From positions 168,092-232,091 of the forward strand of contig JAYPJF010000001.1 in assembly GCA_038128225.1 (NCBI GenBank): a DNA stretch of 64,000 nucleotides. The letters are read 5' to 3'. This stretch comes from a bacterium (GTDB taxonomy: Bacteria; Patescibacteriota; Minisyncoccia; Phycocordibacterales; UBA2100). Position 1 is the stretch's first letter. Every line of letters starts with the position of its first letter. The translations under genes were made by a program, and so were the position numbers. This document shows positions 1 through 64,000 of this stretch, piece after piece. The notes beneath the pieces were generated by a model. It did no database searches. It saw only the letters and a program-made list of their open reading frames with translations, and was not told the DNA's origin.

Positions 1-378
1 CGTGAGTCTTTCCCGTTCAGAAACCGAGAGCTCTCCTACAGTGACCGCAACCCCGCCTTTCGCACCACCATACGGAAGTCCCGCAAGCGCATTTTTAATC
101 ATCATAAGAAATGCGAGCGTTGCGACTTCTTGTTCATCAACACTTGGGTGATACCGAAGTCCGCCTTTCGTTGGACCAAGCGCGTCATTATACTGCACTC
201 GAACGCCATCAAAAATACGTGTTGTTCCGTCGTCCATGCGTACGGGGACTGCGACCGAGATGACCCGTTGAGGGTGTTCCAGCAACGCCCGCTCGTGTGC
301 AGACAACGCAAGCTCGTCAAGAAGCGCTTCTACACGAGACCGGCACGCAATACATACATTCTTGTCATGATGCATCAT
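1..378 (-). CDS. gdhA: Glutamate dehydrogenase (Glu/Leu/Phe/Val dehydrogenase family), N-terminal 126 aa. The gene continues past the left edge of the window.
   Basis: Reverse-strand translation from the ATG at 378 reads MMHHDKNV...RVQYNDALGPTKGGLRYHP...LPYGGAKGG, which are classic GDH motifs. There is no stop before position 1, so the ORF is missing from the ORF track. Confidence 0.8.
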   Translation of the reverse strand, partial: MMHHDKNVCIACRSRVEALLDELALSAHERALLEHPQRVISVAVPVRMDDGTTRIFDGVRVQYNDALGPTKGGLRYHPSVDEQEVATLAFLMMIKNALAGLPYGGAKGGVAVTVGELSVSERERLT

Positions 379-505
379 AGGACGCTGATTGTAACATGCG
401 GTTCTTGCTTTTTTTTTGCTTTCATATATAGTATTCGTACAGCTGAATACAGGAATGTATTTAGTCCGCCGCAGGCGGACATTTTTATTAAAAACAACGA
501 TACCT

Positions 506-1723
506 ATGTCATTATTTGATCTCAAAGCACTTAATGTTGCACTTGATGAACTCCAGCAAGAAAAAGGGATTTCGCGGCAATCGGTAGTCGGTGCAATCGA
601 AACCGCTCTTGCGACCGCATACCGCCGTGAATACGGGAAGCGCGGACAAATCATCCGCTGTTCATTCAACCCAGAAACAGGTGACGCTGAATTCCGTCAG
701 GCAAAAATAGTTGTCGATAACACGCTGGTGCGCGCAGAGACGGAAGAGCCGACAGATGAAAACGACCATCGCTCGCGCTTCAACTCCGAACAACACATCA
801 TGATCGAGGACGCGCGCCGTATTCGCAAAGATGCACAACTCGATGATGAGATAACGTTTGATCTTGAGCGCCGTGATGATTTCGGCCGCATCGCTGCACA
901 AGCGGCAAAGCAGGTGGTGATGCAAAAAATCAGAGAGGCGGAGCGTGACTCCATGATGGAAGAGTTCGGTGAGCGCGAAGGTGAAATCGTGACCGGCCAC
1001 GTACAACGGTTTGAGCGCGGTAATCTTTTCATCGATCTTGGCCGTGCAACAGCAGTACTTCCCTACGAAGAACAGATACCAGGCGAACGATATCGCCAAG
1101 GCGAACGCATTCGCGCGCTCCTCTTCAAAGTTGACGAAAATGCGCGTGGCTCGTTTTTGCGTCTTTCACGATCACATCCACGATTTCTCGTAAAACTTTT
1201 TGAAACCGAAGTTCCTGAAATCGCACAAGGACTAGTTGAGGTGAAAGCGGTGGTGCGTGAACCGGGAAGTCGCGCCAAAATTGCAGTTATGTCGAAGGAT
1301 AGCCACATCGATCCAGTAGGAGCGCTTGTCGGTCAGCGTGGCGTCCGTGTCGCTGTGGTTACCTCGGAACTCGGTGGAGAAAAAATAGACGTTATTGAGT
1401 GGTCAGAAAACCCAAGCGCGTTCGTTGAAGAGGCGCTAAAACCTGCTGAAATTCTTGATATTCGCCTCGATGAAGACCAGGGTATTGCGACTGTTGAGGT
1501 TTCGGAAGACCAGCAGTCTCTTGCAATTGGACGCGGTGGCCAGAACGTTCGTCTCGCAGCGCGTCTCACAGGATGGAAAATTGACATTCGCTCAGCAAAA
1601 AGCGCTGAAACAGCAGAAGAGACGGATACTGAAGCCGCTTCAGACAAACCAACTGAAACCGCAGAAGAAGAAAATGGTGCTGAAGAAAAACAAGACGCGG
1701 CTACGAACGAAAAAAGCGAATAA
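506..1723 (+). CDS. nusA: Transcription termination/antitermination factor NusA
   Basis: Translation starts MSLFDLKALNVALDELQQEKGISR and includes S1/KH-like regions (AIGRGGQNVRLAARLTGWKIDI) and an acidic C-terminal tail. The likely start is the ATG at 506, inside the track ORF 416..1723. Confidence 0.9.
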   Translation: MSLFDLKALNVALDELQQEKGISRQSVVGAIETALATAYRREYGKRGQIIRCSFNPETGDAEFRQAKIVVDNTLVRAETEEPTDENDHRSRFNSEQHIMIEDARRIRKDAQLDDEITFDLERRDDFGRIAAQAAKQVVMQKIREAERDSMMEEFGEREGEIVTGHVQRFERGNLFIDLGRATAVLPYEEQIPGERYRQGERIRALLFKVDENARGSFLRLSRSHPRFLVKLFETEVPEIAQGLVEVKAVVREPGSRAKIAVMSKDSHIDPVGALVGQRGVRVAVVTSELGGEKIDVIEWSENPSAFVEEALKPAEILDIRLDEDQGIATVEVSEDQQSLAIGRGGQNVRLAARLTGWKIDIRSAKSAETAEETDTEAASDKPTETAEEENGAEEKQDAATNEKSE

Positions 1724-1759
1724 TGTCCCCGGGGGGACATTTTACCTGTTTCGCGCGAA

Positions 1760-2293
1760 TTAGTTTTTTGAACTAAATCGTTCAATACACTCCTTGATAA
1801 CAGCCACGGCTTCCTCCTTTCCTCCGTACCCGAGCACTTTTGTCGTGCCTCGCTTTTTCAAATCTTTATATGTATTGAAGTGATACTCGATTTTATTCTT
1901 CCACTGCTCTCCCAAATCATCAAGTGACTTGATCCTGTTGCCGCTGTCTCGGTCATCTGAGGGAACACAGATGATTTTGTGGTCTTTTTCACCATCATCT
2001 TCAAAGTTAAGAACTCCAAGAATGGTCGCTCTGACCACCACTCCAAGCGGGAGCGGTTCTGGAGAAACGATAAGTGTGTCGAGCTCGTCACCATCTTCGT
2101 CAAGCGTGCCGGGAATAAACCCGTAGTTTGACGGTTTTGCAAAAATCGCAGGCTCAACACGGTCAAGTTCGAACGTGCCTTTTTCTCTATTGTACTCAAT
2201 TTTTAAAATCGACTTTTCAGGAATCTCAATTACTGTGGTGACTTCATATTCTTGTATGTCACCTGGGGTATATAGTTTGTTGTAATCAGTCAT
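1760..2293 (-). CDS. ppa: Inorganic pyrophosphatase (family I)
   Basis: Translation reads MTDYNKLYTPG...EIPEKSILKIEYNRE...DGDELDTLIV...KIICVP. It is about 177 aa from the internal Met of the 220-aa track ORF. Confidence 0.85.
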   Translation of the reverse strand: MTDYNKLYTPGDIQEYEVTTVIEIPEKSILKIEYNREKGTFELDRVEPAIFAKPSNYGFIPGTLDEDGDELDTLIVSPEPLPLGVVVRATILGVLNFEDDGEKDHKIICVPSDDRDSGNRIKSLDDLGEQWKNKIEYHFNTYKDLKKRGTTKVLGYGGKEEAVAVIKECIERFSSKN

Positions 2294-2434
2294 GCGGCGA
2301 TAGTAGCACACCCTTCCGTTTCGCCAAACGTAAGAACAGTCGTCCCCAGTCGTCTGGCACAGTGTACGCCCCCACGGTGGTATGCTAGTGATGACTACGA
2401 CACCGTAGGCGTTTATCAACAAGCTAGATTACAT

Positions 2435-3343
2435 ATGAGTGTATACCTACACGCAGCTAAGGTTTTTGTTTTTTCATTACTCATCGCCGGGAGTATGTTT
2501 CTTTTTGCTTTTGCAGAAGAGACAACCACTTCTGTAGACGCAACTGTCGAAGTTGGTGTTTCAACCCAAAAACCAGGCCCAAATCAGAAACTTAAAGAAC
2601 AGCGCCAAAACGGCGTCAAAACTTTCCAAGAAGAGAAGAAAAATTTTATTCAAAACCGCCAAGAAGATGTCCAGAAAGCAATGGAAATACGCATGGGCAT
2701 CAAAGAAGACCGGCAAGAATTTCGTCAAGGCGTTATCGACGAGTCGAAAACGATGCGGGGAGAGACCAAAGCAAAACTACAAAACGCCTCAACGACCGAA
2801 GAAAAGAAAGGTATTCTGAAAGCAGCACAAGAAAAACGCCAAGAATTCCGGCAAGATGTTGCTGGTGAACGTAAGGCGCTTGCTGAAGATTTTAAAGGGC
2901 GCCGCGAGGAAATTCGAGAAGCTACAAAACAGCGAGTTGTTGAACGCATGGGCCTTGTTATACAGCGCCTTACTAATTCGCTTGAACGATTCGATCAAAT
3001 CATCGCACGAATGCAGTCGCGCCTTGATAAACTCGTGTCGCAAGGCGTGAGCACCACCAACGCGCAGGCAGCTCTCGACACCGCGAAAGGTAATGTGACA
3101 ACGGCAAAAAATGCAGTCGCGAGTGCAAAAAGTGCAATTGAGGCCGCGGCTACAGCCGAAGATCCAAAGTCTGAAGTAGAAAAAGTCCGCACTGCCATAA
3201 AAACTGCAACCGAGGTTATCAAAAGCACTCACCAAGCAATTAGAAAAGCGGTCGAAGAAATCAAAAAAATAGCTCCGAAAAATACAACCGTATCGGCAAC
3301 TACGTCCGTTGAAAGTACGAGCACTGTCGAATCAAATAATTAA
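2435..3343 (+). CDS. Hypothetical secreted coiled-coil protein with an N-terminal signal peptide and repeated Q.EFRQ motifs
   Basis: Hydrophobic N-terminus FVFSLLIAGSMFLFAFA, followed by a K/E/Q-rich helical region. Confidence 0.5.
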   Translation: MSVYLHAAKVFVFSLLIAGSMFLFAFAEETTTSVDATVEVGVSTQKPGPNQKLKEQRQNGVKTFQEEKKNFIQNRQEDVQKAMEIRMGIKEDRQEFRQGVIDESKTMRGETKAKLQNASTTEEKKGILKAAQEKRQEFRQDVAGERKALAEDFKGRREEIREATKQRVVERMGLVIQRLTNSLERFDQIIARMQSRLDKLVSQGVSTTNAQAALDTAKGNVTTAKNAVASAKSAIEAAATAEDPKSEVEKVRTAIKTATEVIKSTHQAIRKAVEEIKKIAPKNTTVSATTSVESTSTVESNN

Positions 3344-3359
3344 TAACTCATAGCTATAT

Positions 3360-3728
3360 ATGGATCAACAATCGCCTATTACAACACCGTCATCAAATCA
3401 AAACCCACTACCCCCCCAGGAACCTGCTGAGCACCACGGCTCTTTAGGTCCTATCGTTGGTGTTGTTGTAATCATTGCACTCCTCATGTTTGGGGGCCTC
3501 TACTTCTGGGGTGCACAACTCAATAATGACAATGACGATCAAGTTCCCTACATTCCTGAAGAATCAGCTGCGCCACCGATAAACGATAACTCTGACCTGT
3601 CTTCTTCTGATGGTGTCGCAGCAATTGATTCTGACATAGCGGCAACCGACATGGCTGAACTCGAAGCTTCACTTGATGCTGATTTAAAAAGTATCGAAAG
3701 TGACCTTGGCGAACTCGACACCCTCTAA
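3360..3728 (+). CDS. Hypothetical small membrane protein with one TM helix and an acidic C-terminus
   Basis: TM segment GPIVGVVVIIALLMFGGLYFWGA. A terminator hairpin follows the stop. Confidence 0.45.
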   Translation: MDQQSPITTPSSNQNPLPPQEPAEHHGSLGPIVGVVVIIALLMFGGLYFWGAQLNNDNDDQVPYIPEESAAPPINDNSDLSSSDGVAAIDSDIAATDMAELEASLDADLKSIESDLGELDTL

Positions 3729-3741
3729 GAACTGACCCCAA

Positions 3742-3772
3742 ACAGCCGCCCTTCACGGGCGGCTGTTTCGTT
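3742..3772 (+). terminator. Rho-independent terminator hairpin (acagccgccc-ttcac-gggcggctgt) followed by a T-rich stretch
   Basis: Perfect 10-bp stem seen directly in the sequence, located after the 3360..3728 ORF. Confidence 0.5.
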
Positions 3773-3786
3773 GGTAGACTCGCGTA

Positions 3787-4851
3787 ATGTCAGCAACAAT
3801 TAGCTCAAAACAAGCCTTCCCGGAAACTTCAGAGGTTGAAATAAAAGCCTCTCTGTCACCGGAAACACTTGTGTCGTTTCGTGCTAAAGCAATCAAAAAA
3901 TTACAAGAAAAAGTTTCAATTGATGGGTTCCGAAAAGGCCATGTGCCTGAAGATCTTGTGGAGCGTCACGTGGGTGCGGATACCCTTCTCGAAGAAGCTG
4001 CCGATTTGGCGCTTAAGTCGGAAGTGCCGCTCATTCTTGCCCAGGAAAACGTACTCGGTATTGCAACACCGCGAATCACCGTTACCAAACTCGCGCTCGG
4101 TAACCCGCTCGAGTTCACTGTGCGCATTGAAGTGTACCCGACAGTTACTCTCCCTGACTATAAAAAAATCGCCGCGCAGCTCAACAAAAAACGCGAGCTC
4201 GTACACGTGGCCGACGCAGAAGTTGCCGAAGTACTTGTTCGCCTGAGACGTGAGCGCGCAAAAATTGACCGGATCGAAAAAGGCGACAGTGCAGAAGATG
4301 CAGCAAAAAATTCTGTTGAACTCCCAGAGAAAGACCTCCCAGAACTGGACGACGCGTTCGTCAAAGGTCTCGGATATGAAACTCTTGCCGACTTCACTGA
4401 AAAACTCAAGGAAAACATCCAAAAAGACAAAGAGGCGCAGGCACACGAAAAACATCGGTTACTCATCATCGAAACAGTCAGTGCAGAAACTAAAACTGCC
4501 ATTCCTCATACGCTCATCGAGCATGAGGTGCATAAGATGGAAGCGCAATTTGAGTCCGACCTGAAGCAGGCTGGCATGTCATTCGATCAATATTTAACAC
4601 ACATTAAAAAAACGCACGAAGATCTGCATAAAGAATGGCACGAACCCGCTGAAAAACGAGCGAAAGTAGAGCTCATCCTCGCTGAGATCGCACAGAAGGA
4701 GAATTTAAAAGCGAGCGAAGACGAAGTGCGAAAACATGTGGCGCACACACTCAAAACACACAAGGATGCGCCTGAGGAACGCGTATACCAATATTACAAC
4801 CACGTTTTGCGTAATGATGCTGTGCTCCAATTTTTAGAAGAGCAAAAATAG
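3787..4851 (+). CDS. tig: Trigger factor (short form)
   Basis: GFRKGHVP motif and ribosome-binding N-domain features. It sits immediately upstream of clpP in the classic tig-clpP arrangement. Confidence 0.75.
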
Positions 4852-4906
4852 GCGCGAGCCACAAATTGTGATACGATGCGCGGGTATGGATACTCCGAAA
4901 TCACAG

Positions 4907-5455
4907 ATGTTAGTGCCGATGGTGATCGAGAAAACGAGCTTTGGCGAGCGCGCGTTTGATATTTATTCGCGTCTTCTTAAAGATCGCATTATCTTCCTCG
5001 GTGGCCCAATCGACGACCACGTGGCAAACCTCATCATCGCCCAGATGCTTTTTCTTGAGTCGGAAGACCCCAAAAAAGACATTTTCCTCTATATCAACTC
5101 CCCAGGCGGTGGCGTCACCGATGGTATGGCGATCCTCGACACAATGAACTACATTAAGCCGAATGTCTCGACTGTCTGTGTAGGTCTCGCGGCTTCGATG
5201 GCTGCCGTTTTGCTTTCCGCGGGAGAAAAAGGCAAGCGTTTTGTGCTCCCAAACGCAGAAGTTATGATTCATCAACCGCACGGAGGCGCCCAAGGACAAG
5301 CAGCCGACATTGAAATCAGTGCCAAGCGTATCATTCGAATGCGCGAACAATTGGCTCAAATATTGGCTAAAAACACCGGTCAACCCCTCAAAAAGATCCA
5401 AACCGATATGGACCGCGATTTCTTTTTAGAATCAGAAGAGGCAGTGCGATATTGA
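4907..5455 (+). CDS. clpP: ATP-dependent Clp protease proteolytic subunit ClpP. It ends at an in-frame TGA where the conserved C-terminal Gly is expected.
   Basis: Translation reads [33 protein letters not shown]...[18 protein letters not shown]...MIHQPHGG. The downstream in-frame codons encode IVDKVLK, which is the canonical ClpP tail. The track ORF begins at 4868. Confidence 0.85.
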
Positions 5456-5668
5456 ATTGTAGACAAAGTGCTGAAATAGTGGCCCGTCACTCTCTCGTTT
5501 TTCAAAAAAACATGGTACACTTGCTGCGTACCGTTAATAAATAGTCATTACGTCACCGTGCGCTTATGCCATTACTAGACGCCTGCACATCAGATACGAA
5601 GCACCGAAGCATCGATTCTTGTATACAGCGTTTGAGTTACTAGCCGCGCGCGGGGATTTAACCTGCGT

Positions 5669-7198
5669 ATGTCATTAAAAATTTTGTTAGCTTTGCTCGC
5701 AGTAGCGGGCCTCGTCGGCGGAATTGCGGGCTATTTTCTCCGATGGATAGTCGCGCTCGGGAAGCGTGGCTCAATGGAACTTGAAATCAAGCAGATGATG
5801 CTTGAAGCCCAAGAACAAGCGAAGCGTATTGTTTCAGATGCAGAGCAAGAGGCGAAAGTAAGGGAGGAAAAAGTGAGTGAAGAACAAAAAGAGCGCGAAC
5901 GCGATCTGAAGAAAGTTGAGGAACGCTTAGTGCGTCGCGAAGAACTCCTCGATAAGCGGCAGAATGATCTTACGCAAGAACAAACTGAGGTGCGAAACAA
6001 AATCGAGGAGGTACGCAAACTTAAAGAGCGTGTCGACGGTATGGCGCGAGAACGCGAAACAGAGCTTGCAAAAGTAGCAGAGCTTTCAGTTGATGACGCA
6101 AAAAAAGAGCTCGTACAAGTGATCGAAAAGCAATACGAAAACGACCTCGTGCAGCGCATTCACAAGATGGAATCGGTGGGCAAAGAACGCTTGGAACAAA
6201 AAGCTCGTGAAATCCTCACCTCATCAATCCACCGCATTGGAAATTCAGTGGTTTCCGACGTACTCGCCACCACCGTACAGCTCCCCAATGATGAGGTGAA
6301 GGGTAAAATCATTGGTAAAGAAGGGCGCAACATTCGTGCGTTTGAACGAGCGACAGGAGTTGATGTGATCATTGACGATACCCCTGGTACAATCACTCTA
6401 TCTTCGTACGACCCTGTGCGCCGCCAAGTCGCACGCGTTGCGCTTGAAAACCTTATTCTCGACGGGCGAATTCAACCAGCAAAAATTGAAGAAGTGGTAG
6501 TAAAAGCGCAAGAGGAGATTAATCACATCATGAAAAAGAAAGGTGAGGAAGCGGCGTTTAACGCGCGCGTCACCGGCCTCGATCCGAAACTTCTTACCAT
6601 ACTCGGCCGCTTATACTTCCGCACGAGTTACGGCCAAAACGTCCTTGATCACTCCGTAGAAATGGCCCATCTTGCGGGCATGCTTGCTGAGGAGTTGGGT
6701 GCAAATGTCGCGGTTGCACGCGCAGGAGCGCTCATGCATGACATTGGGAAAGCCATGGATCATGAAGTCCCCGGAACGCATGTAGAGATCGGCCGACGCA
6801 TTCTTCAGAAATTTGGTGTAGACGAGGGGGTGATAAAGGCAATGCAGGCGCACCATGAAGAATACCCGTACGAAACCCCTGAGAGTATGATTGTGCAGGT
6901 TTCTGACGCAATTTCTGGAGGACGCCCTGGGGCTCGCCGAGATTCGGTAGAAAACTACATTAAACGCCTTGAGGAGCTCGAATCTATTGCAAACAGCTTT
7001 AAGGGAATTGAAAAAAGCTACGCCATTCAGGCCGGCCGTGAAGTTCGGGTCTTTGTAAGACCTGAGGAAGTCTCGGATTATGAGGCACGCACGCTTGCTC
7101 GGAGTATCGCTGACAAAATCGAGTCAGAAATGCAATATCCGGGAGAGATCAAAGTGCACGTGATCCGTGAAAATCGCGTTATTGAGTACGCACGATAG
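5669..7198 (+). CDS. rny: Ribonuclease Y
   Basis: N-terminal TM helix, a KH domain (GKEGRNIRAFERATGVDVIIDD) and an HD domain (HSVEMAHLAGMLAEE...LMHDIGKA). Confidence 0.9.
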   Translation: MSLKILLALLAVAGLVGGIAGYFLRWIVALGKRGSMELEIKQMMLEAQEQAKRIVSDAEQEAKVREEKVSEEQKERERDLKKVEERLVRREELLDKRQNDLTQEQTEVRNKIEEVRKLKERVDGMARERETELAKVAELSVDDAKKELVQVIEKQYENDLVQRIHKMESVGKERLEQKAREILTSSIHRIGNSVVSDVLATTVQLPNDEVKGKIIGKEGRNIRAFERATGVDVIIDDTPGTITLSSYDPVRRQVARVALENLILDGRIQPAKIEEVVVKAQEEINHIMKKKGEEAAFNARVTGLDPKLLTILGRLYFRTSYGQNVLDHSVEMAHLAGMLAEELGANVAVARAGALMHDIGKAMDHEVPGTHVEIGRRILQKFGVDEGVIKAMQAHHEEYPYETPESMIVQVSDAISGGRPGARRDSVENYIKRLEELESIANSFKGIEKSYAIQAGREVRVFVRPEEVSDYEARTLARSIADKIESEMQYPGEIKVHVIRENRVIEYAR

Positions 7199-7324
7199 GA
7201 TTTTTTGACAAATTCCCTTATTCACAGCCATTTATAAAACGTGTTGACACTGCGCCCTCATTTTAGAACAATAGTGGGGAGCTTATAAAGCGGTCGAGAT
7301 TTAGCCAGGTTTCATTACAATACC

Positions 7325-7597
7325 ATGAACAAAGCAGATCTGATTGATCGCATAGCGAATACCTGTGGCTGCACCAAGGCAGACGCGGAACGCATGATGG
7401 ATACGGTGATCGACACCATTACCGCTTCCCTCAAAAAAGGCGAAGAGGTTGCGATTGCAGGATTGGGTAAGTTCACCGCTAAAATGCGCGCAGGCCGCAC
7501 CGGCCGCAATCCGCGCACCGGCGAATCGGTTCAAATCCCGTCAATGCGCGTCCCTAAGTTCAGCGCTTCAAAAACACTGAAAGACGCGGTGAAATAA
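7325..7597 (+). CDS. hup: DNA-binding protein HU
   Basis: Translation reads MNKADLIDRIA...GLGKFTAKMRAGRTGRNPRTGESVQIP. Confidence 0.9.
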   Translation: MNKADLIDRIANTCGCTKADAERMMDTVIDTITASLKKGEEVAIAGLGKFTAKMRAGRTGRNPRTGESVQIPSMRVPKFSASKTLKDAVK

Positions 7598-7614
7598 GGT
7601 TTCTGTACAATCAA

Positions 7615-7639
7615 AAGACCGCCTCTGGGCGGTTTTTTG
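7615..7639 (+). terminator. Rho-independent terminator after hup (gaccgcc-tctg-ggcggt + TTTTTT)
   Basis: Stem plus T-run seen in the sequence. Confidence 0.65.
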
Positions 7640-7762
7640 ATGCGCGGCTATATGTGCACGCCGCTTGCTAGCTATAAGTTATTCCAAGGTGCTACCATAG
7701 ACATAGTTGCAAAGGGCAATTACTAGGCTGTCTTCCCAAGAGAAGACAGACAATGTATCACT

Positions 7763-7861
7763 ATGGATAACCAAGAATGCGTGTGCCAGGGTGCAGCCCA
7801 GTGTCCAGAAAATTGCACCTGTGATTGTCATAAGGGCGCAGAAAGCGAAACAAGTGCATAG
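7763..7861 (+). CDS. Putative 32-aa cysteine-rich micro-protein (MDNQECVCQGAAQCPENCTCDCHKGAESETSA), metallothionein-like
   Basis: Six Cys plus one His in 32 aa. A strong hairpin at 7872..7904 follows the stop immediately. The ORF is below the track size cutoff and was found by reading the sequence. Confidence 0.3.
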   Translation: MDNQECVCQGAAQCPENCTCDCHKGAESETSA

Positions 7862-7871
7862 CTTCAACAAC

Positions 7872-7904
7872 AAACACAAACCGCCTTTGAGGCGGTTTGT
7901 GTTT
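7872..7904 (+). terminator. Strong hairpin (aaacacaaaccgcc-tttga-ggcggtttgtgttt), a probable intrinsic terminator for the micro-ORF
   Basis: Perfect 14-bp stem ending in a T-rich 3' arm. Confidence 0.45.
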
Positions 7905-8078
7905 GGGAGAACTGCGCAGTAAAAGGTACGGCGCCCGTCCATTCATATATATCCGTTGTTTTGTGCAGAATACTAGAAATAGCTCTAATTCCCCACTGCG
8001 CCGACACGATCAAATTATTCTTTGCCGAACTAATCCAAGGGTTCGCGAAATGAGTGTAACTTTGTTCGTTGAATTGCA

Positions 8079-8110
8079 AAAGAAAAGCCGCTCCCGTTGC
8101 CAGGAGCGGC
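8079..8110 (-). terminator. Terminator hairpin (gccgctcc...ggagcggc) with a T-run on the minus strand, downstream of the 8122..8832 gene
   Basis: Stem seen in the sequence. On the minus strand it is followed by TTTTCTTTT. Confidence 0.5.
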
Positions 8111-8121
8111 CAGTTTAGCGA

Positions 8122-8832
8122 TTAGGCTTGGTGCGGCCAGTGCTCCGTCCCATCGGAGTCAATCCAGTGATATGACTCCGGGTCGTCCGGCGACCCGCAG
8201 GTCACGGTGGCATACCTGCCGCCGTGCTCTGCGGCGAGAAAAATCTTCGTCGCTGCGGCGCGAGCTGCCTTCTCCTGCGGAACACGGAAGCGGAAGGACC
8301 GATTCTTTTCGCCGTTCCGCCCCGAATGGGCGAAAAGGACGAGGTCACTGACATCAGCGCCTTCCTTCGTATCCCACTCGGCATGAAAGTACGCGGCATC
8401 CGCCACCATCTCCTGTTTTTCCGCGAGAAGGTTGTTGACGGCGCGGCTGGCCACCTCGCAGTCAACCTCCTCCCAAAGTTCTTCCCACAAGGTGGACATC
8501 ACTTCGGGAGAGTCCTGGTAGGTCCGGTTGTGCACACGCCGTTCGACGAAGTTGCCGCGCTTGACGAGCACGGCGATCGTCACAGCTTCCAGAAGTGGCA
8601 GTGGGATACAGAGCGAGCTTTCACCTGCCCGCACCACCACCAGGTCGAAATAAGACTCAGACGAGGAGCCCCCATCCGGGTCCTGTGTTTCGATCTCGAC
8701 CTCAAGCCCCTCAGGCTTGTTGTCGAGATACTCCTGAAGCACCACCGCGAGCGCGGTGTTGGCGAGAGAGTAGTCCCCGCCGCTGACCTGCTTTGCGCGG
8801 TTGCCGATCTGGACAATTTTGTGTAGGTTCAT
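8122..8832 (-). CDS. Hypothetical protein of 236 aa. The gene is GC-rich (about 60% against a background of about 48%) and is likely horizontally acquired.
   Basis: Intact ORF with a strong GGAGGAGGG Shine-Dalgarno site, its own consensus promoter and its own terminator. I do not recognise a family for it. Confidence 0.55.
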   Translation of the reverse strand: MNLHKIVQIGNRAKQVSGGDYSLANTALAVVLQEYLDNKPEGLEVEIETQDPDGGSSSESYFDLVVVRAGESSLCIPLPLLEAVTIAVLVKRGNFVERRVHNRTYQDSPEVMSTLWEELWEEVDCEVASRAVNNLLAEKQEMVADAAYFHAEWDTKEGADVSDLVLFAHSGRNGEKNRSFRFRVPQEKAARAAATKIFLAAEHGGRYATVTCGSPDDPESYHWIDSDGTEHWPHQA

Positions 8833-9006
8833 ATCGCCCTCCTCCGGGCTGGTTCCGCACTTGGCGAAGCCGTGAGTTCCACATCAGTTCTCTCTAATGT
8901 GGGGAAGGCCGCATCGTTGCGGCTCCAGCTTTGGCACTAGCGAAGTACCGCCGAAACTGGAGCCGCAGAGAATCTTAATCTCAAAAATCTTCTCTAATCT
9001 GATTGT

Positions 9007-9035
9007 AATATACAATGTTCTATGTTTATTGTCAA
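9007..9035 (-). promoter_or_regulatory. Near-consensus sigma70 promoter (TTGACA-17-TATATT) driving the 8122..8832 gene through a leader of about 170 nt
   Basis: Read on the minus strand: TTGACAataaacatagaacattgTATATT. Confidence 0.45.
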
Positions 9036-9165
9036 TATAAAACTGCGGACTAAACCAAAGGTGTTATAAAATCTTGAGTATCGCATGCCCAAACGTTCTT
9101 TTTTCCCAAAAGATTTAGAGTGCGCGCAGGACAGCGGCGAGCGCCCATTTACAAATCCTTGATTG

Positions 9166-9184
9166 GTGCGGGATGCGGGAATCG
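9166..9184 (-). repeat. 19-nt direct repeat of the tRNA-Gly 3' end (gtgcgggatgcgggaatcg), att-like
   Basis: Identical to 9312..9330 inside tRNA-Gly. No complete tRNA can be folded around this copy. Confidence 0.5.
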
Positions 9185-9312
9185 GTCACGAGTTTCGCTC
9201 TGCGAACCCTCGACCCCGCCTCAGCCCGGCTCGGGCTTCCGGCTTTCGATTCCCACCCTCCGTTACAAAACAACAGTCATCGTACGCTCACGCGTACTCT
9301 TCGTTTGTTTTG

Positions 9313-9383
9313 TGCGGGATGCGGGAATCGAACCCGCGACCTCAGTTTGGAAAACTGATATTTTACCATTAAACTAATCCCGC
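9313..9383 (-). tRNA. tRNA-Gly (anticodon TCC)
   Basis: Reverse complement reads GCGGGATTAGTTTAATGGTAAAATATCAGTTTTCCAAACTGAGGTCGCGGGTTCGATTCCCGCATCCCGCA. It folds as a cloverleaf with anticodon loop TTTCCAA and no encoded CCA. Confidence 0.75.
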
Positions 9384-9459
9384 ATAGGTTTGCACATACT
9401 ACCAAAATACTCCCAAACACAAAGCCCCGCTTTAGCGGGGCTTTGTTCAGTCCACTTCT

Positions 9460-9603
9460 CTATTCATCACTTCCACCCATATCAACCGTCTCCTCATCGC
9501 TCTCTTCTTCCCCCGCCTGGTCACATGTACCACCGCACGCAGAGCACACATCATCATGAGTGCATTCTGATGCATCGCATGAACACTTTCGTTGTTCGTC
9601 CAT
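9460..9603 (-). CDS. Putative 47-aa cysteine-rich acidic micro-protein (MDEQRKCSCDASECTHDDVCSACGGTCDQAGEEESDEETVDMGGSDE)
   Basis: Six Cys arranged CxC-x4-C-x5-C-x2-C-x3-C. On the minus strand a terminator hairpin (aaagccccgc-taaa-gcggggcttt, plus 9421..9444) follows the stop immediately. Confidence 0.3.
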   Translation of the reverse strand: MDEQRKCSCDASECTHDDVCSACGGTCDQAGEEESDEETVDMGGSDE

Positions 9604-9619
9604 ATTTAAAAATTAACTA

Positions 9620-9757
9620 TTATTGTTCCTCTCCTACCTCTCCCTCTTCTGCAAGATTCCCCTCCTCTGGCTCGCCTTCTCCCTCGAGATCCTCACCCAC
9701 CTCAGGCTCACCCTCTCCTTCTGTATCCGCGAGCCCAAAAACCTCATCATCAACCAT
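9620..9757 (-). CDS. Possible 45-aa highly acidic peptide (MVDDEVFGLADTEGEGEPEVGEDLEGEGEPEEGNLAEEGEVGEEQ) upstream of the Cys-rich micro-ORF
   Basis: Intact ORF on the minus strand. Its strong purine bias may instead reflect an RNA element. Confidence 0.2.
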   Translation of the reverse strand: MVDDEVFGLADTEGEGEPEVGEDLEGEGEPEEGNLAEEGEVGEEQ

Positions 9758-9864
9758 ACTTCTCAAAAATAACTTTTAAAACAACGGCATTGTATGATGG
9801 CCGTTCAGGCCGTCAAGACTTGTATTGGGGATTGAAAGTGGTCTTGTGTGAGCGTATAGTCACC

Positions 9865-11046
9865 ATGATGGAGTTTCAAAAAATCGCGGTTGCGACACTT
9901 GTTGTGCTCTGTGGAGCTTTCTCTCTCGTTATGATCGTGTATTCAGCGCGAGAGCGAACGGCGGAGCGCGACACGCTTACCCACACAATACAGACAATCA
10001 ATCGAGCGGCTTCGCTTGTTTCGGTGGTTCCAGAAATGGCGGCATCGGAATCTGTGCCAAAAAATCCACAAAACCTTGAACTTGCAACGGCACCAAAAGC
10101 GATCTCGTCACATGTAGCCACTCCGTCGCAGAATAAAATCGAACCGCCGCCTCCAAACAAAAGTGATGAATTTCCGGTTGCACGAGTGCAGGAGCCGTAT
10201 CCCTATGCCACAAAATCATTCGAGCTTATCAACACCGAAACGCGCGCTGCGGTTGTAAACATATTCTGTACGACCGGCGGGATGAGCCTCTCTCCAATCA
10301 GCGCAAGTGGTGTCATGATCGATTCTCGCGGAATACTCATCACAAACGCCCATGTTGCTCAATACGTTCTCCTGGAACAAACGACCACCATACCCATATC
10401 ATGTCGTGGCCGAATCGGCTCCCCGGCGACTGACCATTACGCGCTTTCAATACTATACATTTCACCAGCGTGGGTTAAAGAACACGCGGGTGACCTCGTT
10501 ATATCCCGCCCTACAGGAACCGGCGAACACGACTGGGCGCTTCTTCTTGCAACGCCACTCGCCTCATCATCAATTCCTTATCTCAAACCTGACAGCCGCG
10601 AAGGAATTGCGTTTGAGGGGGACGACGTCCTCATCGCAGCCTATCCCGCGGGTTTCCTTGGAGGATTTATCACAAGTTCTGGGTTGTACGTATCATCAGC
10701 GGTAACTACCATCAAGCAACTCTTTACATTCACTGATCAGGGCGCAATCGATCTCGTCTCGCTTGGCGGGTCGGTGCTCGCACAAAGCGGCTCATCTGGC
10801 GGTGCGGTGGTAAACGCATGGGGCCGTCTGGTAGGACTTGTGGTTACTTCAAGTGACGCCGAAACTACAGCGGAGCGCGATTTGCGCGCAATAACATTTG
10901 CGCACATCGATAGAAGTATGCGCGAGCAATATGGCGCGAGCCTCGAAAAATTCCTCGATAGCGACGTGCGTGCCAAAGCTGATGAATTTCTAGAAAAAAA
11001 CGGCATTGAGCTCGCGGAAAAACTTACTGAGGTGCTGAAACGCTAG
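9865..11046 (+). CDS. Membrane-anchored trypsin-like serine protease (S1/DegP-like)
   Basis: N-terminal TM helix, His motif TNAHV and serine motif GSSGGAVVN. The track ORF begins at 9790. Confidence 0.7.
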   Translation: MMEFQKIAVATLVVLCGAFSLVMIVYSARERTAERDTLTHTIQTINRAASLVSVVPEMAASESVPKNPQNLELATAPKAISSHVATPSQNKIEPPPPNKSDEFPVARVQEPYPYATKSFELINTETRAAVVNIFCTTGGMSLSPISASGVMIDSRGILITNAHVAQYVLLEQTTTIPISCRGRIGSPATDHYALSILYISPAWVKEHAGDLVISRPTGTGEHDWALLLATPLASSSIPYLKPDSREGIAFEGDDVLIAAYPAGFLGGFITSSGLYVSSAVTTIKQLFTFTDQGAIDLVSLGGSVLAQSGSSGGAVVNAWGRLVGLVVTSSDAETTAERDLRAITFAHIDRSMREQYGASLEKFLDSDVRAKADEFLEKNGIELAEKLTEVLKR

Positions 11047-11921
11047 AGCCAGCGATTATGTGCGAACAGATAGGTCACCACAGAAACTACTGCGATGATA
11101 AGCGCGATGATTGCAAAAAAAGCCATCGGATGACCATCGATCGGTAACATAACGTTCATACCAAAAAGAGAGGCGATGATCGTTGGAATGGTAAGGAGGA
11201 TCGTAAGCGCAGTTAGCCGACGCACTACCTTATTGAGTCGCATCGATACTAATGTTGTGTGGGCGCTTCTAATATTTTGGATTGTTTTAAGCACATTTTT
11301 TCCATTTTCAATAAGTTGGTTATTTGCGAGCTGCACATCCTCGACAAAATCAAGGTCCTCCTCAAAAAACTGGATATGCTTCCCTGCGATGATCTGCTGT
11401 AAAGCAGCGTTTGTGGGCACCAGAGCGCTCACGAATTCGTTGATCGTGTACTCGAAACGCACCAACTCTTCGATCCCGCGTTCGGAAACCTCCTGGATGC
11501 GCGCTCGATTACGCTGAACATCACGCTGCATGGTTACGAACATGCGTGTATATTCGCGCTCAATTGCACGCAACACCTGAAGAAACAATTTTGTTTTTTG
11601 TGTAGTGAACACGTCGGCGTGTTCCATAAACTTTTCAAACCAGGCTGCCTTTTCTTGAAACACCGCAAGCACAAAATCTCCCCCGACTACGATAAGCACT
11701 GGTGAGGTCGTCACTTCCTGATCCGCATGCACCGGGTAACGAGTAAAAAAATAGGCGACCCCATTTTCGATTTCAAAACGGGGAGTTTCAAAAAAGTCGC
11801 GTGCATCAGAAATAACTCCTACATCGAGCTTGTGCTGATCAACAAGCGTTGTTTGTTCCGCATCCGAAAGTTGTACCGCTTCGACAAAGACCCCGGCACG
11901 TGGCGCCTCGAGAGTTTTCAT
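11043..11921 (-). CDS. corA: Magnesium/cobalt transporter CorA
   Basis: GMN motif (LFGMNVMLP) and two C-terminal TM helices. Confidence 0.8.
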   Translation of the reverse strand: MKTLEAPRAGVFVEAVQLSDAEQTTLVDQHKLDVGVISDARDFFETPRFEIENGVAYFFTRYPVHADQEVTTSPVLIVVGGDFVLAVFQEKAAWFEKFMEHADVFTTQKTKLFLQVLRAIEREYTRMFVTMQRDVQRNRARIQEVSERGIEELVRFEYTINEFVSALVPTNAALQQIIAGKHIQFFEEDLDFVEDVQLANNQLIENGKNVLKTIQNIRSAHTTLVSMRLNKVVRRLTALTILLTIPTIIASLFGMNVMLPIDGHPMAFFAIIALIIAVVSVVTYLFAHNRWL

Positions 11922-12009
11922 CTTTTCATCTCCGCGAGCCCTAAATCGATACGCGATCATGCGTCGAGCATACCATGACAGACGGATGCTGTGATATGCT
12001 TATGTACTA

Positions 12010-12906
12010 ATGCGCCACCTGGTACGCACCCAACAATTCGATCGAGACGCACTCACTGAACTTTTTGAGGTCGCCACCACTCTCGAGCATCATCGAGATG
12101 ACTCACTCAAAGGCAAAATCCTTGCTTCGTTATTCTTTGAACCGTCAACACGCACGCGCCTCTCCTTTGAAAGCGCAATGATGCGATTAGGTGGAAATGT
12201 TATTTCCATGGAAAATGCGAGTTTGTCATCATCGGCAACCAAAGGAGAAACAATCGAAGACATGGTTCGCATTGTTGATAATTATGCAGATCTCATTGTT
12301 ATGCGGCACCCTGAAGCCGGCGCCGCCGAACGCGCAGCGTCTGTTTCGGAAGTTCCGATAATCAATGCGGGAGACGGTACGGGCCAACACCCCACACAGG
12401 CGTTCCTTGATGTGTATACTATTCAACGAGAGTTAGGCGGAGTTGATGGCCGCACCATAGGTATCGTTGGTAATCTTAAATACTATCGCTCTGCTCGTTC
12501 GCTTGCGTACGTGCTCTCAAAATTTGACAACGTTACAATTATTTTTGTTTCTGCGCCGGAATTACGAATCAAAGATGACATTAGAGCGCATCTTACTGAA
12601 CACCAGGTCGCGTTCGAAGAAACGGAAGACCTGGCGCGTGTTATGCGAACCGCTGACGTGGTATATCAAACACGTATGCAAAAAGAGTGGCTGAGCGACG
12701 ATGAATTCGCTCGCCTTTCTAAGCAATTCATTATCACGCGAGACATGGTCAACACCATGAAAGATCCGGCAATTCTTATCCATCCCCTACCGCGCGCCGG
12801 AGAAATCACTCCCGAAGTTGACGATTCGCCACACGCTGTTTATTTCAAACAAGCTGAATACGGTGTATTAATTCGCATGGCACTACTTACGCAGCTTTTC
12901 AGCTAA
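12010..12906 (+). CDS. pyrB: Aspartate carbamoyltransferase catalytic subunit
   Basis: Motifs STRTRLSFE, HPTQ and HPLPR. The HPLP motif points to ATCase rather than OTCase, which has HCLP. Confidence 0.8.
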   Translation: MRHLVRTQQFDRDALTELFEVATTLEHHRDDSLKGKILASLFFEPSTRTRLSFESAMMRLGGNVISMENASLSSSATKGETIEDMVRIVDNYADLIVMRHPEAGAAERAASVSEVPIINAGDGTGQHPTQAFLDVYTIQRELGGVDGRTIGIVGNLKYYRSARSLAYVLSKFDNVTIIFVSAPELRIKDDIRAHLTEHQVAFEETEDLARVMRTADVVYQTRMQKEWLSDDEFARLSKQFIITRDMVNTMKDPAILIHPLPRAGEITPEVDDSPHAVYFKQAEYGVLIRMALLTQLFS

Positions 12907-14687
12907 GCGTGTAGCCCGATCTGGTGGTCGTACAAGCGTCTGTAGACCCCGTTGTCGCGCTGCAACAGCTCTTCATGCGTCCCCTGTTCTGCAATTGCCC
13001 CGCGCTCAAATACCACAATAGCGTTCGCTTTCCGGACTGTTGAAAGACGGTGTGCAATCACAATAGTAGTACGCCCTTTCATGAGGGTTTCGAGTGAAGC
13101 CGCAATTTCCGATTCTGTTTTTGCATCAAGGGCGGATGTTGGCTCATCGAGAACGAGAATTTTCGGGTCGCGCAAAATCGCGCGCGCGATTGCAATGCGC
13201 TGTTTTTGCCCAACAGACAATTTAACGCCTCGTTCCCCCACCATCTGACTGTACTGTCCAGGAAACGTTTCGATAAACGCGTGTGCTCGCGCCTGCACTG
13301 CCACCATTTTTACCTGCTCATCAGAAGCGTCTGGTTTTCCAAAACGAATATTGTTGATAATAGTGTCGTTAAATAAAACGGGTTCTTGAGGAACTACTGC
13401 GATTTGATCACGCAATACCCTGAGTGCAACTTCACTTGTACATGCCCCGCCGATCGAAACACTCCCGCGGGTCGGGTAGTAGTAGCCTCCAATGAGTTCA
13501 ATCACCGTAGTTTTTCCAACCCCAGACTCGCCAACAAGCGCGATTGTTTCTCCGGCTTGTATCGAAAAAGAGATGTCATTAAGTACGGTACGATCGGGCG
13601 CGTCCGGATATGCAAAAACCACATGATCAAACAGTATCGAGCCGTCCTGCGGTATTGCGCTTCCTGCATGCAATCGCTCCGGTTCAATTGCCAAAATACG
13701 TTGCACGTCATGAATGGTGGTGAGTCCGTTCTGCACCAAGTTCCAGTTTCGAGCAAGTTGTGCAATGGGTCCAAAAACTAAAGCGGTATAGCCATTAAGC
13801 GCTACCAACTCTCCGATACTCAACTGCTGTATAGAGACAAAGTAGACAGACCCGACAAAAACAGCTAATTGTGTAACCGTGGCTGAGAAACGCTGTGAAA
13901 ACTGGATGGTCGCCCATACCATTTCAATTTTTATCCATTCGGTATACGCACGCCCAATAAATGCGTTTGTTATGCGAGCAGCCACATACTCTTCGGCGCG
14001 CGCGTGCTTTACGGCCTGAATGTTCCCCAGCGCATCGTACGCGTCTCCATACGCCTCATTCCACGCCTGGTTCCCTGCCCGCTGCAGATTCGCAAGTGGC
14101 AAAGCCGTCTTGAATGAGATAAGTGCGTACACCACCATACCTGCAAATATAGCCCCGGCAAGCATAGGCTGAAGTACATATGCAAAACCCAGCCCAATAA
14201 ACATACTCAGAATTTGCGGCCCAACACCCAAGAGAACATGTTCGATCAATTCAGAGAGATACCCACTACCGCGACTAATACGGTTATTAACCTCGCCCGA
14301 GCGCCTGCTTTTATGAACGCTTATCGGCAAAAATAATAACGCATTAAACCAACGGGAAATGGAAAGTGTGTGTAGGTAGGATCCAAACCGCCTCGATTTG
14401 AGGCCAAGTTGCCAATCAACAAATGTCATTGTGCATACAACCAAAAACCAAAACCCAAGCGCCGTCATCCACGCTCGAGATGCCGGATTTTCGTTCAACA
14501 TTATCAATGAATCTATAAAACCGCCAACCAAGTACGGCACGGCCGCACCAACAGTTGCAGAAACAAGAGAGAGTAGGATAAGCACAACTGAGTCGCGACG
14601 GTGTTCCGCCATATATGAAAAAACAAGACCGATCGGCTTTTTAAAGTCACTCCACGTGAGTGGTTCCTGCTCCATACCAATACTCAT
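12903..14687 (-). CDS. ABC transporter, fused permease and ATPase (MsbA-like exporter)
   Basis: Six-TM N-domain, Walker A GESGVGKTT, signature LSVGQKQRIAIARA and Walker B ILVLDEPTSALD. Confidence 0.85.
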   Translation of the reverse strand: MSIGMEQEPLTWSDFKKPIGLVFSYMAEHRRDSVVLILLSLVSATVGAAVPYLVGGFIDSLIMLNENPASRAWMTALGFWFLVVCTMTFVDWQLGLKSRRFGSYLHTLSISRWFNALLFLPISVHKSRRSGEVNNRISRGSGYLSELIEHVLLGVGPQILSMFIGLGFAYVLQPMLAGAIFAGMVVYALISFKTALPLANLQRAGNQAWNEAYGDAYDALGNIQAVKHARAEEYVAARITNAFIGRAYTEWIKIEMVWATIQFSQRFSATVTQLAVFVGSVYFVSIQQLSIGELVALNGYTALVFGPIAQLARNWNLVQNGLTTIHDVQRILAIEPERLHAGSAIPQDGSILFDHVVFAYPDAPDRTVLNDISFSIQAGETIALVGESGVGKTTVIELIGGYYYPTRGSVSIGGACTSEVALRVLRDQIAVVPQEPVLFNDTIINNIRFGKPDASDEQVKMVAVQARAHAFIETFPGQYSQMVGERGVKLSVGQKQRIAIARAILRDPKILVLDEPTSALDAKTESEIAASLETLMKGRTTIVIAHRLSTVRKANAIVVFERGAIAEQGTHEELLQRDNGVYRRLYDHQIGLHA

Positions 14688-14688
14688 T

Positions 14689-14759
14689 TCGGGGCGCCGG
14701 GAATTGAACCCGGTCTACATGCTCCCAAAGCACGCGTACTACCGGTATACTACGCCCCG
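14689..14759 (-). tRNA. tRNA-Pro (anticodon TGG)
   Basis: Reverse complement reads CGGGGCGTAGTATACCGGTAGTACGCGTGCTTTGGGAGCATGTAGACCGGGTTCAATTCCCGGCGCCCCGA, with anticodon loop TTTGGGA. Confidence 0.75.
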
Positions 14760-14843
14760 AGAATCCGCATCATATCATTGATTATTCAAGATGGCCAAAT
14801 TATATAAGACATTTCTATGTCCTATATAGTGTCCTTTACGGGC

Positions 14844-15203
14844 TTATACATTTTCTATGTATTTTACCTGAGCTCGTTTTTCACGCTCGGACACGTAGAC
14901 TGCAATCACGTCAATTTGGGGATCTAGCACTATTTCACGTGAAAACATATAAAACTCGGCAACTTTTCTTATCTTTTCAAGTTTTCTGTCATCAACGAGT
15001 TCTTCTGGTCTATACTCGATAGTAAGTGACCTTTTTTCACGTGAAATGGTCTTCACCTCAACAAAGTGAATTTTTTCTCCTTTTTTGGCAATAACATCCA
15101 CTTCTCCAAACTTTTTTCTGTAGTTTCTCTCCAAAATCGTGAATCCTTTTGTCTGGAGGTACTTTTCGGCAATAGATTCACCAAGCATGCCGATCCTATT
15201 CAT
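14844..15203 (-). CDS. yraN: YraN-family (UPF0102) endonuclease
   Basis: Translation reads MNRIGMLGESIAEKYLQTKGFTILERNYRKKFGEVDVIA. Confidence 0.75.
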   Translation of the reverse strand: MNRIGMLGESIAEKYLQTKGFTILERNYRKKFGEVDVIAKKGEKIHFVEVKTISREKRSLTIEYRPEELVDDRKLEKIRKVAEFYMFSREIVLDPQIDVIAVYVSEREKRAQVKYIENV

Positions 15204-15482
15204 GATGTGAGTATAACATGGTTCACGTGAAAACACTTACTGTTACTTCGAAACATTTATGAGCAAAAAATGTCCTTTAATCCACATGTCCACAGGGTTT
15301 TCCACAGTTGGCCGATAATTGACCTACACGCTGTTTGTTTTGTACTGGTTTATTTTCATTGACTTTCCGTGCTTTTAAATGGTACATAGACTCCAGCGTT
15401 CTTCTAAAGATCTTTGTATTGCTCTTTATGTCCCGTTCTTTATTTTGGCCTTTATTTAGTCATTCGGGGTCGCTCTTGCCGT

Positions 15483-16508
15483 ATGCAATACAAAATTATC
15501 CTTCTGTTGTCTTTTTTTATACTTGCTGCAGCCACACTGCCGCTTTCCGCTCACGCGCAAACGGTCTCGGCACAGACCCAAAGTGCAATTTTGTGCCAAC
15601 CTATGCAAGTGGGTGAATTTAAGCCTTTTGTATACAATGGTATCTTAAATTCCTTTGAGTACACCGCGCAGCCGGGTGAGTACCCGGTGACACCTACGAT
15701 TTTTATTGGCAACGTAATCTTGAGTCCGCATTTCACCTCGGTTTGGACGAAAAATGGGAAGGTCATCTACCATGTCGACGTTCCAAGTTGGATTTCGACG
15801 GGGAACCCTGTTTCTGTAAAAATAACTCAGAACATCCCAGGATGCGCACGAGACTACATGTTCTCAGTTGGACTTCCTCGTCAGACGCAGGTTATTACAC
15901 CGCGCCCACAACCAGCCGTTCCCGCCATGCCCCCAGCACCAATTGACTTGCGATGCACAGAACGAGACGGAGTTCTTGATCTTGAGTGGAGCACTTCACA
16001 ATCCTCAGGTGATCATTTTGTTCTTAAACGCGGAGAAAAAGGCTCTGATCCTAAGACAATTATCCCTCAGCTTCCGCCAAATGTTCGTGGGTTCACAGAC
16101 CCTCTTGTAGAACCTGGCGTTCTGTACTCCTATCAAGTTGATTTAATGCGTGCCGGTGTCGTTTCAGGTTCTTCGAAACGCGTCGATTGTTCCACAAAGC
16201 TTGACCAATCTGAGGTACCCGCAACCACAACGTCTACTAGCAACGTTTGCACGTCACTTCCTCTCGGTATCTGGGTGGGGCTACTCATCATCCACATCGC
16301 GGTGCTGCTTGGCATCATTGGCCATCTCGAAGCCTTGCTTAAAGACGGGGGGAGTAGATTCATTATCGCGCTCTGTCTGCCGTTCTTTATTTTCTGCGGT
16401 TTATGGATCGCACTCGATACATGCCGTGCTTATCCGCTATTTCCCGCACTCGTCGCGTTTCTCACACTTCTCACACTCGTCACGCCAAATTTATTGAAAA
16501 ACAAGTAG
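15483..16508 (+). CDS. Hypothetical surface protein with a signal peptide, an Ig/FN3-like domain and a C-terminal multi-TM anchor
   Basis: N-terminus MQYKIILLLSFFILAAATLPLSAHA and hydrophobic C-terminal helices. The track ORF begins at 15414. Confidence 0.5.
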   Translation: MQYKIILLLSFFILAAATLPLSAHAQTVSAQTQSAILCQPMQVGEFKPFVYNGILNSFEYTAQPGEYPVTPTIFIGNVILSPHFTSVWTKNGKVIYHVDVPSWISTGNPVSVKITQNIPGCARDYMFSVGLPRQTQVITPRPQPAVPAMPPAPIDLRCTERDGVLDLEWSTSQSSGDHFVLKRGEKGSDPKTIIPQLPPNVRGFTDPLVEPGVLYSYQVDLMRAGVVSGSSKRVDCSTKLDQSEVPATTTSTSNVCTSLPLGIWVGLLIIHIAVLLGIIGHLEALLKDGGSRFIIALCLPFFIFCGLWIALDTCRAYPLFPALVAFLTLLTLVTPNLLKNK

Positions 16509-16578
16509 GATTTAGGCGATTACTGTTGTACAGAGCAGTATGATGCGCTATACTCCTGCCACGCTACTGTAGCGTGAG

Positions 16579-16649
16579 GCGGGTATAGTTTAGTGGTAGA
16601 ACGTCAGATTGCCATTCTGAGGACGGGAGTTCGATTCTCCCTACCCGCA
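16579..16649 (+). tRNA. tRNA-Gly (anticodon GCC)
   Basis: Sequence reads GCGGGTATAGTTTAGTGGTAGAACGTCAGATTGCCATTCTGAGGACGGGAGTTCGATTCTCCCTACCCGCA. Confidence 0.8.
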
Positions 16650-16659
16650 CTCTTTTTTG

Positions 16660-16731
16660 TGCTCCCGCCAGGATTCGAACCCGGAATAACGGTTCCGAAG
16701 ACCGTTGTGATATCCATTTCACCACGGGAGC
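16660..16731 (-). tRNA. tRNA-Arg (anticodon TCG)
   Basis: Reverse complement reads GCTCCCGTGGTGAAATGGATATCACAACGGTCTTCGGAACCGTTATTCCGGGTTCGAATCCTGGCGGGAGCA. Confidence 0.75.
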
Positions 16732-16763
16732 AACTCGTGCGCACATAGTACGCGCATACTACA

Positions 16764-18236
16764 ATGCATGCAATGAGATTTAATCTCCCACAGGAAGTGC
16801 TCGTGATCACAAACACGTTGGCGACACGTGGATACGAAACCTACCTTGTTGGTGGCTGTGTGCGCGATCTTATCTTGGGGCGTGAGCCGAAAGATTGGGA
16901 TTTAACCACAAATGCAGATCCTGAAAAAATCCAGTCAATTTTCCCTGACTCATTTTATGAAAACACCTTTGGGACCGTCGGGGTGAAAACAGGCTCGGAG
17001 GATACGCGCCTTGCAGTTGTCGAGATAACACCATTTCGAGAGGAAGGGAAGTATTCAAACGCGCGCCACCCAGATGAAATACGCTTTGCAGATACAATTG
17101 TTGAAGACCTCCGCCGCCGCGACTTTACCATTAACGCACTCGCATACGAACCCCATCGGGACGAGTTGGTAGACCTCCATGGAGGAATCGAGGATCTCGA
17201 GCGCAAGCTGCTTCGCACCGTGGGTGACCCGCGTGAGCGTTTTGCCGAGGACGCGCTTCGCATACTGCGCGCAATACGTATTAGCGCTGAGCTCGATCTC
17301 ACCATCGAAGCAGAGACTTTGGCGGGTATTGTACAAAACGCCACGCTTCTCAAACAGATTTCACGAGAACGCATCCGCGACGAATTTATCAAGATTGTCG
17401 AAACAAAAACTCCTATGCAGGCTCTGTTTATCGCACAAAAAACAGGTGTTTTGAGCCATATCGTGCCACACCTCGAAGAGGGGATCGGCATCAAACAAAA
17501 CCAGGCACATGCGTATGATGTGTTTGAGCATTCATTACGGACCTTACAGCATTCAGCGGACAAAGCGTGGGGGTTACCAGTCCGCCTTGCAGCGCTTCTT
17601 CATGATGTAGGGAAGCCGGCAACACGCCAATGGTCACAGGATAAAAATGATTGGACGTTTTATGGACATGAAGTAGTGGGGGCGCGAATCGCTAAAAAAA
17701 TACTTGACGATTTGCGATTTCCCAGAGAAATCACTGACGAGGTGTGTAACCTCATTCGATGGCACATGTTCTTTTCTGATCCAGACAAGATAACCTTGTC
17801 TGCAGTTCGTCGGACCATTGCTCGAGTTGGGCAAGAGCGTGTCTGGGATCTTCTCAACTTACGCGTGTGCGATCGTATTGGCACGGGTCGACCAAAAGAA
17901 CATCCTTTTAGACTCAGGAAATATGTGTCGATGGTCGAAGAGGTAATGCGGGATCCTGTTTCGGTTAGTATGCTCAAAGTGGATGGAAGGCACATTATGG
18001 GTTTACTCGCTGAGAAACCAGGGCCTCGTGTCGGGTGGATGCTTCACGCACTACTTGAAGACGTACTCGACGACCCTACAAAAAATGATCTCGCGTATCT
18101 TAATGCACGACTTCAACAACTAACACAGTTGCCCGATGAGGAGCTTAAAAATATCGGAGAGCAAGGTAAAAAACGCAGAGAAGAGGAGGATGAAAAGGCT
18201 ATACAATCACTGCGCAAGAAACACCATGTCGTGTAA
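16764..18236 (+). CDS. cca: CCA-adding tRNA nucleotidyltransferase with an HD domain
   Basis: GGCVRD nucleotidyltransferase motif and a C-terminal HD domain (LLHDVGK). Confidence 0.85.
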   Translation: MHAMRFNLPQEVLVITNTLATRGYETYLVGGCVRDLILGREPKDWDLTTNADPEKIQSIFPDSFYENTFGTVGVKTGSEDTRLAVVEITPFREEGKYSNARHPDEIRFADTIVEDLRRRDFTINALAYEPHRDELVDLHGGIEDLERKLLRTVGDPRERFAEDALRILRAIRISAELDLTIEAETLAGIVQNATLLKQISRERIRDEFIKIVETKTPMQALFIAQKTGVLSHIVPHLEEGIGIKQNQAHAYDVFEHSLRTLQHSADKAWGLPVRLAALLHDVGKPATRQWSQDKNDWTFYGHEVVGARIAKKILDDLRFPREITDEVCNLIRWHMFFSDPDKITLSAVRRTIARVGQERVWDLLNLRVCDRIGTGRPKEHPFRLRKYVSMVEEVMRDPVSVSMLKVDGRHIMGLLAEKPGPRVGWMLHALLEDVLDDPTKNDLAYLNARLQQLTQLPDEELKNIGEQGKKRREEEDEKAIQSLRKKHHVV

Positions 18237-18271
18237 AAAGATGCGCCGCCCAACGCATCCGTAGGCGGCGC

Positions 18272-18823
18272 TTATACAAGCTTCGCTAAAAAATTCCGCA
18301 CGAGAGCCCGCCCAAACATACTCGATAACTCTCCTATATGAGGAACAAGCGTCTCTCGCAATAGTAAAAGATCTCCTTTATGACATCGAGCACCCTCAGA
18401 TCCGCGCTCTCTTCCGAATATTGCGAGCTGAGAAAGCCTAAACCACCGGGCCATAACAATTTCCTTGTCCCGAGGCTTTAATAAGCCCGGATTTCTTCGG
18501 TACCTTTCGGCAGGGACAAGTCCAACACCAAAGCGGGTCCGTTCAAACTGGTTCTCGAATAGGCGAACACGCTCGGGGAACGGCAAGTTCGTCTCCTCTT
18601 CAAATTCTCTTCTGTAAGGAGATTCTCCACTTTTGCTTGCACCTCCAGGAACGCGCCATTGAGGTGTTCTTTTACCGCCTCCGTGGTCAAGTACCCATAG
18701 ACTTTCCGGTTGAGAATATGAAGAAAATGAGTACCCTCCGACATTTCTTTCTTGTGTTTCAAACCTAACCAGAAGAAATCGTTCAAGACCGAGCGTTGGT
18801 CGATTCAGCGCTTCGATACTCAT
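18272..18823 (-). CDS. Nudix-family hydrolase (divergent Nudix box)
   Basis: Motif WRVPGGASKSGESPYRREFEEETNL resembles GX5EX7REUXEEXGU with a shortened linker. Confidence 0.5.
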   Translation of the reverse strand: MSIEALNRPTLGLERFLLVRFETQERNVGGYSFSSYSQPESLWVLDHGGGKRTPQWRVPGGASKSGESPYRREFEEETNLPFPERVRLFENQFERTRFGVGLVPAERYRRNPGLLKPRDKEIVMARWFRLSQLAIFGRERGSEGARCHKGDLLLLRETLVPHIGELSSMFGRALVRNFLAKLV

Positions 18824-19094
18824 AACTAGTCTCCTTTCTGGAGAAAGAGTGGCACAAAAAATATAAAAAACAACCGCCTTTCGGCAGTGTTCCCCGAAAG
18901 GCGGCTTCAATCTTCTTGAAAACGGTACAAAAAATACCATTTATGACAATCAGCTCAATGAGCTTACTATTACATTGTGTGCGCTTTTTTGTACTCCGCA
19001 CGTGCCGTAGGCACGATGAAGATTGTTTAAAGAACCTCTGAAGTAAAGTGTACGCATCTATAGGACAGAGTAAAGGACACTTCTGTGGATAACT

Positions 19095-19895
19095 TTACTG
19101 AGTGTCCTTTATATCGATCGACACCGGGCAATGGTCAGAACCATACACTTGTGCATGAATGCGCGCCTGAGAAACAAATTTACCGAATCTCTGGCTCACA
19201 AAGAAATAGTCTATCCTCCAACCAATGTTTCTATCCCGCGCGTGCGAAAAGTTACTCCACCACGTGTAGTGCCCGTTGCCTTTCTGAAAAACCCTAAAAG
19301 TGTCAACAAAACCGGCTTGTTCAATATTGTCGACACCAGATCGCTCTTCTTTCGTAAACCCATGCTCGCCTTCGTTTTGTTTTGGTTGTGCCAAGTCATC
19401 TTCAGTGTGCGCGACATTTAAATCTCCACAAAATATAAGTGGTTTTTTCTCATCTAACACCTTGCAATACTCTAGAAATGCAGGGTCCCAGTGCTTATGG
19501 CGCATCTCCAGACGAGAAAGATCTGGTTTTGAGTTCGGTGTATATACCGTCATCAAGTGAAACGCGTCGAACTCAAGGGTTATAACCCGTCCTTCTGTGT
19601 TTAGATCACCGTATCCATCCGTAAGGTGGTATTTATCAGTGATTTCTTTGGGAAACCCTAGATACACTGACTGAGGCTGCCGTTTTGTGAATATGGCGGT
19701 GCCACTATATCCTTTTTTTTGAGCAGAATTCCAATATTCCTCGTATTCAGACAGTTCGATCTCGGCCTGCCCGCGCTCGGCCTTGGTTTCTTGGAGACAC
19801 ACGATGTCAGGCTTAAGCTCCTCAAGCATAGGGAGAAACATTTTTTTATTATGGACCGCACGAATGCCGTTTACGTTCCAAGACACAAGTCGCAT
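19095..19895 (-). CDS. xth: Exodeoxyribonuclease III (AP endonuclease)
   Basis: Translation reads MRLVSWNVNGIRA...CLQETK...GDLNVAH...SDHCPV. Confidence 0.9.
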   Translation of the reverse strand: MRLVSWNVNGIRAVHNKKMFLPMLEELKPDIVCLQETKAERGQAEIELSEYEEYWNSAQKKGYSGTAIFTKRQPQSVYLGFPKEITDKYHLTDGYGDLNTEGRVITLEFDAFHLMTVYTPNSKPDLSRLEMRHKHWDPAFLEYCKVLDEKKPLIFCGDLNVAHTEDDLAQPKQNEGEHGFTKEERSGVDNIEQAGFVDTFRVFQKGNGHYTWWSNFSHARDRNIGWRIDYFFVSQRFGKFVSQARIHAQVYGSDHCPVSIDIKDTQ

Positions 19896-19912
19896 ACAGT
19901 TTATGCTATCAC

Positions 19913-20893
19913 TCAGCTTCGCTTTCTTCCATGGAACTTTTTATGTACTTCTTTAAGGTGTTTGTCGGTTACGTGCGTATAAATCTGTGTTGTATTAATG
20001 CTTGCATGCCCCAAAAGAGCCTGAACACTACGAATATCTGCTCCATTCTGCAGCAGATCGGTAGCAAATGAATGCCTTACAATGTGCGGGGTCACTTTTT
20101 TAGTGATACCAGCCTTAATAGCGTTGCGTTTCACCATGCGCTCAATCGAGCGAACAGTGAGGCGGCTCGCTTTGCCGCGTGCACCCTTGCCATAGTGTAC
20201 AAAAAGCGCCCCGTCGAGATCTTTGCGCGCATCGAGATACATTTTTATAGCCTTCTTAGCCTCGGGTGAAAAAAATACCACGCGCACCTTCTCGCCTTTG
20301 CCGCGGACAGAAAGCTCATCCCGACTTAAATCAACGTCTCGATCAAGTGAGGCAAGTTCTGAGACACGTAGCCCTGTTGAAAAGAGTGTCTCAAGAATCG
20401 CTCGGTCACGCAATCCTTGGAGGCTTTGGAGGTCAGGGGCAGCAAGCAACCTGCCTAATTCTGCCTCAGAAATAAGATCAATCTCACGATCGGGTAATTT
20501 TGCGAGCTCAATTGTTTCCGGCTCAAGTGTTTTGACCCGACATTTACGCAAATACTTCAAAAACGCCCGGAGCGCGATGAGGTAGTAATTCTGAGTTCGC
20601 CTCTTCATTGATCCGCTCACTCCCTCCTGTCGATTGAGCCAGAGCCTGAATTCACGCACAGCGGTCTGTGTTATGTCTTCAGGCTTTTTTGCCTTAGTTT
20701 GAGAGAAAAAACGGGTGAGATACCGATCGTAGTTTTCGACCGTTTTCACCGAACGCCCGCGCTCGATCTCTACATACTCAAGAAATTGCGCCTTGTATTC
20801 TTGGAGATCTGTCGCCACAGGATTATTGTACCTGAGACAACCGGTCAAAGAAGGGCTTGCAATAAGCGAAAGTGCGTGGTACTCTCTCTCCAT
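19913..20893 (-). CDS. xerC: Tyrosine site-specific recombinase XerC/XerD. An alternative GTG start at 20818 is possible.
   Basis: C-terminal catalytic motifs HSFATDLLQNGADIRSVQALLGHASINTTQIYTHV. The ATG at 20893 overlaps the rpsO start codon. Confidence 0.8.
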   Translation of the reverse strand: MEREYHALSLIASPSLTGCLRYNNPVATDLQEYKAQFLEYVEIERGRSVKTVENYDRYLTRFFSQTKAKKPEDITQTAVREFRLWLNRQEGVSGSMKRRTQNYYLIALRAFLKYLRKCRVKTLEPETIELAKLPDREIDLISEAELGRLLAAPDLQSLQGLRDRAILETLFSTGLRVSELASLDRDVDLSRDELSVRGKGEKVRVVFFSPEAKKAIKMYLDARKDLDGALFVHYGKGARGKASRLTVRSIERMVKRNAIKAGITKKVTPHIVRHSFATDLLQNGADIRSVQALLGHASINTTQIYTHVTDKHLKEVHKKFHGRKRS

Positions 20894-21158
20894 GTTGACG
20901 AAACAAAAGAAAGCAAATGAGATCAAAAAAGCACGTCGCCACGACACCGACACCGGTTCTCCGGAGGTGCAGGTTGCGGTTTTGACTCGTCGAATCGATG
21001 AACTTTCTGAGCACTTGCGAAAAAATGACAAAGATAAACATTCGCGCCGCGGCTTGCTCGGACTTGTTGCAGACCGTCGTCGACACCTCAAGTATCTTGA
21101 GAAACACAACAAACGCTCGTACAATGCGCTTGTAAAGAAGCTTGGTCTGAAGAGATAG
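20892..21158 (+). CDS. rpsO: 30S ribosomal protein S15
   Basis: Translation reads MLTKQKKANEIKKARRHDTDTGSPEVQVAVLTRRIDELSEHL. Confidence 0.9.
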   Translation: MLTKQKKANEIKKARRHDTDTGSPEVQVAVLTRRIDELSEHLRKNDKDKHSRRGLLGLVADRRRHLKYLEKHNKRSYNALVKKLGLKR

Positions 21159-21211
21159 AGCTTCTTTTTATATATTGGGGAGTGTACTTTTATACACCAT
21201 AGTATTGTTTT

Positions 21212-21784
21212 ATGTCAGTAATTAAACATGCGCAGCAGCGCGTGGGAGTTTTTATAGATACGCAGAATTTGTACCACAGTGCAAAAAACTTGTATCGTGC
21301 CAAAGTTAATTTTGGAAATGTCTTAAAAGAAGCAGTCGCGGACCGTCAATTGATCCGTGCCCGTGCGTACGTGGTCCACACCGAAGGAGGCGAAGAACTG
21401 CCTTTCTTTGAAGCCCTTCAGAAACTTGGGATTGAGATACGGACCAAAGAATTGCAGGTTTTTTTTGGGGGTGCGAAAAAAGCAGATTGGGATGTAGGTC
21501 TCGCAATAGATGCGGTTGTCGCTGCACCAAAACTTGACGCAGTTATCCTCGCAACAGGGGACGGTGATTTTGTGCCTCTCGTGCACTATTTACAACAAAA
21601 TGAGGGGTGCCAAGTTGAGGTAATTACGTTTGGAAAATCAGCATCAAGCAAGCTTAAAGAAGCCGCTAATGAATTTATCGATATGGACCTTGATCCAAAA
21701 AAGTACCTTATCAATTATCGCCCAGCTCGCTCGAGTGGAAAACGGGCCACGCCGGTTACTACAGAAGACAGCGCTGCTGGGTAG
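21212..21784 (+). CDS. NYN-domain (LabA-like) protein
   Basis: Translation includes VGVFIDTQNLYHSAKN...ILATGDGDFVPLV. Confidence 0.7.
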   Translation: MSVIKHAQQRVGVFIDTQNLYHSAKNLYRAKVNFGNVLKEAVADRQLIRARAYVVHTEGGEELPFFEALQKLGIEIRTKELQVFFGGAKKADWDVGLAIDAVVAAPKLDAVILATGDGDFVPLVHYLQQNEGCQVEVITFGKSASSKLKEAANEFIDMDLDPKKYLINYRPARSSGKRATPVTTEDSAAG

Positions 21785-21817
21785 ACCTTGCGCTTCTTTC
21801 TTAATATTACATAATCC

Positions 21818-22087
21818 TTGCGGTCACTCGTAAAGAGTGCCGTTCTTGAAAAGGAGAGGTTTATGTTTCGATTGGTCGCTCAGTTTATTGCCATGGCGAT
21901 GATCGCCGTGGCAATCGCCGCGTGGCTCGTGGTCAAGAGTGGGCTGCCGATGAACGAGAGTGTGGCGCCCTACTTTCCTGAGGGGACAGCGCAGATCTGG
22001 GGCCTCGGTTCGGCCGGGATCGTGCTCTACGTCGTAACCCTCTTCACCGGCGCCTGGGATGATGCGGGAGACAGCGAAGACGCTTAA
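21818..22087 (+). CDS. Small hypothetical membrane protein, GC-rich (about 63%), with a strong AGGAGAGG Shine-Dalgarno site
   Basis: Two hydrophobic helices, followed by a rho-independent terminator. Confidence 0.45.
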   Translation: MRSLVKSAVLEKERFMFRLVAQFIAMAMIAVAIAAWLVVKSGLPMNESVAPYFPEGTAQIWGLGSAGIVLYVVTLFTGAWDDAGDSEDA

Positions 22088-22121
22088 AGGCTTCCAGTCA
22101 AGGCGTGTGACCGCAAACGGG

Positions 22122-22157
22122 AGCGGCGCAGCAATGCTGCGCCGCCTTCTTTTTTTG
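22122..22157 (+). terminator. Rho-independent terminator (cggcgcagc-aat-gctgcgccg + TTTTTTT)
   Basis: Stem plus T-run seen in the sequence. Confidence 0.65.
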
Positions 22158-22219
22158 GGTAATGTTTGTTAGAGTGCGGCTATTATACACGCGGTCTTTA
22201 GGTAGGCAGTATTCAACAA

Positions 22220-24406
22220 TTGAATGCTGAAACCTGGAGGTCGCACAATAATGCGATTATGCAGAAAAAAGAATATTCGATAGAAGTAGGCGGAAAAACA
22301 CTCACTGCTTTGTTTACCGACTGGGCACAACGAGCGAACGGTTCAGTCATTATGCGTTATGGAAACACCGCAGTACTTATCACCGCTGTCATGGGTGGAG
22401 AGAAGACCGGTCTCGGCTACTTTCCGCTTTCTGTTGAGTACGAGGAGAAATTTTATGCAGCGGGACAAATTCTTGGAAGTCGCTTTATGCGTCGTGAAGG
22501 TCGCCCTTCTGATGAAGCAATCCTTTCTGGACGCATTATCGACCGCACAATCCGTCCTTTGTTCGAACAACACATTCGTCGTGAGATCCAAGTGATTGCG
22601 ACCGTGTTGTCTACCGAAGAAGATGACGCGGACGTCTTGGGGGTTATTGGAGCATCTCTCGCGCTTGGTACGTCAAATATCCCATGGCGAGGACCGGTCT
22701 CTGCGGTGCGTATTGGCCGTGTCGCTGAGAGCGAGTCGTTCATCATAAACCCAACATACAAAGACCGTGACGATGATCGATCTGTACTTGATGTTCTTGC
22801 GTGCGGAAAGGATGGTCTCATCAACATGATCGAGGTTGCCGCAAAAGAAGTGGGTGAGGATGAGCTTGGGCGTGCGCTCGAACGTGCGGTGGAAGAACAC
22901 AACAAGCTTCAAACATGGCAGCAAAACATTATTACTGAGATCGGAAAAAAGAAAGTTGAAATTCCAAAACCACAACTTGTCGCTACAATTCCGGAAGCGT
23001 TTGCGCCATTTGTTCAGAAACTTACTGACGCGATTTTCGCAGGACCAGGTAAGGACAATATAGACGCGGTGAAAGCTGAATGGTCAGCGTTTGTAAAAAC
23101 CCTCGAAGGCACAAACCCTAGTGACGCCGATGATTACTTCGAACATTGCGTGGACGAAATTGTTCACCGAGAAGCGCTCGAGAATGGACGCCGCCCCGAC
23201 AACCGAAAGTTTGACGAGATTCGCCCTCTCTTTGCACAGGCAGGTGGAATTTCTGAGATCATTCACGGAACTGGAATCTTCTACCGTGGCGACACACATA
23301 TATTTTCCGCACTCACGCTCGGGGGGCCCAGTGATGCACAGCTACTCGACACTATAGAGTACCCTGAGACACATAAACGCTTCATGCACCATTACAATTT
23401 TCCACCGTTTTCAGTTGGTGAAACAGGGAAGGTTGGTGGCACAAATCGCCGCATGGTTGGTCATGGTGCCCTCGCTGAAAAAGCACTCCGTGCGGTGATC
23501 CCTGACAAAAACACATTCCCGTATACTATCCGCATCGTTTCTGAAACTCTCTCATCAAACGGATCGAGTTCTATGGGCTCTGTCTGCGCATCAACACTCG
23601 CCCTCATGGACGCGGGTGTCCCTATCACCGCTCCAGTTGCCGGTATCGCAATGGGTCTCATGATGGATGAAAAATCGTATAAAGTGTTGACTGATATTCA
23701 AGGTCCCGAAGATCACCACGGTGATATGGATTTCAAGGTCGCTGGAACGCGCACGGGAGTAACTGGCGTGCAGATGGATGTGAAAGTGAACGGGATTCCG
23801 GTTCCAATTCTGCGCGAAGCATTTGCACAAGCACAAAAAGCGCGTTTTGAAATCCTCGAAGTATTGCGGAGTGCAATTTCTATTCCTCGCTCGGATATTT
23901 CCCCGCGCGCGCCGAAGATAATCACCATGAAAGTAAAAGTGGAGCAGATCGGCTTGGTGATCGGCCCGGGCGGAAAAATGATTAACGGCATCAAAGAGCG
24001 CACCGGCGTCGAAGAGATTACTATAGAAGATGACGGCACGGTATTTATTACCGGTAAAAACGGCGCCGCCGAAAAAGCGCATAAAGAAATCTACGATCTC
24101 ACTCGTGAGTATAGCGCGGGAGAAAAGTTCGAGGGAGAAGTAACACGACTTCTCGACTTTGGTGCGTTTGTAAAAATTGGACCAAACACCGAAGGGTTGG
24201 TGCATGTTTCAGAAATTGCGCCGTTTAGAATCGAGAAAGTAAGTGATGCGGTTCAGATTGGTGAGGTGGTTCCTGTTATAATCAAAGAGATTGACGAGAA
24301 AGGACGTTATAATCTCTCGATCAAAGCAGCAGACCCTGCGTTTGCGGAACGCAAAGGTCTAAAAACGAACCATGGACCCCGACCAAGCAAAGAACAAAGC
24401 GAGTGA
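22220..24406 (+). CDS. pnp: Polyribonucleotide nucleotidyltransferase (PNPase)
   Basis: Two RNase PH domains, a KH domain and an S1 domain. The gene ends with TGA, so TGA functions as a stop codon in this genome. Confidence 0.9.
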   Translation: MNAETWRSHNNAIMQKKEYSIEVGGKTLTALFTDWAQRANGSVIMRYGNTAVLITAVMGGEKTGLGYFPLSVEYEEKFYAAGQILGSRFMRREGRPSDEAILSGRIIDRTIRPLFEQHIRREIQVIATVLSTEEDDADVLGVIGASLALGTSNIPWRGPVSAVRIGRVAESESFIINPTYKDRDDDRSVLDVLACGKDGLINMIEVAAKEVGEDELGRALERAVEEHNKLQTWQQNIITEIGKKKVEIPKPQLVATIPEAFAPFVQKLTDAIFAGPGKDNIDAVKAEWSAFVKTLEGTNPSDADDYFEHCVDEIVHREALENGRRPDNRKFDEIRPLFAQAGGISEIIHGTGIFYRGDTHIFSALTLGGPSDAQLLDTIEYPETHKRFMHHYNFPPFSVGETGKVGGTNRRMVGHGALAEKALRAVIPDKNTFPYTIRIVSETLSSNGSSSMGSVCASTLALMDAGVPITAPVAGIAMGLMMDEKSYKVLTDIQGPEDHHGDMDFKVAGTRTGVTGVQMDVKVNGIPVPILREAFAQAQKARFEILEVLRSAISIPRSDISPRAPKIITMKVKVEQIGLVIGPGGKMINGIKERTGVEEITIEDDGTVFITGKNGAAEKAHKEIYDLTREYSAGEKFEGEVTRLLDFGAFVKIGPNTEGLVHVSEIAPFRIEKVSDAVQIGEVVPVIIKEIDEKGRYNLSIKAADPAFAERKGLKTNHGPRPSKEQSE

Positions 24407-25604
24407 CGGTGAAACCGAAAGTGGGCTGCGAGGCGATGTAGCAAAAATTCTCAACGAGATTACATTGCCTGAAAAAAGAACGTTTCACGCCAAAGCTGAC
24501 GTGCAGCGCCCTAACTTCCAACTCCCACAATCGTCTGCACCAGTGACCGTACACCGAGAAGCTGCACCGGCACGTATACCTGTTTCACCACCGCGCGCGG
24601 AAGAAAAATCACCAGATACCGTCCCACACATACAAGAAATTCCTCTCCGTGCCGCTCCAGAGACCAGCGCTTTGTCAGGTCCAAGCATTGTTCAACAGTT
24701 GCATGACGTCAAAAGCGACGGCCAACTTGCGCCTGTGAGAACGCTTAAGTTTGACCTCCAAGAACTCGTGAAAGAGAAAAAAATGTCGCTTGTACGCGCT
24801 GCAACTCTTGAAAGCGAAAAGCGACGCAAACGAGATGAAGCCGCGTCAGGACTACAGCCCCAACGGCCACGCCGCCGCGTGGTGGGGTACGTCGTTGGAA
24901 TTTTCTTTTTTTTCGTTATAGGGTTTGCGGCGATTGCTGCAGTGCTCTTGATTGAAAATGAGCGCGCGCAGCCCGCTCAGCAAGTGTCAGAATCGGCACT
25001 CATGTTTGCAGAGAACACGCTTGTCTTCCCACTTACCGAAGTGGCACCTCGAGAAACAAAACAACGCCTTGCCGCGGCGCGAACTCAGCTGCCCATCACC
25101 CTTGGCGCGATTACGCGAATCGTGCCACTTGTTTCATTCTCTGATATTGAAACTGGAGAAAAAATTGAGCGCCCGGTAAATACTCGCGAATTCCTCGATG
25201 CGCTTGGTGCACGTCCTGGAGATGATTTGGTTCGGGCATTTGATGATGAGTTTTTCTTTGGTATGCATTCGATCGGTGAAACGGTTCCTGTGTTTGTCAC
25301 ATCAATCCGCTCCTACGAGCGCGCATTTGCCGGAATGCTCGCATGGGAAGCGCGCCTCAATGAAGACTGGGCACCCATCTTTTCACTCTCCCCCCACGAG
25401 GCGCGCAAACCTGATGGAACGCTTTCCCTTTCGCGTTTCGAAGACGCGATTATCCGCAACTTTGACGTGCGTGTACTTAAAGACCCCGAAGGGAATGTCC
25501 GGATGATGTATTCGTTCCCGACACAAGATATTTTAGTAATCGCCGAAAGCGCACACACGCTTACTGAAACCCTCGCCCGTCTTCAGGCACAGCGTCGTAT
25601 TTAA
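24372..25604 (+). CDS. Hypothetical membrane protein with a single TM helix. It overlaps the pnp 3' end by 35 nt.
   Basis: TM helix VVGYVVGIFFFFVIGFAAIAAVLLI. Confidence 0.45.
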   Translation: MDPDQAKNKASDGETESGLRGDVAKILNEITLPEKRTFHAKADVQRPNFQLPQSSAPVTVHREAAPARIPVSPPRAEEKSPDTVPHIQEIPLRAAPETSALSGPSIVQQLHDVKSDGQLAPVRTLKFDLQELVKEKKMSLVRAATLESEKRRKRDEAASGLQPQRPRRRVVGYVVGIFFFFVIGFAAIAAVLLIENERAQPAQQVSESALMFAENTLVFPLTEVAPRETKQRLAAARTQLPITLGAITRIVPLVSFSDIETGEKIERPVNTREFLDALGARPGDDLVRAFDDEFFFGMHSIGETVPVFVTSIRSYERAFAGMLAWEARLNEDWAPIFSLSPHEARKPDGTLSLSRFEDAIIRNFDVRVLKDPEGNVRMMYSFPTQDILVIAESAHTLTETLARLQAQRRI

Positions 25605-25619
25605 ATTTGCAGACTGTGT

Positions 25620-25997
25620 TTGTGTTGGTATCATGATCGCATGCAGAATCATGATCAGGAACATTTCCGCGAGCGATTACAAAAAGAGCGCCAGGATATT
25701 GAACAAACACTGCGTGAGCGGGGGCATAAAATCGAGGGGCAAGACGATTGGCAAGGCGTTTCTACGGATGTCATAACCGATACCGCCGACGTTAATGAAG
25801 TCGCCGATCAAATCGAAGAGCTCGCAAACAATGTTGCGATCGTCGAAGAACTTGAAAAACGCCTCCACGCCATTACCGCAGCGCTCGCGAAGATCGAAAA
25901 CGGTACCTACGGAATTTGTGACGTATGTGGTGAACGCATCCCACAAGAACGCCTCGAAGCAAACCCTGCGGCTGCAACCTGTACCGCGCACGCATAG
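25620..25997 (+). CDS. DksA/TraR-family C4 zinc-finger-like protein
   Basis: C-terminal motif GTYGICDVCGERIPQERLEANPAAATC. Confidence 0.6.
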   Translation: MCWYHDRMQNHDQEHFRERLQKERQDIEQTLRERGHKIEGQDDWQGVSTDVITDTADVNEVADQIEELANNVAIVEELEKRLHAITAALAKIENGTYGICDVCGERIPQERLEANPAAATCTAHA

Positions 25998-27521
25998 GTG
26001 TACAATACGGACATGAGTTTTGCGCGCATTACGAGCGCACAACCTGACATTCCTCACGCACACCTTGTCGACGTAGAAACCGACGTCGCTCGTGGCCTTC
26101 ATGCGTTTTCAGTGGTTGGTCTTCCAGACAAAGCGGTTGAAGAAGCGCGAGACCGTATCGCGTCCGCGATCAAGCACAGCGGCTTTACTTCACCAAAAAG
26201 TACCAACAAAAAAATAGTTATTTCGCTCGCGCCCGCAGCATTACGAAAAGAGGGTGCGGTTTTTGATGTGCCCATGGCGCTCGGATATCTGCTTGCGGCA
26301 GAAGAAATCAGAGCCGACACTAACACGATGGTCTTTGCAGGCGAGCTTGCGCTCGATGGAAAGGTACGCCCTATTCGGGGCACGCTTTCGATAGCTCTCG
26401 CCGCGAAGACCCGGGGGCTCACCCACGTGTTTGTTCCATACGAAAACGCACCAGAAGCCGCGCTTGTTTCCGGGATCTCCGTGTACCCGGTTACATCTCT
26501 TAATGAACTCGTGGGGCACCTGACCAAAACCAAATTGCTGTCCGTATATACACCTACCCAAGAAACCTCCTCCTCTGAATCCAGCGATGACCTTGAGGCG
26601 ATCCGTGGGCAAGAACATGCTAAACGTGCGCTTGAAATTGCTGCAGCCGGCCGTCACAACATTGCTCTCTTTGGACCACCAGGAACGGGTAAAACCATGC
26701 TCGCGCGTGCATTATGTTCACTACTACCTCCTCTTACTGAAGAAGAGCAAATTGTTGTGACGAGCATCCATTCATACACCGGAACACTTAAGGCCGGTGT
26801 TGCACACCACCCACCATTTCGCGCACCCCACCACACCGCTTCGCATGTTTCTCTTGTTGGTGGTGGTTCAATTCCAAAACCTGGTGAAGTCACGCTTGCG
26901 CACTGCGGCGTTCTGTTTCTCGACGAATTTCCAGAATTTGCGCGTGATTGCATTAACGCGTTACGCCAACCACTGGAAGACCGAGTCGTTTCGGTTTCAC
27001 GAGCGAAAGGCGCGGTGACCTATCCGGCTCATTTTATGCTTGTTGCGGCACTAAACCCGTGTCCCTGCGGTCATTTTGGCTCAGTTCGGTGCACATGCTT
27101 GCCGATCGCAATCGAACGATACCGTAAAAAAGTTTCAGGCCCTATTATGGACCGCATTGACATGTGGGTGCCGGTTGGAAACATTCCCCCCGAAGCGCTT
27201 GCGCTTAGAGGTGTCGGACCGCGTGGAGAGACAGAGGCAGCTCGAGTGCGCGTCGCTGGTGCCCGAGAAATTCAACACAAAAGATTTTCGGACAACAATA
27301 AAGTTAACAGCATGATTTCCGCGCACGATATTGATATTGTTGAGCTTGCTGATACGGTAGAAAAAACTCTGATCGACGCCGCGCGACAACTCGCGCTCTC
27401 TCCGCGAAGCTACCATCGAACAATTAAAGTAGCGCGTACGATCGCAGACCTTGCCGGTTCATCGTCAATAGAAAGCACGCATATGCTCGAGGCGCTTCAG
27501 TACCGACCAAAAGAGTGGTGA
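25998..27521 (+). CDS. comM: Mg-chelatase-like AAA ATPase, ComM/YifB family
   Basis: Walker A FGPPGTGKTM and a Lon-like N-domain. The gene ends with TGA. Confidence 0.85.
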   Translation: MYNTDMSFARITSAQPDIPHAHLVDVETDVARGLHAFSVVGLPDKAVEEARDRIASAIKHSGFTSPKSTNKKIVISLAPAALRKEGAVFDVPMALGYLLAAEEIRADTNTMVFAGELALDGKVRPIRGTLSIALAAKTRGLTHVFVPYENAPEAALVSGISVYPVTSLNELVGHLTKTKLLSVYTPTQETSSSESSDDLEAIRGQEHAKRALEIAAAGRHNIALFGPPGTGKTMLARALCSLLPPLTEEEQIVVTSIHSYTGTLKAGVAHHPPFRAPHHTASHVSLVGGGSIPKPGEVTLAHCGVLFLDEFPEFARDCINALRQPLEDRVVSVSRAKGAVTYPAHFMLVAALNPCPCGHFGSVRCTCLPIAIERYRKKVSGPIMDRIDMWVPVGNIPPEALALRGVGPRGETEAARVRVAGAREIQHKRFSDNNKVNSMISAHDIDIVELADTVEKTLIDAARQLALSPRSYHRTIKVARTIADLAGSSSIESTHMLEALQYRPKEW

Positions 27522-27608
27522 GTATTAAAACGGTTTCTCGCACCTTACTAATTAAAGGCACTTGATTGACGGAGCGTAATCAGGTATTTGGCAGTACTTA
27601 AAAACAAA

Positions 27609-27634
27609 GGCGACAGGCACCGCGGCCTGTCGCT
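27609..27634. terminator. Bidirectional terminator hairpin (gcgacagg...cctgtcgc) between the convergent genes
   Basis: Stem flanked by A-run and T-run, seen in the sequence. Confidence 0.5.
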
Positions 27635-27647
27635 TCTCGTTACGCTG

Positions 27648-27998
27648 TCAATCCCAGATGGTCCACTGTTCCGTGACGCATGCATTCACGTTGTATTCTG
27701 TAACCCTTGTCCCATCTTTCATGATAGCCAACAAATCGTACCTGCAATAGCCGGTACCGTCATCGATGTCGGCTATAATTGAATCCCCCGAGGAAAGAGT
27801 GCCTCCACGAAGCATATCGTAGTCCCAACGACTTTGGCCAACATTTGAGGCATACACCTCGACGATGGCGAACGAAGACTTGTTGACGATGATGATGCGC
27901 CGATCATACTGGTCAGCTGCTGCAAGACTTGCATACGCACCACACATACTGAGGCAAGCTAAAGCTGCGAATGCGGCACGCGACAGGCTCTTCCTCAT
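27648..27998 (-). CDS. Small secreted protein with a signal peptide, GC-rich
   Basis: Translation reads MRKSLSRAAFAALACLSMCGAYA.... This is the C-terminal part of the 272-aa track ORF. Confidence 0.5.
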   Translation of the reverse strand: MRKSLSRAAFAALACLSMCGAYASLAAADQYDRRIIIVNKSSFAIVEVYASNVGQSRWDYDMLRGGTLSSGDSIIADIDDGTGYCRYDLLAIMKDGTRVTEYNVNACVTEQWTIWD

Positions 27999-28128
27999 AA
28001 AACACTCCTTCTGAAAGGGAAGCGGGTGAAAATGAGCTTCCGGTCCGTATTGTATTTTGGAGCTTGCACGAGTCAAGAAAGAGCCGCCGCGCAAAATGCG
28101 CGGCGGCCCCCATGTCGCCAAGCCAGCA

Positions 28129-28485
28129 CTACTGCTCGGCGAAAATACGGCAATTGCCATACCCATCGCGCCGCGCCTTGTCCTTGACGAGCCAAGCTGC
28201 CGCCTGCCAGCTGAATTGCGAAGCGGCAGTATAGATCTCGCCGTCGCAGTCGCCGGCCGCGAAGAAGTGCGTATCAAGTTCGGCAGTGCTCTTGGAACAA
28301 CTGCCGCCCCAGTTAGCGCGACAGCTGGCCACAGCGGCTTTGCGCGCCGACTCCATTGTCGGATACCCCTCGACATAGGAACTGCCGGCGCTACTCGCGG
28401 CAATGGCCGCGTAGCCGGCGTGGACGATACTTGGACTCGCCAGTGTGGCGAACAGCAGGGTTCCAACGAAACCTCGTGTCTTCAT
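28129..28485 (-). CDS. Small secreted Cys-containing protein with a signal peptide, GC-rich
   Basis: Translation reads MKTRGFVGTLLFATLASPSIVHA. Confidence 0.5.
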   Translation of the reverse strand: MKTRGFVGTLLFATLASPSIVHAGYAAIAASSAGSSYVEGYPTMESARKAAVASCRANWGGSCSKSTAELDTHFFAAGDCDGEIYTAASQFSWQAAAWLVKDKARRDGYGNCRIFAEQ

Positions 28486-28662
28486 CCTATAACTCCAGTG
28501 TTAGCTTTTGTCTCAGACAACCGCGTCTTCGACTGCCGCTAAAATAACATATCGCAAAAGTACCGCAAACCTCTGTTGTGCACCACGAAAAGAAGCTCTC
28601 AGCGCTGCGAGAGTCATGAGTAACCCCGCGTACGCAGGAGCTGAGCACCGGCGCGGTGAATA

Positions 28663-29748
28663 TTAAAATGGATTCTTGGCACCACGAATCTCGAAGTGAA
28701 GGTGGGGACCTGTAGAACGCCCGGTATTCCCGACATATCCAATGATCTGTCCCTGTACCACATGCTCACCTGCGCCAACGATTGTACGCGAGAGGTGTGC
28801 GTACAGTGTTTGAGTTCCATTATCGTGACGAATAACGATGTAATTTCCATAACCACCGTTCCAACCGCTTGATCGCGAAATAATCACGTCTCCCGTTGCC
28901 GATGCGAGTACTGGAGTCCCTATTGTCGCCCCCAAGTCAACTCCGTTATATCCGTGAATACCCTGCGTTTTCACCGCATTTGTAACTGGGCGCAAATAGT
29001 ACCCTGAATAGTTGGGAACCCCTGTTGTTCCGCGCACTGTGCTTGTAACCTTTTTAACAGGCTGCGGAATCGCGAGTACTCCATCAGGGACAATTACCAC
29101 CGTCCCTGCGGCGAGCTCTTGATCAGCGTCGATTCCGTTATAGAGCGCGGCTTCCTCAACGTCGCCGCCGTGTTTTTTAATGATATCCCGAATCGTGCCG
29201 CCTGATTTCACGGTATATCGAATACCTGTAACAGGAAGAATAACGAGCTGCTGCCCAGGTTGGATTGCCTGCCCTTTTTTAATGTCATTTGCCCACATGA
29301 TCGTGTTTACTGAAACATCAAACGCCTGAGCTATTCCTGAAAGAGTGTCGCCCTCACGAACAATATAGAGACTGATGTTGGTGTTCTTATTTGAGTTTTC
29401 TTCAATTTCAGCCGAGGTTCCGGAGGGTCCTTCACTTGAAAGCACTGCGGACTCATCAACAATGGTGATGTCACCGCCTCCTTTTGACGGGTTGGGGTCA
29501 ATATTCATCGCGGCCTTAGGAAGCGACATGGTCGCTACCGAGCTTCGATCAAGGCGATACGTTGCGGTATCTGCCTGAATGTTGCCGGTAAAAAACGAAA
29601 GTGCATGAGCAAACATTCCCGCTGATGCAATAGCAGGGGTAAAGGAGCTTACAAGCATTACCACAGGGATTACCGTGTGCACGGCCTGAAAAAGCTTTGA
29701 ATATGTCACCTTCGACGGGACGTCACTCACCGCCTTGGGATCACTCAA
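28663..29748 (-). CDS. LysM-domain M23-family metallopeptidase
   Basis: Two LysM repeats (YIVREGDTLSGIAQAF and YTVKSGGTIRDI) and an M23 domain (HxGVDL...GNTGRSTGPHLHFEI). Confidence 0.85.
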   Translation of the reverse strand: MSDPKAVSDVPSKVTYSKLFQAVHTVIPVVMLVSSFTPAIASAGMFAHALSFFTGNIQADTATYRLDRSSVATMSLPKAAMNIDPNPSKGGGDITIVDESAVLSSEGPSGTSAEIEENSNKNTNISLYIVREGDTLSGIAQAFDVSVNTIMWANDIKKGQAIQPGQQLVILPVTGIRYTVKSGGTIRDIIKKHGGDVEEAALYNGIDADQELAAGTVVIVPDGVLAIPQPVKKVTSTVRGTTGVPNYSGYYLRPVTNAVKTQGIHGYNGVDLGATIGTPVLASATGDVIISRSSGWNGGYGNYIVIRHDNGTQTLYAHLSRTIVGAGEHVVQGQIIGYVGNTGRSTGPHLHFEIRGAKNPF

Positions 29749-30006
29749 ATTGTTTAAAATAAGCCAATTTTTCGGGTACCGCCACCTATTTTCGGGGTAT
29801 TTCGCCTTATTTCAAGCGGAATTAACGGGAAATTCATCAATTGGTACCACGTAGGTATAACTGTAGTATCCGGGAGTCCTGAGTCAACAGCGTATTCACC
29901 ACACAAGTGAATACCGTATATGTCAAGTTTATTGGCCCCGAACGCAGGAAAGGGGCGCCACGGCCGAGACCGAGCGCCCCAAAGTACTGTCAGTTGCCGC
30001 TCTCGT

Positions 30007-30549
30007 TCACGAGAGAGCGCCACGCGCGACTTGCGTCGGGTTCTTGTTCCACGCCCCGATCACATACCCCGCGCCTCCGACGAACGCCGCCAAGATGGCG
30101 ATCGTGGCCGACGTCTGCTCGAAGAACTGCAGACTATTGCGCCCGTACTCGTACCCGACGAAGAGCGCGAGACCGACGGCCCATGCCGTGTTCGAGAGAA
30201 GGTCGAACACGAGGTCGAACGCCCTGGTCGCAAACTGCGCGGCCAGGATCTCGACCATGATGAAGCTGCCGCCGATCATGAAGAGAAGCAGCGTCCCTTC
30301 GCGGCTCGCCTCGGGGAGCCCGACCGAGGTCACGAGCTCCTGCTGGCTGGGAATGGACCAACCGAGCGCAAAGAGCAGCCCCGGGTAGGCGACCAAGATC
30401 GCCCTGAACACCCACCCGACGGTCACGAAGATGAACTTGATGGTGTTGTTCAGCCCCCTCATCACGATCCCCGTGACGAAGCCGAGCACCATCAGCCCAA
30501 GCACCGCGTACCCCACAAGGAGGGCGGCGTTATCCTGGATGTATTCCAT
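30007..30549 (-). CDS. Hypothetical polytopic membrane protein, GC-rich
   Basis: Five or six hydrophobic helices. The overlapping plus-strand ORF 29920..30729 is a low-complexity antisense artefact. Confidence 0.5.
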   Translation of the reverse strand: MEYIQDNAALLVGYAVLGLMVLGFVTGIVMRGLNNTIKFIFVTVGWVFRAILVAYPGLLFALGWSIPSQQELVTSVGLPEASREGTLLLFMIGGSFIMVEILAAQFATRAFDLVFDLLSNTAWAVGLALFVGYEYGRNSLQFFEQTSATIAILAAFVGGAGYVIGAWNKNPTQVARGALS

Positions 30550-30617
30550 GTGTATTCTCCGTTTGCAAACGGGGGGCCTACGCCCCGCCGCGGCAATCTA
30601 TACCACGGTACGGTTTA

Positions 30618-32585
30618 TTGGTCAAGGGTTTCGTGCGATCATGGTATAGTGCCTCGGTGCAGTACCTTAACGATCTCAATCCTGCCCAAAAAAAAGCTGC
30701 GCAGGCAACTACAGGCCCACTTCTCATAGTTGCGGGTGCCGGGGCAGGGAAAACAAAGACTATTACACACCGCATCGCACATCTTATAGTAGAAGGCGCG
30801 CCACCGGATTCAATCCTTGCAGTGACGTTCACCAACAAAGCCGCGCGTGAGATGCGCGAACGCGTTGAACGGCTTCTCGCAAAAATCCCGGAAACCCGCG
30901 CGCCTCTTTCGCTCTACGCAACACAGTCCGGTCCTCTCGTAACCACATTCCACTCTTTGTGCGTACGTATTCTTAGGGAACACGCCGCGAGTCTCAACCT
31001 GCCACGATCATTTTCGATATGGGATCGTGCCGATAGCGTACGCGCAATCAAACAGGCTCTTAAAGACGAGGGCTTTGGTGAAGAGTACGAGGCACGTTCA
31101 ATTCTCGGAAGTATTTCGCGAGCAAAAGGAGACGCGATTACCCGTGAAGAATACGAAACGAGAGTGCGGAATCCGTGGGAGCGCGCCGTCGCGCGTGTGT
31201 GGCGAGTGTACGAAACAGTACTCGCAAAAGAGCGCGCGCTCGACTTCGACGATTTACTTTTGAGCGCGCTTCGGCTTTTGAACAATCAAGAAATCCGACA
31301 AAAACTACAAACCCGTTGGAAACACATCACTATTGATGAATACCAAGACACCAATCGCGTGCAATTTGAGCTTGTGCGCATTCTCGCGGAACCAGAAAGG
31401 AACGTGTGCGCAGTGGGGGATGTTGATCAGAATATTTACAGCTGGCGCGGTGCGAGTATCGAACACTTACTCTCTTTTGAGCGCGTCTTTCCAGGAGCTC
31501 AAGTCGTACTACTTGAGGAGAACTACCGCTCTACGAAAACGATAGTTTCTGCGGCCCATGAAGTTATTTCCAAAAACTCGCAACGAGTCGACAAAAACGC
31601 CTTCACCAAAAACGAGGACGGCGATCCGCTAACGCTCTATCATGGGATCAGCGAGGAAGACGAGGCGCGGTACGTCGCGGAAAAGACCCAGGAATATATC
31701 CGCAGCGGAACCAAACCCGAGCATATTGCGGTGCTCTATCGCGCGAATTTCCAGTCGCGTGTTCTCGAAGACGCTTTCTTACAGGCACATATTCCATACC
31801 GTGTATTAGGAACTCGTTTTTTTGAGCGCAAAGAGATTAAAGACGTACTCTCGTACATTCGCGCCGCGCTCAACCCACATTCAAGTGGCGATATCGCGCG
31901 TGCCGTTGGTGCGCCAGCACGCGGTATTGGCAAAGCGACGCTTGCGAAAATGCTCGAAGAGAATCTCGACGCGCTCGCACCTGCTGCGCGCAGAAAAACA
32001 GAGGTGTTTTATGCCCTCCTATCGGATATCCGCGTCCAAACCCAAACACAACCAGCGTCGTCTGTCGTTCAGTATGTAATTGAAAAAAGCGGCCTAGGTA
32101 CTTCGTACAAGACAGGCGGAGAAGATGGTTTGGAGCGCCTACAAAATGTGACCGAACTGGTGTCACTCGCACAAAAATATAACTCTTTTCCTTCACCAGA
32201 AGGGGTCGAGCAGCTTCTTGAAGACGCTGCCTTGCTTGGAGAACAAGACGAGCTCGAGCGTGCCCAAAGCGCCGTTGCGCTTATGACTGTTCACGCCGCA
32301 AAAGGTCTTGAATTTAATGTTGTTTTTATCACCGGACTTGAAGAAGGCCTTTTCCCGCACGAACGTTTCGACGAGCACGCTGACGAAGAAGAAGAGCGCC
32401 GCCTATTTTATGTTGCTCTTACTCGCGCGCGGCAAAAAGTCTTCCTTTCGTATGCAAAAACGCGATTTGTGTATGGGTCTCGCGCGATAACTATCCCGTC
32501 TCAGTTTCTAGGAGATATTGATCCAGGAAAAATCGTGCACGAGGAGCCACGTCTTTCGGTGTGGGATGAGCCAACGATTAGTTAG
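30618..32585 (+). CDS. pcrA: ATP-dependent DNA helicase PcrA/UvrD. A GTG start at 30657 is plausible.
   Basis: SF1 helicase motifs: GAGAGKTKT, TFTNKAAREM, DEYQDTN and the VHAAKGLEF block. Confidence 0.9.
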   Translation: MVKGFVRSWYSASVQYLNDLNPAQKKAAQATTGPLLIVAGAGAGKTKTITHRIAHLIVEGAPPDSILAVTFTNKAAREMRERVERLLAKIPETRAPLSLYATQSGPLVTTFHSLCVRILREHAASLNLPRSFSIWDRADSVRAIKQALKDEGFGEEYEARSILGSISRAKGDAITREEYETRVRNPWERAVARVWRVYETVLAKERALDFDDLLLSALRLLNNQEIRQKLQTRWKHITIDEYQDTNRVQFELVRILAEPERNVCAVGDVDQNIYSWRGASIEHLLSFERVFPGAQVVLLEENYRSTKTIVSAAHEVISKNSQRVDKNAFTKNEDGDPLTLYHGISEEDEARYVAEKTQEYIRSGTKPEHIAVLYRANFQSRVLEDAFLQAHIPYRVLGTRFFERKEIKDVLSYIRAALNPHSSGDIARAVGAPARGIGKATLAKMLEENLDALAPAARRKTEVFYALLSDIRVQTQTQPASSVVQYVIEKSGLGTSYKTGGEDGLERLQNVTELVSLAQKYNSFPSPEGVEQLLEDAALLGEQDELERAQSAVALMTVHAAKGLEFNVVFITGLEEGLFPHERFDEHADEEEERRLFYVALTRARQKVFLSYAKTRFVYGSRAITIPSQFLGDIDPGKIVHEEPRLSVWDEPTIS

Positions 32586-33063
32586 TTTCGTCAGCAGGAA
32601 AGCTGTCCTGATTTTGCGCTTCCGTATCTTCTCGTGACGCAAGTTCTTCTTCGGCAAGACGCGCATGCTTCTTAAGTTTCAAAAAAAGCCAAAGCATGGA
32701 TAGTGTATACACAGGCGCAATACTTAATCCAGGAATGAGCTCAAAAAATGTCGCGCCGAAAATTGCCAAACGCACTTTCCAGCGAATAAACCCCCCTACA
32801 TGCCAAAGCATGAAATTCAGAATGATGAGTACAGTGAACTTAACGAATACAGTTATTAGAATAGCAAAAATGATGCCGCCAAAGGGAAACAAATACATGG
32901 GGGCGATAATATAGTCGAAAAAATCAATAAAAATCCCCAGTCCAATCGCGAAAAAAGGAGCAAGTCGACTCCCGTCTTCGATAGCCTTGAGAAGTTCTTC
33001 ACCGCTACGCTCGCCAAATTCAGCAAGTTCTTCCCTAAAAATCGGTGGCGTGTCTCGATCCAC
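32578..33063 (-). CDS. Hypothetical membrane protein
   Basis: Three hydrophobic helices. Confidence 0.45.
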   Translation of the reverse strand: MDRDTPPIFREELAEFGERSGEELLKAIEDGSRLAPFFAIGLGIFIDFFDYIIAPMYLFPFGGIIFAILITVFVKFTVLIILNFMLWHVGGFIRWKVRLAIFGATFFELIPGLSIAPVYTLSMLWLFLKLKKHARLAEEELASREDTEAQNQDSFPADETN

Positions 33064-33860
33064 TCACGTATCATAGCATCGTGAAAAAACCGAGACTGGG
33101 GCAGCATTTTTTGAAAGCACGATTCGCACTACATACCTTAGTGCACGCAGCGCGCATTGCGCCAACAGACACAGTGCTTGAAGTTGGACCCGGTACTGGA
33201 AATCTCACCACCGTATTACTTGCGAACGCGAAGCGGGTGATCGCGATCGAAAAGGACCCTGCGCTCATCACGGTGTTGCGCGAACGGTTCCCTGATGCAA
33301 TTAGAGAACAGAAGCTCCTACTTTTCGAGGGCGACATCCGAGACGTTGACCTACAAACATTCGGTACGCGCGACCATGAGTACATTCTCGCAGCAAACAT
33401 TCCGTACTATATTACAGGCGAAATTATCCGAATGTTTTTAACGAACAAAGTACAGCCAAGTCGCGCCGCACTCCTCATACAAAAAGAGGTTGCGCAGCGG
33501 ATTGCGCGGTCAAAAAAAGAAAGTATTCTGTCCCTTTCTGTGAAAGTGTTCGGAACGCCACGCTACATCAAAACGGTTCCCGCTCGGTCGTTTTCACCTC
33601 CTCCAAAAGTTGATTCTGCGATCTTGCTCATTGACGAAATTTCGCGTACCCATCTCACCGAAGTTTCTGAGGAGCGTTTTTTCAAGCTAGTGAAAGCGGG
33701 GTTTTCAAGCAAGAGAAAGAAACTTGCCGGCAACTTAAAAACAATCAGTGATAAAGGCAAAATTACCGAGGCTTTTTTAACATGTGGTGTTCCTGAAAAT
33801 GCTCGCGCCGAAGACGTGCCTCTTTCTGCCTGGCAGTGCCTTGCGCGGAAAATCTCCTGA
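33045..33860 (+). CDS. rsmA: 16S rRNA (adenine1518/1519-N6)-dimethyltransferase
   Basis: Motifs LGQHFL, VLEVGPGTGNLT and NIPYYIT. Confidence 0.85.
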   Translation: MACLDPLTYHSIVKKPRLGQHFLKARFALHTLVHAARIAPTDTVLEVGPGTGNLTTVLLANAKRVIAIEKDPALITVLRERFPDAIREQKLLLFEGDIRDVDLQTFGTRDHEYILAANIPYYITGEIIRMFLTNKVQPSRAALLIQKEVAQRIARSKKESILSLSVKVFGTPRYIKTVPARSFSPPPKVDSAILLIDEISRTHLTEVSEERFFKLVKAGFSSKRKKLAGNLKTISDKGKITEAFLTCGVPENARAEDVPLSAWQCLARKIS

Positions 33861-34193
33861 CTACTGAGAACTCCCCATCATATCGATATGGGTACCCGGC
33901 CACACAGTAAGTGGTTGAATGTACGCGATACAAAAATAAGGAACACTCGCAAGCCCTAAAAGCCATTGTCCCGCATGGTTTGGTGGCCCAAAAAGATATG
34001 TTTTTGTTGACTTAGACCAGATATATGGACCTCCAATCGGTGGCCCCAAGAGCGCGTAAATCACTTGATTATAACAAGGGTGCACTAGCGAAGCCTGGCC
34101 GCCGAAAGGAAATGCGTGTGATACGGCTGGAGTCCACATTAACATTACGAGCAGAAGTAGTATCACGAGCCCAACGCGCATATTTGTAAACAT
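33861..34193 (-). CDS. Small secreted hypothetical protein
   Basis: Signal peptide MRVGLVILLLLVMLMWTPAVSHA. Confidence 0.4.
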   Translation of the reverse strand: MFTNMRVGLVILLLLVMLMWTPAVSHAFPFGGQASLVHPCYNQVIYALLGPPIGGPYIWSKSTKTYLFGPPNHAGQWLLGLASVPYFCIAYIQPLTVWPGTHIDMMGSSQ

Positions 34194-34244
34194 ACATGCA
34201 TTATAGATGTTCGGTAGCTCTTTCGTGCATGATACAGTGGATAG

Positions 34245-35180
34245 GTGGAGTGGTTACGCACACATCCGATCACCGCAACTCTCTTAGGGACACTTGCGCT
34301 CGCCGTGATTGGCGGCGTGTTTGTGGCGAACCGGCTCGCCGTCGATCCAGGAGCCTCGTACGGATCATGGAATCTCAGTGGGGCAGGAAAATTTAACCCA
34401 TCAGTTGGTGGAACCATGGTTTTTGGAACCGCGCCAGAACAATACTCTGAAGATGACTTGCGGTCGTTGCTGGAAACAACTCAAGGACCAACCTACGCTT
34501 CTTTGGTTCCGCAGAATACCGAAACCACGGGGAGCGCTAACGGTTTATCATTACAAGACGACGGCACGTATATTATTGATGACCTTGAGGCGCTTTTTTC
34601 GCGCCTCGCACCCACTGCGCAAATTATTAAACCTGCTAACACGGATGAGGAGCAGACTCTTTCCGATGTGTATGCATATGTACCATCTGGGATTGCCGGA
34701 ACATCTTCACCGCAAAAAGTAAAAACGCGCGCCCAAACAGATCTTTATAATTATGGAAATGATGCTGGTTCGTATATTGAAACGTACTATGAAAATTGGG
34801 GACGAGATCAAGCGCAGATACTGAAACGCTTTTTCGAGGATCGTACAAGCCCTAAAAAACGCGAGGAGGCACAAAAGATCGCCAGCGCCCTGGTTCAAAC
34901 CGGAAAACAGCTGCAGGCAGTGACTACTATCCCACAAACGATGGCGAATGCCCATGCGTCACTTGCTCAAAACTACATCGACGTAGGCACTGCGCTTACC
35001 CCCGTACTCACTGCGCAAGACGATGCGGATGTTATAGCGACAATCGGCACGTACAATCAAACCGCAGAACTCTTTGCTAAATCATTCATTCAGGTCGCAA
35101 ACATTTTTCGCGCGTACGAGGTTACTTTTGCAGATACAGAACCTGGTCACGTTTTTGTGTTTAAGAATGCCGCACTGTAA
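34245..35180 (+). CDS. Hypothetical N-terminally anchored protein, first gene of the T4SS-like cluster and a paralog of 35237..36115
   Basis: One TM helix. The C-terminal domain resembles that of the next ORF. Confidence 0.5.
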   Translation: MEWLRTHPITATLLGTLALAVIGGVFVANRLAVDPGASYGSWNLSGAGKFNPSVGGTMVFGTAPEQYSEDDLRSLLETTQGPTYASLVPQNTETTGSANGLSLQDDGTYIIDDLEALFSRLAPTAQIIKPANTDEEQTLSDVYAYVPSGIAGTSSPQKVKTRAQTDLYNYGNDAGSYIETYYENWGRDQAQILKRFFEDRTSPKKREEAQKIASALVQTGKQLQAVTTIPQTMANAHASLAQNYIDVGTALTPVLTAQDDADVIATIGTYNQTAELFAKSFIQVANIFRAYEVTFADTEPGHVFVFKNAAL

Positions 35181-35236
35181 AAAACCTATTCACGCCCGTT
35201 GATTCTGAGCGTGCGCGCCCTTGATATACTACATAT

Positions 35237-36115
35237 GTGGACCACGAGCCTCGTAGCGCTACGCGTTTGCTTTTTATCGTTGCCGCACTTTCGATTGCGG
35301 GGCTACTCGCGGGTTTTGGTGCCACACTCGGAAAATACCGCGCCCCTGTCGCATCGGTAACTCCAACATGGGTATCCGCAACAAAGACTTTTGAGGAAAT
35401 CGACACTGATGGTGATACACTCCCCGACTGGCAGGAGACGCTGTTAGGGACCGATCCTGATAACATCGACTCGGATGGAGACGGAAAAACAGACTCCTTT
35501 GAGCCGCGCGCCAGTTTAGCCCTCAAAGCGAGCGCGGTCTCTGCGCCCAAATCGGTCACTGATGCCGCCGCGGAACGTCTCGTGCGCCAGTACTTAACAC
35601 TAAAACAAGCAAATGCATACACGCCAGAACGCGGAGAGCAGATCGCCTCAGGTCTTATTGAAAGCATTTATGCAACAGTTGCCTTTGAGCCATTCAACGA
35701 GAGCAGTCTCACGCTGGTGCCTGCGAATAAAGAGAGTGTACTCATGTACCAAGAGCGCTTTCGTGACACGATGGCCGCGTTCCTTGACCTTCAAGGCTCA
35801 GAAATTGCTTTGTTTGGAGAATATGCGAATACAAAAAATGAATACTACCTCGCGCAGCTTGAAGGGCGCGCTTCGTTATATGAATCAGTGGCACAAAAAA
35901 TACTTGCGATCCCAACACCCAACGACATGGCAGCCGAACACCTTGAGGTCGTGAATGGTCTTGCGTACTTTGGTGCTGTATTGCGCGACCTCGCACGGTT
36001 TGGCAGAGACCCGCTCACAGCACTTTCTCTTTTGCGCGCATACAACGAGGCGGAAGAGTATGTCGGGAGTACATTCACTGCACTTTCTTCTCGTCTAAAT
36101 ACACAACAGCTATGA
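35237..36115 (+). CDS. Hypothetical N-terminally anchored protein with a Ca-binding-like D-x-D-G-D repeat
   Basis: Motif DTDGDTLPDWQE...DPDNIDSDGDGKTDSFE. Confidence 0.5.
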   Translation: MDHEPRSATRLLFIVAALSIAGLLAGFGATLGKYRAPVASVTPTWVSATKTFEEIDTDGDTLPDWQETLLGTDPDNIDSDGDGKTDSFEPRASLALKASAVSAPKSVTDAAAERLVRQYLTLKQANAYTPERGEQIASGLIESIYATVAFEPFNESSLTLVPANKESVLMYQERFRDTMAAFLDLQGSEIALFGEYANTKNEYYLAQLEGRASLYESVAQKILAIPTPNDMAAEHLEVVNGLAYFGAVLRDLARFGRDPLTALSLLRAYNEAEEYVGSTFTALSSRLNTQQL

Positions 36116-38379
36116 GTAAATTCGTATACATACCCGCATTGCTGCTCTTAAGCATCCCGATGTGGGTATCCGCTGCGGTCACTTTGGACACAGTGCCGAC
36201 AGATGGTTTCGATATGTCAGGCACTGCTCCTCCGGGGTCAACGGTTACTATCGTGGGCCGCACAAGTCGCGCAACATGTCAGACAACGGCGGATACTAAC
36301 GGCCGCTATACATGTAGCTCGTTCGATCGATCACCCCAAGACGGTGAGACCCTTGAACTCCAGTCAATTGAGAACGGCGTTCGCTCTCCAATAACAGAAA
36401 TCGGAAATGGCGTCCAATTAACTGACGCCTCCCGGGAACGATATAACTTTCAACGCGAAGGAGTTTTTGGATGCGCCGCGGGCGCGTACGCAATGCCTGT
36501 GGGAACACTGCGAGCGATCAGTGGCGTATACGTCCCCGTGAACGACGCCGCGGTAACACTTAATACAGGGTATCTGGTTTACAAAGAGTGCGTGCTGGAC
36601 GGAGTTGTGCGCTCAACAGCTGAGTCGGCAACTGCTGCATTGTCCACAGGGGGGCTTCGCTGGCTCAATGAAGGGAGAAACGGGAACACCCAGTTTATTT
36701 CAAATCAGGAAGCTGAAAAACTCGCCCTTGCTGACAAGAAATATCTTGAGTTTTTGAGAGAATACCGAACCAATGCGCTTTGTGAACCATTCCAACAACG
36801 TGGTCGTGTCGCCGTCGCGAAAATGTACCTGACCCGCCGTGACCCAACAGCCGCATTCCAGTGTACAGCGCCGGTAAACGGCGCCGACCTTGAGACATGT
36901 ATCACTGTAGGAGATGACTTGCGTACCTGCGGAGGCCTACCAGGGTTTATTAAACTTGTACGTGATTCAAATAATAACCCTCTCTTTGCCGCTTTGGCAC
37001 TTGATCGAGAAGCAGCAAATCAGTCGGTTCGTCGCATACAAGATGTCTGGGATCAACTGGATTGGAGCGGTGGCATTTTGCCGCTCGAGGAAGTTGTTTC
37101 AACGGCAACCGAAACAGGGGAGGACCATTTGGAATATCGAACACTTACCCCGGGGTTTCTCATTGCTGCAGCGATGGAGCAGTTCACCACATCGGGGTTT
37201 AGGCAACTTGAAAGCGCCTCTGAAATTGATCAGATTGTTGGTGCGCTTTTTTCTGGTCTCACCACACAAATCGTTGCTGACGCCCGCGGCTTATCTGGGC
37301 TTACAGAAAGTAAAGGAGGACAGGCTCCATACCTTAATCGTCTTACAGCAGAGTCGTCTGCCCGCGTACGCACAGGGGCAACGAACGCCGCTTTAAGCGT
37401 CCTTGGTTCTTCGCTCGAAGCGGAAAATCAATATAACCAGGTCAAAAAGTCCACAATTCAAGAACTCGAACGTTCGATAGCTCGCCTCAAGGCAGCAGAA
37501 GATGCGTGCTGGAATCTTTTAATACCCGCAGTTCAGGCTATTGCACGAGAGTGTGTGCGCACAGAAACAAGCACCAACACGCAAGGAGAGCAAGTAACAA
37601 CATGCGTTGAATACCGGACGATTCCGCTTGCCATTTCAACCTCGACACGCAGGATCACCGAGGGCGTGGTTGCGCTTTCAGTATCGGCAAGTACCACGCT
37701 TCAAGCCGGAGCCTCACTTGCATTCACGGTTCCGCAAAACACTCTCATGAGCAGCGGCTCGCTCGGATTAACAACTGCTTCTGCAGGCGAACTTGGCCCC
37801 GGAACTAATGTTGGCCTTCCAATAAGCGGGACCGTTGCGCCAAGCCCTGGTGGCCGGGCGACGCTCTCGGTAGGGTCGTTTTCGTTCTTTAGTGGCGGCT
37901 CTCTTTCTTTTGATTTGTTCCAGGGGGCTTCGCTCCCTTTGGGTGAAGTGCGTTTTCCTGTGACCGCAGTGTACCCATACACAATAGCCGTCGCGCTTTC
38001 AGTTGAAATTGCCCGATTGTATTCGGACGATGTTGCGCAAGATAGCATCAACCCGCTTCTCAATACTATTCGAACCGATGTACGAAAGTCTGACGAAGCG
38101 ATCGTGTTGCTGCAACGTTTGGTAAACGATGTACGAAACACGTCATCGCAAACCGTGCAACGTCTTGCGCTTGAACGACTCGATACTCTAATTTCCCAAG
38201 GCACTGTTCACACCGCGTATGATGTAAAATCAGCACAATCTCAAAACGAGAGCGTTAAAAATGCTATGGAGGATCTTGTAAAAACCACGATCGAAGAGTG
38301 GGGCACGGGCAGTGGGTGGTGCAACGCTGAAAATCCTACCGTGGTCCAAATGTGGCTCGACCGCTGGCGCGCCGATTAG
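36112..38379 (+). CDS. Large secreted protein (755 aa), a candidate surface or adhesin component of the T4SS-like cluster
   Basis: Signal peptide MSKFVYIPALLLLSIPMWVSAAV. No recognisable catalytic motifs. Confidence 0.55.
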   Translation: MSKFVYIPALLLLSIPMWVSAAVTLDTVPTDGFDMSGTAPPGSTVTIVGRTSRATCQTTADTNGRYTCSSFDRSPQDGETLELQSIENGVRSPITEIGNGVQLTDASRERYNFQREGVFGCAAGAYAMPVGTLRAISGVYVPVNDAAVTLNTGYLVYKECVLDGVVRSTAESATAALSTGGLRWLNEGRNGNTQFISNQEAEKLALADKKYLEFLREYRTNALCEPFQQRGRVAVAKMYLTRRDPTAAFQCTAPVNGADLETCITVGDDLRTCGGLPGFIKLVRDSNNNPLFAALALDREAANQSVRRIQDVWDQLDWSGGILPLEEVVSTATETGEDHLEYRTLTPGFLIAAAMEQFTTSGFRQLESASEIDQIVGALFSGLTTQIVADARGLSGLTESKGGQAPYLNRLTAESSARVRTGATNAALSVLGSSLEAENQYNQVKKSTIQELERSIARLKAAEDACWNLLIPAVQAIARECVRTETSTNTQGEQVTTCVEYRTIPLAISTSTRRITEGVVALSVSASTTLQAGASLAFTVPQNTLMSSGSLGLTTASAGELGPGTNVGLPISGTVAPSPGGRATLSVGSFSFFSGGSLSFDLFQGASLPLGEVRFPVTAVYPYTIAVALSVEIARLYSDDVAQDSINPLLNTIRTDVRKSDEAIVLLQRLVNDVRNTSSQTVQRLALERLDTLISQGTVHTAYDVKSAQSQNESVKNAMEDLVKTTIEEWGTGSGWCNAENPTVVQMWLDRWRAD

Positions 38380-38382
38380 AAT

Positions 38383-40449
38383 ATGTTTTTCCCAAGAACA
38401 AAAAGTAGACTGCGCCCGTTTTTGTTAGTAACACTGATCATGTTCTCTTTGCTAACACTTGGGGCAACAGCGTATGCCGCATCACCCCCGGCTCCTGATG
38501 TGTGTGCTACATACAGATATTTTCCGCCTTTCGAATGCTTTGGCCGGTGGGCAGCAGAATTTCTAGGAGCGGCATTTTTAATTATTACCGGCTTCATCTT
38601 GGGTATTGTTGGAGTCGTTTTTAACAAACTGGTTGAAATTTCAGTAATTGATTTTGCGACATTTTACGACCCAATGAAAACAGCAGTCGAGCTTGGGTGG
38701 TCAACGTTTCGCGACGTCGCAAATATCGCTATTATTGGCGGTTTTGTATTTGTTGCCATCTCGATGATCTTGGGAGTGGAGAAGTTTGGCGCGCGCCGGT
38801 TTGTGGTGAATATTTTGATTGCTGCGGTACTCATCAACTTCAGTCTATTTTTTACTAAAATGATCGTTGATGTTTCCAACTTGTTTGCTTCACAATTCGC
38901 ACAAGCAATCAGCACGAGTACGACAAGTGCAAATATCAGCATTGGCCAAGTAGCGGAGCCTGTCGGTATCGCTGAAGCGTTTTTAAGTTACTTAAAGATT
39001 TCTAGTGTGCTGGATTCATATGGGGCGTTGCAACAACTCGGATCAAACACACAGTCTGGATTCCAGGTGCTGCTGGCAGCATTCTTGGGTTCTGTTTTTT
39101 TTATGCTCGCCGCACTGGTTTTACTGTACGCCTGCGTGCTGCTACTGGTTCGCACCGTCATGATTATTATGCTACTTCTCCTTTCTGCACTCGCGTTCGG
39201 GGCATACGCTGTGCCCACATTCTCGAACTGGTTTGATCGGTGGTGGAAAGAGCTGGTAAAACACGCTCTATTCGCTCCACTACTTATGCTTTTCCTATGG
39301 GCTACGGCCGGAATTTCTCGCGCACTCAGTGGCAGTGAAGGGTCACTTGGCTCGCTTGTCACTTCGCCCGACAGCAGTGTATCCGTAGGGACTGTGGTGA
39401 ACTTTTTTATCATCATTGGCTTACTGCTCGCATCAATCAAAATCGCAAATAGCTTTTCTGCTACAGCAGCAAAACATATGCCGAACTGGAAAGGAGCCGC
39501 CTCGTTTGCTGCAACATTCGGTGCAAACAAATGGTATCGGCCAGTACGAAACCTCGCTCGCTACGGGCTTAGCGCGCGCGCAAATCGAATACTTGAAGGT
39601 GAGAAAGGCGCGCGCATACGTGGAGAATTGGCCAATCTTGAAGAAAATATAAGGAAAGGAACAGCCTCAGGAAATGAAAAAGCTCGCGCGGCAGCGCTCC
39701 AGCGGCGCCTTGGTAACCTTACTGCCGATGCGGAAGGGAGGTTTGGATTCAAGGAGACGTATCTTGGCAAACAAATAGCGGGGTTTGGTAAAATTCTTAA
39801 GGAAGGTCCAGGAAAGGGTGGCGTAGCTGCTTCGCAGCAGAAAGCAGCCCAAGCAGAAATCGAACAAGCTGAGAAAATTAGAGCACCAAGGAGTGCCGAA
39901 AAACAAGAAGCTTTCGAAGCTGCTTTGAAAGATAAGAATGCGGTTGCACAGAAAATCCTACAAGACGCAAAAGCAAGTGAGCAAGCGGCGCGAAGTGAGG
40001 CGGAAAAGCAAATATCACAACTAGAAAGAGAGAGGGAAGTGTACCGAGAATTAATGGGGGCCGGTGATACTGAAAATGCCGCAGCAAACTACACAAGGAC
40101 CGAACAAGCTCTTGGCGAACAGCGTGCACGCATAGTGAAGGCGGCGCAGTCTGTCAAAGAAGCGGAGCGTACACTTGCAAACACCCCATCGGAAGCCCTC
40201 AAGTCTGCCCAGGCCGTTGCAAAAACTGTACAGAACGAGCGTATTGAAACATATGTGACCAACAAGTTCCCAGAAAGTTCGTACAAGCGAGAGTCAGCGA
40301 TGTCACAGCTCAGAAAAACAAAAGAGGACAAGGACAAGGCAAAAATTCTAGAGAAAGGAATCAAAGCGGCGCAAGAACTTTCTGGCGAAGATGTGGGCCT
40401 CAAAAAACCTACTGCTGCTGAATCAGGTGTTGAAAAGAAAGCTGCATAA
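38383..40449 (+). CDS. Polytopic membrane protein with a long C-terminal charged coiled-coil, VirB6/TrbL-like. Assignment is by topology and gene context.
   Basis: Signal peptide followed by at least six hydrophobic helices, then a K/E/A-rich tail. It lies directly upstream of the PrgI-like and VirB4-like genes. Confidence 0.5.
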   Translation: MFFPRTKSRLRPFLLVTLIMFSLLTLGATAYAASPPAPDVCATYRYFPPFECFGRWAAEFLGAAFLIITGFILGIVGVVFNKLVEISVIDFATFYDPMKTAVELGWSTFRDVANIAIIGGFVFVAISMILGVEKFGARRFVVNILIAAVLINFSLFFTKMIVDVSNLFASQFAQAISTSTTSANISIGQVAEPVGIAEAFLSYLKISSVLDSYGALQQLGSNTQSGFQVLLAAFLGSVFFMLAALVLLYACVLLLVRTVMIIMLLLLSALAFGAYAVPTFSNWFDRWWKELVKHALFAPLLMLFLWATAGISRALSGSEGSLGSLVTSPDSSVSVGTVVNFFIIIGLLLASIKIANSFSATAAKHMPNWKGAASFAATFGANKWYRPVRNLARYGLSARANRILEGEKGARIRGELANLEENIRKGTASGNEKARAAALQRRLGNLTADAEGRFGFKETYLGKQIAGFGKILKEGPGKGGVAASQQKAAQAEIEQAEKIRAPRSAEKQEAFEAALKDKNAVAQKILQDAKASEQAARSEAEKQISQLEREREVYRELMGAGDTENAAANYTRTEQALGEQRARIVKAAQSVKEAERTLANTPSEALKSAQAVAKTVQNERIETYVTNKFPESSYKRESAMSQLRKTKEDKDKAKILEKGIKAAQELSGEDVGLKKPTAAESGVEKKAA

Positions 40450-40453
40450 ATAT

Positions 40454-41104
40454 ATGTTGAACTTGAGCAACCTTGATCCCGAGCTGCGCAAAGAGCTTGA
40501 AACACACATTGCAACACTCCCTGTCCCCGTTAAAAAGGCAATGGAATCCGCTGACACATCTCGTCTGCTGCGAGATTTTGCTAAAAAATACCAACTTCAT
40601 TTAGACCAGTGGGGGAAACTCGAAACGGAAGTGTACATGGTCATGGTCGGTCTTGCACCAATACAAGCCCTTGCTTCAAACCTGCAAGTCGAACTTGGCA
40701 TCGGAAACCAGCTCGCTGGCCAGCTTTCAGCTGACGTTAACACTTCTATTTTTGCCCCCGTTCGTAAGGAGCTCGAACATCAGCTCGATCATGTTGCTGC
40801 GCAGTCAAAGACAGGAGCGCCTATTGAGGACATGACCGCGCAAATACTTGAAACGGCACGGCCCAAGCCGCCACAAAATACCGAAACACCGGTTATTGTT
40901 AATAGCGAGACACAGCAAAACAGCGTGACTGAAACACGTCCTGGGCAGGTAACGCCAGATGATACCCAGCCACAGCAAAAAGAATCCTCGCCAGAACAGA
41001 AGGCGGAGAAAACCGGTCCAACATCAGGGGCGTATGCGCCAGGCAAGCCAAGTAGTGAGCGCAAAGAAGTCCATGACGATCCGTATCGTGAGTCAGTTGA
41101 GTGA
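40454..41104 (+). CDS. Hypothetical protein with a Q/P-rich C-terminus, part of the T4SS-like cluster
   Basis: ATG at 40454. The track ORF begins at 40391. Confidence 0.45.
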   Translation: MLNLSNLDPELRKELETHIATLPVPVKKAMESADTSRLLRDFAKKYQLHLDQWGKLETEVYMVMVGLAPIQALASNLQVELGIGNQLAGQLSADVNTSIFAPVRKELEHQLDHVAAQSKTGAPIEDMTAQILETARPKPPQNTETPVIVNSETQQNSVTETRPGQVTPDDTQPQQKESSPEQKAEKTGPTSGAYAPGKPSSERKEVHDDPYRESVE

Positions 41105-41156
41105 ATTTATGCCACACCCATGCGTGCATGCAGTATATCGTTGATATAATGCTTCC

Positions 41157-41669
41157 ATGCAGTTCCAAGTTCCTCAATTCATCGAAGTCGAAGATAAGAT
41201 CATCGGCCCATTGACGTTTAAACAATTTCTATACGTTGGAGGCGGTGCGGGAATCTCATTCATTCTATGGCGCTTGCTGCCGCTCTGGGTAGCAGTACTC
41301 CCTATCCTTGGAATTCTCGGGCTCACCGCAGCACTCGCGATGGGGCAGTGGAATGGCCGCCCATTCATTACCGGACTTGAAAATAGTTTTTATTACCTTT
41401 TGAGTAAAAAATTGTACTTGTGGAGCCAACAACGCAGCCGTAAAAAACCTGAACAAGAGATTGTGGGGAAAGTGTTAGGAAAACAAGAGGTGTATATCCC
41501 GCGACTTGCCGATAGCAAACTACACGAACTCGCGTGGTCACTCGATATCCACGAACGTGTTGAAAATGCACGATTTCGTGATGTTCCTGTTAACGCTTCA
41601 GAAAACGTCGCCGCAACACCAGATGAGGATTTAGCGCTCCGCATCGCGCGCAGCGCACAAATTAGATAA
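41157..41669 (+). CDS. PrgI/VirB3-like small membrane protein
   Basis: N-terminus MQFQVPQFIEVEDKIIGPLTFKQFLYVGGGAGISFILWRLL matches the PrgI-family pattern of a (V/I)PK motif, a hydrophobic hairpin and a G-rich turn. Confidence 0.6.
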   Translation: MQFQVPQFIEVEDKIIGPLTFKQFLYVGGGAGISFILWRLLPLWVAVLPILGILGLTAALAMGQWNGRPFITGLENSFYYLLSKKLYLWSQQRSRKKPEQEIVGKVLGKQEVYIPRLADSKLHELAWSLDIHERVENARFRDVPVNASENVAATPDEDLALRIARSAQIR

Positions 41670-41671
41670 CT

Positions 41672-42331
41672 ATGGAAACAAAAGCAACCAGAAAAGCTTC
41701 GCAAGAATTTGTCCCCATTTCTGAAGTGCGCGATGGGGTTGTGGTGCTTAAAGACGGAGGCATGCGTGTGGTTCTTATGGCATCGTCTTTAAACTTTGCC
41801 TTGAAATCTGAAGACGAGCAGACTGCGTTCATTCTTCAATTCCAAAGTTTTCTAAACTCTCTTGATTTCACTACGCAGATTTTCGTGCAGTCGCGCATGC
41901 TCGATATTCGCCCCTACATTGCAACACTTGAAGCCGCGTACAAAGAGCAGCTTGATGATCTCATGCGAGTACAGATTCGTGAGTATATTGAATTCGTAAA
42001 AAACTTTACTGAAGCGGCAAATATTATGACAAAGAGCTTTTTCGTAATAGTGCCTTATACGCCGGCATTTATCTCATCTCGCACAAATCCTTTTGGAAGT
42101 CTTTTTGGTGGAGGGAAAAAACGCGATGATGCGGCCGCGAACCGTACGTTCGAAGAAAGCGTGTCACAGCTTGAACAGCGTGTTGCGATCGTACAACAAG
42201 GACTTGTTCGCTCAGGTGTTCGTACCGTCCAGCTTGGAAGCGAGGAGGTTATCGAGCTTTTCTACAAACTCTTTAATCCTGGAGAAAGGTCGAAGCCCAT
42301 CGCACTGGTTGACGAAGGTGCGCGTACATAA
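41672..42331 (+). CDS. VirB4/TraE/PrgJ-like conjugal-transfer ATPase, N-terminal fragment. It ends at an in-frame TAA.
   Basis: VPISEVRDGVVVLKDGGMRVVLMASSLNFALKSEDEQ is typical of the VirB4 N-domain. It is in the same frame as 42335..44200. Confidence 0.7.
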   Translation: METKATRKASQEFVPISEVRDGVVVLKDGGMRVVLMASSLNFALKSEDEQTAFILQFQSFLNSLDFTTQIFVQSRMLDIRPYIATLEAAYKEQLDDLMRVQIREYIEFVKNFTEAANIMTKSFFVIVPYTPAFISSRTNPFGSLFGGGKKRDDAAANRTFEESVSQLEQRVAIVQQGLVRSGVRTVQLGSEEVIELFYKLFNPGERSKPIALVDEGART

Positions 42332-42334
42332 GAT

Positions 42335-44200
42335 ATGGGAATACTCGATATATTATTTAAGAAAAAAGACCAAGGCAAAGCCGCTGTGTTACCGGTATTG
42401 CCTGCGGAAATTTACCAACAAGGAGTCCTTGATCTTCAGGATGTTATTGCGCCACATGCGCTCCGGATTAATCCGCGGGAACTCGATTTGGGAGAAAAAA
42501 TTTCAAGAACGTTTTTTGTTATCTCATACCCGCGATTCCTCACTACGGGATGGTTTGCGCCCATCATTAACATCGACAAAGTCATTGATATTACTATTTT
42601 TGTACACCCGATCGACACTAATGAGGTTTTGCGAAAATTCCAGAAAAAAGTAGCTGAGGTGCAGAGTCAGATCGCACAACGTGAAGAGAAGGGGATGGTA
42701 CGTGACCCGATGCTCGACACCGCTTATTCTGACCTCGAAACGCTGCGGGACCAACTCCAACAGGCTCAAGAAAAACTTTTTGATGTGGGGCTGTATCTAA
42801 CTTTGTATGGCGATACACGTGAAGAGGTTGATAAAGCAGAGTCTGAGATCCGCTCAATCCTCGAATCTCGCCTTGTATACCTGCGTCCGGCACTGTTCCA
42901 GCAAGAACAAGGATTTAAAAGTACGCTTCCGCTCGGGACCGACCTTATAAACATACACACTAAACTCAACTCATCACCCCTTTCAAGTATTTTCCCTTTC
43001 ATTTCATTCGATCTTACGTCAGACCGCGGCATTCTGTACGGCATCAACCGACACAACTCTTCACTCATACTGTTTGATCGTTTTTCTCTCGAAAACTACA
43101 ATTCGGTGACTTTTGCAAAATCCGGTGCTGGTAAATCGTACACCACAAAACTCGAGATTCTGCGTTCTCTGATGTTTGATACCGAGGTTATCATTATCGA
43201 CCCTGAGCGCGAGTATGAGTACCTCGCGGAAACCGTTGGGGGCCGCTACTTCAATATTTCTCTCTCTTCAGAACACCACATCAACCCTTTCGACCTTCCT
43301 GTTCCGCGAGAAGATGAAAACCCGGCAGATGTGTTGAGGAACCAGATCATTTCGCTTGTGGGGCTGGTGCGTATCATGCTTGGTGGACTCACTCCCGAAG
43401 AAGACGCAATTATCGATAAAGCGATTACGGAAACATACGCGCTTAAAGACATTACCGCCGATGCTGATTTTACTAATATCGAGCCCCCGCTACTCTCGGA
43501 CTTTGAATTAGTGCTCTCTGGCATGGAAGGTTCAGAGTCTCTCGTGCAACGGCTTTCAAAATACACCAAAGGGTCGTGGGCAGGTTTTATGAATCGTCCC
43601 ACAAACGTTGATATGAACAAGAAACTCATCGTCTTTTCAGTGCGCGACATGGAAGACGATCTCAAACCGGTCGCAATGTACATTGTGACGCACCATATCT
43701 GGAATGCGGTGCGTAAAGAACTCCGCAAACGGCTTCTGGTGATCGATGAGGCGTGGTGGATGATGAAATCTGAAGATACTGCATCGTTCCTGTTTGGCAT
43801 CGCCAAACGCGGTCGTAAATACTATCTTGGCCTTTCGACCATCACTCAAGACGTTGCGGACTTTTTAAACTCACCATACGGTCGCGCTATGATCACCAAC
43901 TCATCGATTCAATTACTCCTCCGACAGTCACCAACATCAATTGACCTCATTCAAGAAACATTCAAGCTTTCTGATGAAGAAAAGTACCTGTTACTCGAAT
44001 CCGACGTGGGGGAGGGGATATTCTTCGCAGGGCTAAAGCACGTTGCGATCAAAGTCATTGCTTCGTACACAGAAGACCAGATTATTACTTCCGATCCATC
44101 ACAAATTCTTGCTATCAGAAAGGCAAAAGAGGAGTTGCGCTCAACCCAAGCGTTACAAGAAGACCAGGTGCCAGGAGTAAGTACCCAAGCAGCACTATGA
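42335..44200 (+). CDS. VirB4/TraE/PrgJ-like conjugal-transfer ATPase, ATPase portion
   Basis: Motifs FFVISYPRFLTTGWF, Walker A KSGAGKSYTT and Walker B LLVIDEAWWMM. Confidence 0.8.
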   Translation: MGILDILFKKKDQGKAAVLPVLPAEIYQQGVLDLQDVIAPHALRINPRELDLGEKISRTFFVISYPRFLTTGWFAPIINIDKVIDITIFVHPIDTNEVLRKFQKKVAEVQSQIAQREEKGMVRDPMLDTAYSDLETLRDQLQQAQEKLFDVGLYLTLYGDTREEVDKAESEIRSILESRLVYLRPALFQQEQGFKSTLPLGTDLINIHTKLNSSPLSSIFPFISFDLTSDRGILYGINRHNSSLILFDRFSLENYNSVTFAKSGAGKSYTTKLEILRSLMFDTEVIIIDPEREYEYLAETVGGRYFNISLSSEHHINPFDLPVPREDENPADVLRNQIISLVGLVRIMLGGLTPEEDAIIDKAITETYALKDITADADFTNIEPPLLSDFELVLSGMEGSESLVQRLSKYTKGSWAGFMNRPTNVDMNKKLIVFSVRDMEDDLKPVAMYIVTHHIWNAVRKELRKRLLVIDEAWWMMKSEDTASFLFGIAKRGRKYYLGLSTITQDVADFLNSPYGRAMITNSSIQLLLRQSPTSIDLIQETFKLSDEEKYLLLESDVGEGIFFAGLKHVAIKVIASYTEDQIITSDPSQILAIRKAKEELRSTQALQEDQVPGVSTQAAL

Positions 44201-45225
44201 GTCGTATTCTCTTTGTTCTTCTCCTTTTAATACCGTGGTCAATAAGCGCCTTTTCTTTTCCGCCACTGGCTGTCGAAAATCCAATTCAAGTTACCTTAAC
44301 CCCTACAACCCCCAAACCTGGTGATACGGTCATCCTGCAGGCAAGTAGCCATATCGTTGATCTTGATAGATCGGTACTCGCATGGAGGATTAATGGCGCG
44401 GTTGTAAAAGGAGGCGTCGGTGAAACTCAAGTGCACGCCGTCATGGGAGTGCTTGGTGAGCCGCTCACGATACAACTTGTTACGGAAAGTTTTGAAAAAA
44501 ACGTATACGAGAATATGTTTCAGGTGTATCCAGCAAATGTGGTAATTGCGTGGGACGCAAACACGTATGCACCAGTTTTTTTTAAAGGAAGATCCCTACC
44601 TTCTCCTGGAGCCACGGTCACCGCGTACGCAGTGACACAGTTTGCGACAGAAACGACCATCATTGAACCTCAGGCGCTTATGTATGAGTGGTCGTTGGAT
44701 GGGAAAACACTTCCTGGTGGTAGCGGTATCGGGAAAAGCTCGGCTACATTTACGATGCCTGAATTCCCAGGCACCTATCAGTTACGTGTTGTTGTTCAGA
44801 CCACGGACGGGAAAATTGAAAGCCACGCCGCAGCGCAACTTACATCCCAATCACCTCTTTTGAGTCTCTATCGAGACACACCGCTTCTTGGCGTCGTCCG
44901 AACATCGTCGTTGTTATGGGATCCACGTATTAACGATGCAGAAGCTACGATCGCAGTGGTTCCTTACTACGCATCAATTACAACCGTTAAAGACAAAAAA
45001 CTTTCATACGCATGGAAATTCGATGAGAAACCGTTCCAACATGACCCAAACGATCCGAATCGCATCACTCTTCTTCTTGGTGATGGCCGCGCCCGGCCAC
45101 GAGCAGCGGTTGCAATTCAGCATCGCGACCATATTCTCCAAACCGCTGACCACGCATGGACAATTAACGTGAACCAGGAAGCGGCGGCGGCGAATAACCC
45201 ATTCCTGCGGCAATTTGACCTATGA
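44197..45225 (+). CDS. Secreted hypothetical protein, beta-rich (Ig-like repeats)
   Basis: Signal peptide MSRILFVLLLLIPWSISA. Confidence 0.5.
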   Translation: MSRILFVLLLLIPWSISAFSFPPLAVENPIQVTLTPTTPKPGDTVILQASSHIVDLDRSVLAWRINGAVVKGGVGETQVHAVMGVLGEPLTIQLVTESFEKNVYENMFQVYPANVVIAWDANTYAPVFFKGRSLPSPGATVTAYAVTQFATETTIIEPQALMYEWSLDGKTLPGGSGIGKSSATFTMPEFPGTYQLRVVVQTTDGKIESHAAAQLTSQSPLLSLYRDTPLLGVVRTSSLLWDPRINDAEATIAVVPYYASITTVKDKKLSYAWKFDEKPFQHDPNDPNRITLLLGDGRARPRAAVAIQHRDHILQTADHAWTINVNQEAAAANNPFLRQFDL

Positions 45226-46427
45226 GGAGAGAAATTATTGTCTGGATTGCTGTTGGAGCGATTACTACCACGCTTATGCTGCTCGCGGGGTGGTACTTTT
45301 TTATTCGAAACCAAGAAAATCAACTCACCCGCGTTTTTGAGGGTCGCGGTTTTGAAGCCACACTTCCTGAAGGAAGTGGGGTAGGAAGCACAGGTTTTAA
45401 TTTAGCGAGTGTTTTTTCATCGCCCACAATTGCCGATGCTGATCCGTCAGCAACAAACACAAACACCCCCTCGCGTCTCTGGCGGGTAAGTGTAATCCCC
45501 TCAGTGGGGTTACAGTTTTTTGGTAGCGAACTATATTACGCTGAACAGCCAACAGGTCATGTATTTAAGGCAAATCCAGAAACCGGAGCGGTGGAGCGCC
45601 TCAGCGCAACACTACTTCCCCGTGTAACTGATGTGGTGTGGGTCGCAACATCGTCGTTGATTGTGCAGCAAACGCCTTCCTTAGAAGAAACCTCGTATTT
45701 CGCGGGCCGTATAGAGACCGCGACGACGACAAACGGTGGTTCTTTGGTTGGTGAGTACTTACCAAAAGATGTTTTTGTGGTTGCTCCTGCAGGGGAATCG
45801 GCTTTTATGTACGGTGTGCGCGCAGGTTCCTCGGCGGCATTTATCGAGCGAACAATTTCGGGTGGAGAGAAACGAGTGTGGACTAACCCTCTGTCACATT
45901 GGATAATTAGGCCAACAGGTGCAGGGTATGTGTTTGTCGAACCACCTTCAAGTGTGGCGCTTGGTAGTGCGTTTATGTTTTCACAAAATACGCTTGTCCC
46001 TCTTGTACAGAATGCGTATGGGTTAATGGTGTCGCGATTTGGTGATCTTTTCAGTGAAACGAGGTCAGGAACTCCTGTATTGTTCACTTTTAAGGACGGT
46101 GCCCGCACCGACCTGCCTTTTGTCACATTCGCAGAAAAATGTGTTCGCGACCCAGGTAAAACAACCCGTGTGTATTGTGCCGTTCCGACCGAGTTTCCAA
46201 AACAGCGCGACAGTGTTGACGCATGGTATCGAGGCGAGGTCCACACGAGTGATCGCTGGTTTGCGCTCGATACAGAAACCAATGTGTCTGAACTCGTTCT
46301 CTCGCCTGAAGGGGAGTACGGCGTCCCACTTGACGTTTCTGATGTAACTATTTCGCGCGACGGTCTCTATCTTGCGTTTATTGATACAATAACAAGTACG
46401 CCTTGGGTGCTCCGCGTCAGGGAATAG
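45222..46427 (+). CDS. Hypothetical N-terminally anchored periplasmic or extracellular protein
   Basis: TM helix IIVWIAVGAITTTLMLLAGWYFF. Confidence 0.5.
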   Translation: MRREIIVWIAVGAITTTLMLLAGWYFFIRNQENQLTRVFEGRGFEATLPEGSGVGSTGFNLASVFSSPTIADADPSATNTNTPSRLWRVSVIPSVGLQFFGSELYYAEQPTGHVFKANPETGAVERLSATLLPRVTDVVWVATSSLIVQQTPSLEETSYFAGRIETATTTNGGSLVGEYLPKDVFVVAPAGESAFMYGVRAGSSAAFIERTISGGEKRVWTNPLSHWIIRPTGAGYVFVEPPSSVALGSAFMFSQNTLVPLVQNAYGLMVSRFGDLFSETRSGTPVLFTFKDGARTDLPFVTFAEKCVRDPGKTTRVYCAVPTEFPKQRDSVDAWYRGEVHTSDRWFALDTETNVSELVLSPEGEYGVPLDVSDVTISRDGLYLAFIDTITSTPWVLRVRE

Positions 46428-46428
46428 T

Positions 46429-46824
46429 ATGCGTGTATTTAAAAAATTACGTTTAGCAATTTCTCGAGTAGTGCCGAGTTTTGCGGCAACATTTCAACCA
46501 ATCACCGACGATTTTGAGCGGAACAGTTTTTTGCTCTCGGCAATGAAATCAGGGAGTGTTGCTGAATTTGTAAGCAGCGCGTTTAAAATCGCGATTGTGC
46601 TTGGAGCTATGTTTGCAGTGTTGAGAATTGGGTACGCTGGATTTTTATACATGACCACCGATGTGCTAGGTGACAAGGGGAGGGCGCGATCAATTCTTAC
46701 AAGCACCACACTAGGACTCGTGCTTCTTCTTGGGGTTTTCTTGATCCTCAACCAGATCAACCCCGAAATCCTCAAGCTTAAAATTCTCTCTTCTGAACAA
46801 AGCGCGCCTGAAGACCGTCGTTAA
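46429..46824 (+). CDS. Small two-helix membrane protein, pilin-like (VirB2/TrbC-like topology)
   Basis: Two hydrophobic helices, AFKIAIVLGAMFAVLRIGYAGFLYM and TLGLVLLLGVFLILNQ. Confidence 0.4.
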   Translation: MRVFKKLRLAISRVVPSFAATFQPITDDFERNSFLLSAMKSGSVAEFVSSAFKIAIVLGAMFAVLRIGYAGFLYMTTDVLGDKGRARSILTSTTLGLVLLLGVFLILNQINPEILKLKILSSEQSAPEDRR

Positions 46825-46826
46825 AA

Positions 46827-47270
46827 CTATTCAGGCTTGTACCTGATAACAAGACGTCGGTTTTTGCCTTCTCCTTGCGACTCAGTGCTTACATTGGGCT
46901 CCTCCGCTAGGGTCGCATGCACAATCATTCGCTCATATGCCGACAAATCACTCATTTCAACATCATATTGGAAAGACCGGGCTCTGCCTGCCATCATTTT
47001 AGCTTTTTGTTGTAACTCTTGAATGCTTTTGGTGCGATAATTATCGACGTCAATCACAAAATGCGTGTCCTCGATACCGCGTTGTTCAGCTATTTTCTTG
47101 GCCACATATTCAAGCGATCGGAGTGTTTCACCTCGTACACCGATGAGTGTTTTTGGTTCGGTTGTTTTGACAGTAAAGATGCGCTGCCCAGCAACAGTCC
47201 CTTCCTCGATTCCGCTATACGGCAGGCCAATATGCTCGAGTAGCTCTGTGACTATCGTTGGTATCTGCAT
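46827..47270 (-). CDS. jag: Jag/KhpB (KH plus R3H) RNA-binding protein
   Basis: KH motif LIGVRGETLRSLEY and an R3H-like C-terminus, located in the yidC-jag pair. Confidence 0.75.
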   Translation of the reverse strand: MQIPTIVTELLEHIGLPYSGIEEGTVAGQRIFTVKTTEPKTLIGVRGETLRSLEYVAKKIAEQRGIEDTHFVIDVDNYRTKSIQELQQKAKMMAGRARSFQYDVEMSDLSAYERMIVHATLAEEPNVSTESQGEGKNRRLVIRYKPE

Positions 47271-47272
47271 AG

Positions 47273-48007
47273 TTATACCGTATCTTTACCATGTTTTTCT
47301 TTCCTTACCAAGAGTTCCTGCCCTATGGTAAATGTATTGCTTACAACCCAGTACAATGCAACAGCGGCAGAAATTGTGTATGCAAATACCCCAACAAGAA
47401 CTGGGAGTACGTACTTTACCTGCACGTGCATACTCCGCATCAAATCGTCCTTAAATGTTGGTGTTCCTTGGGGAGGCTCTGGTTTTTGAACTGACAATAA
47501 CGCGTGTAGAAATTGTGTCACGCCAGCAAGTACCGCAAGCGCCACGCTGCGATCGCCCATATTAATGCCAAAGATGAAATGCATATCAACTGATTCCGGT
47601 GGAGGAACAAAAGAGTATAAAAGTGTCGTATCGATAGTCGGAAGTCCTCCTTTATAAAAAACCCAATACAAGCCTAAGATGACAGGGATCTGAATAAACA
47701 GCGTGGCAATACTTGCAAATGGATGAATATTGTACTCTCGGTACAATGCGAGAGTTTTTTCCAAATACATTTTTTGATCGTCTTTGTATTGTTTCTTTAT
47801 TTCTTCGAGTTTTGGAGCAGCAACGCGCATGGCACGTTGCGTATGAATGGCTTTTCGCGCTAAAGGGAAAAGAATAATCTTAACCGCCACCGTGAGCGCA
47901 ATGATTGCAAGCGCGACATTACTTATCGAAGGAAGTACCGAGAGGAGAAATACGAGACTGTTGTACAGTGGATCGTACACTACAAGGTGAAAGAATGAAC
48001 TGAGCAT
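47273..48007 (-). CDS. yidC: Membrane protein insertase YidC (short form)
   Basis: Multi-TM protein with the conserved GLYWV block, located next to rnpA. Confidence 0.8.
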   Translation of the reverse strand: MLSSFFHLVVYDPLYNSLVFLLSVLPSISNVALAIIALTVAVKIILFPLARKAIHTQRAMRVAAPKLEEIKKQYKDDQKMYLEKTLALYREYNIHPFASIATLFIQIPVILGLYWVFYKGGLPTIDTTLLYSFVPPPESVDMHFIFGINMGDRSVALAVLAGVTQFLHALLSVQKPEPPQGTPTFKDDLMRSMHVQVKYVLPVLVGVFAYTISAAVALYWVVSNTFTIGQELLVRKEKHGKDTV

Positions 48008-48028
48008 AACCCGACCATTATCGAATAC

Positions 48029-48277
48029 CTACCTCTTACGAGCAAGCACCCCTCGTAATGTTTCGATAATGACTGAAAATGGCGCCACAGCAACTTCTCC
48101 TGTAGGCATGATGGTTTTATCATGTATTGAAACCCCTTCTTTTTTAAGAAGCACACACACTGCTCTGGTACGCCTTTTTATCTTGTTGCGAAGAACCGCT
48201 TTATCTGCGGTCTTTTTTGACACCACAATACGCACACCGGCACCGTTGTTTGCTTTTATAAGAAATAAAGGGGTCAT
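48029..48277 (-). CDS. rnpA: Ribonuclease P protein component
   Basis: NKIKRRTRAV motif, positioned between rpmH and yidC. Confidence 0.65.
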   Translation of the reverse strand: MTPLFLIKANNGAGVRIVVSKKTADKAVLRNKIKRRTRAVCVLLKKEGVSIHDKTIMPTGEVAVAPFSVIIETLRGVLARKR

Positions 48278-48406
48278 CTAGATCCCGAGTCGGGTACGCC
48301 CCTTTCGCCGTCGTGAGGCGAGCACACTCCCACCAGCACGTTTCCGCGCGATAAAACCATGGGTTCGCGCACGCTTTCTCTTCTTTGGTTGATATGTTCT
48401 TCGCAT
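48278..48406 (-). CDS. rpmH: 50S ribosomal protein L34
   Basis: Reverse-strand translation reads [42 protein letters not shown]. At 42 aa it is below the track cutoff. Confidence 0.85.
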
Positions 48407-48541
48407 ACCCGCATGGTACTTTTTTTATTACATTCGGCAAGCTTTTTGTGTTGTGCACAGGTTATGCACATACTGCAACACAGAAAGGTCTTTTGTGTGC
48501 TATCTGGGACTCGAGACGCCCATGTATAATGCCGTGTACGT
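48407..48541. other. rpmH-dnaA intergenic region carrying DnaA-box-like motifs (TTATGCACA at 48462..48470). It is part of the candidate oriC.
   Basis: The box matches the TTATnCACA consensus. Confidence 0.35.
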
Positions 48542-49888
48542 ATGTTGAGTGATCGTGAGTTATGGCAAAACGCACTCGTCCAAATCGAGCTTGGGACCTC
48601 TGAGGCAAGTTTTCGGACGTGGTTTAAAGGCACTGATATTGTTAAAAGAGAAAACGGGGAAGTGCAGATCGCCGTTCCAAGTAAAATTGTAAAAGAATGG
48701 TTGCGTGAAAAACATAATAAACTAATCCTCAAAACCCTTCGCGACCTCGACCCGTCGGTTCGCTCAATTGAGTATGTGGTCCATAAAGTAACCAAGCCAC
48801 AACCAAAAGAGTCGCCACATCAATACCAAGCAAACGAAACACTCGAGATTTCTGATCTTTATATCGACAAACGTGATAATTTAAACCCCCGATATACATT
48901 TGAGACTTTTATTGTTGGTAACTTTAACCAACTCGCGCACGCTGCGGCACAAGCGGTCATTCAGCGGCCCGGACTAACATATAACCCATTATTTATCTAT
49001 GGGCACACGGGGCATGGAAAAACACACCTCATCCAAGCAATTGGTAACTATTTCAAAAAAAAGCACCAAAATAAAAAGGTTTTCTATGTGACCTCAGAGC
49101 GTTTTGCGATCGACTATATCAATGCTGTTCGCGTCGGGCGCGCTAATTCGTTTAAAGACCATTACCGACAATACGATGTCCTTATTATGGATGACGTCCA
49201 GTTCATTGCGAACACTGAAAAAACACAAGAAGAACTTTTCCATCTTTTTAACGCGCTCCACGACAATAACAAACAAATTGTTTTTTCTTCTGATAAACAC
49301 CCTAGTCAATTACCTAATTTTGAAGACCGTTTGAAAGGTCGTTTTAGTGCAGGAATGATTGCTGAAATACCTCCACCGGATCTCGAATCACGAATCTCGA
49401 TTATCAAAGCGAAAGGGGATCATTATCATTTTCCTTTTTCTGATGAAAATGCGAAATATATAGCGGGGAACGTCACAGGAAATATTCGAGAACTCGAGGG
49501 AGTGGTAAATATGCTTATTTGCAAAACCCAAGTGAAGGGATCGGTGCTTACCGAACAAGAAATAGCTTTAGTTATCAAACAAACAACAAAGCCGTCTCGT
49601 GGTGTCTCTATTACTGATGTAGTAAAGAAGACTGCGCAATTTTATAATATTGAAGAGAAAAGTATCTACGAAAAAACAAGAAAAAAAGAGGTTGTGCGCC
49701 CACGTCAAGTAATTATGTTTATCCTTCGAGAAGAGTTTGGTGTTTCATATCCAAGTATCGGTGAAAAACTTGGTGGGCGCGACCACACTACAGTCATTCA
49801 TTCTTGTGAAAAAATAAAAGATGAGATCAAACGAGACCCTGTACTCGCTCAAGAGATTGAGGAAGTTAAATCTCTTATGAGTGTATAA
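48542..49888 (+). CDS. dnaA: Chromosomal replication initiator DnaA
   Basis: Walker A GHTGHGKTHL, an AAA+ core and a C-terminal DNA-binding domain. Confidence 0.9.
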   Translation: MLSDRELWQNALVQIELGTSEASFRTWFKGTDIVKRENGEVQIAVPSKIVKEWLREKHNKLILKTLRDLDPSVRSIEYVVHKVTKPQPKESPHQYQANETLEISDLYIDKRDNLNPRYTFETFIVGNFNQLAHAAAQAVIQRPGLTYNPLFIYGHTGHGKTHLIQAIGNYFKKKHQNKKVFYVTSERFAIDYINAVRVGRANSFKDHYRQYDVLIMDDVQFIANTEKTQEELFHLFNALHDNNKQIVFSSDKHPSQLPNFEDRLKGRFSAGMIAEIPPPDLESRISIIKAKGDHYHFPFSDENAKYIAGNVTGNIRELEGVVNMLICKTQVKGSVLTEQEIALVIKQTTKPSRGVSITDVVKKTAQFYNIEEKSIYEKTRKKEVVRPRQVIMFILREEFGVSYPSIGEKLGGRDHTTVIHSCEKIKDEIKRDPVLAQEIEEVKSLMSV

Positions 49889-50087
49889 CGTGTGGGTATA
49901 TATGGGTACAAAAAAAGAACAGTGTGTGTACAGAACAGAAAACCAAAGCGGTAAAAATCTCTTAATAGAATTACTCGGGTTTTTTGTTGATAAGTTCTGT
50001 GCTTATATTTCCTTATCTCTTAGTGTTTTTTCTACTTATACACATATTCGACTCACTAATAGTAGTAATAGGTATTATTAAAAGAAT
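49889..50087. other. AT-rich dnaA-dnaN spacer, a candidate DNA-unwinding element or oriC, with a DnaA-box-like TGTTGATAA at 49985..49993
   Basis: About 70% AT and sits at the canonical origin position between dnaA and dnaN. Confidence 0.4.
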
Positions 50088-51182
50088 ATGAAGTACACCT
50101 GTGAAAAGAAAGATTTATTGCATGCTGTTGAAATCGCAGAGCGTATTGTAGGTAAAAAGGAAAACCTTCCCGTTCTTTCGTGTGTTCTTTTTGATGTGCA
50201 AGAAAAAATCACCTGTACTGCAACCAATCTTGAATCTGCGGTTTGTATATCTATCCCAGGTGCTATACAAAAAAAAGGGAAGGTAGCAGTTCCTGCGACG
50301 CTTCTTATTGGGTTATTAAGAAATTCCCGCGGAGAAAAAGTAACCATTTCAGTTGAGGATGTTTTTACACTCGAATCAGTAGGGTCTGTTGATAAGATTA
50401 AAATAGTTCCTCATGACGAGTTCCCAACAATACCGTTCATGAATAAAAACGAGCAGAGTTATATCCTCCCTATACGTACATTTTCAAACGGTGTCACAGC
50501 GGTTTTATACGCAGCATCAACATCATTAATACGTCCAGAGTTTGCGAGTGTGTATATAACACAACAAAATACATCAATGGTTTTTGCTGCGACTGACTCT
50601 TTTCGACTTGCTGAAAAAAAGATTCAAAGCAAGGAAACAGAAAACATCTTTGATGTCCTTTTACCAACAAAGAACGCGCAAGAGCTTATTTCTGTATTTA
50701 GTGGTGAGGAAGGGGATGCGGTCTGTGTTCTTACGGAATCTCAAATACAAGTAACTGTAGATGGTCTTGTGTATGTTTCTAGGGTTATTGATGGAACATT
50801 TCCTGAATATACCGCCGTGATTCCTAAGAATTTCTCTACAGAAATGACAGTACTTAAAAGTGATTTTGAAAGCGTACTTCGAAAAGGTAGGTTGTTTTCA
50901 AAAACAAACCAATATATAAGTTTCCATATATATCCGCAAAAGAAAATATGCACTATCACCACTCGAAATACCGATATTGGAGAAATGACTGAAACTCTTA
51001 CTGCTGCGCTCTCAGGTGATGAACTTGATATTAACTTTAATATTCAATATCTACAGGATTGTTTATCAACCATACACTCCGATAGTGTTGTGTTGCGTTT
51101 CGCCGGCGCAGGAAAACCTCTTGTAATACAAGGGATTTCTGATCAGACATTTCGGTACTTAGTGATGCCACTTAATAAATAG
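50088..51182 (+). CDS. dnaN: DNA polymerase III beta sliding clamp
   Basis: Three-domain clamp, positioned after dnaA. Confidence 0.9.
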   Translation: MKYTCEKKDLLHAVEIAERIVGKKENLPVLSCVLFDVQEKITCTATNLESAVCISIPGAIQKKGKVAVPATLLIGLLRNSRGEKVTISVEDVFTLESVGSVDKIKIVPHDEFPTIPFMNKNEQSYILPIRTFSNGVTAVLYAASTSLIRPEFASVYITQQNTSMVFAATDSFRLAEKKIQSKETENIFDVLLPTKNAQELISVFSGEEGDAVCVLTESQIQVTVDGLVYVSRVIDGTFPEYTAVIPKNFSTEMTVLKSDFESVLRKGRLFSKTNQYISFHIYPQKKICTITTRNTDIGEMTETLTAALSGDELDINFNIQYLQDCLSTIHSDSVVLRFAGAGKPLVIQGISDQTFRYLVMPLNK

Positions 51183-51184
51183 GC

Positions 51185-53569
51185 TTATTGTATTGAAAAT
51201 TCAACCGAGTCCTGAATAACTCCTAATGAAGTTTCAGCAATTGCAGTCAGTAAGACTGTACCTTTTTGCGAAGGGAACACTGAAAGCGAGAAAGGGCTTC
51301 GTACCGAAGTTCCCATATAACTCCCGTTTATATAGTATGCGACTGAACTAACATTTAGTTCTGCAGGAGCATGCACGGATATTGTAAGTAATTGACTTGA
51401 TGGAACAGAACTCTTTTCTTGCGGATAGGTGACTGCAAAAAATAATGCATTTGATTGTGTGGGTTGTTGTATGTGTGCTGGAAGCATTGGGGCGGTTGTA
51501 GAGAATCCATTTTGTACAGCCCATAGAGCGACAGGGTATTCCCAGAGGTAAAATTGTGGGTCTTGTGTTGGGTTATTTGGGCGCTGATAAGGATTATCTT
51601 TATCTACCCAGTAAAGGATTTCATGGACGCCTTCATTGCTCGCCCACTCCCCGCGTAATACTGGTGGTAATTCTGACGAAGGGAGTTCGTCAGGTTTAGT
51701 AAATGATTGAGGTGTTGAGCTTGCGAGCACCACTTGCATAAACGCGTTCCATAGCGGGGCGATAATAAAACCCGCAACCTTTTTCTCCATAGGAGTATTG
51801 TCGTTATTTCCTGCCCATGCCCCGACTGAAATAAATGGCGTGTAACCAATAACCCATACGTCACGGTAGTCATTAGTGGTCCCTGTTTTTACAGCGACAT
51901 CATGAGTGGGGAAATACAACGCACTATTTGCGCCAAACGCTGGTGTGCGCGCGGTATTATCAGATAAAACACTGTTTATAAGGCGGGCAACAGTAGGGGT
52001 AAGCACTGTTTCACCCGGGGTTTCTTTATAGTGCTCCAACTCATCACCTTTATTGTTTTTTACTGAAAGAACAGAAACTGGCGCGTGGCGCACCCCTTCG
52101 TTTGCGAACACTCCATATGCGCTCACCATTTCAAGTAATGAAACCTCTCCACCACCTAAAACCAATGGGAGACCATATTCATTCAAAGGACGCGTGAGTG
52201 TGGTTATGCCAAGACGGGATGCTGTTTCAAGAGCGGTTTGTACACCAACAAGATAAAGAACTTTGACGGCGGGAATATTTACCGACTGGGCAAGTGCGTT
52301 ACGAAGCGATATGGGGCCACGGAACACATTGTCGTAATTACCAGGAGAATAACATGTATCAGTGGTCTCAAAAAAATTCACCTCACAGGTTGCAGAAAAT
52401 TGTGTTTGGAGGTCGAACACCACTGTTTCTGGAGTGTACCCTTTTTCAAACGCTGCAGCGTAGACGAACGGCTTAAATGCAGATCCAGGCTGTCGTTTCG
52501 CGAGCGCGATGTTAAATTTTCCATCAATAGCGTCATCAAAATAACCACGAGATCCCACCATGGTGAGTATCGCGCCATTTCGTGGGTCAACCGCAACCAG
52601 ACTCGCGTTCTCCGCATTGAATGTGTCTGCATTTTTAAGAGCGTACTCCCGCACGATTTCTTCAGCTTTTTTCTGTAAAGTGTAATCGAGTGTTGTGATT
52701 ACCGAGAGACCACCTTCATTCACAATATCGACACCGTACACCTCTTCAAGGTATTCGCGAATGTAAAAAACAAAATGCGGTGCTTTTATGCCAGTCTCAT
52801 CGCTGCTTACAAACACAACATGTTCATTGAGGGCGTTTTGGTACTCATCTTCAGTAATGAAATTATTTTCACGCATTTTTAGAAGGACAAGATTTTTTCT
52901 TGCTTCAAGCGCGTCGCGGTGATTACCAAATGGCGAGTAGTACGTGGGGGCTTGGGGAAGTGCGGCAAGATATGCTGCCTCTGCGAGAGTGACATCGAAG
53001 GCTGGTTTGTTGAAAAAATATTGAGAGGCCTCCTCAACACCATACAGAGTACCACCGTACGGTGTCTCGTTTAGATAGATGCCCAAGATTTCATCCTTGC
53101 TTAGAACGCGCTCTATCTTGAGTGCAAGTACCCACTCTTTTATTTTGCGCGTAATTGTTTTCTCGGGGGACAGCAGGGTGTTTTTTACTACCTGCTGAGT
53201 GATGGTTGAGCCTCCTTGACTAAAACCACCTTCGCGAATGTTAGCAAAGACTGCCCGCAAGATGGCTGTGGGTTTGATGCCGAGGTGTTCATAAAACTCT
53301 GTGTCTTCAATCGCGATGGTTGCGTTTCTGATATGACGAGAAATTTTATCAAGCGGAACAATCGTGCGGCGCACTGTCCCGTGCACGTCATAAAGCAAAA
53401 CTTCCCCGGTGCGGTCATATATTTTTGTTGATTCGGCGACTTTTCGATTGTGGAAACTCGAAAGCGTGGGGATTTGTAATGTAGCGAACCAAATAAGAAG
53501 TAGGCCCGACACAAAAAACACCCCTGCTGCGGATGCGATTATAAGCGGACGTACCCAACGATAGTGCAT
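51185..53569 (-). CDS. Penicillin-binding protein 1A (GT51 transglycosylase plus transpeptidase) with a C-terminal extension
   Basis: GT51 motifs, SAFKPF (SxxK), SxN and KTGTT. Confidence 0.9.
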   Translation of the reverse strand: MHYRWVRPLIIASAAGVFFVSGLLLIWFATLQIPTLSSFHNRKVAESTKIYDRTGEVLLYDVHGTVRRTIVPLDKISRHIRNATIAIEDTEFYEHLGIKPTAILRAVFANIREGGFSQGGSTITQQVVKNTLLSPEKTITRKIKEWVLALKIERVLSKDEILGIYLNETPYGGTLYGVEEASQYFFNKPAFDVTLAEAAYLAALPQAPTYYSPFGNHRDALEARKNLVLLKMRENNFITEDEYQNALNEHVVFVSSDETGIKAPHFVFYIREYLEEVYGVDIVNEGGLSVITTLDYTLQKKAEEIVREYALKNADTFNAENASLVAVDPRNGAILTMVGSRGYFDDAIDGKFNIALAKRQPGSAFKPFVYAAAFEKGYTPETVVFDLQTQFSATCEVNFFETTDTCYSPGNYDNVFRGPISLRNALAQSVNIPAVKVLYLVGVQTALETASRLGITTLTRPLNEYGLPLVLGGGEVSLLEMVSAYGVFANEGVRHAPVSVLSVKNNKGDELEHYKETPGETVLTPTVARLINSVLSDNTARTPAFGANSALYFPTHDVAVKTGTTNDYRDVWVIGYTPFISVGAWAGNNDNTPMEKKVAGFIIAPLWNAFMQVVLASSTPQSFTKPDELPSSELPPVLRGEWASNEGVHEILYWVDKDNPYQRPNNPTQDPQFYLWEYPVALWAVQNGFSTTAPMLPAHIQQPTQSNALFFAVTYPQEKSSVPSSQLLTISVHAPAELNVSSVAYYINGSYMGTSVRSPFSLSVFPSQKGTVLLTAIAETSLGVIQDSVEFSIQ

Positions 53570-53573
53570 GACG

Positions 53574-54071
53574 TTATTTTACCAAGTGTTTGGCTGTCGG
53601 CGCTCTCCTGTGTGCAAGATGGGTGATACCAGCGGCAAGCGCATCATACTCGTCGTCCACACGCTTTTCTGGAGGCAACCGAAGAAGGCGCTGGACCATT
53701 GAAGTAACTTGGTTCTTGTCAGCTTTACCCCAGCCGGCAACTGAAGACTTGATTTGAGCGGGTGTGTATTCGTGTACTGTAATACCATGTTCGCGCGCTA
53801 TGTATACTAAGACGCCTCGTACTTCAGAAACATACAGAGCGGTTTTTTGGTTGGTATTGAAATAGACGCGCTCAATAGCGCACTCACTAGGGTTGTGTTT
53901 TTTAATGAGGTCCGCAAAAGCACTGCCCACGGACCATAAACGATCGCTGAACGCACTGTTTCGGTCAGATGTGACACAGGTGGAGTAGACGACATGCTGC
54001 GCGGTTGCGTCTCCGTCAAGAATTGCAATACCGCACCGATCGTACCCTGGGTCAACGGCAATCACGCGCAT
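53574..54071 (-). CDS. ruvC: Holliday junction resolvase RuvC
   Basis: Translation reads MRVIAVDPGYDRCGIAIL. Confidence 0.85.
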   Translation of the reverse strand: MRVIAVDPGYDRCGIAILDGDATAQHVVYSTCVTSDRNSAFSDRLWSVGSAFADLIKKHNPSECAIERVYFNTNQKTALYVSEVRGVLVYIAREHGITVHEYTPAQIKSSVAGWGKADKNQVTSMVQRLLRLPPEKRVDDEYDALAAGITHLAHRRAPTAKHLVK

Positions 54072-54079
54072 ATACAATT

Positions 54080-54610
54080 TTACGCAGCGTTTGTGTACAC
54101 TGCTTGTACATCGTCATGATCCTCCAATGCTTCAATAAGTTCCGCAAGCTGTGTTCCGGTTTCATCTGAAATATCGACCGCAGTGTTTGGGGAGTACCCG
54201 TCTTCGGTCTTAGAGAATGCCCACGCCGCTGAACCAGGGTTTGCGAGCGCGACACCGCGCTCGCTTAACAAGTGTCTAATTTCTTGGCTCGTGCGGTTAT
54301 TGTTGTCAGTGAGTGCAGAAATCAAAAGTGCCGCACCGCCTGGACCATACGCTTCAAACAACACTGATTCAAGCGCTGCTGCATCCGCACTCGTCCCTTT
54401 TTGTACAGCGCGCTCGATATTTTCTTTCGGCATATTAATCGATTTTGCGCGCTCGATCACCATTCGCAATGAAGGTGACGACAGGTTTCCACCAGTTTTT
54501 TTGGACTCAACAGTGATGAGGCGAGCAAACTTGCCGAACTCCTTACTTCTAGCGGCATCAGTAACCGCCTTCTTTCTTTTTATTTGTGCCCACTTACTAT
54601 GGCCAGCCAT
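54080..54610 (-). CDS. YebC/PmpR-family protein (short, 176 aa)
   Basis: N-terminal MAGHSKWAQIKRKK hallmark and the DDVQAVYTN C-terminus. Confidence 0.7.
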   Translation of the reverse strand: MAGHSKWAQIKRKKAVTDAARSKEFGKFARLITVESKKTGGNLSSPSLRMVIERAKSINMPKENIERAVQKGTSADAAALESVLFEAYGPGGAALLISALTDNNNRTSQEIRHLLSERGVALANPGSAAWAFSKTEDGYSPNTAVDISDETGTQLAELIEALEDHDDVQAVYTNAA

Positions 54611-54642
54611 AGGCGCAGTCTACAGAACAGTTTTCTCTACGT

Positions 54643-55656
54643 CTACCCGAGCAGCGGCTTTTGTTGCGATGAAGAAAAACCCAGATGTTCGCGCGCCTTA
54701 GCGGTCACCATACGGCCGCGTGGGGTGCGTTCAAGTAACCCTATCTGCATCAAATACGGTTCATGTACTTCCTCGAGAGCGCTTTCTTCTTCCGAAAGTG
54801 CTGCCGCGAGTGTCTTAAGCCCAACAGGGCCTCCTCCGTATTTCTCAATAAGCGTTGTGAGAAGATCGCGGTCATTTTGAGTGAGGCCCAACTCATCAAT
54901 TTCGAGAAGTGCGAGTGACTTACGCACCACGTCGAGAGTGAGCGCTGTGTTAGAAACTTGTGCAAAATCGCGCGCTCGTTTTAAAAGATAGTTTGCAGTG
55001 CGAGGTGTCGAGCGGCTGCGGCGCGCGATTTCTTGCTGAGCGTTTTTTGGCACTTCAATGTGAAGTATCGATGATGAACGATCGAGAATACTAACAATCT
55101 CGTTTTCGGTGTAATACGAAAGCCGAAACAGACCTCCTGAAAACCTGCTTCTGAGTGGAGAGGAGAGCATTGCGACGCGAGTGGTCGCTGCGATAAGGGT
55201 AAATGGCGGCAGTTCAAGTTGCACAGTGCGCGCCGCAGGCCCTTTACCGATGACGATATCGAGCACGCCGGATTCCATAGCAGGGTACAGCACTTCCTCA
55301 ATCGCTTTGTTGAGTCGATGGATCTCGTCAATAAACAAAACATCTCCAGGGCTTAGGTTGGTGAGGATTGAAGCCAGATCACCAACACGCTCTATTGCAG
55401 GTCCGGATGTTGCTTTTAACGACGCACCGATTTCTTTCGCGATAAGATGTGCCAGCGTTGTTTTTCCCAGCCCGGGTGGCCCATAGAAAAGTATATGTTC
55501 AGGTTGTTCGCCGCGTGCTTTTGCGGCAGTGAGAAGCACTGACAGGTTTTCTTTTATGCTTTCTTGCCCAATGTACTCGCGCCATGACTGCGGACGTAGA
55601 GATTGATCGAGTGAACGTGTCGAAATGGGTGGCTCGTGCTCTTTTGGTAAGGACAT
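54643..55656 (-). CDS. ruvB: Holliday junction helicase RuvB. The track ORF begins at TTG 55665.
   Basis: Walker A GPPGLGKTTLA and Walker B DEIHRL. Confidence 0.9.
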   Translation of the reverse strand: MSLPKEHEPPISTRSLDQSLRPQSWREYIGQESIKENLSVLLTAAKARGEQPEHILFYGPPGLGKTTLAHLIAKEIGASLKATSGPAIERVGDLASILTNLSPGDVLFIDEIHRLNKAIEEVLYPAMESGVLDIVIGKGPAARTVQLELPPFTLIAATTRVAMLSSPLRSRFSGGLFRLSYYTENEIVSILDRSSSILHIEVPKNAQQEIARRSRSTPRTANYLLKRARDFAQVSNTALTLDVVRKSLALLEIDELGLTQNDRDLLTTLIEKYGGGPVGLKTLAAALSEEESALEEVHEPYLMQIGLLERTPRGRMVTAKAREHLGFSSSQQKPLLG

Positions 55657-55665
55657 AGTAATCAA

Positions 55666-55694
55666 TTGACAATATTCAACTTGTGTGATACTAT
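55666..55694 (+). promoter_or_regulatory. Near-consensus sigma70 promoter TTGACA-17-TACTAT with no protein-coding gene downstream
   Basis: Reads TTGACAatattcaacttgtgtgaTACTAT on the plus strand. Confidence 0.45.
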
Positions 55695-55700
55695 CGCGGC

Positions 55701-55926
55701 CGGTTTAAAACGCACCATCAGACACACAAATCTCTCAGCGATGAAGAGTTTTTCCAAGGACGGCGATGGTTTTCATCACTTGTGATTGAAATGCTGCCCC
55801 TATCCTTAGGATTGACTCGTCTTTCGATGCTACATTCGGAGCATCGCTGAGAGGTTTGTGGTTCGGATGTCCCCTCGCTTGGATGAGAATACCATCCGCG
55901 GTGGTATTGAACAGTAGTCACACACA
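55701..55926 (+). ncRNA. Candidate structured non-coding RNA of about 225 nt between ruvB and pilB. Its class is unknown.
   Basis: Long-range inverted repeat (tctctcagcgatg at about 55733 paired with catcgctgagagg at about 55850) plus internal hairpins (gatgct-acattcgg-agcatc and aatacca-tccgcgg-tggtatt). Neither strand carries a convincing ORF. Confidence 0.25.
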
Positions 55927-57666
55927 TCACTGCGTGTTCTGTTCCGCGGTTTGTGTTTCCAAAACAAACGCGCGCACATCAACAGTGCGTTCGAGCTCTT
56001 CAAATGTTGTTACGCCACGTAAGATTTTTACCGCGCCGTCTTGTGCCATACGCCGGATTTGCTGGTGTTTTGCTGCGCGCCAAATTTCTCGCTCGCTCGA
56101 CGTGGTGCGAACAGTTTTCTCGATAGTTTCATCCATAAGGATCGCTTCAACAACCGCGATACGCCCTTTGTACCCAACGCCTCCACATTTTTCACAACCT
56201 TTTGGTGTCCACATCAACTCGTGGTTCTGCGGTATGTCTTCTGGGTGGGGGATGTTTGTAAGAAGAGCGTCCATGACAACCTTTGTGGTACCGTCAATAA
56301 TTTTTGGGGTGCGACAATGCTCGCATAAACGTCGTACAAGACGCTGGGCCATGGCGACATTGACTGCTGAACCAAGAATTTCAGCATCGATACCCATATC
56401 AATAAGGCGGGGGAACGTGCCTGCGGCATTATTGGTATGAAGCGTAGAGAATACCAAATGCCCAGTAAGCGCAGCGTGTACTGCTGTGGAAGCAACCTCG
56501 CCATCTCGGATTTCGCCGACCATAATGACGTCAGGGTCCTGGCGGAGTGTTGAGCGCAGGCCTTGAGCGAAAGAATACGTTTTGCTTACTTGGGTTTGCA
56601 CCACGCCAGTAAGGTGGTACTCAACCGGATCTTCGATAGTGACGACTTTTATATCAGGCGACTTAACTGCGGATAGAAACGCGTACAGTGTCGTGGTTTT
56701 TCCGGAACCCGTAGGACCGGTGTTCAAAATCATCCCATTCGGTTTTCGAATTTCGTTGTCGAAAATCGCACGCAAATACGTGTCGAACCCAAGCGCGTCC
56801 ATTGGGAGCGCGATAGTGCTCGGATCAAGAACACGCATAACAACAGTCTCGGCATAGTTTCCGGGAAGTACGGAAGTACGAATCTCGATTTCTTTCTGGT
56901 TTACCACGATTGAGAAACGTCCGTCCTGTGCCATGTTTTTAATATTAAGCTTGAGGCCAGAGAGAAGTTTAATGCGCGAAGAGACGAGCGCGTATGTCGG
57001 GTGGTCAAACGTAAGAATTTCCGTGAGCACACCGTCGAGGCGGTAGCGCATGCGCACCAAGGAGTCTTCAGGTTCAAGATGGATGTCCGAGGCTCCAAGC
57101 GAAAGCGCTCCAGCCATGACAATTTCAAGTACGCGAGAAATTCGATGAGTGTCTTTATTGAGTAAGTTTCCTTGCACGTGGTTGCGCACATCAGCAACTG
57201 TCTGTAGTTCCGAGAGCATCTTTTGAATTGCCTCATTTGAGATTGTGAGAATGCCCGCTTCAGTTTCGGTGGCGAAAGAGAGGTCGTGGTAGCGGTCCCA
57301 CGCGCGCTCAAGCGACGCGCGCGACACCATAAAGCGGCGCACCTGATATCCTAAACGTTCCAAAACCTGTATTGCTTGAAGCGAATCCGGCCGCTCTGGT
57401 GCTCTCATTGCAACATACAGGCGTTTGCCAATTTTTCTGAAAGCAGCAACTTCTGTTGCGCGCGCATCTTTTTCAGTAACTAGGCGTAACGCATCTGTAT
57501 CAATCGATTTGTTAGTCAGATCGGTGTACTCGACGCCATATTTTACCGAAAGCACCCGAGCAAGCTCTTCTTCTTCAATTTTCCTTAGACGCTCTAGGCG
57601 TTCATCGCTTTTTTGGTCATGAAACTGCGCTGCCATACTGCGCATTGTACCATCGGAGCCATTCAT
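55927..57666 (-). CDS. pilB: Type II secretion / type IV pilus assembly ATPase (GspE/PilB family)
   Basis: N-terminal GSPII_E_N-like region, Walker A GPTGSGKTTTL and a tetracysteine motif CEHC...CEKCGG. The track ORF begins at 57756. Confidence 0.85.
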   Translation of the reverse strand: MNGSDGTMRSMAAQFHDQKSDERLERLRKIEEEELARVLSVKYGVEYTDLTNKSIDTDALRLVTEKDARATEVAAFRKIGKRLYVAMRAPERPDSLQAIQVLERLGYQVRRFMVSRASLERAWDRYHDLSFATETEAGILTISNEAIQKMLSELQTVADVRNHVQGNLLNKDTHRISRVLEIVMAGALSLGASDIHLEPEDSLVRMRYRLDGVLTEILTFDHPTYALVSSRIKLLSGLKLNIKNMAQDGRFSIVVNQKEIEIRTSVLPGNYAETVVMRVLDPSTIALPMDALGFDTYLRAIFDNEIRKPNGMILNTGPTGSGKTTTLYAFLSAVKSPDIKVVTIEDPVEYHLTGVVQTQVSKTYSFAQGLRSTLRQDPDVIMVGEIRDGEVASTAVHAALTGHLVFSTLHTNNAAGTFPRLIDMGIDAEILGSAVNVAMAQRLVRRLCEHCRTPKIIDGTTKVVMDALLTNIPHPEDIPQNHELMWTPKGCEKCGGVGYKGRIAVVEAILMDETIEKTVRTTSSEREIWRAAKHQQIRRMAQDGAVKILRGVTTFEELERTVDVRAFVLETQTAEQNTQ

Positions 57667-57730
57667 TGACTCGCGCTGTTTTAATTGTATTGTTGCCACG
57701 GAAAAGCAGATCGAGGAAAGGAGTGGCGAA

Positions 57731-58279
57731 ATGATTTTTATTTCGCGGTTTGTCACGACTTACGCAATCACATTCACACTTGCGCTCGCGACACTCATCA
57801 TGTGGTGGGAATATGATTCGGATTCCCTTAACATAGCCATCAGCGGGACGGAAAAAATACCGTACATACTCGCGAATTGGGAGCTCAATCCATACGCACA
57901 ACTCATCTTGAGCCTGGTGTTCAAAAGCCTCACGCCCATTATGTTGGGGCTCGTCGTCTTGTATCGGACACTTATTGTTGCGCCGCTTTTAAATTTGATA
58001 AGCGGTGTGCACGAGCGCCTCGTGGTAGTCGCTATTGTAATAGTTGCGGCGAACATCTTCTCGCTTGCAACCATTGTGGTACTTGGTGTGTGGGCCCCAG
58101 CCACACTGAACATGTTTCTCGAATGGGGAAGTACGGTACCTGACCTTTTGGTGGCATGGGGGCTCCCGACTGATCTCGCGGTACCGCTACGAACATTAGG
58201 CGGTGCGTACTTGTTTGTCGCGATCGCATTTGTCCTGTTGTGGCGATTCTTCATGGCCGTGGTCGCGAGAATGGTGTAG
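57731..58279 (+). CDS. Hypothetical polytopic membrane protein
   Basis: Five hydrophobic helices. Confidence 0.4.
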   Translation: MIFISRFVTTYAITFTLALATLIMWWEYDSDSLNIAISGTEKIPYILANWELNPYAQLILSLVFKSLTPIMLGLVVLYRTLIVAPLLNLISGVHERLVVVAIVIVAANIFSLATIVVLGVWAPATLNMFLEWGSTVPDLLVAWGLPTDLAVPLRTLGGAYLFVAIAFVLLWRFFMAVVARMV

Positions 58280-58322
58280 TGACGAGGGTCCGCGAGCGCT
58301 TCGGTGCTTGCGGCCTCTTTTT

Positions 58323-58778
58323 ATGAGTTGGTACAATTCACTTGTGGAGAGTACGATCAAAAACATGCACGAAATGCAAAAGGCCGCACAACGAGCGTTG
58401 GAACGATGGGGCGCGGCGGAGCGTGCGTTCGTGGTGGGTCTTTCGGGCGACTTAGGCGCAGGCAAAACCACGTTTGTGCAAGTGCTTGCAAAGGAGTTGG
58501 GTGTCCACGAAACAATCACAAGTCCAACATTTGTTATTCAAAAAACATACCCGCTTAAACAGCAAAAGTTTGCGCGTCTCGTACACATTGATGCGTACCG
58601 GCTTACCAACACCGATGAGCTTGAAGCGCTTGGTTTTAGAGCGCTTCGGGATGATCCGGGAAACCTTATTGTCGTTGAATGGCCGGAACGCGTAAGCGAA
58701 ATTTTAGGCGAGGACGAGCGTATTACCTTTGTTTGGGTAGATGAAACAACGAGAACCGTAGCGTATGAAGCAGCTTAA
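58323..58778 (+). CDS. tsaE: tRNA threonylcarbamoyladenosine biosynthesis protein TsaE
   Basis: P-loop GDLGAGKTTFVQ (YjeE family). It starts at an internal Met of the track ORF. Confidence 0.7.
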   Translation: MSWYNSLVESTIKNMHEMQKAAQRALERWGAAERAFVVGLSGDLGAGKTTFVQVLAKELGVHETITSPTFVIQKTYPLKQQKFARLVHIDAYRLTNTDELEALGFRALRDDPGNLIVVEWPERVSEILGEDERITFVWVDETTRTVAYEAA

Positions 58779-61131
58779 AAAACGTCCTCGCATAGTGCTT
58801 CTTGATGCGCACGCCGTCATTCATCGCGCGTATCATGCGCTTCCGGAATTTACCTCAAGCAGCGGAGAGCCAACAGGAGCGTTGTTCGGCCTCTGTTCAA
58901 TGATGATCAAAATCATCCAAGATTTAAAACCTGAGTACATCGTGGCATGTATTGATTTGCCGGATAAAACGCATCGGCACGATATATATGAAGAATACAA
59001 AGGGACGCGTGCAAAAACAGATAATGCACTTGTTGCTCAGTTGATACAAGCGCCGCGTGTATTCGAAGCTTTTGGCATCCCAGTGTACTCAGCAAAAGGA
59101 TTTGAAGCTGATGACTGTTTGGGAACGATCGTGGCACAACTCAAGCAAGAACCACTCGATATAGTTATAGCTTCGGGTGATTTGGACACACTCCAGCTTG
59201 TTTCCGGGGATCGGGTCCAAGTACTTACACTCAGAAAAGGCCTGTCGGATACAGTTATGTACGACGAGCGCGCAGTTTTTGAGCGGTATGGTTTTGGCCC
59301 CGCACTCATCCCCGACTATAAAGGTTTGCGCGGAGACCCATCGGATAATATTAAAGGCGTTAAAGGAATTGGGGAGAAAGCGGCAACGGAACTAGTTCAA
59401 AAAATTGGCACTATTGAAGCGATTTACAAAGCACTTTCGCGCGAAGAGACCTTGCTAAAAAAAGGATTTAAGCCTCGCGTCATTGAATTACTGCGTGAAG
59501 GAGAAGATGATGCGGTGTTTTCAAAATTGCTCGCGACAATACGGACCGACGCCCCGATCACTTTTACGCTCCCGAAAAAACAATGGACAGAGAGTATACA
59601 TCACGACGCGTTGTTTGGTCTGTTTGACGAGCTTGAGTTCCGGTCGCTTTCTGCGCGCGCGCGGACACTTTTCTCTGCGACGGCAGCACTACCCATACAA
59701 ACAGAGACTGTTACCGAAGCGCACGATATCCAGACAAGCAAAGAGGCGTGTGTTGCGCTCTGGGTGCTGTCTTCTGATATGACAAACCCAACCATCGAAG
59801 ATGTATTTCGTTTCACCAAAACACAAAAACTAACAGAGGCGCATCGGATACTGATGGAACAGTTGAGACACACAGGACGTTTGTGGGATGTGTTCAACAC
59901 AATCGAACGCCCTCTTATTGCGATTACTGAGCGCATGCACGCCGATGGGGTGGGTGTAGATACCGAGGCGCTCAGCATTTTGTCAAAAAAATATCACGAA
60001 GTGCTTGATCGTACATCAAAAAAGATTTATGAACTTGCGGGACACGAATTCAACATTAACTCACCCAAACAGCTTGGAGCAGTGTTGTTTGACGAGTTAC
60101 ACATAACTCCTAAACGACAAAAGAAAACAAGCACTGGCCAACGATCAACGCGCGAAGAGGAATTACAGAAACTCAAAGACGATCACCCGATCATTACGGA
60201 AATTCTTGCGTATCGCGAGCTACACAAACTTGTGTCAACGTATATTGATGCGCTGCCACGGTATGTGGTACGAGGTCGTCTTCATGCCGAGTTTCTTCAA
60301 ACAGGGGCGGCAACAGGGCGTATGGCATCACAAAATCCAGGTCTTCAAAATATTCCGATCAAAGGCGAGTACGGAAAAGAAATTCGCGATGCATTTGTGG
60401 CACGGCCCGGATCCCTGCTCGTGGCACTTGATTACTCACAAATTGAGTTACGAATCGCGGCAGGACTTTCGCACGATACAGTGCTTATGAATGTTTTTAA
60501 AGAAGGCGGCGACGTGCACCAATCTGTTGCAGCCGCAGTGTTTCAGGTTGTTCCGGAAATGGTTACCAAAGAGATGCGACGCCGAGCAAAAGTAATCAAC
60601 TTTGGCATCTTGTATGGTATGGGCGTAAACGCACTACGGTCTGCACTTGGCGAGGGGGTTTCGCGGGAGGAAGCGGCGCATTTTTTGAGCGAATATTTTA
60701 AGAAGTTTCCAGGACTTGCACGATATGTTGATGAAACAAAGCGGCGCGCAGCTGAACAGGGATATACAGAGACTTTTTTTGGTAGGCGGCGGTATTTTGG
60801 GGGGTTCTCTTCGCCGCTGCCACATATCCAAGCGGCAGCAGAACGTATGGCGATCAACGCGCCCATTCAAGGAACCCAAGCCGATATCATCAAACTCGCC
60901 ATGGTGCGCGCAGATGAATGGATCGAAGAAAAAAAATTGCGAGACGATATTAAACTAGTGCTTCAGATCCACGATGAATTAGTGTACGAAGTTACTGAGA
61001 CCAGAAAAGAGGAGGCCATCTCCACAATTCGCGAGATTATGGAATCAGTTGTCAGCGAAAGCGTGCTTGGAGTGCCAATTAAAGTTGATTGCATGGTAGG
61101 TCGGCAATGGGGCACAATGGAGCGATACTGA
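58765..61131 (+). CDS. polA: DNA polymerase I
   Basis: 5' nuclease domain and polymerase motifs (DYSQIELR, RRxAKxxNFGxxYG, QIHDE). Confidence 0.9.
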   Translation: MKQLKKRPRIVLLDAHAVIHRAYHALPEFTSSSGEPTGALFGLCSMMIKIIQDLKPEYIVACIDLPDKTHRHDIYEEYKGTRAKTDNALVAQLIQAPRVFEAFGIPVYSAKGFEADDCLGTIVAQLKQEPLDIVIASGDLDTLQLVSGDRVQVLTLRKGLSDTVMYDERAVFERYGFGPALIPDYKGLRGDPSDNIKGVKGIGEKAATELVQKIGTIEAIYKALSREETLLKKGFKPRVIELLREGEDDAVFSKLLATIRTDAPITFTLPKKQWTESIHHDALFGLFDELEFRSLSARARTLFSATAALPIQTETVTEAHDIQTSKEACVALWVLSSDMTNPTIEDVFRFTKTQKLTEAHRILMEQLRHTGRLWDVFNTIERPLIAITERMHADGVGVDTEALSILSKKYHEVLDRTSKKIYELAGHEFNINSPKQLGAVLFDELHITPKRQKKTSTGQRSTREEELQKLKDDHPIITEILAYRELHKLVSTYIDALPRYVVRGRLHAEFLQTGAATGRMASQNPGLQNIPIKGEYGKEIRDAFVARPGSLLVALDYSQIELRIAAGLSHDTVLMNVFKEGGDVHQSVAAAVFQVVPEMVTKEMRRRAKVINFGILYGMGVNALRSALGEGVSREEAAHFLSEYFKKFPGLARYVDETKRRAAEQGYTETFFGRRRYFGGFSSPLPHIQAAAERMAINAPIQGTQADIIKLAMVRADEWIEEKKLRDDIKLVLQIHDELVYEVTETRKEEAISTIREIMESVVSESVLGVPIKVDCMVGRQWGTMERY

Positions 61132-61133
61132 GT

Positions 61134-61772
61134 ATGTTGTATGTTTTTGTCGGGGACACGATCGCAAGAAATCGCGTGCACACGATTGTACAGGCGCTTA
61201 CTGCACGTGCGCCACACGCCTCAATTTCTACACTCGGCCCTTCAGATCCTATTACTGTAGAAGCGCTCTTTGGAGAACAGGGACTTTTTCACGCCAAAAG
61301 AATTATCGTGCTTGACAGTGTACTCGAAAGCGCCGACGCGGCGCTATTTCTCAAAAAAAACGCCGCAGACATGCGCGCGTCTCCACATGTATTTATTGTG
61401 CGCGAAGAACGGATGCCAAGCACGATACTCAAGGTACTTCAAAAACATGCTGACAAGATTGAGGAATTTCATCCAGTAAAGGCGCAGGCAAAACAAGACG
61501 ATGTGTTTGGTGTTGCGCGGGCGGTCGCGCAAGGCCAGGCTGAACGTGCGTGGATAGTGTATCGAGAGGCGCTTAAAAAAGGCGCAGCGCCGGAAGCGGT
61601 TCATGGTATGGTGTTTTGGCAGCTCAAACAACTCCTCCTTAAACCGGTTTCAATGTGGAAAAAAGAACGGATTGAACAAGCGCTTTCAGAATGCGCGGTA
61701 CTTCCATACAAAACACGCGCTCGAGGTGGTGATGTTGAGCATGCGCTCGAGACTTTCATTCTTTCACTCTAG
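61134..61772 (+). CDS. holA: DNA polymerase III delta subunit (short form)
   Basis: Translation reads MLYVFVGDT...LFGEQGLFHAKRIIVL. The assignment rests on position and weak motif similarity. Confidence 0.55.
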   Translation: MLYVFVGDTIARNRVHTIVQALTARAPHASISTLGPSDPITVEALFGEQGLFHAKRIIVLDSVLESADAALFLKKNAADMRASPHVFIVREERMPSTILKVLQKHADKIEEFHPVKAQAKQDDVFGVARAVAQGQAERAWIVYREALKKGAAPEAVHGMVFWQLKQLLLKPVSMWKKERIEQALSECAVLPYKTRARGGDVEHALETFILSL

Positions 61773-61795
61773 CGTGTGCATAACACGTTGCCGCT

Positions 61796-63196
61796 TTGTT
61801 GAGAGACGGCATACTGGTAGCAATGATTCGCATCGCGATAGCGCTCGTGTTCATCGTGAGTTTGCATAGCGGCATAGTAGTGCACGCACAGGCTCCGGGA
61901 GGCACGGTCGCCGTGTGTCCTGTTTGTGGCATACCCGATTATCCGCCGTGCCCGCCGTGTTATTCGCAGGGTTGTTTTGGTCAGTGTATGGCGCCCGGAG
62001 GTCCGAATATGTGTTTCGGTAAAGGGTGCAGCCAGGGTGATGGAACTACAGACAGCACCGCAGGCGGCATGCAGGCTCTCCAAGATCTTATCGGTAAAGT
62101 CTTACAAGGACTCGGAGGAGGGGGTGGTGGAGGAGGCGGGGGGATGCCGCCATCTTCTTTTGATCCATCATTATATGGACAAAAACAAGTTGATCCGAAT
62201 ACGACAGGCGCGCTTTTCGATGCGGCAAACAGCGTTTCATCAAATGACGTAAACGATTTGGGGAACACCGATAGATCACGAGACAGAGTAAACACATTAC
62301 TTAATGCGTTTGATGAAAAAAACGCAGCTGGCCAAGCGCAAAACACCGGTACTACAACAGAGAACGGTGGCGCCACGGATTCCGTAAAGAAAAATAGCCC
62401 GACCGAATACGAGAGTGTCGCCGACACAGTGCGGGGGCAAGCGCGTGTAAACGCTGAAGCAGAGGCGCGCGCTCAAAAAGAAGCAGAGGCGCGCCTGGCA
62501 GCTGAAAATGCACGTGATGCGCAGCGCGGGGGACTTGCCGGGATCATTGATGACCTTCTCACAAGCGGCAGAAAGTTTTTTGACAATGAGTTACTTATGA
62601 CACGCTCCACGTTTTTGGTGCGCCTGTGCACAAGCAAGCCGTGGGAGTCGAGTTTTCTTGCTCAGTTTTTCCCAAACACTTTTTTCCAAACATTGTGCGC
62701 GCGGCGCGGTGTTGAGACCCCTGCGTCTGAGACAACTACACACACAGGAGTGGCGCGACTTACGTGCACATCGGAAGTTTTTATAGGAGAACCAGCGACC
62801 ATTCAATGGGATTGTAGCGGATCAGTGAGTTCGAGTGATGAAATTCCTACGAATGGGGCCTCTTCAGGCTCGGTTGAATTGTTGCCTGAAGATTCGGAAA
62901 CATACAGACTTGCATGCGGTAACGGGGGCGTTACTTCGTGCGCGATCAATGTAAAGAAACCACGGGTACAACTCATCGCATATCCGGAACGAGTGCCACT
63001 AGGGGCGCGTGCAAAGATTTATTGGGTAAGCGAACATGCGGATGAGTGTGTTGTGCGTGGGCCAAGTTTTGAAGAGCGCGGCGTGCGTGGTGTGGCGACA
63101 ACCGCAGCGGTGCTTGATCGTGTCACGTTTACCGCGGTATGTACACGTGGCGGATATTCAGTCGAAGAGAACATTGTTGTCGATGTAGGCGAATAA
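61796..63196 (+). CDS. Secreted or N-anchored protein with a Cys/Pro-rich N-region, a (Gly)10 tract and a beta-rich C-domain. It is a paralog of the next ORF.
   Basis: Motifs CPVCGIPDYPPCPPCYSQGCFGQC and LGGGGGGGGGGM. It shares the block LCTSKPWESSFLAQFFP with the next gene (LCTNRPWANSFVTSIIP). Confidence 0.55.
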   Translation: MLRDGILVAMIRIAIALVFIVSLHSGIVVHAQAPGGTVAVCPVCGIPDYPPCPPCYSQGCFGQCMAPGGPNMCFGKGCSQGDGTTDSTAGGMQALQDLIGKVLQGLGGGGGGGGGGMPPSSFDPSLYGQKQVDPNTTGALFDAANSVSSNDVNDLGNTDRSRDRVNTLLNAFDEKNAAGQAQNTGTTTENGGATDSVKKNSPTEYESVADTVRGQARVNAEAEARAQKEAEARLAAENARDAQRGGLAGIIDDLLTSGRKFFDNELLMTRSTFLVRLCTSKPWESSFLAQFFPNTFFQTLCARRGVETPASETTTHTGVARLTCTSEVFIGEPATIQWDCSGSVSSSDEIPTNGASSGSVELLPEDSETYRLACGNGGVTSCAINVKKPRVQLIAYPERVPLGARAKIYWVSEHADECVVRGPSFEERGVRGVATTAAVLDRVTFTAVCTRGGYSVEENIVVDVGE

Positions 63197-63197
63197 T

Positions 63198-64000
63198 ATG
63201 AAGCCCGCACTTTTTTTGGTCATCAGCGCGCTTGTGTTTCCGTGTGCTGTGTTTGCAGTCGCTCCTCCTCCAGGAGCGTTGGGTGGCGGTAAACATCCAA
63301 AATGTGTTGCGTGGGTAAGATCAGGAGCAACGACACCTCCTCCGACATGTGAAGTGGAAGTTCCGAATGTTGGGAAAGGTGTCGGGGTCTGTGTTCAAGA
63401 AGAATGCAAAGGGACGGGCGCTACGGGTCTTGGTGACGGGGCCAGCGGGTCGCTTGGCGATCTCGGACTCGGTATTCTGGGACAGGTGGTACAACAAGTG
63501 CTTGGACAGCTTTTGCAACAAGCGCTCGGTGGGGCGCCGGGAGGATCAGGTGGCGGGGCTTTGGGGGGAGGAGCGTACTCGAGTTCAGGATCGGATACAA
63601 TCGATACCGGGGTAACTGATGCGATAAACCGAGCGCTTGATGATAAAGAATTAACTGAAGACGAGGGCAATTTTACTGATTTAGAAGGAGGTTCTTCGGC
63701 GAAGACTATTCTGGACAGTGTGTTTCAAGATCGTAAGGCAGAAAACGAGAGTGAACGAGTTTCTGAAAAAAGGGGCGACGCTCCCGGTTTTGGAGAAGGT
63801 GTAACTCAAGGATTGGTGGGCGGATCAGGTACACAGGCTAGTACTAGTGAACCACAGGCTACGCCAGAAACAACACAAAATAACTCATCGGCTGGTTTCT
63901 ATGGTTCTGCAGTTGCGGCTCAAGACGAAACAATTCTTGGCCGTTTATGCACCAATCGGCCGTGGGCAAATAGTTTTGTCACCAGTATTATTCCTGCATC
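63198..64000 (+). CDS. Paralogous secreted Gly-rich protein. It is partial and runs off the right edge of the window.
   Basis: Starts MKPALFLVISALVFPCAVFA and has no stop before the window end, so it is absent from the track. Confidence 0.5.
   Translation, partial: MKPALFLVISALVFPCAVFAVAPPPGALGGGKHPKCVAWVRSGATTPPPTCEVEVPNVGKGVGVCVQEECKGTGATGLGDGASGSLGDLGLGILGQVVQQVLGQLLQQALGGAPGGSGGGALGGGAYSSSGSDTIDTGVTDAINRALDDKELTEDEGNFTDLEGGSSAKTILDSVFQDRKAENESERVSEKRGDAPGFGEGVTQGLVGGSGTQASTSEPQATPETTQNNSSAGFYGSAVAAQDETILGRLCTNRPWANSFVTSIIPA

Follow-up and report, generated by a model that had tools for sequence, protein, structure and literature searches.

A TGA at the invariant glycine codon of a patescibacterial clpP gene is an ordinary stop codon private to one assembly

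Does a TGA that stands exactly at a conserved glycine position of a patescibacterial clpP gene reveal an unusual decoding of UGA, or is it a common stop codon? The question is raised by the plus strand of the window, i.e. the whole 64,000-nt stretch of DNA that was analysed, in which positions 5441-5479 read GCA GTG CGA TAT TGA ATT GTA GAC AAA GTG CTG AAA TAG, encoding A V R Y (stop) I V D K V L K (stop). In this assembly, clpP (4886-5455, plus strand) comprises 189 codons with the tail ...EEAVRY and is terminated by the TGA at 5453-5455, the first base of which (5453) is a T. The start codon is the ATG at 4886 in both the NCBI and the Logan gene calls, with the GTG at 4868 as an alternative. 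The TGA occupies the position of the invariant Gly190, which is Gly183 in the mature numbering of E. coli. It is followed by seven in-frame codons for IVDKVLK (5456-5476, plus strand), the ancestral C-terminal strand of ClpP including Leu196 (E. coli Leu189), which is untranslated in the T allele. A TAG at 5477-5479 on the same strand is the ancestral clpP stop and serves the 197-aa allele P0121, which is treated below. Re-reading of the sequence and the family alignment bore out the preliminary description, according to which the ClpP ORF ends with ...VRY-TGA at the place of the conserved Gly. The canonical tail that it had placed in the next eight in-frame codons is also present, but the count has to be corrected to seven sense codons and the TAG. 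The TGA belongs to the deposited record and is not an artefact of the window, because the NCBI record of the same genome (a 376,516-bp contig) holds the truncated 189-aa form of the protein, P0001.

Read through the TGA, the encoded protein is a typical ClpP by its matches. It was recognized by the Pfam profile CLP_protease (PF00574) with E = 7.8e-85, residues 20-196 lying on profile positions 3-179 of 182, and it aligned end to end with the solved ClpP structures of B. subtilis, E. coli, and S. aureus (E about 1e-82). The catalytic triad is intact, and all of it is encoded 5' of the TGA: Ser104 (5195-5197), His129 (5270-5272), and Asp178 (5417-5419) align with Ser97, His122, and Asp171 of E. 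coli in the structure-sequence alignment. The conserved C-terminal segment YG(I/L)(V/I)D.(V/I)L is incomplete in the window allele, which stops after the Tyr, and full in P0121.

The alignment of ClpP orthologs, which the preliminary description had proposed as a check, gave a uniform result. In 119 of the 119 best protein matches (the window's own protein excluded), the site of the TGA reads Y-G-[IVL]-[VIA]-D-[KQ]..., i.e. the conserved Gly followed by the tail, and none of these proteins ends at the Tyr or truly at ...VRY. Many of the 119 end with ...YGIVDK(V/I)LK, level with the TAG of the window, and several exactly with ...YGIVDKVLK*. Identities of 75-83% were reached by the closest ClpPs, which belong to Candidatus Kaiserbacteria, Paceibacterota, and the Patescibacteria group. 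Since protein databases might under-represent truncated proteins, the comparison was repeated at the DNA level with 80 species-representative genomes. At residue 190, the aligned codon was GGN in all 80 species (GGC 31, GGT 22, GGA 21, GGG 6). In none of the 80 genomes was a TGA found at this codon, and none of them encodes a ClpP that stops fewer than 6 residues past the conserved Gly. Judged from the sequences, the match of the tail after the TGA to the ClpP family is far beyond chance.

The genes around clpP are arranged in the order nusA, ppa, two unknown genes, tig, clpP, rny, and hup. The 5' neighbour is tig, identified by Pfam (3787-4851, plus strand). It encodes a trigger factor of 354 aa with a Trigger_N domain (13-152) and a Trigger_C domain (199-352) according to Pfam and about 46 residues between them, and this trigger factor appears to be devoid of the central FKBP-type PPIase domain. 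The 3' neighbour, also identified by Pfam, is rny, the gene for RNase Y (5669-7198, plus strand). Accordingly, clpP is followed by rny and not by the usual clpX (4886-7198, plus strand), and clpX was found neither after clpP nor elsewhere within the 64-kb window. A crude motif scan of 80 related loci (L015-L094) revealed an RNase Y KH motif 3' of clpP in 17 and a ClpX-like Walker A motif in 15. The printed examples of the former are from Patescibacteria, 'Candidatus Saccharibacteria', Paceibacterota or Nomurabacteria, while two printed examples of the latter are of the Firmicutes type.

Independent assemblies of the same strain were decisive for the question. The 90% identity cluster of P0001 contains one further member, the 197-aa protein P0121, which equals the ClpP of the window over residues 1-189 and continues with Gly and IVDKVLK. 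P0121 is carried by at least 6 Logan contigs, four of which are listed (from SRR26337526, SRR30758783, DRR685536, and SRR23967303), and at all four listed loci, the clpP codon is found in the context ...CGA TAT GGA ATT GTA.... The window was compared base by base with seven runs, and no indels were found in these comparisons. There were no differences to SRR26337528 over 32,533 bases and to DRR404984 over 9,110 bases. A single difference each was found to SRR26337526 (contig L002; 9,195 bases) and to DRR685536 (two contigs; 11,569 bases), in both cases at 5453, with T in the window and G in the run. The only difference to DRR685533 over 27,076 bases was at 21154 (G in the window, A in the run). 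The contigs of SRR30758783 (L003; 7,825 bases) and SRR23967303 (L005; 3,819 bases) had 5 and 7 differences, respectively, including G at 5453 in both. Every other assembly that spans 5453 has a G, and an exact look-up of the 189-aa protein found T at 5453 together with the downstream sequence in the NCBI record and in no other assembly. A Logan contig with a 189-aa 'protein' (L001) was considered as a second witness of the TGA and rejected, because its ORF breaks off where the contig ends. No match in GTDB representative genomes or JGI metagenome contigs was obtained with a 36-mer that spans the site and has N at 5453.

Taken together, the window genome is essentially clonal with populations that several studies have sampled, and only the window assembly has the T at 5453. 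The ancestral codon is GGA, and TGA is one G-to-T transversion away from it. The preliminary description had proposed just this single substitution, and the otherwise identical conspecific assemblies indeed have GGA at exactly that codon. It had also named read data with GGA as evidence against its view, and GGA was found at the level of independent assemblies. Because these assemblies are otherwise identical and read GGA, the stop in clpP reflects either a recent nonsense mutation or a wrong base, but no recoding. As had been noted, the sequence after the TGA is still protein-like: IVDKVLK is unchanged, with zero decay. The tail codons are intact because the G-to-T change is very recent or not real. 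The normal clpP of the organism encodes a 197-aa ClpP that ends with ...VRYGIVDKVLK.

The comparison of the assemblies also led to several observations on other parts of the window. The near-clonal genome (0-1 differences per 9-32 kb and no indels, window 1-46950 compared with L001-L014) occurs in unrelated accession series, namely SRR263375xx, DRR6855xx, and DRR404984, and slightly diverged strains are present in SRR30758783 and SRR23967303. Position 21154 (G in the window, A in DRR685533), the sole other difference to the near-clonal populations, is located at the 3' end of rpsO, the gene for S15 (20892-21158). Contigs from several independent runs end within 7500-9310 (at 7522, 7825, 7899, and 9195), and the next one starts at 9308, adjoining the tRNA-Gly(UCC) gene at 9312-9383. 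The pattern points to a repeat, or to a segment that varies between strains, around a gene for an unknown protein of 236 aa at 8122-8832. Co-directional genes for large proteins without a confident Pfam match (755 and 669 aa) are located at 36112-46824 on the plus strand, followed by genes for PrgI-like, TraC-like, and VirB4/TraG-type P-loop ATPase proteins and by three more unknown genes. The cluster, which resembles a module for type IV secretion or a conjugation-like process, is 100% conserved in three other runs. Further downstream, yidC (47273-48007, minus strand), dnaA (48542-49888, plus strand), and dnaN (50088-51182, plus strand) lie together, and the GC content falls to 0.41 at 48-52 kb; the region 47273-51182 is probably the chromosomal replication origin region.

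SRR26337528 is identical to the window over the bases compared, and its contigs leave a gap at the variant. Its contig L001 is 100% identical to window positions 2357-5452 and ends one base before the variant, and the next contig, L008, corresponds to 5476-7899, also with 100% identity. The contigs of this run are unbroken across sites that are variable in other strains (3216, 3572, 4000, 4377, and 6097-6895), so that the break points to a cause specific to 5453 in this run. With contig ends every few kb, we estimate the chance of an end exactly at 5452 to be roughly 1 in 10,000. A branch of the de Bruijn graph at 5453 would end a contig at 5452 and would thus explain the left edge of the gap, and the break suggests, if only indirectly, that both bases occur at 5453 in the reads of SRR26337528. 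The gap at 5453-5475 comprises 23 nt. A simple SNP bubble with k=31 was rejected as its full cause: the left edge fits, but the predicted right edge is 5454, whereas 5476 was observed. The right edge hints at a second variant near 5475 or at a more complex graph in this run.

What would the loss of the last eight residues mean for the protein? According to the alignment, the counterparts of residues 189, 190, and 196 of the window ClpP in mature E. coli ClpP are Tyr182, Gly183, and Leu189. Query residue 196 also aligns with position 190 of the 198-residue chain of 6sfx, which we take to be Listeria ClpP2. In E. coli ClpAP, the pocket for the IGL loop is formed partly by the C-terminal strand of the neighbour protomer, including L189, and R192 adds contacts (10.1101/820209). 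In Listeria ClpP2, the loss of the last 3-5 non-conserved residues was tolerated, and the deltaC-6 variant precipitated during purification (10.1101/638692). The 6sfx mapping implies that even deltaC-6 still keeps the conserved Leu, whereas the window allele loses everything from the Gly on. The truncated ClpP, if real, is probably crippled, because it lacks the residues that make up the C-terminal strand of the pocket at which the loops of ClpX and ClpA dock. Judged by this comparison, ClpP(1-189) is likely to lack stability, the ability to dock ClpX or other Clp ATPases, or both.

The host is a Patescibacterium and the stop is placed exactly at a Gly position, and both would fit a lineage in which UGA is a glycine codon, or is becoming one, as in code 25. 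The preliminary description had already excluded a genome-wide decoding of UGA as Gly, with the arguments that pnp and comM terminate with TGA and that long ORFs are intact. Both arguments hold, as the genes for PNPase (22259-24406) and ComM (26013-27521) do end with TGA, and code 11 leaves ORFs of up to 794 aa uninterrupted. The exclusion can be put on a broader basis, because the 43 genes of the window, which are independent calls on Logan contigs moved to window coordinates, end with TAA in 20, TAG in 13, and TGA in 10 cases. When every ORF of at least 100 codons was inspected together with its in-frame continuation, no second gene that is cut by a TGA and has a plausible continuation was found in the 64 kb, so that clpP is the sole such case. 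The only adjacent pair in the same frame, 25605-25997 / 25998-27521, was rejected as an interrupted gene, because the separator is a TAG and the parts are two separately called genes, for a DksA/TraR-type zinc finger protein and ComM. In the region 25641-27521 (plus strand), the zinc-finger ORF ends with the TAG at 25995-25997, and the ComM/Mg-chelatase-like gene follows directly in the same frame, tightly packed against it, with the GTG at 25998 or the ATG at 26013 as its start. The tRNAs encoded in the window are tRNA-Gly(UCC), tRNA-Gly(GCC), tRNA-Pro(UGG), and tRNA-Arg(UCG), and no tRNA with the anticodon UCA was found in the 64-kb window, which has a GC content of 48.6%. The only bacteria known to use UGA as a glycine codon are Absconditabacteria and Gracilibacteria, which have a tRNA-Gly(UCA) and are devoid of RF2 (PMC8629427); for code 25 of Absconditabacteria/SR1 and Gracilibacteria, a passage of that article cites Campbell et al. 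2013 and Rinke et al. 2013. Two glycine tRNAs with other anticodons, the intact ORFs, the GC content, and the confinement of this code to two other clades thus all stand against code 25 in the lineage of the window, as does the GGA of the conspecifics at the clpP site, and its probability is vanishingly small.

Programmed readthrough or recoding of this one UGA, with insertion of Gly, Trp or Sec, would yield ClpPs of 189 aa and 197 aa in a regulated manner, and the frame past the TGA is perfectly kept up to the ancestral TAG. In addition, UGA is the leakiest bacterial stop codon, with about 2-4% readthrough in an E. coli reporter, where Trp-tRNA(Trp) competes with RF2 (PMC10570021), and this leakiness might yield some full-length ClpP with W190 by accident. 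However, the stop is not conserved: GGA is present in L002-L005 of the same species, and a stop was found in 0 of the 119 proteins and 0 of the 80 species. A stimulatory structure was also not detected. The RNA of 5430-5560 folds no better than shuffled sequence (minimum free energy -21.2 kcal/mol, mean of dinucleotide shuffles -25.2 kcal/mol, z = +1.05), and a pattern scan of the plus strand revealed no structure adjoining the TGA. The 21 nt between the TGA and the TAG are too few to accommodate a SECIS-like element within the ORF. Selenocysteine was rejected, because all homologues have Gly and none has Cys or Sec at the site, and there is no hairpin. Accidental decoding would put a Trp at an invariant Gly, and full-length ClpP with W190 would at most be a small fraction, by accident and not by design. 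A programmed event is therefore extremely unlikely. Of the three explanations that had been offered initially, a recent nonsense mutation and a sequencing error stay viable, whereas the GGA of the conspecifics argues strongly against programmed readthrough.

The TGA is an ordinary stop codon that differs by one G-to-T transversion from the GGA codon for Gly190 and is private to the window assembly. Whether the T exists in the organism is a separate matter. With moderate confidence, we prefer the reading that it is a real and very recent variant, because the assembly is otherwise free of errors in comparison with more than 60 kb of independent contigs, because samples genuinely differ by about one SNP per tens of kilobases, and because the contigs of SRR26337528 break exactly at 5453. 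The T allele would then be carried by a part of the sampled population. Translation would end at the UGA, presumably through RF2, and would produce a ClpP without its last eight residues, i.e. without the C-terminal strand that is expected to line the hydrophobic pocket in which the IGF/IGL loops of ClpX and ClpA dock. The allele would be a loss-of-function allele that is too young to have undergone further decay. Selection should act against a nonsense change in a protease as highly conserved as ClpP, and this speaks against a real variant and raises the odds of an error.

That the true base at 5453 is a G and the T is a sequencing, consensus or assembly error is a possibility to be taken seriously, even if it is the less probable one. 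The error might be a site-specific miscall, a polishing error, or a path from minority or damaged templates (e.g. a G>T of the 8-oxoG type) that was picked by the assembler. All assemblies that span 5453 have a G, including that of SRR26337526, a sibling run of apparently the same study, and the T allele was never recovered independently. Moreover, the loss of an invariant residue and of a structurally important strand is unlikely to be tolerated in a conserved protein, and the codons past the TGA show zero decay. The graph break at 5452|5453 in SRR26337528 would likewise be accounted for by a miscall that recurs at this site. However, the error rate of the assembly is very low, as there are 0 substitutions or indels against 32.5 kb of SRR26337528 and 1 against 27 kb of DRR685533. 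The density of real SNPs between samples is similar, as exemplified by G/A at 21154. To our knowledge, G>T after TAT is also not the classic systematic Illumina error, which is GGT>GGG. As a rule, G>T errors of the damage type are infrequent at any one site and do not prevail in the consensus. If the variant is real, as we prefer to think, it could even be kept at an appreciable frequency because a crippled ClpP or a trickle of W190 protein is advantageous. A segregating loss of ClpP function might allow escape from ADEP-type natural products that activate ClpP or relief from the degradation of some substrate, but we regard such an advantage as very unlikely.

In summary, the TGA in clpP is a clean negative. 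It looks like a hint at code-25-like recoding or readthrough, but it needs no new biology of decoding, because the same strain has GGA in other data sets. It is nothing new in kind but an ordinary nonsense SNP or a base error, which is an already known class. The ClpP of this record is best treated as a protein of 197 aa whose gene carries a nonsense SNP seen in no other assembly or, possibly, a wrong base. Should the T allele be real, it represents one natural C-terminally truncated ClpP and is of minor interest. The case also shows that such questions can be answered without the reads, by exact look-ups of protein and DNA in independent assemblies.

The comparison with known systems leads to the same result. 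The case resembles code 25 in that a member of the Patescibacteria/CPR has a UGA where a glycine codon belongs, but UGA regularly terminates genes of the window (10 of 43), is found in-frame in one gene only, is not matched by a tRNA(UCA) in the window, and is replaced by GGA in conspecifics. The likeness to programmed readthrough and selenocysteine insertion consists of an in-frame UGA followed by conserved coding sequence; the differences are that the stop of the window is present in no relative, that there is neither a downstream structure nor a homologue with Cys or Sec, and that the residue concerned is an invariant Gly. At the protein level, the closest parallel is offered by the deltaC-3 to deltaC-6 variants of Listeria ClpP2 (10.1101/638692), which also lack C-terminal residues located over or along the hydrophobic groove for the IGF loops of ClpX. 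In contrast to these engineered cuts, which took only the non-conserved extension beyond the ...YGLID..L motif, the window allele removes the conserved motif itself (the equivalents of E. coli 183-189) and is therefore a deeper cut than any of the Listeria ClpP2 deletions tested. Lastly, nothing sets the TGA of the window clpP apart from the class of strain-level nonsense SNPs (incipient pseudogenes) and consensus base errors in MAGs: it is a single, private base, otherwise identical genomes carry the wild-type codon, and the tail behind it is undegraded.

Follow-up and report, generated by a model that had tools for sequence, protein, structure and literature searches.

The 64-kb window considered here, meaning the whole stretch of DNA that was analysed, raises the question of why the 3′-terminal 19 nt of its tRNA-Gly(TCC) gene recur a short distance downstream, and whether this duplication marks an integrase-mediated island carrying the neighbouring GC-rich gene, as the first-pass annotation had proposed. 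The features concerned are the following.

9313..9383, minus strand: tRNA-Gly(TCC), intact, CCA not encoded (ARAGORN, 9312..9383; Rfam RF00005, 74 bits)
9312..9330, minus strand: proximal 19-nt tail copy (C56..A73 plus C74), within the functional tRNA, exact repeat
9184..9166, minus strand: distal 19-nt tail copy, exact repeat, then CA, thus reading ACCA (9164..9184)
8122..8832, minus strand: GC-rich ORFan, 236 aa, outside the repeat-bounded segment
9035..9007, minus strand: ORFan promoter, TTGACA-17-TATATT
Within 8833..9035, minus strand: ORFan 5′ leader, 174 nt, strongly folded
8111..8086, minus strand: ORFan intrinsic terminator, 11-bp stem

The repeat itself is exactly as first described: GTGCGGGATGCGGGAATCG is found without mismatch at 9166..9184 and 9312..9330, and these are its only two matches in the window with up to 3 mismatches allowed (0.01 matches expected from shuffles; two matches in 0 of 100 shuffles). 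On the tRNA strand it spans T-loop C56 through discriminator A73 plus one C, and the two copies are separated by 127 bp of non-coding DNA without an ORF. The distal copy runs on as ...GCA-CCA (CCA at 9166..9164) and the tRNA's own copy as ...GCA-CAAAA. Neither ARAGORN nor the Rfam covariance models find a second tRNA or a tmRNA around the distal copy (9166..9311), so the earlier statement that no cloverleaf can be drawn there stands, as does the exclusion of a bona fide second tRNA; it needs the amendment that the distal copy pairs with an internal complementary arm in a predicted tRNA-like helix of acceptor/T type.

The description of the GC-rich gene was equally accurate. Its GC content is about 0.60 against about 0.48, its GC3 is 0.74 against 0.45 ± 0.05 across the window's 38 other ORFs (z = 5.7), and its own consensus promoter, strong Shine-Dalgarno site (GGAGG) and terminator were all located. 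Taken together with the repeat, these features could describe a decayed island in which the 19-mers are attL and attR, the gene is cargo and the integrase has been lost. Such a direct repeat from T-loop to 3′ end is the classic identity block of tyrosine integrases, the ORFan is strongly foreign in composition and has a moron-like build (promoter, gene, terminator), and one related locus (L083) does carry a 4.3-kb island between tRNA-Pro and a 16-nt tail copy. Geometry, however, largely refutes this reading and makes it very unlikely: the gene lies beyond the distal repeat, outside the 127-bp segment that the repeats enclose. No third copy of the 19-mer delimits a larger island either, the best match in 7598..9165 having 7-8 mismatches, which is chance level. 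As first noted, no integrase lies between the repeats or beside them; the sole tyrosine recombinase of the window is a Xer-like gene about 10 kb away, at 19916..20893, and only 2 of 120 element-bearing metagenome loci contain a tyrosine-recombinase homologue. Moreover, the 127 bp between the repeats belong to a conserved family, members of which sit cargo-free at many tRNAs. The HU-to-tRNA gap at element-only sites is 200-274 bp, and in four of them (L022, L042, L048, L070) it is about 200-240 bp, the size of the element alone, so the same kind of element is found without extra DNA. The first-pass interpretation is thus partly supported: the repeat does mark an insertion at a tRNA 3′ end, as the comparison of L073 with L062 illustrates for another family member, but the inserted unit is the 127-bp element.

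The ORFan has no match in Pfam, PADLOC or PHROG, and tblastn returned no match in 50,697 phage records. Word-index searches recover only the protein itself and an alignment query adds two relatives; residues 1-138 form an N-terminal domain of an uncharacterised family, modelling was poor for the C-terminal part, and the single-sequence structure model (pLDDT 35) is of no use. Relatives with enlarged HU-to-tRNA gaps hold no cargo homologous to it but unrelated genes, some with N-termini that, read by eye, we take to be housekeeping-like (RarA-like, TrmB-like). The gene is probably a separate, compositionally foreign horizontal acquisition, and its arrival has no demonstrable link to the 19-nt repeat.

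What the repeats enclose is a subtype-A copy of a family of non-coding structured elements, with the following parts.

9166..9311, minus strand: whole element, subtype-A copy (covariance model, 94.9 bits)
9267..9311, minus strand: 5′ module (folds and alignment with other copies), with the trailer AAAACAAACGAAG, conserved as AAAAYAAMGAG in other copies
9311..9305 with 9273..9267, minus strand: outer stem of the 5′ module, enclosing H1
9297..9292 with 9287..9282, minus strand: hairpin H1 (fold)
9248..9262, minus strand: internal 5′ arm CGGAGGGUGGGAAUC (MFE and centroid folds; P1 covariation in the family)
The arm with distal tail 9183..9169, minus strand: closing helix P1, predicted tRNA-like T/acceptor helix
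9218..9247, minus strand: junction GAAA and helix P2 (fold; family comparison)
9243..9241 with 9220..9218, minus strand: P2a, GCC/GGC (fold)
9237..9232 with 9228..9223, minus strand: P2b hairpin (fold)
9184..9215, minus strand: helix P3 (GGUCGAGGGUUCGC / GCGAAACUCGUGACC), one G.U pair, its last C being C56 of the distal tail

Read along the tRNA strand, the order is tRNA, trailer, H1, arm (..GGAAUCG, complementary to the T-loop and the 3′ strand of the T-stem), three-way junction (GAAA, P2, GG, P3) and second tail copy, which across the family runs from G57 or C56 to A73 plus C. The predicted fold of the window copy has a stability z of −4.2, and the unpaired conserved GGAAG of its P2 region corresponds to the family consensus GGAGC.

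Family members are 130-190-nt non-coding structured elements lying directly 3′ of tRNA genes and on the same strand, behind at least 20 tRNA species in Candidatus Kaiserbacteria and metagenome contigs; a copy usually ends in an exact 16-19-nt duplicate of its own tRNA's tail, from T-loop to discriminator plus C. Among 208 tRNAs in Kaiserbacteria loci, 29 have a same-strand copy of their own tail (≥12 nt) within 450 nt downstream, against 0 of 208 for a control with tRNA 5′ heads in the same loci, with repeat periods concentrated in the range 142-186 nt. Spacer homology extends over the tRNA-Gly(TCC), Gly(GCC), Pro and Arg genes. Scanning with a covariance model recovered about 31 copies from 1.3 Mb of relatives, one from the window and 69 more from metagenome loci, where the search pattern fixed several bases whose invariance is therefore by construction. 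Of these 69, 37 immediately follow a tRNA on the same strand, with 22 anticodon species and 12 amino acids represented, and about 22 of the 37 have the cognate 16-19-nt tail. About 160 copies have been gathered in all, and the family is defined well enough for a covariance model. Rfam 15 gives no match on the window element at E ≤ 10 and none at E ≤ 1 in three further loci (L042, L074, L027), its models including group I and II introns, tmRNA, Y RNA, known ribozymes and riboswitches; motif scans and covariance-model scoring of IMG/VR viral contigs returned no genuine copy, and a full-text literature search no description of the family.

The common fold is a three-way junction with strong compensatory covariation, in which the copied tail is the pairing partner of the internal arm. 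The share of paired cells in subtype B is 95.5%, compared with 80% for shuffles and about 40% for slid controls, and 18 of 32 pairs show compensatory changes, a count matched by 0 of 500 shuffles. Among 60 subtype-A copies, chosen for a pairable P2a, every one of the four Watson-Crick types occurs at the middle P2a pair; P3 pairs 8 and 9 of this subtype are canonical at frequencies of 0.97 and 0.92 (0.59 and 0.62 when shuffled), and the sense strand is stabler than the antisense strand in 59 of the 60. Compensatory changes in excess of the controls support a conserved secondary structure, as in structured non-coding RNA families. Distal tails that have drifted from the tRNA remain paired with the arm, as judged from MFE folds. 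In many copies the arm, and sometimes an acceptor-like arm too, matches the cognate tail well, which simple target duplication does not account for.

The elements also behave as insertions. The filled site L073 differs from the empty site L062 of the same family by exactly one element plus one tail copy, the native 3′ flank following the distal copy; the collections contain no close relative of the window organism (RNase Y at most 75% identical) and hence no empty counterpart of its own locus. The organism also occurs in samples such as SRR26337526 and DRR404984; constant contig breaks lie at 9195 and 9308. The distribution is patchy, with sister genomes holding different subtypes at the same tRNA. 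Nested or tandem, decaying remnants are found in L013 and L015, and L255 has two copies side by side. Two different cognate tails on one contig, L248, follow arm-plus-core stretches of about 97 nt that are 100% identical, the junction falling directly after GAAUC and the arms being non-adapted. The trailer past the proximal tail is conserved among copies and the sequence past the distal tail is not. CCA follows the distal tail in 5 element copies and the proximal tail in 2, and 14 of 61 tRNA-Gly genes of relatives encode it. A decayed tandem tRNA duplicate was considered as origin and rejected, the 5′ modules being unlike the cognate tRNA bodies (z about 0).

Some of these observations would also suit a resident functional RNA, that is, an old, vertically inherited tRNA-like ncRNA gene or 3′ trailer module, co-transcribed and not mobile, which might serve as a signal for processing or punctuation, as a decoy for acceptor/T-arm-recognising enzymes or toxins, or as a CCA-tailed minihelix. 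Selection or gene conversion would then keep the tail equal to the tRNA, and patchiness would reflect repeated precise loss between the tails. Consistent with this, structural covariation and strand asymmetry are strong, and the elements are always co-oriented with and directly behind tRNAs, in L198 even forming the spacers between four consecutive ones. For both 5′ modules and cores, the best-matching copies come from the same tRNA locus in other, distant genomes and not from within the genome, a clustering by tRNA locus that long vertical inheritance of a functional RNA fits at least as well as mobility does. Tails also follow tRNA changes between lineages (tRNA-Pro tails, L018 versus L073), and arm and distal tail co-vary once diverged from the tRNA. 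We nevertheless regard a purely resident RNA as rather unlikely: no more than about 14% of Kaiserbacteria tRNAs, and 1 of the 4 in the window, carry an element, sister genomes differ in subtype at the same tRNA, the L248 cores are identical in spite of different tails and non-adapted arms, tandem and nested copies decay, and past the distal tail there is plain, unconserved native tRNA flank. The 'empty' sites could themselves be secondary deletions between two tails.

A further possibility is that the tRNA body is joined to the distal, CCA-bearing tail as an alternative 3′ exon, a 146-nt intervening sequence being removed as a T-loop intron. The window copy, with CCA encoded at the distal tail and absent at the proximal one, would suit this, and a global fold allows base pairing between the distal tail and the 5′ strand of the tRNA. 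A rare variant, tRNA-Ser(UGA) in L248, hints at such a T-loop intron: it holds the three-way junction inside its T-loop without an intact copy and is recognised as a tRNA only after in silico removal of the insert. Patescibacteria are moreover rich in tRNA introns (PMC13011429). However, 59 of 60 subtype-A copies have a complete tRNA upstream, which makes splicing unnecessary, and in silico removal yields a tRNA in only 1 of 60, so a general T-loop intron was rejected. Most distal tails also lack a following CCA. Group I and group II intron models have no match, and judging from the exact repeat, the junction would be unable to provide the 5′-exon U and terminal intron G of the group I rule. 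We hold this explanation to be highly improbable.

On balance, the segment 9166..9311 on the minus strand is probably, though by no means certainly, best explained as one copy of a widespread non-coding structured element inserted 3′ of Patescibacteria tRNA genes. Pairing between its arm and the copied tail closes the junction into a long, tRNA-like acceptor/T-type helix; on this reading the 19-nt 'att-like' repeat is the element's own target duplication or recombination identity block. We infer that the distal tail is the native tRNA 3′ end with its flank, displaced by the insertion. The insertion would thus move the CCA-bearing end distally and leave the tRNA with the proximal copy, dependent on the CCA-adding enzyme, which the window encodes. 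The element would be co-transcribed with the tRNA and fold as RNA, a preference over folded single-stranded DNA that strand asymmetry and co-orientation suggest. Spread to new tRNA genes may involve duplication of positions 57-74 in a reaction at the conserved T-loop, with a putative enzyme acting in trans and arm-to-T-loop pairing possibly as the guide; our searches found neither an autonomous parent element nor a mobilising enzyme. Once in place, copies would be inherited vertically over long periods, with selection acting on the fold, and would often be lost through recombination between the two tails.

More tentatively, and with doubts that outweigh our confidence, we speculate that this is a new class of tRNA-gene-associated structured RNA in which the three-way junction and the T-loop-complementary arm may be mechanistically active. 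It might be a guide or ribozyme-like module directing its own insertion at the universally conserved T-loop, the tRNA tail being regenerated; or it might be a mimic of the cognate acceptor/T-arm, processed and CCA-tailed, serving the cell as decoy, processing signal or aminoacyl carrier. Should the element be a resident RNA, Patescibacteria would possess, for individual tRNAs, encoded 'shadow' mimics of the acceptor/T-arm, with a bearing on tRNA processing, quality control or defence in episymbionts. If it is mobile, it represents a new harmless way of targeting tRNA genes and points to a trans-acting enzyme or an RNA-guided step.

Known systems share parts of this picture. Folded single-strand recombination sites such as integron attC and CTX-phi attP (XerCD) also conserve structure above sequence, rebuild a duplex target half-site from a hairpin and carry no recombinase; unlike attC, the present element has no integron integrase or attC core motifs. 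Patescibacteria tRNA introns likewise are structured RNAs at conserved tRNA-gene sites, patchy, without homing enzymes and with internal sequence complementary to the flanking exon, but they are self-splicing and interrupt the gene at the anticodon loop, whereas the element follows an intact tRNA, duplicates its tail, is far smaller and has no match among intron models. With mascRNA, viral tRNA-like structures, bacterial YrlA and the tRNA-like domain of tmRNA it shares an acceptor/T-type helix whose 5′ and 3′ strands lie far apart and whose end is the discriminator, followed by CCA in the window copy; it differs in lacking a D/T-loop elbow, in having a three-way junction of about 90 nt in place of the T-loop, in mimicking whichever tRNA is upstream and in showing no Rfam tmRNA or Y RNA match. 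Small non-autonomous repeats (MITEs, Correia, RUP, ERIC) and CIMEs, the cis-mobilisable remnants of integrative elements, resemble it in being small, multi-copy, non-coding, patchy and foldable when transcribed. Unlike in MITEs, its ends (AAAACAAACG... and ...CUCGUGAC) are not terminal inverted repeats, its duplication is 17-19 nt of tRNA tail instead of 2-10, its target is strictly the tRNA 3′ end, and its copies are highly diverged with compensatory pairs kept, where typical MITE copies are near-identical.

In footprint the element resembles the insertions made by tyrosine integrases, which place islands and prophages at the block from T-loop to 3′ end (T-loop sublocation class) and for which tRNA 3′ ends are the classic landing sites. 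Those insertions likewise leave a tail repeat starting at the T-loop, regenerate the tRNA, displace the native 3′ end distally and accrete in tandem at the same tRNA. The present element differs from them in being 130-190 nt long, non-coding and free of any integrase inside or beside it, in lying behind at least 20 tRNA species, each with the cognate tail, and in an interior that is a conserved three-way junction under base-pairing selection. In reduced Patescibacteria genomes an island-type footprint is thus made by a tiny non-coding element with a covarying fold, and in annotation such tail duplications should not be taken for island boundaries.

The tRNA-Gly(TCC) gene, called by both ARAGORN and Rfam, carries a 3′ tail that is duplicated nearby. 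Two exact matches to the 19-mer GTGCGGGATGCGGGAATCG, at 9166..9184 and 9312..9330, form the pair reported in the first-pass annotation; allowing up to 3 mismatches adds no further site in the window, and shuffling gives a chance expectation of 0.01 matches. In tRNA orientation, the repeat begins at T-loop position C56, takes in the 3′ strands of the T-stem and the acceptor stem, and ends with the discriminator A73 plus one C. The proximal tail, the tRNA's own 3′ end, reads ...GCACAAAA, and the distal tail reads ...GCACCA, so CCA is encoded there. ARAGORN and the Rfam models call neither a tRNA nor a tmRNA at the distal repeat, in agreement with the earlier statement that no second tRNA surrounds it. 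The 19-nt repeat is a duplication accompanying a small structured non-coding element; the native 3′ end of the tRNA has most likely been displaced and is now the distal copy, the one with CCA.

Along the tRNA strand, the order is tRNA, trailer AAAAYAAMGAG, hairpin H1, an internal arm ending in GGAAUCG, the junction GAAA, helix P2, GG, helix P3 and tail. P2 comprises a 3-bp GNC/GNC helix, an unpaired GGAGC, a variable hairpin and CGA, and P3 is a long rod with a variable tip. When the arm pairs with the distal tail (P1), the T/acceptor-like helix so formed closes a three-way junction. Two subtypes, A and B, were distinguished; the window copy is of subtype A, with a folding stability of z = -4.2 and these features:

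9313..9383, minus strand, tRNA-Gly(TCC)
9311..9305 with 9273..9267, minus strand, outer stem (fold)
9297..9292 with 9287..9282, minus strand, H1 (fold)
9262..9248 with 9183..9169, minus strand, P1 (fold)
9243..9218, minus strand, P2 (fold)
9215..9184, minus strand, P3 (fold)

For subtype B, 95.5% of cells are paired, against 80% in column shuffles and 32-47% with slid partners, and both-side changes are found at 18 of 32 pairs, equalled by 0 of 500 shuffles. Considering subtype A (n = 60), the middle pair of P2a takes all four Watson-Crick types among copies regex-selected for a pairable P2a, P3 pairs 8 and 9 are canonical at 0.97 and 0.92 (shuffled, 0.59 and 0.62) and P1 positions 7-9 stand above shuffles; in the metagenome copies of this subtype, any base that the search pattern fixed is necessarily invariant. 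Tip lengths range from 9 to 39 nt in P2b and from 32 to 61 nt in P3 and all fold, folding is more stable for the sense than for the antisense strand in 59 of the 60 subtype A copies, and a G.U pair is present in P3 of all 8 Kaiserbacteria subtype A copies. Within drifted distal tails, the altered base is usually still arm-paired (37 positions, from MFE folds). These comparisons provide evidence of selection on the element fold.

Searching relatives for own-tail copies of at least 12 nt, on the same strand and at most 450 nt downstream, returned 29 of 208 tRNAs, and the control with tRNA 5′ heads returned 0 of 208. Repeat periods are mostly 142-186 nt; the duplication was found at tRNA-Gly(TCC), Gly(GCC), Pro(TGG/CGG) and Arg(TCG), with homologous spacers across tRNA-Gly(TCC), Gly(GCC), Pro and Arg. 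A covariance model trained on 18 spacers detects ~31 copies in 1.3 Mb of relatives' DNA and exactly one in the window (9162..9309, 94.9 bits). Scanning metagenome contigs by the subtype A motif gave 120 loci, and the model, applied to the first 80, scored 69 copies, 37 of them directly behind a same-strand tRNA. The metagenome hosts are tRNA Pro, Trp, Gly, Lys, Met, Glu, Ser, Ala, Cys, Leu, Thr and Arg (five anticodons). Approximately 22 of the 37 tRNA-adjacent copies end in a 16-19-nt copy of the cognate tail, and in one metagenome locus (L198, 7053..8372) four consecutive tRNAs are each followed by one element, the elements being the spacers. No Rfam match was obtained for the window copy or for those of three relatives (L042, L074, L027), and no published description of the element was found in the literature searched.

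Stand-alone three-way junctions were also seen in relatives (L056 9624..9709, L054 9994..10079, L058 15646..15732, L033 15719..15869 and L053 15932..16087). They are closed by a helix of two arbitrary complementary sequences, not by a tRNA tail, and the junction in L056 adjoins no tRNA.

Comparison of a filled and an empty site shows that the flank following the distal tail in relative L073 is the same as the immediate post-tRNA flank in relative L062. Conservation between copies extends beyond the proximal tail but not beyond the distal one. A CCA is found behind the distal tail in 5 copies, as against 2 for the proximal tail, and 14 of 61 tRNA-Gly genes of relatives encode it; a native origin of the distal end would predict this. 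When mapped on the RNase Y tree, occupancy is patchy, and one tRNA can bear different subtypes in sister genomes (A in L022, B in L042). Decayed older copies are nested distal to a newer one in two relatives (L013 18413..18647, L015 17046..17274), and two adjacent copies lie behind one tRNA in metagenome locus L255 (1199..1701). Another metagenome locus, L248, harbors two copies with ~97 nt of identical arm and core and different cognate tails, the split falling right after GAAUC. One places a three-way junction inside the T-loop of tRNA-Ser(UGA) (3300..3560, minus strand), with no intact copy upstream, and ARAGORN calls this tRNA only once the insert is removed in silico; the other (4288..4445), 0.9 kb away, sits behind an intact tRNA-Ser(CGA) with its own tail. 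The 5′ modules and cores are usually nearest to same-tRNA copies of other genomes, not to same-genome copies, and some copies have perfectly matched acceptor-like arms, both of which count against simple mobility. Such a pattern agrees with prolonged vertical inheritance under selection for structure, accompanied by exchange between copies through recombination and by frequent loss.

Logan contigs matching this region (L001-L004, L008, L009) break at the same two places in every sample, left-side contigs ending at 9195 and right-side contigs starting at 9308. The branching 30-mers at these breaks are the tail plus 11 nt of element, and TTTT plus the tail plus 7 nt of tRNA. This would point to another near-identical copy elsewhere in the genome, to variable copy number, or to strains differing at the element boundaries.

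The window was assigned to Candidatus Kaiserbacteria (Patescibacteria) through RNase Y relatives (top match 75% identical), among which the gene order RNase Y, HU, tRNA-Gly(TCC), trypsin-like protease, then tRNA-Pro, tRNA-Gly(GCC) and tRNA-Arg is conserved. The HU-to-tRNA gap spans 55-274 bp in 38 of the 50 relatives having both genes and 1715 bp in the window. Enlarged gaps in 12 relatives contain unrelated genes, some with what by eye would be housekeeping-like N-termini (RarA-like, TrmB-like), and none resembling the GC-rich window gene at 8122..8832 (minus strand, 236 aa; hereafter the ORFan). Orientation of tRNA-Gly(TCC) relative to HU varies across the relatives (L010-L089), being plus in roughly a third and minus in the others, and the neighboring tRNA-Pro, Gly(GCC) and Arg genes are likewise flipped, which implies that small inversions affecting single tRNA genes are frequent in the clade.

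The first-pass annotation had read the repeat and the ORFan together as the footprint of an inserted island. The repeat does mark an insertion, but the repeats enclose only 127 bp and the ORFan cassette (about 8080..9040) lies outside them, beyond the distal copy; in relatives, sites that contain the element alone show that it requires no cargo. Tail-flanked gene islands are present in the clade: in relative L083 (17137..21504), 4.3 kb separate tRNA-Pro(TGG) from an exact 16-nt copy of its tail. From the translations, this island may be toxin-antitoxin/defence-like, with putative MazG-like, 674-aa DUF2075-resembling (with S24 peptidase), HTH (with ImmA/IrrE-like domain) and RelE/HigB-like ORFs and no evident recombinase-like one. 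The ORFan could in principle have arrived in this way, though we found no evidence that it did. Its cassette has no further tail copy around it and no integrase. One recombinase was seen in the 64-kb window:

19916..20893, minus strand, Xer-like tyrosine recombinase of 326 aa, beside rpsO

This enzyme is a candidate for tRNA-tail recombination in trans; linkage between such a gene and the elements is absent in the metagenome loci.

The foreign composition attributed to the ORFan holds (GC ~0.60 versus ~0.48), with GC3 at 0.74 versus 0.45 ± 0.05 in 38 other window ORFs (z = 5.7), and its own near-consensus promoter, Shine-Dalgarno site and terminator were all recovered. It has no match in Pfam, PADLOC or PHROG. 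An exhaustive HMMER search returned 123 relatives (E <= 1e-3) of its N-terminal 135 residues, mostly 140-250 aa, devoid of Pfam domains, and the family keeps D63, P77, K91 and R103 invariant; the sole long relative, P0004 (2462 aa), matches residues 129-188 only, via fibronectin-type-III-like repeats. Two relatives belong to series of small hypothetical genes with a shared orientation, and one of the two adjoins a Kyano_Gp96-family gene; this context looks phage-like. Residues 1-138 are predicted confidently (pLDDT above 90) in the AlphaFold model, built from 40 sequences, which has no significant match in PDB or BFVD. This N-terminal domain (1-138) defines an uncharacterised protein family, and we read the ORFan as a horizontally acquired moron-like gene.

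Its 174-nt leader (8833..9006, minus strand) forms two very stable hairpins (-74 kcal/mol, z = -5.5), one of them near-perfect (~48 nt, roughly 8915..8968), and has no Rfam match. Three terminator-bounded micro-ORFs lie to either side of the tRNA locus:

7763..7861, plus strand, micro-ORF
9460..9603, minus strand, micro-ORF called as a gene on Logan contigs
9620..9766, minus strand, micro-ORF called as a gene on Logan contigs

Two of the products are Cys-rich (32 aa with CxC...CPENCTCDC; 47 aa with CSC...CSACGGTC) and one is extremely acidic (48 aa); none has a Pfam match or a tblastn match in relatives.

Among known systems, the nearest kind is site-specific integration at the T-loop-to-3′-end block of tRNA genes, from which the element differs in having neither an integrase nor cargo between the repeats. 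It is small, non-coding and multi-copy like MITEs, although it lacks the features that define them. Similarly, without the defining features of Patescibacteria tRNA introns (PMC13011429), it shares with them a structured nature, a patchy distribution and a lodging in conserved tRNA sites.

Follow-up and report, generated by a model that had tools for sequence, protein, structure and literature searches.

The variable gap between the HU and protease genes of a Ca. Kaiserbacteria (Patescibacteria) genome, which is built around tRNA-Gly(UCC), contains two micro-ORFs with six cysteines each (ORF1 and ORF2) and a third, acidic ORF. We give about an even chance to the reading that all three are copies of an unannotated, lineage-restricted family of acidic microproteins, ORF1 and ORF2 being species-specific, Cys-bearing derivatives. 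The genomes of Patescibacteria are tiny, and many of their genes are unannotated, with small proteins missed most often. The 64-kb stretch of DNA that was analyzed (hereafter, the window) was compared with related loci, all of which were anchored on RNase Y; by this anchor, the closest relative was L086 (78%). The comparison suggests that a terminator-bearing micro-ORF recurs at one locus across many genomes. The preliminary description had reported two six-Cys ORFs whose Cys arrays open with CxC and a 45-aa acidic ORF ahead of ORF2 on the same strand, and their positions and translations were confirmed from the sequence (Table 1).

Table 1. Features of the HU-to-protease gap discussed in the text (positions in the window).
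Feature	Position	Strand	Description
8-bp inverted repeat	7728..7749	+	CTGTCTTC-ccaaga-GAAGACAG; read from sequence
ORF1	7763..7861	+	32 aa, CxC-x5-C-x3-CxCxC-H, acidic, one Lys
T1	7871..7905	both	Perfect 16-bp stem; A-rich and T-rich flanking arms
14-nt tail	7896..7909	+	TTTGTGTTTGGGAG; identical to the T2 tail (9410-9423, -)
Insertion, approximately 1.35 kb	7967..9311	.	Between T1 and the 3' end of tRNA-Gly; boundaries inferred
Partial copy of tRNA-Gly 3' end and flank	9159..9184	-	92% identical to 9305-9330; then CCA
tRNA-Gly(UCC)	9312..9383	-	Detected by Rfam
Extended -10	9396..9404	-	TGGTAGTAT; directly after T2; read from sequence
T2	9421..9444	-	AAAGCCCCGC-taaa-GCGGGGCTTT, then GTGTTTGGGAG; terminator of the acidic-ORF/ORF2 unit
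ORF2	9460..9603	-	47 aa, six Cys in the N-terminal half (CxC, H-x3-C-x2-C-G), acidic C-terminal tail
Acidic ORF	9620..9757	-	45 aa, 44% D+E, no K/R; first cistron
Promoter-like site	9789..9816	-	TTGACG-16-TACAAT; promoter scan; ~25 nt before the acidic ORF start codon

The cysteines occupy residues 6, 8, 14, 18, 20, and 22 of ORF1 and residues 7, 9, 14, 20, 23, and 27 of ORF2. ORF2 contained 34% D+E and two K/R, and ORF1 contained 19% D+E and a single K/R, a composition that is borderline for the acidic family as defined below. Together with the acidic ORF, they were the most acidic fully intergenic small ORFs of the window, with 0-2 K/R each. In addition, a composition screen (at least four Cys, at most three K+R, at most one aromatic residue, and at least four D+E) of 2.0 Mb, consisting of the window and 160 related loci, retrieved only ORF1 and ORF2 from 8,584 ATG ORFs of 25-60 aa, using a criterion that was set after both had been seen.

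Between the acidic ORF and ORF2 lies a 16-nt spacer without a terminator, and a single promoter-like site precedes the pair; therefore, they form one two-cistron unit. The view that the six-Cys ORFs are real, independent transcription units thus held in part: a terminator-bounded micro-ORF does recur at this position in relatives, but ORF2 shares its promoter and terminator with the acidic ORF. Both cistrons are present in public gene calls and the protein collection. The codon score of the acidic ORF (0.79 per codon) exceeded those of all sampled fragments of real genes, and that of ORF2 (0.11 per codon) fell in the top 4% of non-coding ORFs. G begins 78% of the codons of the acidic ORF, a region in which TRF detected no DNA tandem repeat. 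Only two SNPs were found within the pair, GGG>GGT in the acidic ORF and TGC>TGT at Cys14 of ORF2, and both are synonymous (expected synonymous fraction, ~0.2 each). The gene calls, the coding-like codon score, and the two synonymous SNPs argue for both of these ORFs being coding. A Shine-Dalgarno sequence precedes only 3 of 32 genes of this genome, which does not rely on such sequences, so its absence is no argument against translation of the micro-ORFs. A literature search on Parcubacteria with Shine-Dalgarno and leaderless as terms gave no relevant paper.

The strong hairpin that had been described after each six-Cys ORF was borne out by folding. T1 begins 9 nt past the ORF1 stop (MFE -27.1 kcal/mol on the + strand and -26.1 on the - strand, z = -5.6) and T2 begins 15 nt past the ORF2 stop (MFE -24.4 kcal/mol, z = -4.8), and neither was matched by any of 200 shuffles. 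T1 folds equally well on the other strand and is therefore bidirectional. Both fit the definition of an intrinsic terminator, a GC-rich hairpin followed by a U-rich tract, and were missed by a simple terminator scan because their tracts are interrupted (TTTGTGTTT; as U-tracts, UUUGUGUUU). Additionally, the 14-nt tail that they share has two exact copies in the 64 kb (0/100 shuffles reached the observed number of matches) and forms part of a 19-nt inverted repeat with 89% complementarity, the arms of which flank the inserted island and the tRNA.

Members of the acidic family were defined as ORFs of 25-50 aa that adjoin tRNA-Gly(UCC) between HU and the protease, are encoded on the strand opposite to the latter, and have at least 20% D+E, almost no K/R, and a strong hairpin within ~25 nt past the stop codon. 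ORF2 and the acidic ORF directly upstream of it lie in this position, and ORF1 lies on the other side of the tRNA; ORF1 and ORF2 each have the hairpin, the acidic ORF being followed by ORF2 instead. The same gap contained a 25-50 aa acidic ORF nearly devoid of K/R in 13 distinct related loci, nine of which showed the order ORF, terminator, tRNA-Gly. The stop-hairpin-tRNA layout is common to the window and its relatives, the hairpin lying 5-25 nt past the stop codon in all family members. ORF2, whose stop is 76 nt upstream of tRNA-Gly, sits exactly in this slot. ORF1 and ORF2 stand where relatives have the unannotated, very acidic mini-gene by tRNA-Gly, so they are probably real small proteins, ORF1 being the less certain of the two.

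Among 115 tRNA-Gly(UCC) loci of relatives, acidic ORFs were found upstream in the sense orientation in nine, upstream-antisense and downstream-sense in none, and downstream-antisense in two, where clear homologues stand beside a flipped tRNA; around 197 other tRNAs, the four flank and strand categories held 1, 1, 0, and 0 acidic ORFs. In total, ~1.9 Mb contained 21 acidic ORFs of this type, 14 of them in this gap, and 12 of those 14 lie by hairpins of -18 to -37 kcal/mol. The family occurs in only ~10% of related loci. A constant spacing of 71-88 nt to the tRNA was considered as evidence for orthology and dropped, since the same spacing is found when HU is the upstream gene.

The N-terminus of the family, M-[DE]-E-N-T, is conserved, and its variation falls mainly at third codon positions; the corresponding starts are MDENQ in L086, MDNQ in ORF1, and MDEQ in ORF2. 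No cysteines occur in the micro-ORFs of relatives. Conservation of the hairpins without the reading frames had been named beforehand as evidence against genuine peptides, and the outcome was divided: the Cys-rich frames are conserved nowhere, but the Cys-free acidic ORF is conserved along with the hairpin. With composition correction off, the two best of 381 window ORFs under a family HMM were the acidic ORF (11.6 bits) and then ORF2 (4.9 bits), and ORF1 did not score; with the correction on, no window ORF scored. The family-profile search returned nothing beyond the input sequences, tblastn of the window peptides against 80 related loci gave noise only, and a metagenome scan with the protease as query gave no match. 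In whole-locus DNA alignment, similarity was limited to terminators and a promoter-like stretch. For ORF1 against ORF2, the Smith-Waterman score was not significant relative to shuffles at fixed composition (p = 0.07).

These features could also be explained by transcribed but non-coding units, small RNAs or spacer transcripts, with the ORFs arising incidentally from a strand that is poor in T and rich in purines, in an intergenic hotspot of rapid evolution; we consider this unlikely. The sense strand does contain only 9-21% T, the antisense and often the +1 frames are open too, and family similarity is largely compositional. The peptides also diverge as fast as their flanks or faster (90% identity upstream and 71% in the ORF between L070 and L144), and the codon score of ORF1 resembles that of non-coding DNA. 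Nevertheless, all members begin with ATG and end just ahead of the hairpin, the +2 frame contains stop codons in every one of them, and the N-terminal codons vary at synonymous sites, as do both SNPs. The fraction of G was 0.5-0.8 at codon position 1 and 0.03-0.16 at position 2, a strong periodicity that arises without a DNA tandem repeat. Differences between family members numbered 135 at position 3, compared with 68 and 87 at positions 1 and 2, in a protein-guided alignment, which favours such a pattern. In Rfam, the micro-ORF units had no family above threshold, and a relaxed threshold returned only the tRNA and sub-threshold terminator look-alikes. If untranslated, they would constitute a recurrent small RNA unit next to tRNA-Gly.

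The status of ORF1 can be weighed separately. It is absent from the protein collection, no pipeline calls it, its codon score (-0.15 per codon) was indistinguishable from those of non-coding ORFs, a promoter scan upstream of it found nothing at threshold, and no SNPs were found inside it. It is conceivable, if somewhat unlikely, that only the acidic ORF/ORF2 unit is genuine and that ORF1 arose by chance in the 230 nt that separate the HU terminator from one that in fact serves the convergent tRNA-Gly; with the island left aside, the bidirectional T1 would end the tRNA transcript. However, ORF1 is one of two ORFs in 2 Mb with such a composition, the other lies 1.6 kb away, and the two begin alike (MD[NE]Q) and share the 14-nt tail behind their hairpins. 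Moreover, micro-ORFs convergent with tRNA-Gly also occur in L144, L147, and L086; ORF1, which shares its strand with the protease and, leaving the insertion aside, converges on tRNA-Gly, mirrors L144 and L147 in this respect. The inverted repeat upstream stops 13 nt before the ORF1 start and may represent an operator or a 5'-UTR hairpin.

In leader-peptide attenuators such as pyrBI, the translating ribosome masks a terminator. The micro-ORFs are similar in that a short ORF ends a few nucleotides before a strong hairpin with another gene downstream, and a ribosome at the stop codon, 9-15 nt before the hairpin, could mask the 5' arm and tune read-through into tRNA-Gly or promoter interference. 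In every member, 5-25 nt separate the stop from the hairpin, which in turn adjoins the promoter of the tRNA, and GGA codons, which are read by tRNA-Gly(UCC), are frequent in several members. Unlike in such attenuators, the downstream tRNA seems to have its own promoter: the extended -10 in the window probably serves tRNA-Gly itself, and TGnTAnnAT is found at the same place in five of the nine relatives with this gene order (L050, L051, L062, L063, and L081). In addition, ORF1 and the micro-ORFs of L144, L147, and L086 are convergent with the tRNA or have none after them, several members have few Gly codons or none, and terminators near stop codons are ordinary. A leader-peptide role is therefore highly improbable in our view.

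We also compared the micro-ORFs with known Cys-rich peptides. The metallothioneins considered were bacterial SmtA/BmtA and MymT and the small CxC-rich fungal and vertebrate beta-domain types. ORF1 and ORF2 share the operational traits of these proteins, being short and Cys-rich (6/32 and 6/47 residues, within 13-19% Cys), with CxC and CxxC motifs and no F, W, or Y, and ORF1 has a His beside its last Cys. They differ in lacking any model match, sequence match, or homologue, in having six Cys only, in being highly acidic (ORF2 ends in a long poly-acidic tail), and in their apparent derivation from a Cys-free acidic peptide family. The suggestion that they belong to the metallothioneins found no backing: no matches to ORF1, ORF2, or the acidic ORF were obtained in Pfam or NCBIfam (E <= 1 for both), PADLOC, or PHROGs, a PDB sequence search (E <= 10) gave no metallothionein match, and BLASTP against a hand-entered human MT2A sequence reached at most 15 bits. 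Only ORF2 itself was retrieved when it was searched against 5.8 billion proteins (word-indexed) and 1.84 billion representatives (exhaustive phmmer). The single-sequence AF2 models of the micro-ORFs were compact and moderately confident (pLDDT about 71), with a beta-hairpin predicted for ORF1 (pLDDT 71); a Foldseek search with the ORF2 model gave no match. No relevant paper on metallothioneins or cysteine-rich small proteins of Patescibacteria/CPR was found in the literature.

Precursors of Cys-crosslinked peptides had been proposed as well, and the SCIFF/ranthipeptide, sactipeptide, and lanthipeptide types were considered. SCIFF peptides have six cysteines, located C-terminally, and a radical-SAM maturase, and ORF1 and ORF2 resemble them in having six Cys within ~45 residues. 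The SCIFF model was among those that gave no match, and the cysteines are N-terminal and accompanied by an acidic tail, without a leader-core layout. A search for radical-SAM or lanthipeptide maturases had been suggested: no CxxxCxxC motif was present in the window's ORFs of at least 100 aa, and Pfam detected no LanB, LanC, LanM, LanKC, or other maturase-like domain in the ten large ORFs of the window that were scanned. Considering also that the genome is small and reduced, such a precursor role is scarcely credible. Whether or not the ORFs are translated, the label of metallothionein or RiPP precursor is unwarranted.

A possible parallel is offered by small acidic DNA mimics with HU as their target (Neisseria DMP12, Haemophilus HI1450), which are folded proteins of ~100 aa. 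The acidic family is likewise polyanionic and stands beside the HU gene in all loci examined, whereas its members have 25-50 aa and are probably disordered. Since RNase Y served as the anchor of every locus, the proximity of HU cannot be told apart from that of tRNA-Gly and the protease.

Taken together, the analysis shows the anatomy and synteny of the locus, the repeated occurrence of the acidic ORF with its terminator, the orphan status, and the lack of radical-SAM motifs and maturase domains in the window ORFs scanned for them. From these we infer translation of the micro-ORFs, a shared ancestry of ORF1 and ORF2 with the acidic family, and metal binding, which is plausible. Under this preferred reading, Kaiserbacteria-like Paceibacteria would carry, alongside tRNA-Gly(UCC) between HU and the protease, a polyanionic family of 25-50 aa that is almost without Lys/Arg. 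The promoter at 9816-9789 would produce a two-cistron mRNA (the acidic ORF, the AU-rich 16-nt spacer, and ORF2) that stops at T2, which abuts the extended -10 promoter of the tRNA, and ORF1 would be a further family copy, convergent with the tRNA. ORF1 and ORF2 would each have gained six cysteines (CxC; CxxCG; H-x3-C-x2-C), most likely enabling an otherwise disordered acidic peptide to adopt a fold organized by a metal ion or thiolate cluster (Zn, Cu, or Fe) or to react to redox conditions. They would thereby act like a miniature metallothionein or zinc knuckle while being unrelated to both.

The family is represented in databases only as scattered "hypothetical proteins" or is absent. If translated, it would constitute a new small-protein family of an uncultivated lineage, and the Cys-bearing copies would illustrate the origin of a metal-binding peptide from an acidic, disordered precursor. 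The fuller proposal, an unrecognised polyanionic family tied to tRNA-Gly(UCC) and the HU gene in which one species made two copies into six-Cys metal- or redox-binding peptides, is quite doubtful; if true, a metallothionein-like function would be known for the first time from the candidate phyla radiation, together with an example of how a metal-dependent fold evolves in an acidic peptide that was disordered.

Until the GC-rich insertion separated them, ORF1 and the tRNA would have had T1 in common. An 11-nt repeat (TTGTTTTGTGC) is found at 7956-7966 and 9305-9315. The insertion encodes an orphan 236-aa ORF (8122-8832, - strand; ~60% GC, GGAGG Shine-Dalgarno) that had no match in Pfam, NCBIfam, PADLOC, or PHROGs. 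The partial copy of the tRNA-Gly 3' end within it is a putative att-like remnant, and public contigs break off at 9166, 9195, and 9308.

The terminators and transcription units around tRNA-Gly(UCC) are meaningful, and comparison with related genomes makes them more interesting than the peptides are by themselves. The three small ORFs proved exactly as they had been described, with six Cys residues and a CxC opening in both ORF1 and ORF2, and strong hairpins (T1 and T2) were confirmed directly 3' of the two Cys-rich ORFs. T1 is bidirectional, its opposite strand folding equally well. ORF1 and ORF2 are the sole ORFs of their composition in 2 Mb, and they are linked by this composition, by a common MD[NE]Q start (MDNQ and MDEQ, respectively), and by an identical 14-nt tail after T1 and T2, which has two exact copies in 64 kb; their similarity is not significant when composition is taken into account (p = 0.07). 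The 76 nt from the ORF2 stop to tRNA-Gly, which like ORF2 is encoded on the minus strand, contain T2 and then TTTTGGTAGTAT.

Features of the micro-ORF region and its flanking genes
Feature	Position	Strand	Description
RNase Y	5669-7198		Flanking gene
HU	7325-7597		Flanking gene with its own terminator
ORF1	7763-7861	+	MDNQECVCQGAAQCPENCTCDCHKGAESETSA; six Cys, array opening with CxC
T1 hairpin	7871-7905		Perfect 16-bp stem, 9 nt after ORF1; -27.1 kcal/mol, z = -5.6
tRNA-Gly(UCC)	9312-9383		
T2 hairpin	9421-9444	-	15 nt after ORF2; -24.4 kcal/mol, z = -4.8
ORF2	9460-9603	-	MDEQRKCSCDASECTHDDVCSACGGTCDQAGEEESDEETVDMGGSDE; six Cys, array opening with CxC
Acidic ORF	9620-9757	-	45 aa, 44% D+E, zero K/R; 16 nt upstream of ORF2
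Promoter-like site	9816-9789		Upstream of the acidic ORF
Trypsin-like protease, membrane-anchored	from about 9868		Flanking gene
CorA			Flanking gene of the micro-ORF region

An RNase Y search recovered 160 related loci (best identity 75-78%), the titled records being Candidatus Kaiserbacteria, Paceibacterota or Parcubacteria, and at least six public sequencing runs contain the organism of the window in nearly identical form. Of the 160 loci, 106 keep the order RNase Y, HU, gap, and protease; the gaps span 49 to about 5,000 bp and are usually occupied by tRNA-Gly(UCC) in either orientation. The search for conservation proposed in the preliminary description gave a divided answer: a Cys-rich hydrophilic micro-ORF was found at none of the 160 loci, and what recurs instead, together with its hairpin, is a very acidic ORF of 25-50 aa almost without K/R. 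This ORF lay upstream of tRNA-Gly(UCC) on the same strand at 9 of 115 loci, compared with none in the upstream-antisense or downstream-sense categories (0/115 each); the two downstream-antisense cases (2/115) were obvious homologues with the tRNA flipped. For 197 other tRNAs, the four flank/strand categories yielded 1, 1, 0, and 0 acidic ORFs. Within about 1.9 Mb, 14 of 21 such ORFs fell in the HU-to-protease gap, 12 of these 14 adjoining hairpins of -18 to -37 kcal/mol. The nine tandem loci have a constant layout of stop, strong hairpin (at most about 25 nt after the stop) with A-rich and T-rich arms, and tRNA-Gly, with an extended -10 (TGnTAnnAT) between hairpin and tRNA in five (L050, L051, L062, L063, and L081), and the window has precisely this layout in ORF2, T2, and the tRNA. 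The 71-88-nt spacing to the tRNA, which is also present where HU is the upstream gene, reflects room for a terminator and a promoter.

Family members begin with either MTFVFDE... or M[DE]ENT... and have an internal [DE]APATEG motif common to both types. In the window, the acidic ORF (MVDDEVFG...) is similar to the first type, and ORF2 (MDEQ...) and ORF1 (MDNQ...) to the second; the micro-ORF of L086, the closest relative by RNase Y, starts with MDENQTPVEG.... ORF1 and the tRNA converge, an arrangement also seen for the members in L144, L147, and L086. A family profile search returned its own members only, every one labelled hypothetical. With composition correction off, the family HMM gave its two top ranks among 381 window ORFs to the acidic ORF and then to ORF2; these ranks vanish otherwise, and ORF1 received no score. 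In addition, a 37-aa poly-acidic ORF in L055 (734-847, +; MDEDTMIHDSELDGVMDMGDDMGEDDEEEETGEDDEI), about 11 kb from tRNA-Gly, is similar to the D/E-M-G tails seen in ORF2, L056, and L081, a resemblance that raises the possibility of family members outside the tRNA-Gly locus.

The main rival explanation, that these are non-coding transcription units in which the ORFs are incidental, seems to us improbable, and the coding signals differ among the three ORFs. In a codon log-odds model trained on 45 window genes, the acidic ORF (0.79 per codon) exceeds every sampled real-gene fragment, ORF2 (0.11) is among the top 4% of non-coding ORFs, and ORF1 (-0.15) is indistinguishable from non-coding sequence; no DNA repeat was found in the acidic ORF by TRF. 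Third-position changes dominate in the conserved N-terminal codons of the family (GAC/GAT/GAA, GAA/GAG, AAC/AAT, and ACA/ACG), and aligned-codon differences number 68, 87, and 135 at positions 1, 2, and 3 in a protein-guided alignment, which favours such a pattern. G makes up 50-83% of position 1 and 3-16% of position 2, and stops are always present in the +2 frame. The micro-ORFs contain only two polymorphisms, GGG>GGT in the acidic ORF (Gly33) and TGC>TGT in ORF2 (Cys14). Both are synonymous, and with a synonymous fraction of about 0.2 expected per SNP, the joint probability is about 0.04. The expectation that annotation would miss these ORFs proved right for ORF1, but in public data both the acidic ORF and ORF2 have gene calls. 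A Shine-Dalgarno-like motif precedes only 3 of 32 long ATG-start ORFs of the window, and its lack at the micro-ORFs carries no weight because the genome hardly uses such sequences. We regard the acidic ORF as probably real, lean towards accepting ORF2, and consider ORF1 somewhat doubtful. Short AT-rich, -10-like strings lie 5' of many window starts, a hint that initiation may be leaderless or independent of SD sequences.

The two functional labels suggested for the Cys-rich ORFs found no support. No homologue of ORF2 was detected among 5.8 billion indexed proteins, nor among 1.84 billion representatives scanned exhaustively; metallothionein, SCIFF (six-cysteine peptides with a radical-SAM maturase), and other family models did not match the micro-ORFs, nor did any metallothionein in the PDB, and Foldseek with an AF2 model of ORF2 (pLDDT 71) gave no match. 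BLASTP against human MT2A reached 15 bits. The metallothionein reading may serve only as an analogy of composition, through CxC, CxxCG, H-x3-C-x2-C, and the absence of aromatic residues. A Cys-crosslinked RiPP (ribosomally made, modified peptide) precursor is very unlikely because no SCIFF model matched, the radical-SAM CxxxCxxC motif is absent from all long ORFs of the window, and Pfam identified no maturase among ten large window ORFs.

In the overall picture, to which we give an even chance, transcription from the promoter-like site would yield a two-cistron mRNA with the acidic ORF first, ORF2 next, and T2 as its end, and T2 would abut the tRNA's own promoter. ORF1 would be a third copy convergent with the tRNA, and T1 would once have terminated the tRNA too, until about 1.35 kb of inserted GC-rich DNA split them. 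The Cys residues would be a species-specific addition to an otherwise disordered polyanionic peptide, most plausibly creating a small metal- or redox-dependent fold; we place little confidence in the putative metal binding itself.

An orphan 236-aa ORF (8122-8832, -; flanks about 7967-9311) has about 60% GC, compared with 45-50% around it, a strong GGAGG Shine-Dalgarno in a genome otherwise without them, and a terminator of its own (8111-8086). Neither Pfam, NCBIfam, PADLOC, nor PHROGs gave a match, and no homologue turned up among 5.8 billion proteins; the ORF looks like part of an insertion that was acquired horizontally at the tRNA-Gly 3' end. A 26-nt direct repeat (9159-9184 / 9305-9330, 92% identical) contains the tRNA-Gly 3' end and flank, its distal copy being followed by CCA, and in several samples public contigs stop at 9166, 9195 or 9308; the repeat and these ends suggest an att-like remnant and a population that is heterogeneous here. 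The tRNA-Gly segment is enclosed by two nested inverted repeats, one formed by the terminator tails (7891-7909 / 9410-9428; 19 nt, 89%) and one in which the promoter region of the acidic ORF is copied (7943-7962 / 9778-9797; 20-27 nt, about 80%). Inversion of the tRNA between them is conceivable, since its orientation varies among related genomes.

A gene of about 135-225 aa lies beside tRNA-Gly in the L012, L078, L039/L130, L057, L089, and L127 gaps. The L012 copy (gap coordinates 136-804, minus strand), the sole one scanned, has an N-terminal HTH (Pfam HTH_23 and HTH_3), and a LAGLIDADG-like GLYxGEG motif is visible by eye, which suggests a possible mobile or homing-type gene using the hotspot. 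The terminator-to-tRNA spacer is longer in L051 and L063 (136 and 152 nt) because of a partial tRNA-like duplicate (GCGGGTATAGTTTAGTGG...) inside it, a further sign of repeated rearrangement at tRNA-Gly. Elsewhere in the window, one strain variant carries TGA>GGA (5453) at the stop of a ClpP-like ORF delimited as 4868-5455; the public ClpP gene call ends about 26 nt further downstream, and the end at 5455 may be wrong.

What the first reader, a model, noticed from the sequence alone, without database searches (positions are those of the whole stretch)
8833..9035. GC-rich orphan gene driven by a consensus promoter through a highly structured leader of about 170 nt
A TTGACA-17-TATATT promoter on the minus strand sits about 170 nt upstream of the 8122..8832 start codon. 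The leader contains a 10-bp perfect inverted repeat (gcggctccag...ctggagccgc, 8919..8966) enclosing smaller hairpins, and ends in an unusually strong GGAGGAGGG Shine-Dalgarno site. Most genes in this window have weak or absent Shine-Dalgarno sites. The arrangement suggests a cis-regulatory RNA (riboswitch, thermosensor or attenuator) controlling an acquired gene of unknown function.
Basis: partly seen in the sequence, partly recalled or inferred. Interest (0 to 1): 0.5.

Follow-up and report, generated by a model that had tools for sequence, protein, structure and literature searches.

The report
Acquired gene cassette with structured leader
A foreign-looking gene in a tiny groundwater-type bacterium carries its own strong promoter, a long folded leader that hides its ribosome-binding site, and its own terminator; the gene belongs to an unnamed protein family, and the leader shows no sign of being a riboswitch.

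Summary
The sequence observation holds. A TTGACA-17-TATATT promoter (9035..9007, minus strand) lies 174 nt upstream of the ATG at 8832. The leader contains a 20-bp hairpin (8918..8967, -34.8 kcal/mol, z -7). A GGAGGAGGG Shine-Dalgarno (SD) site sits 5 nt before the ATG, in a Parcubacteria/Kaiserbacteria-like genome whose own genes lack SD sites. The ORF is GC-rich (GC3 0.74 against 0.46 for host genes).

Three corrections:
- The gene is not an orphan. Exhaustive HMMER finds 123 cluster representatives sharing its N-terminal ~140-aa domain. That domain has no Pfam, PDB or fold match and is partly linked to Patescibacteria.
- The gene lies in a ~1.5 kb insertion between HU and tRNA-Gly(TCC). In relatives these two genes are 66-283 bp apart.
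- The leader is not conserved. The closest homologue (58% identity) keeps the identical SD but has a ~55-nt leader. Three others have 35-65 nt. One (44% identity) has an unrelated 152-nt leader that also masks its SD.

No Rfam match, terminator, leader peptide or thermal melting was found. The best reading is an autonomous, acquired, moron-like cassette whose leader structure stabilises the mRNA and damps translation.

In passing, I found an apparently undescribed Y-shaped structured element (9166..9261) that ends in an exact copy of the neighbouring tRNA's 3' end.

The parts
9007..9035 (-). Sigma-70-type promoter, TTGACA-17-TATATT. The inferred transcription start is near 9000.
   Evidence: 11/12 matches. 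(the only match of 11/12 or better in the window, though chance expectation is ~1). Homologues carry TTGACC-16-TATACT, TTGACT-17-TATTGT, TTGACT-17-TATAAT, TTGATT-17-TATAGT and TTGACA-17-TATTAT.
8969..9000 (-). AT-rich 5' segment of the leader (GC 0.24 together with the promoter). It has only a weak AGAGAA/UUCUCU hairpin.
   Evidence: (z +1.1, not significant).
8918..8967 (-). Long hairpin P1, about 20 bp. No U-tract follows it.
   Evidence: I8; -34.8 kcal/mol, z -6.96. Absent from the closest homologue.
8833..8917 (-). SD-masking domain. The anti-SD CCUUCCCC (8908..8901) pairs with the SD GGAGGAGGG (8845..8837) and encloses two small hairpins.
   Evidence: -31.9 kcal/mol, z -2.8. (SD unpaired probability 0.14 at 10-55 C; 17% of shuffled leaders do as well).
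8122..8832 (-). ORF of 236 aa, acidic (pI 4.8). Residues 1-140 form a conserved domain of an unnamed family. Residues 141-236 are a lineage-specific C-terminal part, predicted beta-rich with low confidence.
   Evidence: family; near-invariant K14 N25 E48 T49 D51 G54 Y62 D63 C75 P77 P79 K91 H101 R103. (pLDDT >90 for residues 1-140). (GC3 0.75 and 0.73 in the two parts). (no known family or fold).
8076..8111 (-). Intrinsic terminator: 11-bp stem with 8 GC pairs, then UUUUCUUUUG.
8000..8085 (-). Non-coding stretch downstream of the terminator. It resembles the stretch downstream of the closest homologue's terminator and may be part of the transferred unit.
   Evidence: local score 31 against 18.5 +/- 2.3 in shuffles; 1 of 300 reach it.
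7634..9158 (-). Segment present here but absent between HU and the tRNA-Gly(TCC)/Y-element unit in relatives. This is the insertion that carries the cassette.
   Evidence: HU-to-tRNA distance is 1714 bp here. It is 66 bp in L002, 200 bp in L011 and 283 bp in L013.

Best explanation
The locus is a self-contained, horizontally acquired single-gene expression cassette in a Parcubacteria/Kaiserbacteria-like (Candidate Phyla Radiation, CPR) genome. It consists of its own near-consensus promoter, a ~168-nt 5' UTR, a strong SD, a 236-aa protein from an uncharacterised and partly Patescibacteria-linked family, and its own intrinsic terminator. It sits in the variable gap between HU and tRNA-Gly(TCC).

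Shown:
- the parts and their coordinates
- the foreign composition
- the insertion relative to syntenic relatives
- membership of the protein family
- that promoter, SD and terminator recur around homologues, whereas this leader does not

Inferred: the leader is a lineage-specific structured UTR, not a ligand or temperature sensor. The 20-bp hairpin near the 5' end most likely protects the transcript from 5'-end-dependent decay, or is a processing site. The CCUUCCCC:GGAGGAGGG helix keeps the very strong SD mostly closed. Translation of a constitutively and strongly transcribed foreign gene is therefore damped, in a host that otherwise initiates without SD sites.
For: - Anatomy.
- Foreign origin: GC 0.60 against 0.48 and GC3 0.74 against 0.46. 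It is the only SD-led gene among about 50.
- Insertion: the trigger factor-ClpP-RNase Y-HU-tRNA-Gly(TCC)-protease synteny is conserved in L002, L011, L013 and L015, with HU and the tRNA 66-283 bp apart where the site is unoccupied. Other cargo sits at this locus in L013/L014 (a reverse transcriptase) and L015 (a 386-aa gene).
- Real gene and family: 123 representatives at E<=1e-3 and 34 at E<=1e-10; the alignment; a confident model of the N-terminal domain.
- Cassette character of the family: each homologue is a lone gene with a near-consensus promoter, a hairpin-containing leader and a terminator. L023 has the identical AGGAGGAGGGC SD.
- SD masking recurs in L150, where the SD unpaired probability is 0.003.
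- No sensor signature.
Against: - There are no expression data. The transcription start is inferred from one promoter match, which occurs at about chance frequency per window.
- SD masking is not statistically unusual here, since 17% of shuffled leaders do as well.
- The stabiliser and damping roles are inferred only from anatomy.
- No integrase, att site or other transfer mechanism for the cassette was identified. The tRNA 3'-end repeat next to it belongs to a separate conserved element.
- The donor is unknown.
- A lineage-specific riboregulator cannot be excluded when no diverged copy of this leader exists.
Confidence: 0.55

Rival explanations
1. The leader is a true cis-regulatory sensor (riboswitch, RNA thermometer or protein-binding switch) that unmasks the SD on a signal.
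For: - The leader is significantly structured (z -4.5; 85-nt SD domain z -2.8).
- The SD is paired.
- A second family member, L150, independently has a 152-nt leader with an almost fully masked SD.
Against: - No Rfam match at E<=10.
- No melting between 10 and 55 C.
- The masking is not beyond shuffled controls (17%).
- The leader is absent from the closest homologue and from three others.
- The leader sequences of the window and L150 are not alignable (87 of 500 shuffles score as high).
- There is no multi-helix junction with conserved unpaired nucleotides of the kind that marks aptamers.
Confidence: 0.12
2. The 50-nt palindrome acts at the DNA level, or is a small inserted palindromic element (an operator, a recombination site or a remnant of one), and landed in a formerly short leader. 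Its RNA fold is incidental.
For: - The closest homologue has the same SD and a similar promoter but lacks exactly this GC-rich middle part.
- The hairpin is near-perfect, which is typical of DNA palindromes.
- The GC-rich block begins abruptly at 8968, after a promoter region of 24% GC.
Against: - No second copy of the palindrome occurs in the window.
- The arm pattern gave only unrelated hits in metagenome contigs.
- No recombinase is nearby.
- The GC content of the leader block equals that of the ORF, which fits co-transfer with the gene rather than a later insertion.
Confidence: 0.2
3. The leader and protein form a two-part RNA-protein module, for example a toxin or defence gene kept silent by its own 5' RNA, or an RNA partner processed from the UTR.
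For: - The gene sits in a variable locus that holds a reverse-transcriptase insertion in a relative.
- It combines a strong promoter with a masked SD, as in translationally inert toxin mRNAs (established knowledge of type I toxin-antitoxin systems; a resemblance only).
- SD masking recurs in L150.
Against: - There are no PADLOC, PHROG, Pfam or NCBIfam matches for the protein or the family.
- No antisense promoter lies in the leader.
- The protein is a 26-kDa acidic soluble protein, not a small membrane toxin.
- Most homologues have short plain leaders.
Confidence: 0.06

Closest known systems
Morons (autonomous promoter-gene-terminator units with deviant base composition, inserted between genes of lambdoid prophages; from established phage genomics, recalled from memory)
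   Same: One gene with its own sigma-70 promoter and its own intrinsic terminator. Its composition differs clearly from that of its neighbours, and it is inserted between two genes that are adjacent in relatives.
   Different: The cassette sits in a bacterial chromosome next to a tRNA, not inside a recognisable prophage. No phage genes flank it, and neither the protein nor the DNA matches any phage or plasmid record.
Translationally masked 5' UTRs (RNA thermometers of the ROSE/fourU type; SD-sequestering riboswitch expression platforms)
   Same: An upstream pyrimidine tract (CCUUCCCC) pairs with the SD within a folded domain directly before the start codon.
   Different: There is no aptamer-like conserved junction and no Rfam hit. 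The helix is too stable to melt at 10-55 C in silico. It is not conserved among homologues, and the degree of masking is within the range of shuffled controls.
5'-terminal stabiliser stem-loops of bacterial mRNAs (e.g. the ompA and ermC/aprE leaders; recalled from memory)
   Same: A very stable hairpin in the first third of a long leader. Every homologue also has a hairpin shortly after the inferred start.
   Different: Here the hairpin begins about 34 nt from the inferred 5' end, whereas classic stabilisers sit within a few nucleotides of it. No half-life data exist.
tRNA-gene-targeted genomic islands (tyrosine-integrase elements flanked by a direct repeat of the tRNA 3' end)
   Same: Foreign DNA lies directly downstream of a tRNA gene. 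A 19-nt exact repeat of the tRNA 3' end (9166-9184) stands between the tRNA and the cassette.
   Different: The repeat is the 3' strand of a conserved structured element. That element is also present after the same tRNA in relatives that have no cassette (L011, L013), and after other tRNAs elsewhere. No integrase lies in the insert, and the cassette lies outside the pair of repeats.

Membership tests
Any Rfam cis-regulatory family (riboswitches, leaders, thermometers) | Covariance-model score at or near the family's gathering threshold | tested here: not met
   (gathering threshold: only 4 tRNAs in the window). (E<=10 over 8000-9450: the best hits in the leader are mir-56 at 21 bits against 80 and AAC_AAD_leader at 15.8 bits against 56, both at chance level).
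RNA thermometer | SD/AUG pairing that opens within the physiological temperature range | tested here: not met
   SD unpaired probability is 0.14-0.16 from 10 to 55 C. This is an in-silico result only.
Transcription attenuator / leader-peptide operon leader | A terminator hairpin with a U-tract inside the leader, an alternative antiterminator, and a short translated leader ORF | tested here: not met
   One search finds no terminator-like site on the minus strand between 9000 and 8833. The hairpin is followed by AACGAUGCGG. The only ORFs in the leader start inside the promoter or overlap the main start without an SD.
Conserved cis-regulatory leader of this gene family | The same leader, with covariation, in front of homologous genes | tested here: not met
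   Leaders of L023 (55 nt), L017 (35), L026 (65), L027 (41) and L150 (152) are not alignable with the window leader, apart from the SD in L023.
Uncharacterised protein family found here (N-terminal ~140-aa domain) | A significant profile or sequence match over the whole domain, with the near-invariant residues present | tested here: met
   (E 2e-36 to 1e-3 for 122 other representatives, covering residues 1-140). (15 invariant or near-invariant positions, all present in the window protein). (profile score 175 bits).
Moron-like autonomous cassette | Own promoter, own terminator and deviant composition, inserted between genes that are adjacent in relatives | tested here: met
   Promoter and terminator are predicted, not measured.
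Moron-like autonomous cassette | Location within a prophage | tested here: not met
   The flanks are HU, RNase Y, ClpP, a tRNA and a protease. No phage matches.
tRNA-targeted integrative island | The island is bounded by a direct repeat of the tRNA 3' end and encodes, or lies next to, an integrase | tested here: not met
   The cassette lies outside the DR1-DR2 pair. DR2 belongs to the conserved Y element. There is no integrase ORF in 7598-9311. A decayed third copy at 7956-7978 leaves a small doubt (D1).
Integron cassette | An attC site with R''/R' GTTRRRY boxes and a nearby intI | tested here: not met
   The sequence shows no GTTRRRY at the palindrome borders. No integrase gene is adjacent.
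Known anti-phage defence proteins | A match to a PADLOC model | tested here: not met

The most novel reading that the evidence does not exclude
The family consists of mobile, promoter-bearing single-gene cassettes of CPR bacteria, whose SD-led members are kept translationally closed by fast-evolving 5' structures. The window and L150 would be independent solutions of this kind, opened only by a trans-acting trigger such as a phage-encoded or stress-induced RNase, helicase or RNA. This would make it a new kind of translationally armed accessory or defence module in organisms that otherwise do not use SD sites.
Probability: 0.08. Interest if true: 0.6.

Novelty: new member of a known kind. Interest (0 to 1): 0.3.

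Why it matters
On its own the finding is modest. It is a clean example of how a foreign gene arrives in a streamlined CPR genome with all its expression signals attached. These include an SD site, which the host's own genes do not use.

Two by-products matter more:
- The supposed orphan defines a well-conserved domain family with no Pfam, PDB or fold match. The family has at least 120 clusters at 50% identity and a confidently predicted structure. Its members recur as stand-alone cassettes in Patescibacteria.
- The tRNA 3'-end repeat beside the cassette could be mistaken for an integration scar. It is instead part of a covarying Y-shaped element that copies the 3' end of whichever tRNA precedes it. 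That element appears to be undescribed and deserves its own study.

Tried and rejected
- **Word-indexed homology searches.** The search with the protein found only the protein itself. Peptide-pattern scans of genome, metagenome and viral contigs found nothing. Only the exhaustive phmmer search succeeded.
- **Family libraries.** Pfam, PHROGs, PADLOC, NCBIfam and PDB sequence searches gave nothing.
- **Mobile-element records.** blastn and tblastn against phage and plasmid records gave nothing.
- **Related loci from alignments.** The profile search with A1 in the word-indexed database returned only 5 proteins.
- **Palindrome arm scan.** I spent the last metagenome scan on GCGGCTCCAG-N(10-40)-CTGGAGCCGC. 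The 120 hits are unrelated GC-rich hairpins. That pattern was a poor choice.
- **First hypothesis, now rejected.** I first read the 19-nt tRNA 3'-end repeat as the att scar of the cassette. I rejected this once the same repeat, embedded in a conserved structure, turned up in relatives without the cassette.
- **Second Y element.** I tested whether a second one flanks the cassette or its homologues. It does not.
- **Phage origin of the Y element.** I tested this with a 15-mer scan of viral contigs. It gave 34 chance hits, none confirmed by the covariance model.
- **Shared motif.** A TAGTYCNG..AAAG motif seen in the window, L023 and L017 flanks was too weak to use.
- **Literature.** Searches gave nothing specific.

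Full report
**1. What is in the sequence**

On the minus strand the window reads as follows.
- TTGACA (9035..9030), a 17-nt spacer, then TATATT (9012..9007).
- An AT-rich stretch.
- The palindrome GCGGCUCCAG...CUGGAGCCGC (8966..8919).
- A further 85 nt ending in GGAGGAGGG (8845..8837).
- The ATG at 8832, followed by a 236-codon ORF ending at 8122.
- A good intrinsic terminator (8111..8086, 11-bp stem, then a U-run).

The promoter is the only match of 11/12 or better in the whole window. Shuffled windows give about one such match, so the hexamers alone prove nothing.

The palindrome is far beyond chance. As RNA it is a single ~20-bp hairpin of -34.8 kcal/mol, z -7. The interior extends the same stem and does not hold separate hairpins.

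The remaining 85 nt fold at -31.9 kcal/mol (z -2.8), with CCUUCCCC (8908..8901) paired to the SD. The whole leader folds at -71.3 kcal/mol, z -4.5.

The ORF and the structured part of the leader are 60-61% GC. The surroundings are about 48%, and the promoter with the first 35 nt of the leader is 24%.

**2. The host and why the gene looks foreign**

The flanking genes are trigger factor, ClpP, RNase Y, HU, tRNA-Gly(TCC), a trypsin-like protease, CorA and ATCase. The nearest genomes identify a Parcubacteria/Kaiserbacteria-like CPR bacterium. The closest relatives share only ~50% identity in the protease.

None of 50 host gene starts has an SD. About half have a TAnnnT box within 20 nt of the start codon, which suggests leaderless or very short-leader mRNAs. 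The ORF at 8832 is the only gene start with a strong, correctly spaced SD.

Its GC3 is 0.74 (0.75 and 0.73 in the two halves) against 0.46 for host genes. This also shows that the frame is coding throughout.

**3. It lies in an insertion**

The RNase Y-HU-tRNA-Gly(TCC)-protease order is conserved in four relatives.
- HU and the tRNA are 66 bp apart in L002.
- They are 200 bp apart in L011, a complete Kaiserbacteria genome (CP066682).
- They are 283 bp apart in L013.
- They are 1714 bp apart here.

The locus is variable. L013/L014 carry a reverse-transcriptase gene plus small ORFs on the other side of the tRNA. L015 has an inverted tRNA followed by a 386-aa gene. The 'acquired' reading is therefore supported. 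No integrase lies in the insert.

**4. The gene is not an orphan**

Word-indexed and peptide-pattern searches found only the identical protein in one Logan assembly. The exhaustive phmmer search over 1.84 billion cluster representatives found 123 proteins at E<=1e-3 and 34 at E<=1e-10. All but one cover residues ~1-140. The exception, P0124, matches residues 129-188 and is described in section 8.

The alignment shows a compact domain with invariant or near-invariant K14, N25, E48, T49, D51, G54, Y62, D63, C75, P77, P79, K91, H101, R103 and L115. With this alignment AlphaFold models residues 1-140 at pLDDT >90. The C-terminal 95 residues stay uncertain.

No Pfam, NCBIfam, PHROG, PADLOC or PDB sequence match exists. 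There is also no structural match:
- Foldseek against PDB, best E 0.017.
- BFVD, nothing.

One homologue is annotated from a Patescibacteria MAG. Another comes from the 0.2-um fraction of Hainich groundwater. Others lie among typical CPR genes such as Mur ligases, MurB and PGI. The protein's function remains unknown.

**5.

| Locus | Homologue (identity) | Promoter | Distance from -10 end to start codon | SD | Leader structure |
|---|---|---|---|---|---|
| L023 | P0122 (58%) | TTGACC-16-TATACT | 55 nt | AGGAGGAGGGC, identical | One small hairpin; no counterpart of the long hairpin or anti-SD domain |
| L017 | P0131 | TTGACT-17-TATTGT | 35 nt | none | Small hairpin |
| L026 | P0183 | TTGACT-17-TATAAT | 65 nt | none | Small hairpin |
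| L027 | P0129 | TTGATT-17-TATAGT | 41 nt | GGAGGG | Small hairpin |
| L150 | P0126 (44%) | TTGACA-17-TATTAT | 152 nt | GGGAG | Structured (z -4.1); SD paired to CUUCC near the 5' end, unpaired probability 0.003 |

These data come (L023; L017, L026, L027; L150). The L150 leader sequence is not significantly similar to the window leader (87 of 500 shuffles score as high).

What recurs in the family is a near-consensus promoter, a hairpin-bearing leader and a terminator. In the SD-using members, a strong SD also recurs, masked in two of the three. This particular leader does not recur.

Only near-identical strain copies of this leader exist. They carry one SNP, inside the ORF, so covariation cannot be assessed.

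**6. Sensor signatures are absent**

- No Rfam family matches, even at E<=10.
- No U-tract follows the hairpin, and no terminator-like site or credible leader peptide lies in the leader.
- The predicted SD pairing does not melt between 10 and 55 C (unpaired 0.14-0.16). Seventeen percent of shuffled leaders mask the SD as well.

The riboswitch, thermosensor and attenuator readings are therefore not supported, though a lineage-specific regulator cannot be excluded.

**7. Most likely mechanism**

Shown: an autonomous promoter-UTR-gene-terminator unit of foreign composition, inserted in a variable intergenic site. It is a moron-like cassette in architecture, although not inside a prophage.

Inferred: transcription from the strong promoter starts near 9000. 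The very stable P1 hairpin in the first third of the UTR acts as a stabiliser or processing site. The anti-SD helix keeps an exceptionally strong SD mostly closed, which damps translation of a foreign gene. Confidence in the cassette reading is high, and the specific RNA roles are only moderately likely (0.55 for the whole explanation).

The main rival is that the 50-nt palindrome is a DNA-level site or an inserted element. This fits its absence from the closest homologue. Against it, there is no second copy in the window, and the leader block has the same GC content as the ORF.

About 85 nt downstream of the terminator resembles the corresponding stretch in L023 (score 31 against 18.5 +/- 2.3). 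The transferred unit may therefore extend past the terminator.

**8. Noticed outside the finding**

The last 19 nt of tRNA-Gly(TCC) are repeated exactly 146 nt downstream (9166-9184). I first took this for the att scar of the cassette. It is not.

The repeat is the 3' strand of the closing helix of a ~96-nt Y-shaped element (9166..9261, minus strand). The element has the following layout:
- A 5' strand GGGAAUCG.
- An AAAG linker.
- An arm closed by GCC/GGC.
- A second arm.
- GUGAC, followed by the tRNA 3' copy.

The same architecture follows tRNA-Gly(TCC) in L011 and L013, tRNA-Pro in L002 and tRNA-Arg in L015. In each case the element ends in an exact copy of that genome's own tRNA 3' end, and the 5' strand covaries with it.

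Evidence that it is a real structured family:
- All five fold alone into the same three-way junction, with z from -3.8 to -5.6.
- A covariance model built from the four non-window copies finds the window copy at 57 bits, E 4e-12.
- 97% of cells pair, and 13 of 23 pairs show double changes. No shuffle out of 500 reaches this, and the slid controls collapse. With five sequences and a model-fitted alignment, this is suggestive rather than final.
- Rfam has no match in the three copies scanned: the window, L013 and L002.
- A motif scan of viral contigs gave only chance hits.

Its function is open. It could be a tRNA-end mimic or partner RNA, or the product of a DNA-level duplication. In L015 the copy runs 8 nt into the tRNA flank.

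Other loose ends:
- Logan contigs from several samples end exactly at the two tRNA-end copies.
- There is a decayed third copy at 7956-7978.
- L017 carries an eight-copy, promoter-bearing intergenic repeat between single-gene units.
- One phmmer hit, P0124, matches the window protein's C-terminal region (residues 129-188) in 11 stretches. It is a 2462-aa eukaryotic (Anaeramoeba) protein, at 26% identity. I did not examine whether this is real homology or compositional.

**9. Verdict**

'Acquired' is supported. 'Orphan' is wrong, and 'riboswitch, thermosensor or attenuator' is not supported. The finding is a new member of a known kind, an acquired autonomous cassette with a structured, SD-masking UTR, and is of modest interest. 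The unnamed protein family and especially the tRNA-linked Y element are the more promising leads.

Noticed in passing
window 9166-9261 (-); also L011 4707-4830 (-), L013 1036-1172 (-), L002 12778-12891 (-), L015 9971-10079 (+): A Y-shaped (three-way junction) structured element lies directly downstream of tRNA genes in Parcubacteria. The 3' strand of its closing helix is an exact 19-26-nt copy of the preceding tRNA's 3' end (Gly, Pro or Arg), and the 5' strand covaries with it. A covariance model built without the window copy finds it at E 4e-12. 13 of 23 pairs show compensatory changes. No Rfam match in the three copies scanned (window, L013, L002)..
   Followed up: partly
window, all gene starts (e.g. 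7325, 12010, 41157, 48542): Host genes have no Shine-Dalgarno sites. About half have a TAnnnT box within 20 nt of the start codon, which suggests widespread leaderless or very short-leader mRNAs.
   Followed up: partly
L013 1308-4322 / L014; L015 3252-4547: The HU / tRNA-Gly(TCC) / protease locus is a variable spot in relatives. One lineage has a 332-aa reverse transcriptase (RVT_1) with three small ORFs, co-oriented with the tRNA. Another has an inverted tRNA followed by a 386-aa beta-helix-like gene.
   Followed up: no
window 9308, 9166, 9195 (ends of L003-L007 and L001): Logan contigs from 4-5 independent samples are ~100% identical to the window. They end exactly at the two copies of the tRNA 3' end, although the shared repeat (19 nt) is shorter than the assembler's k of 31. 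This may reflect population heterogeneity there.
   Followed up: partly
window 7956-7978: A decayed third copy of the tRNA-Gly 3' end plus its flank: GCACAAAACAA is exact, the upstream part is ~50% identical, and the mismatches are mostly C-to-T. It may be an old boundary of the insertion (D1).
   Followed up: no
window 8000-8085 (-) and L023 718-800: The non-coding stretch after the terminator is significantly similar between the window and the closest homologue's contig (score 31 against 18.5 +/- 2.3; 1 of 300 shuffles), although the proteins are 58% identical and differ at their C-termini.
   Followed up: partly
L017 3813-12513: Eight copies of a 35-134-nt intergenic repeat (TTTTACCCCACCAAAACCTCCAAC...), which includes a TTGACT promoter, separate successive single genes. 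One of those genes is the family member P0131. The arrangement looks like an array of promoter-bearing cassettes.
   Followed up: no
window 7871-7905: A perfect 16-bp hairpin (CAAACACAAACCGCCT / AGGCGGTTTGTGTTTG) lies in the ~490-nt non-coding stretch between the cassette terminator and HU. It is crossed by doubtful 61-87-aa ORFs.
   Followed up: no
window 8122-8409 (aa 141-236 of the ORF): The C-terminal third of the protein is absent from the family's other members. Its only hit is a repeat in a 2462-aa Anaeramoeba protein (11 stretches, 26% identity). It is predicted beta-rich at low confidence.
   Followed up: no
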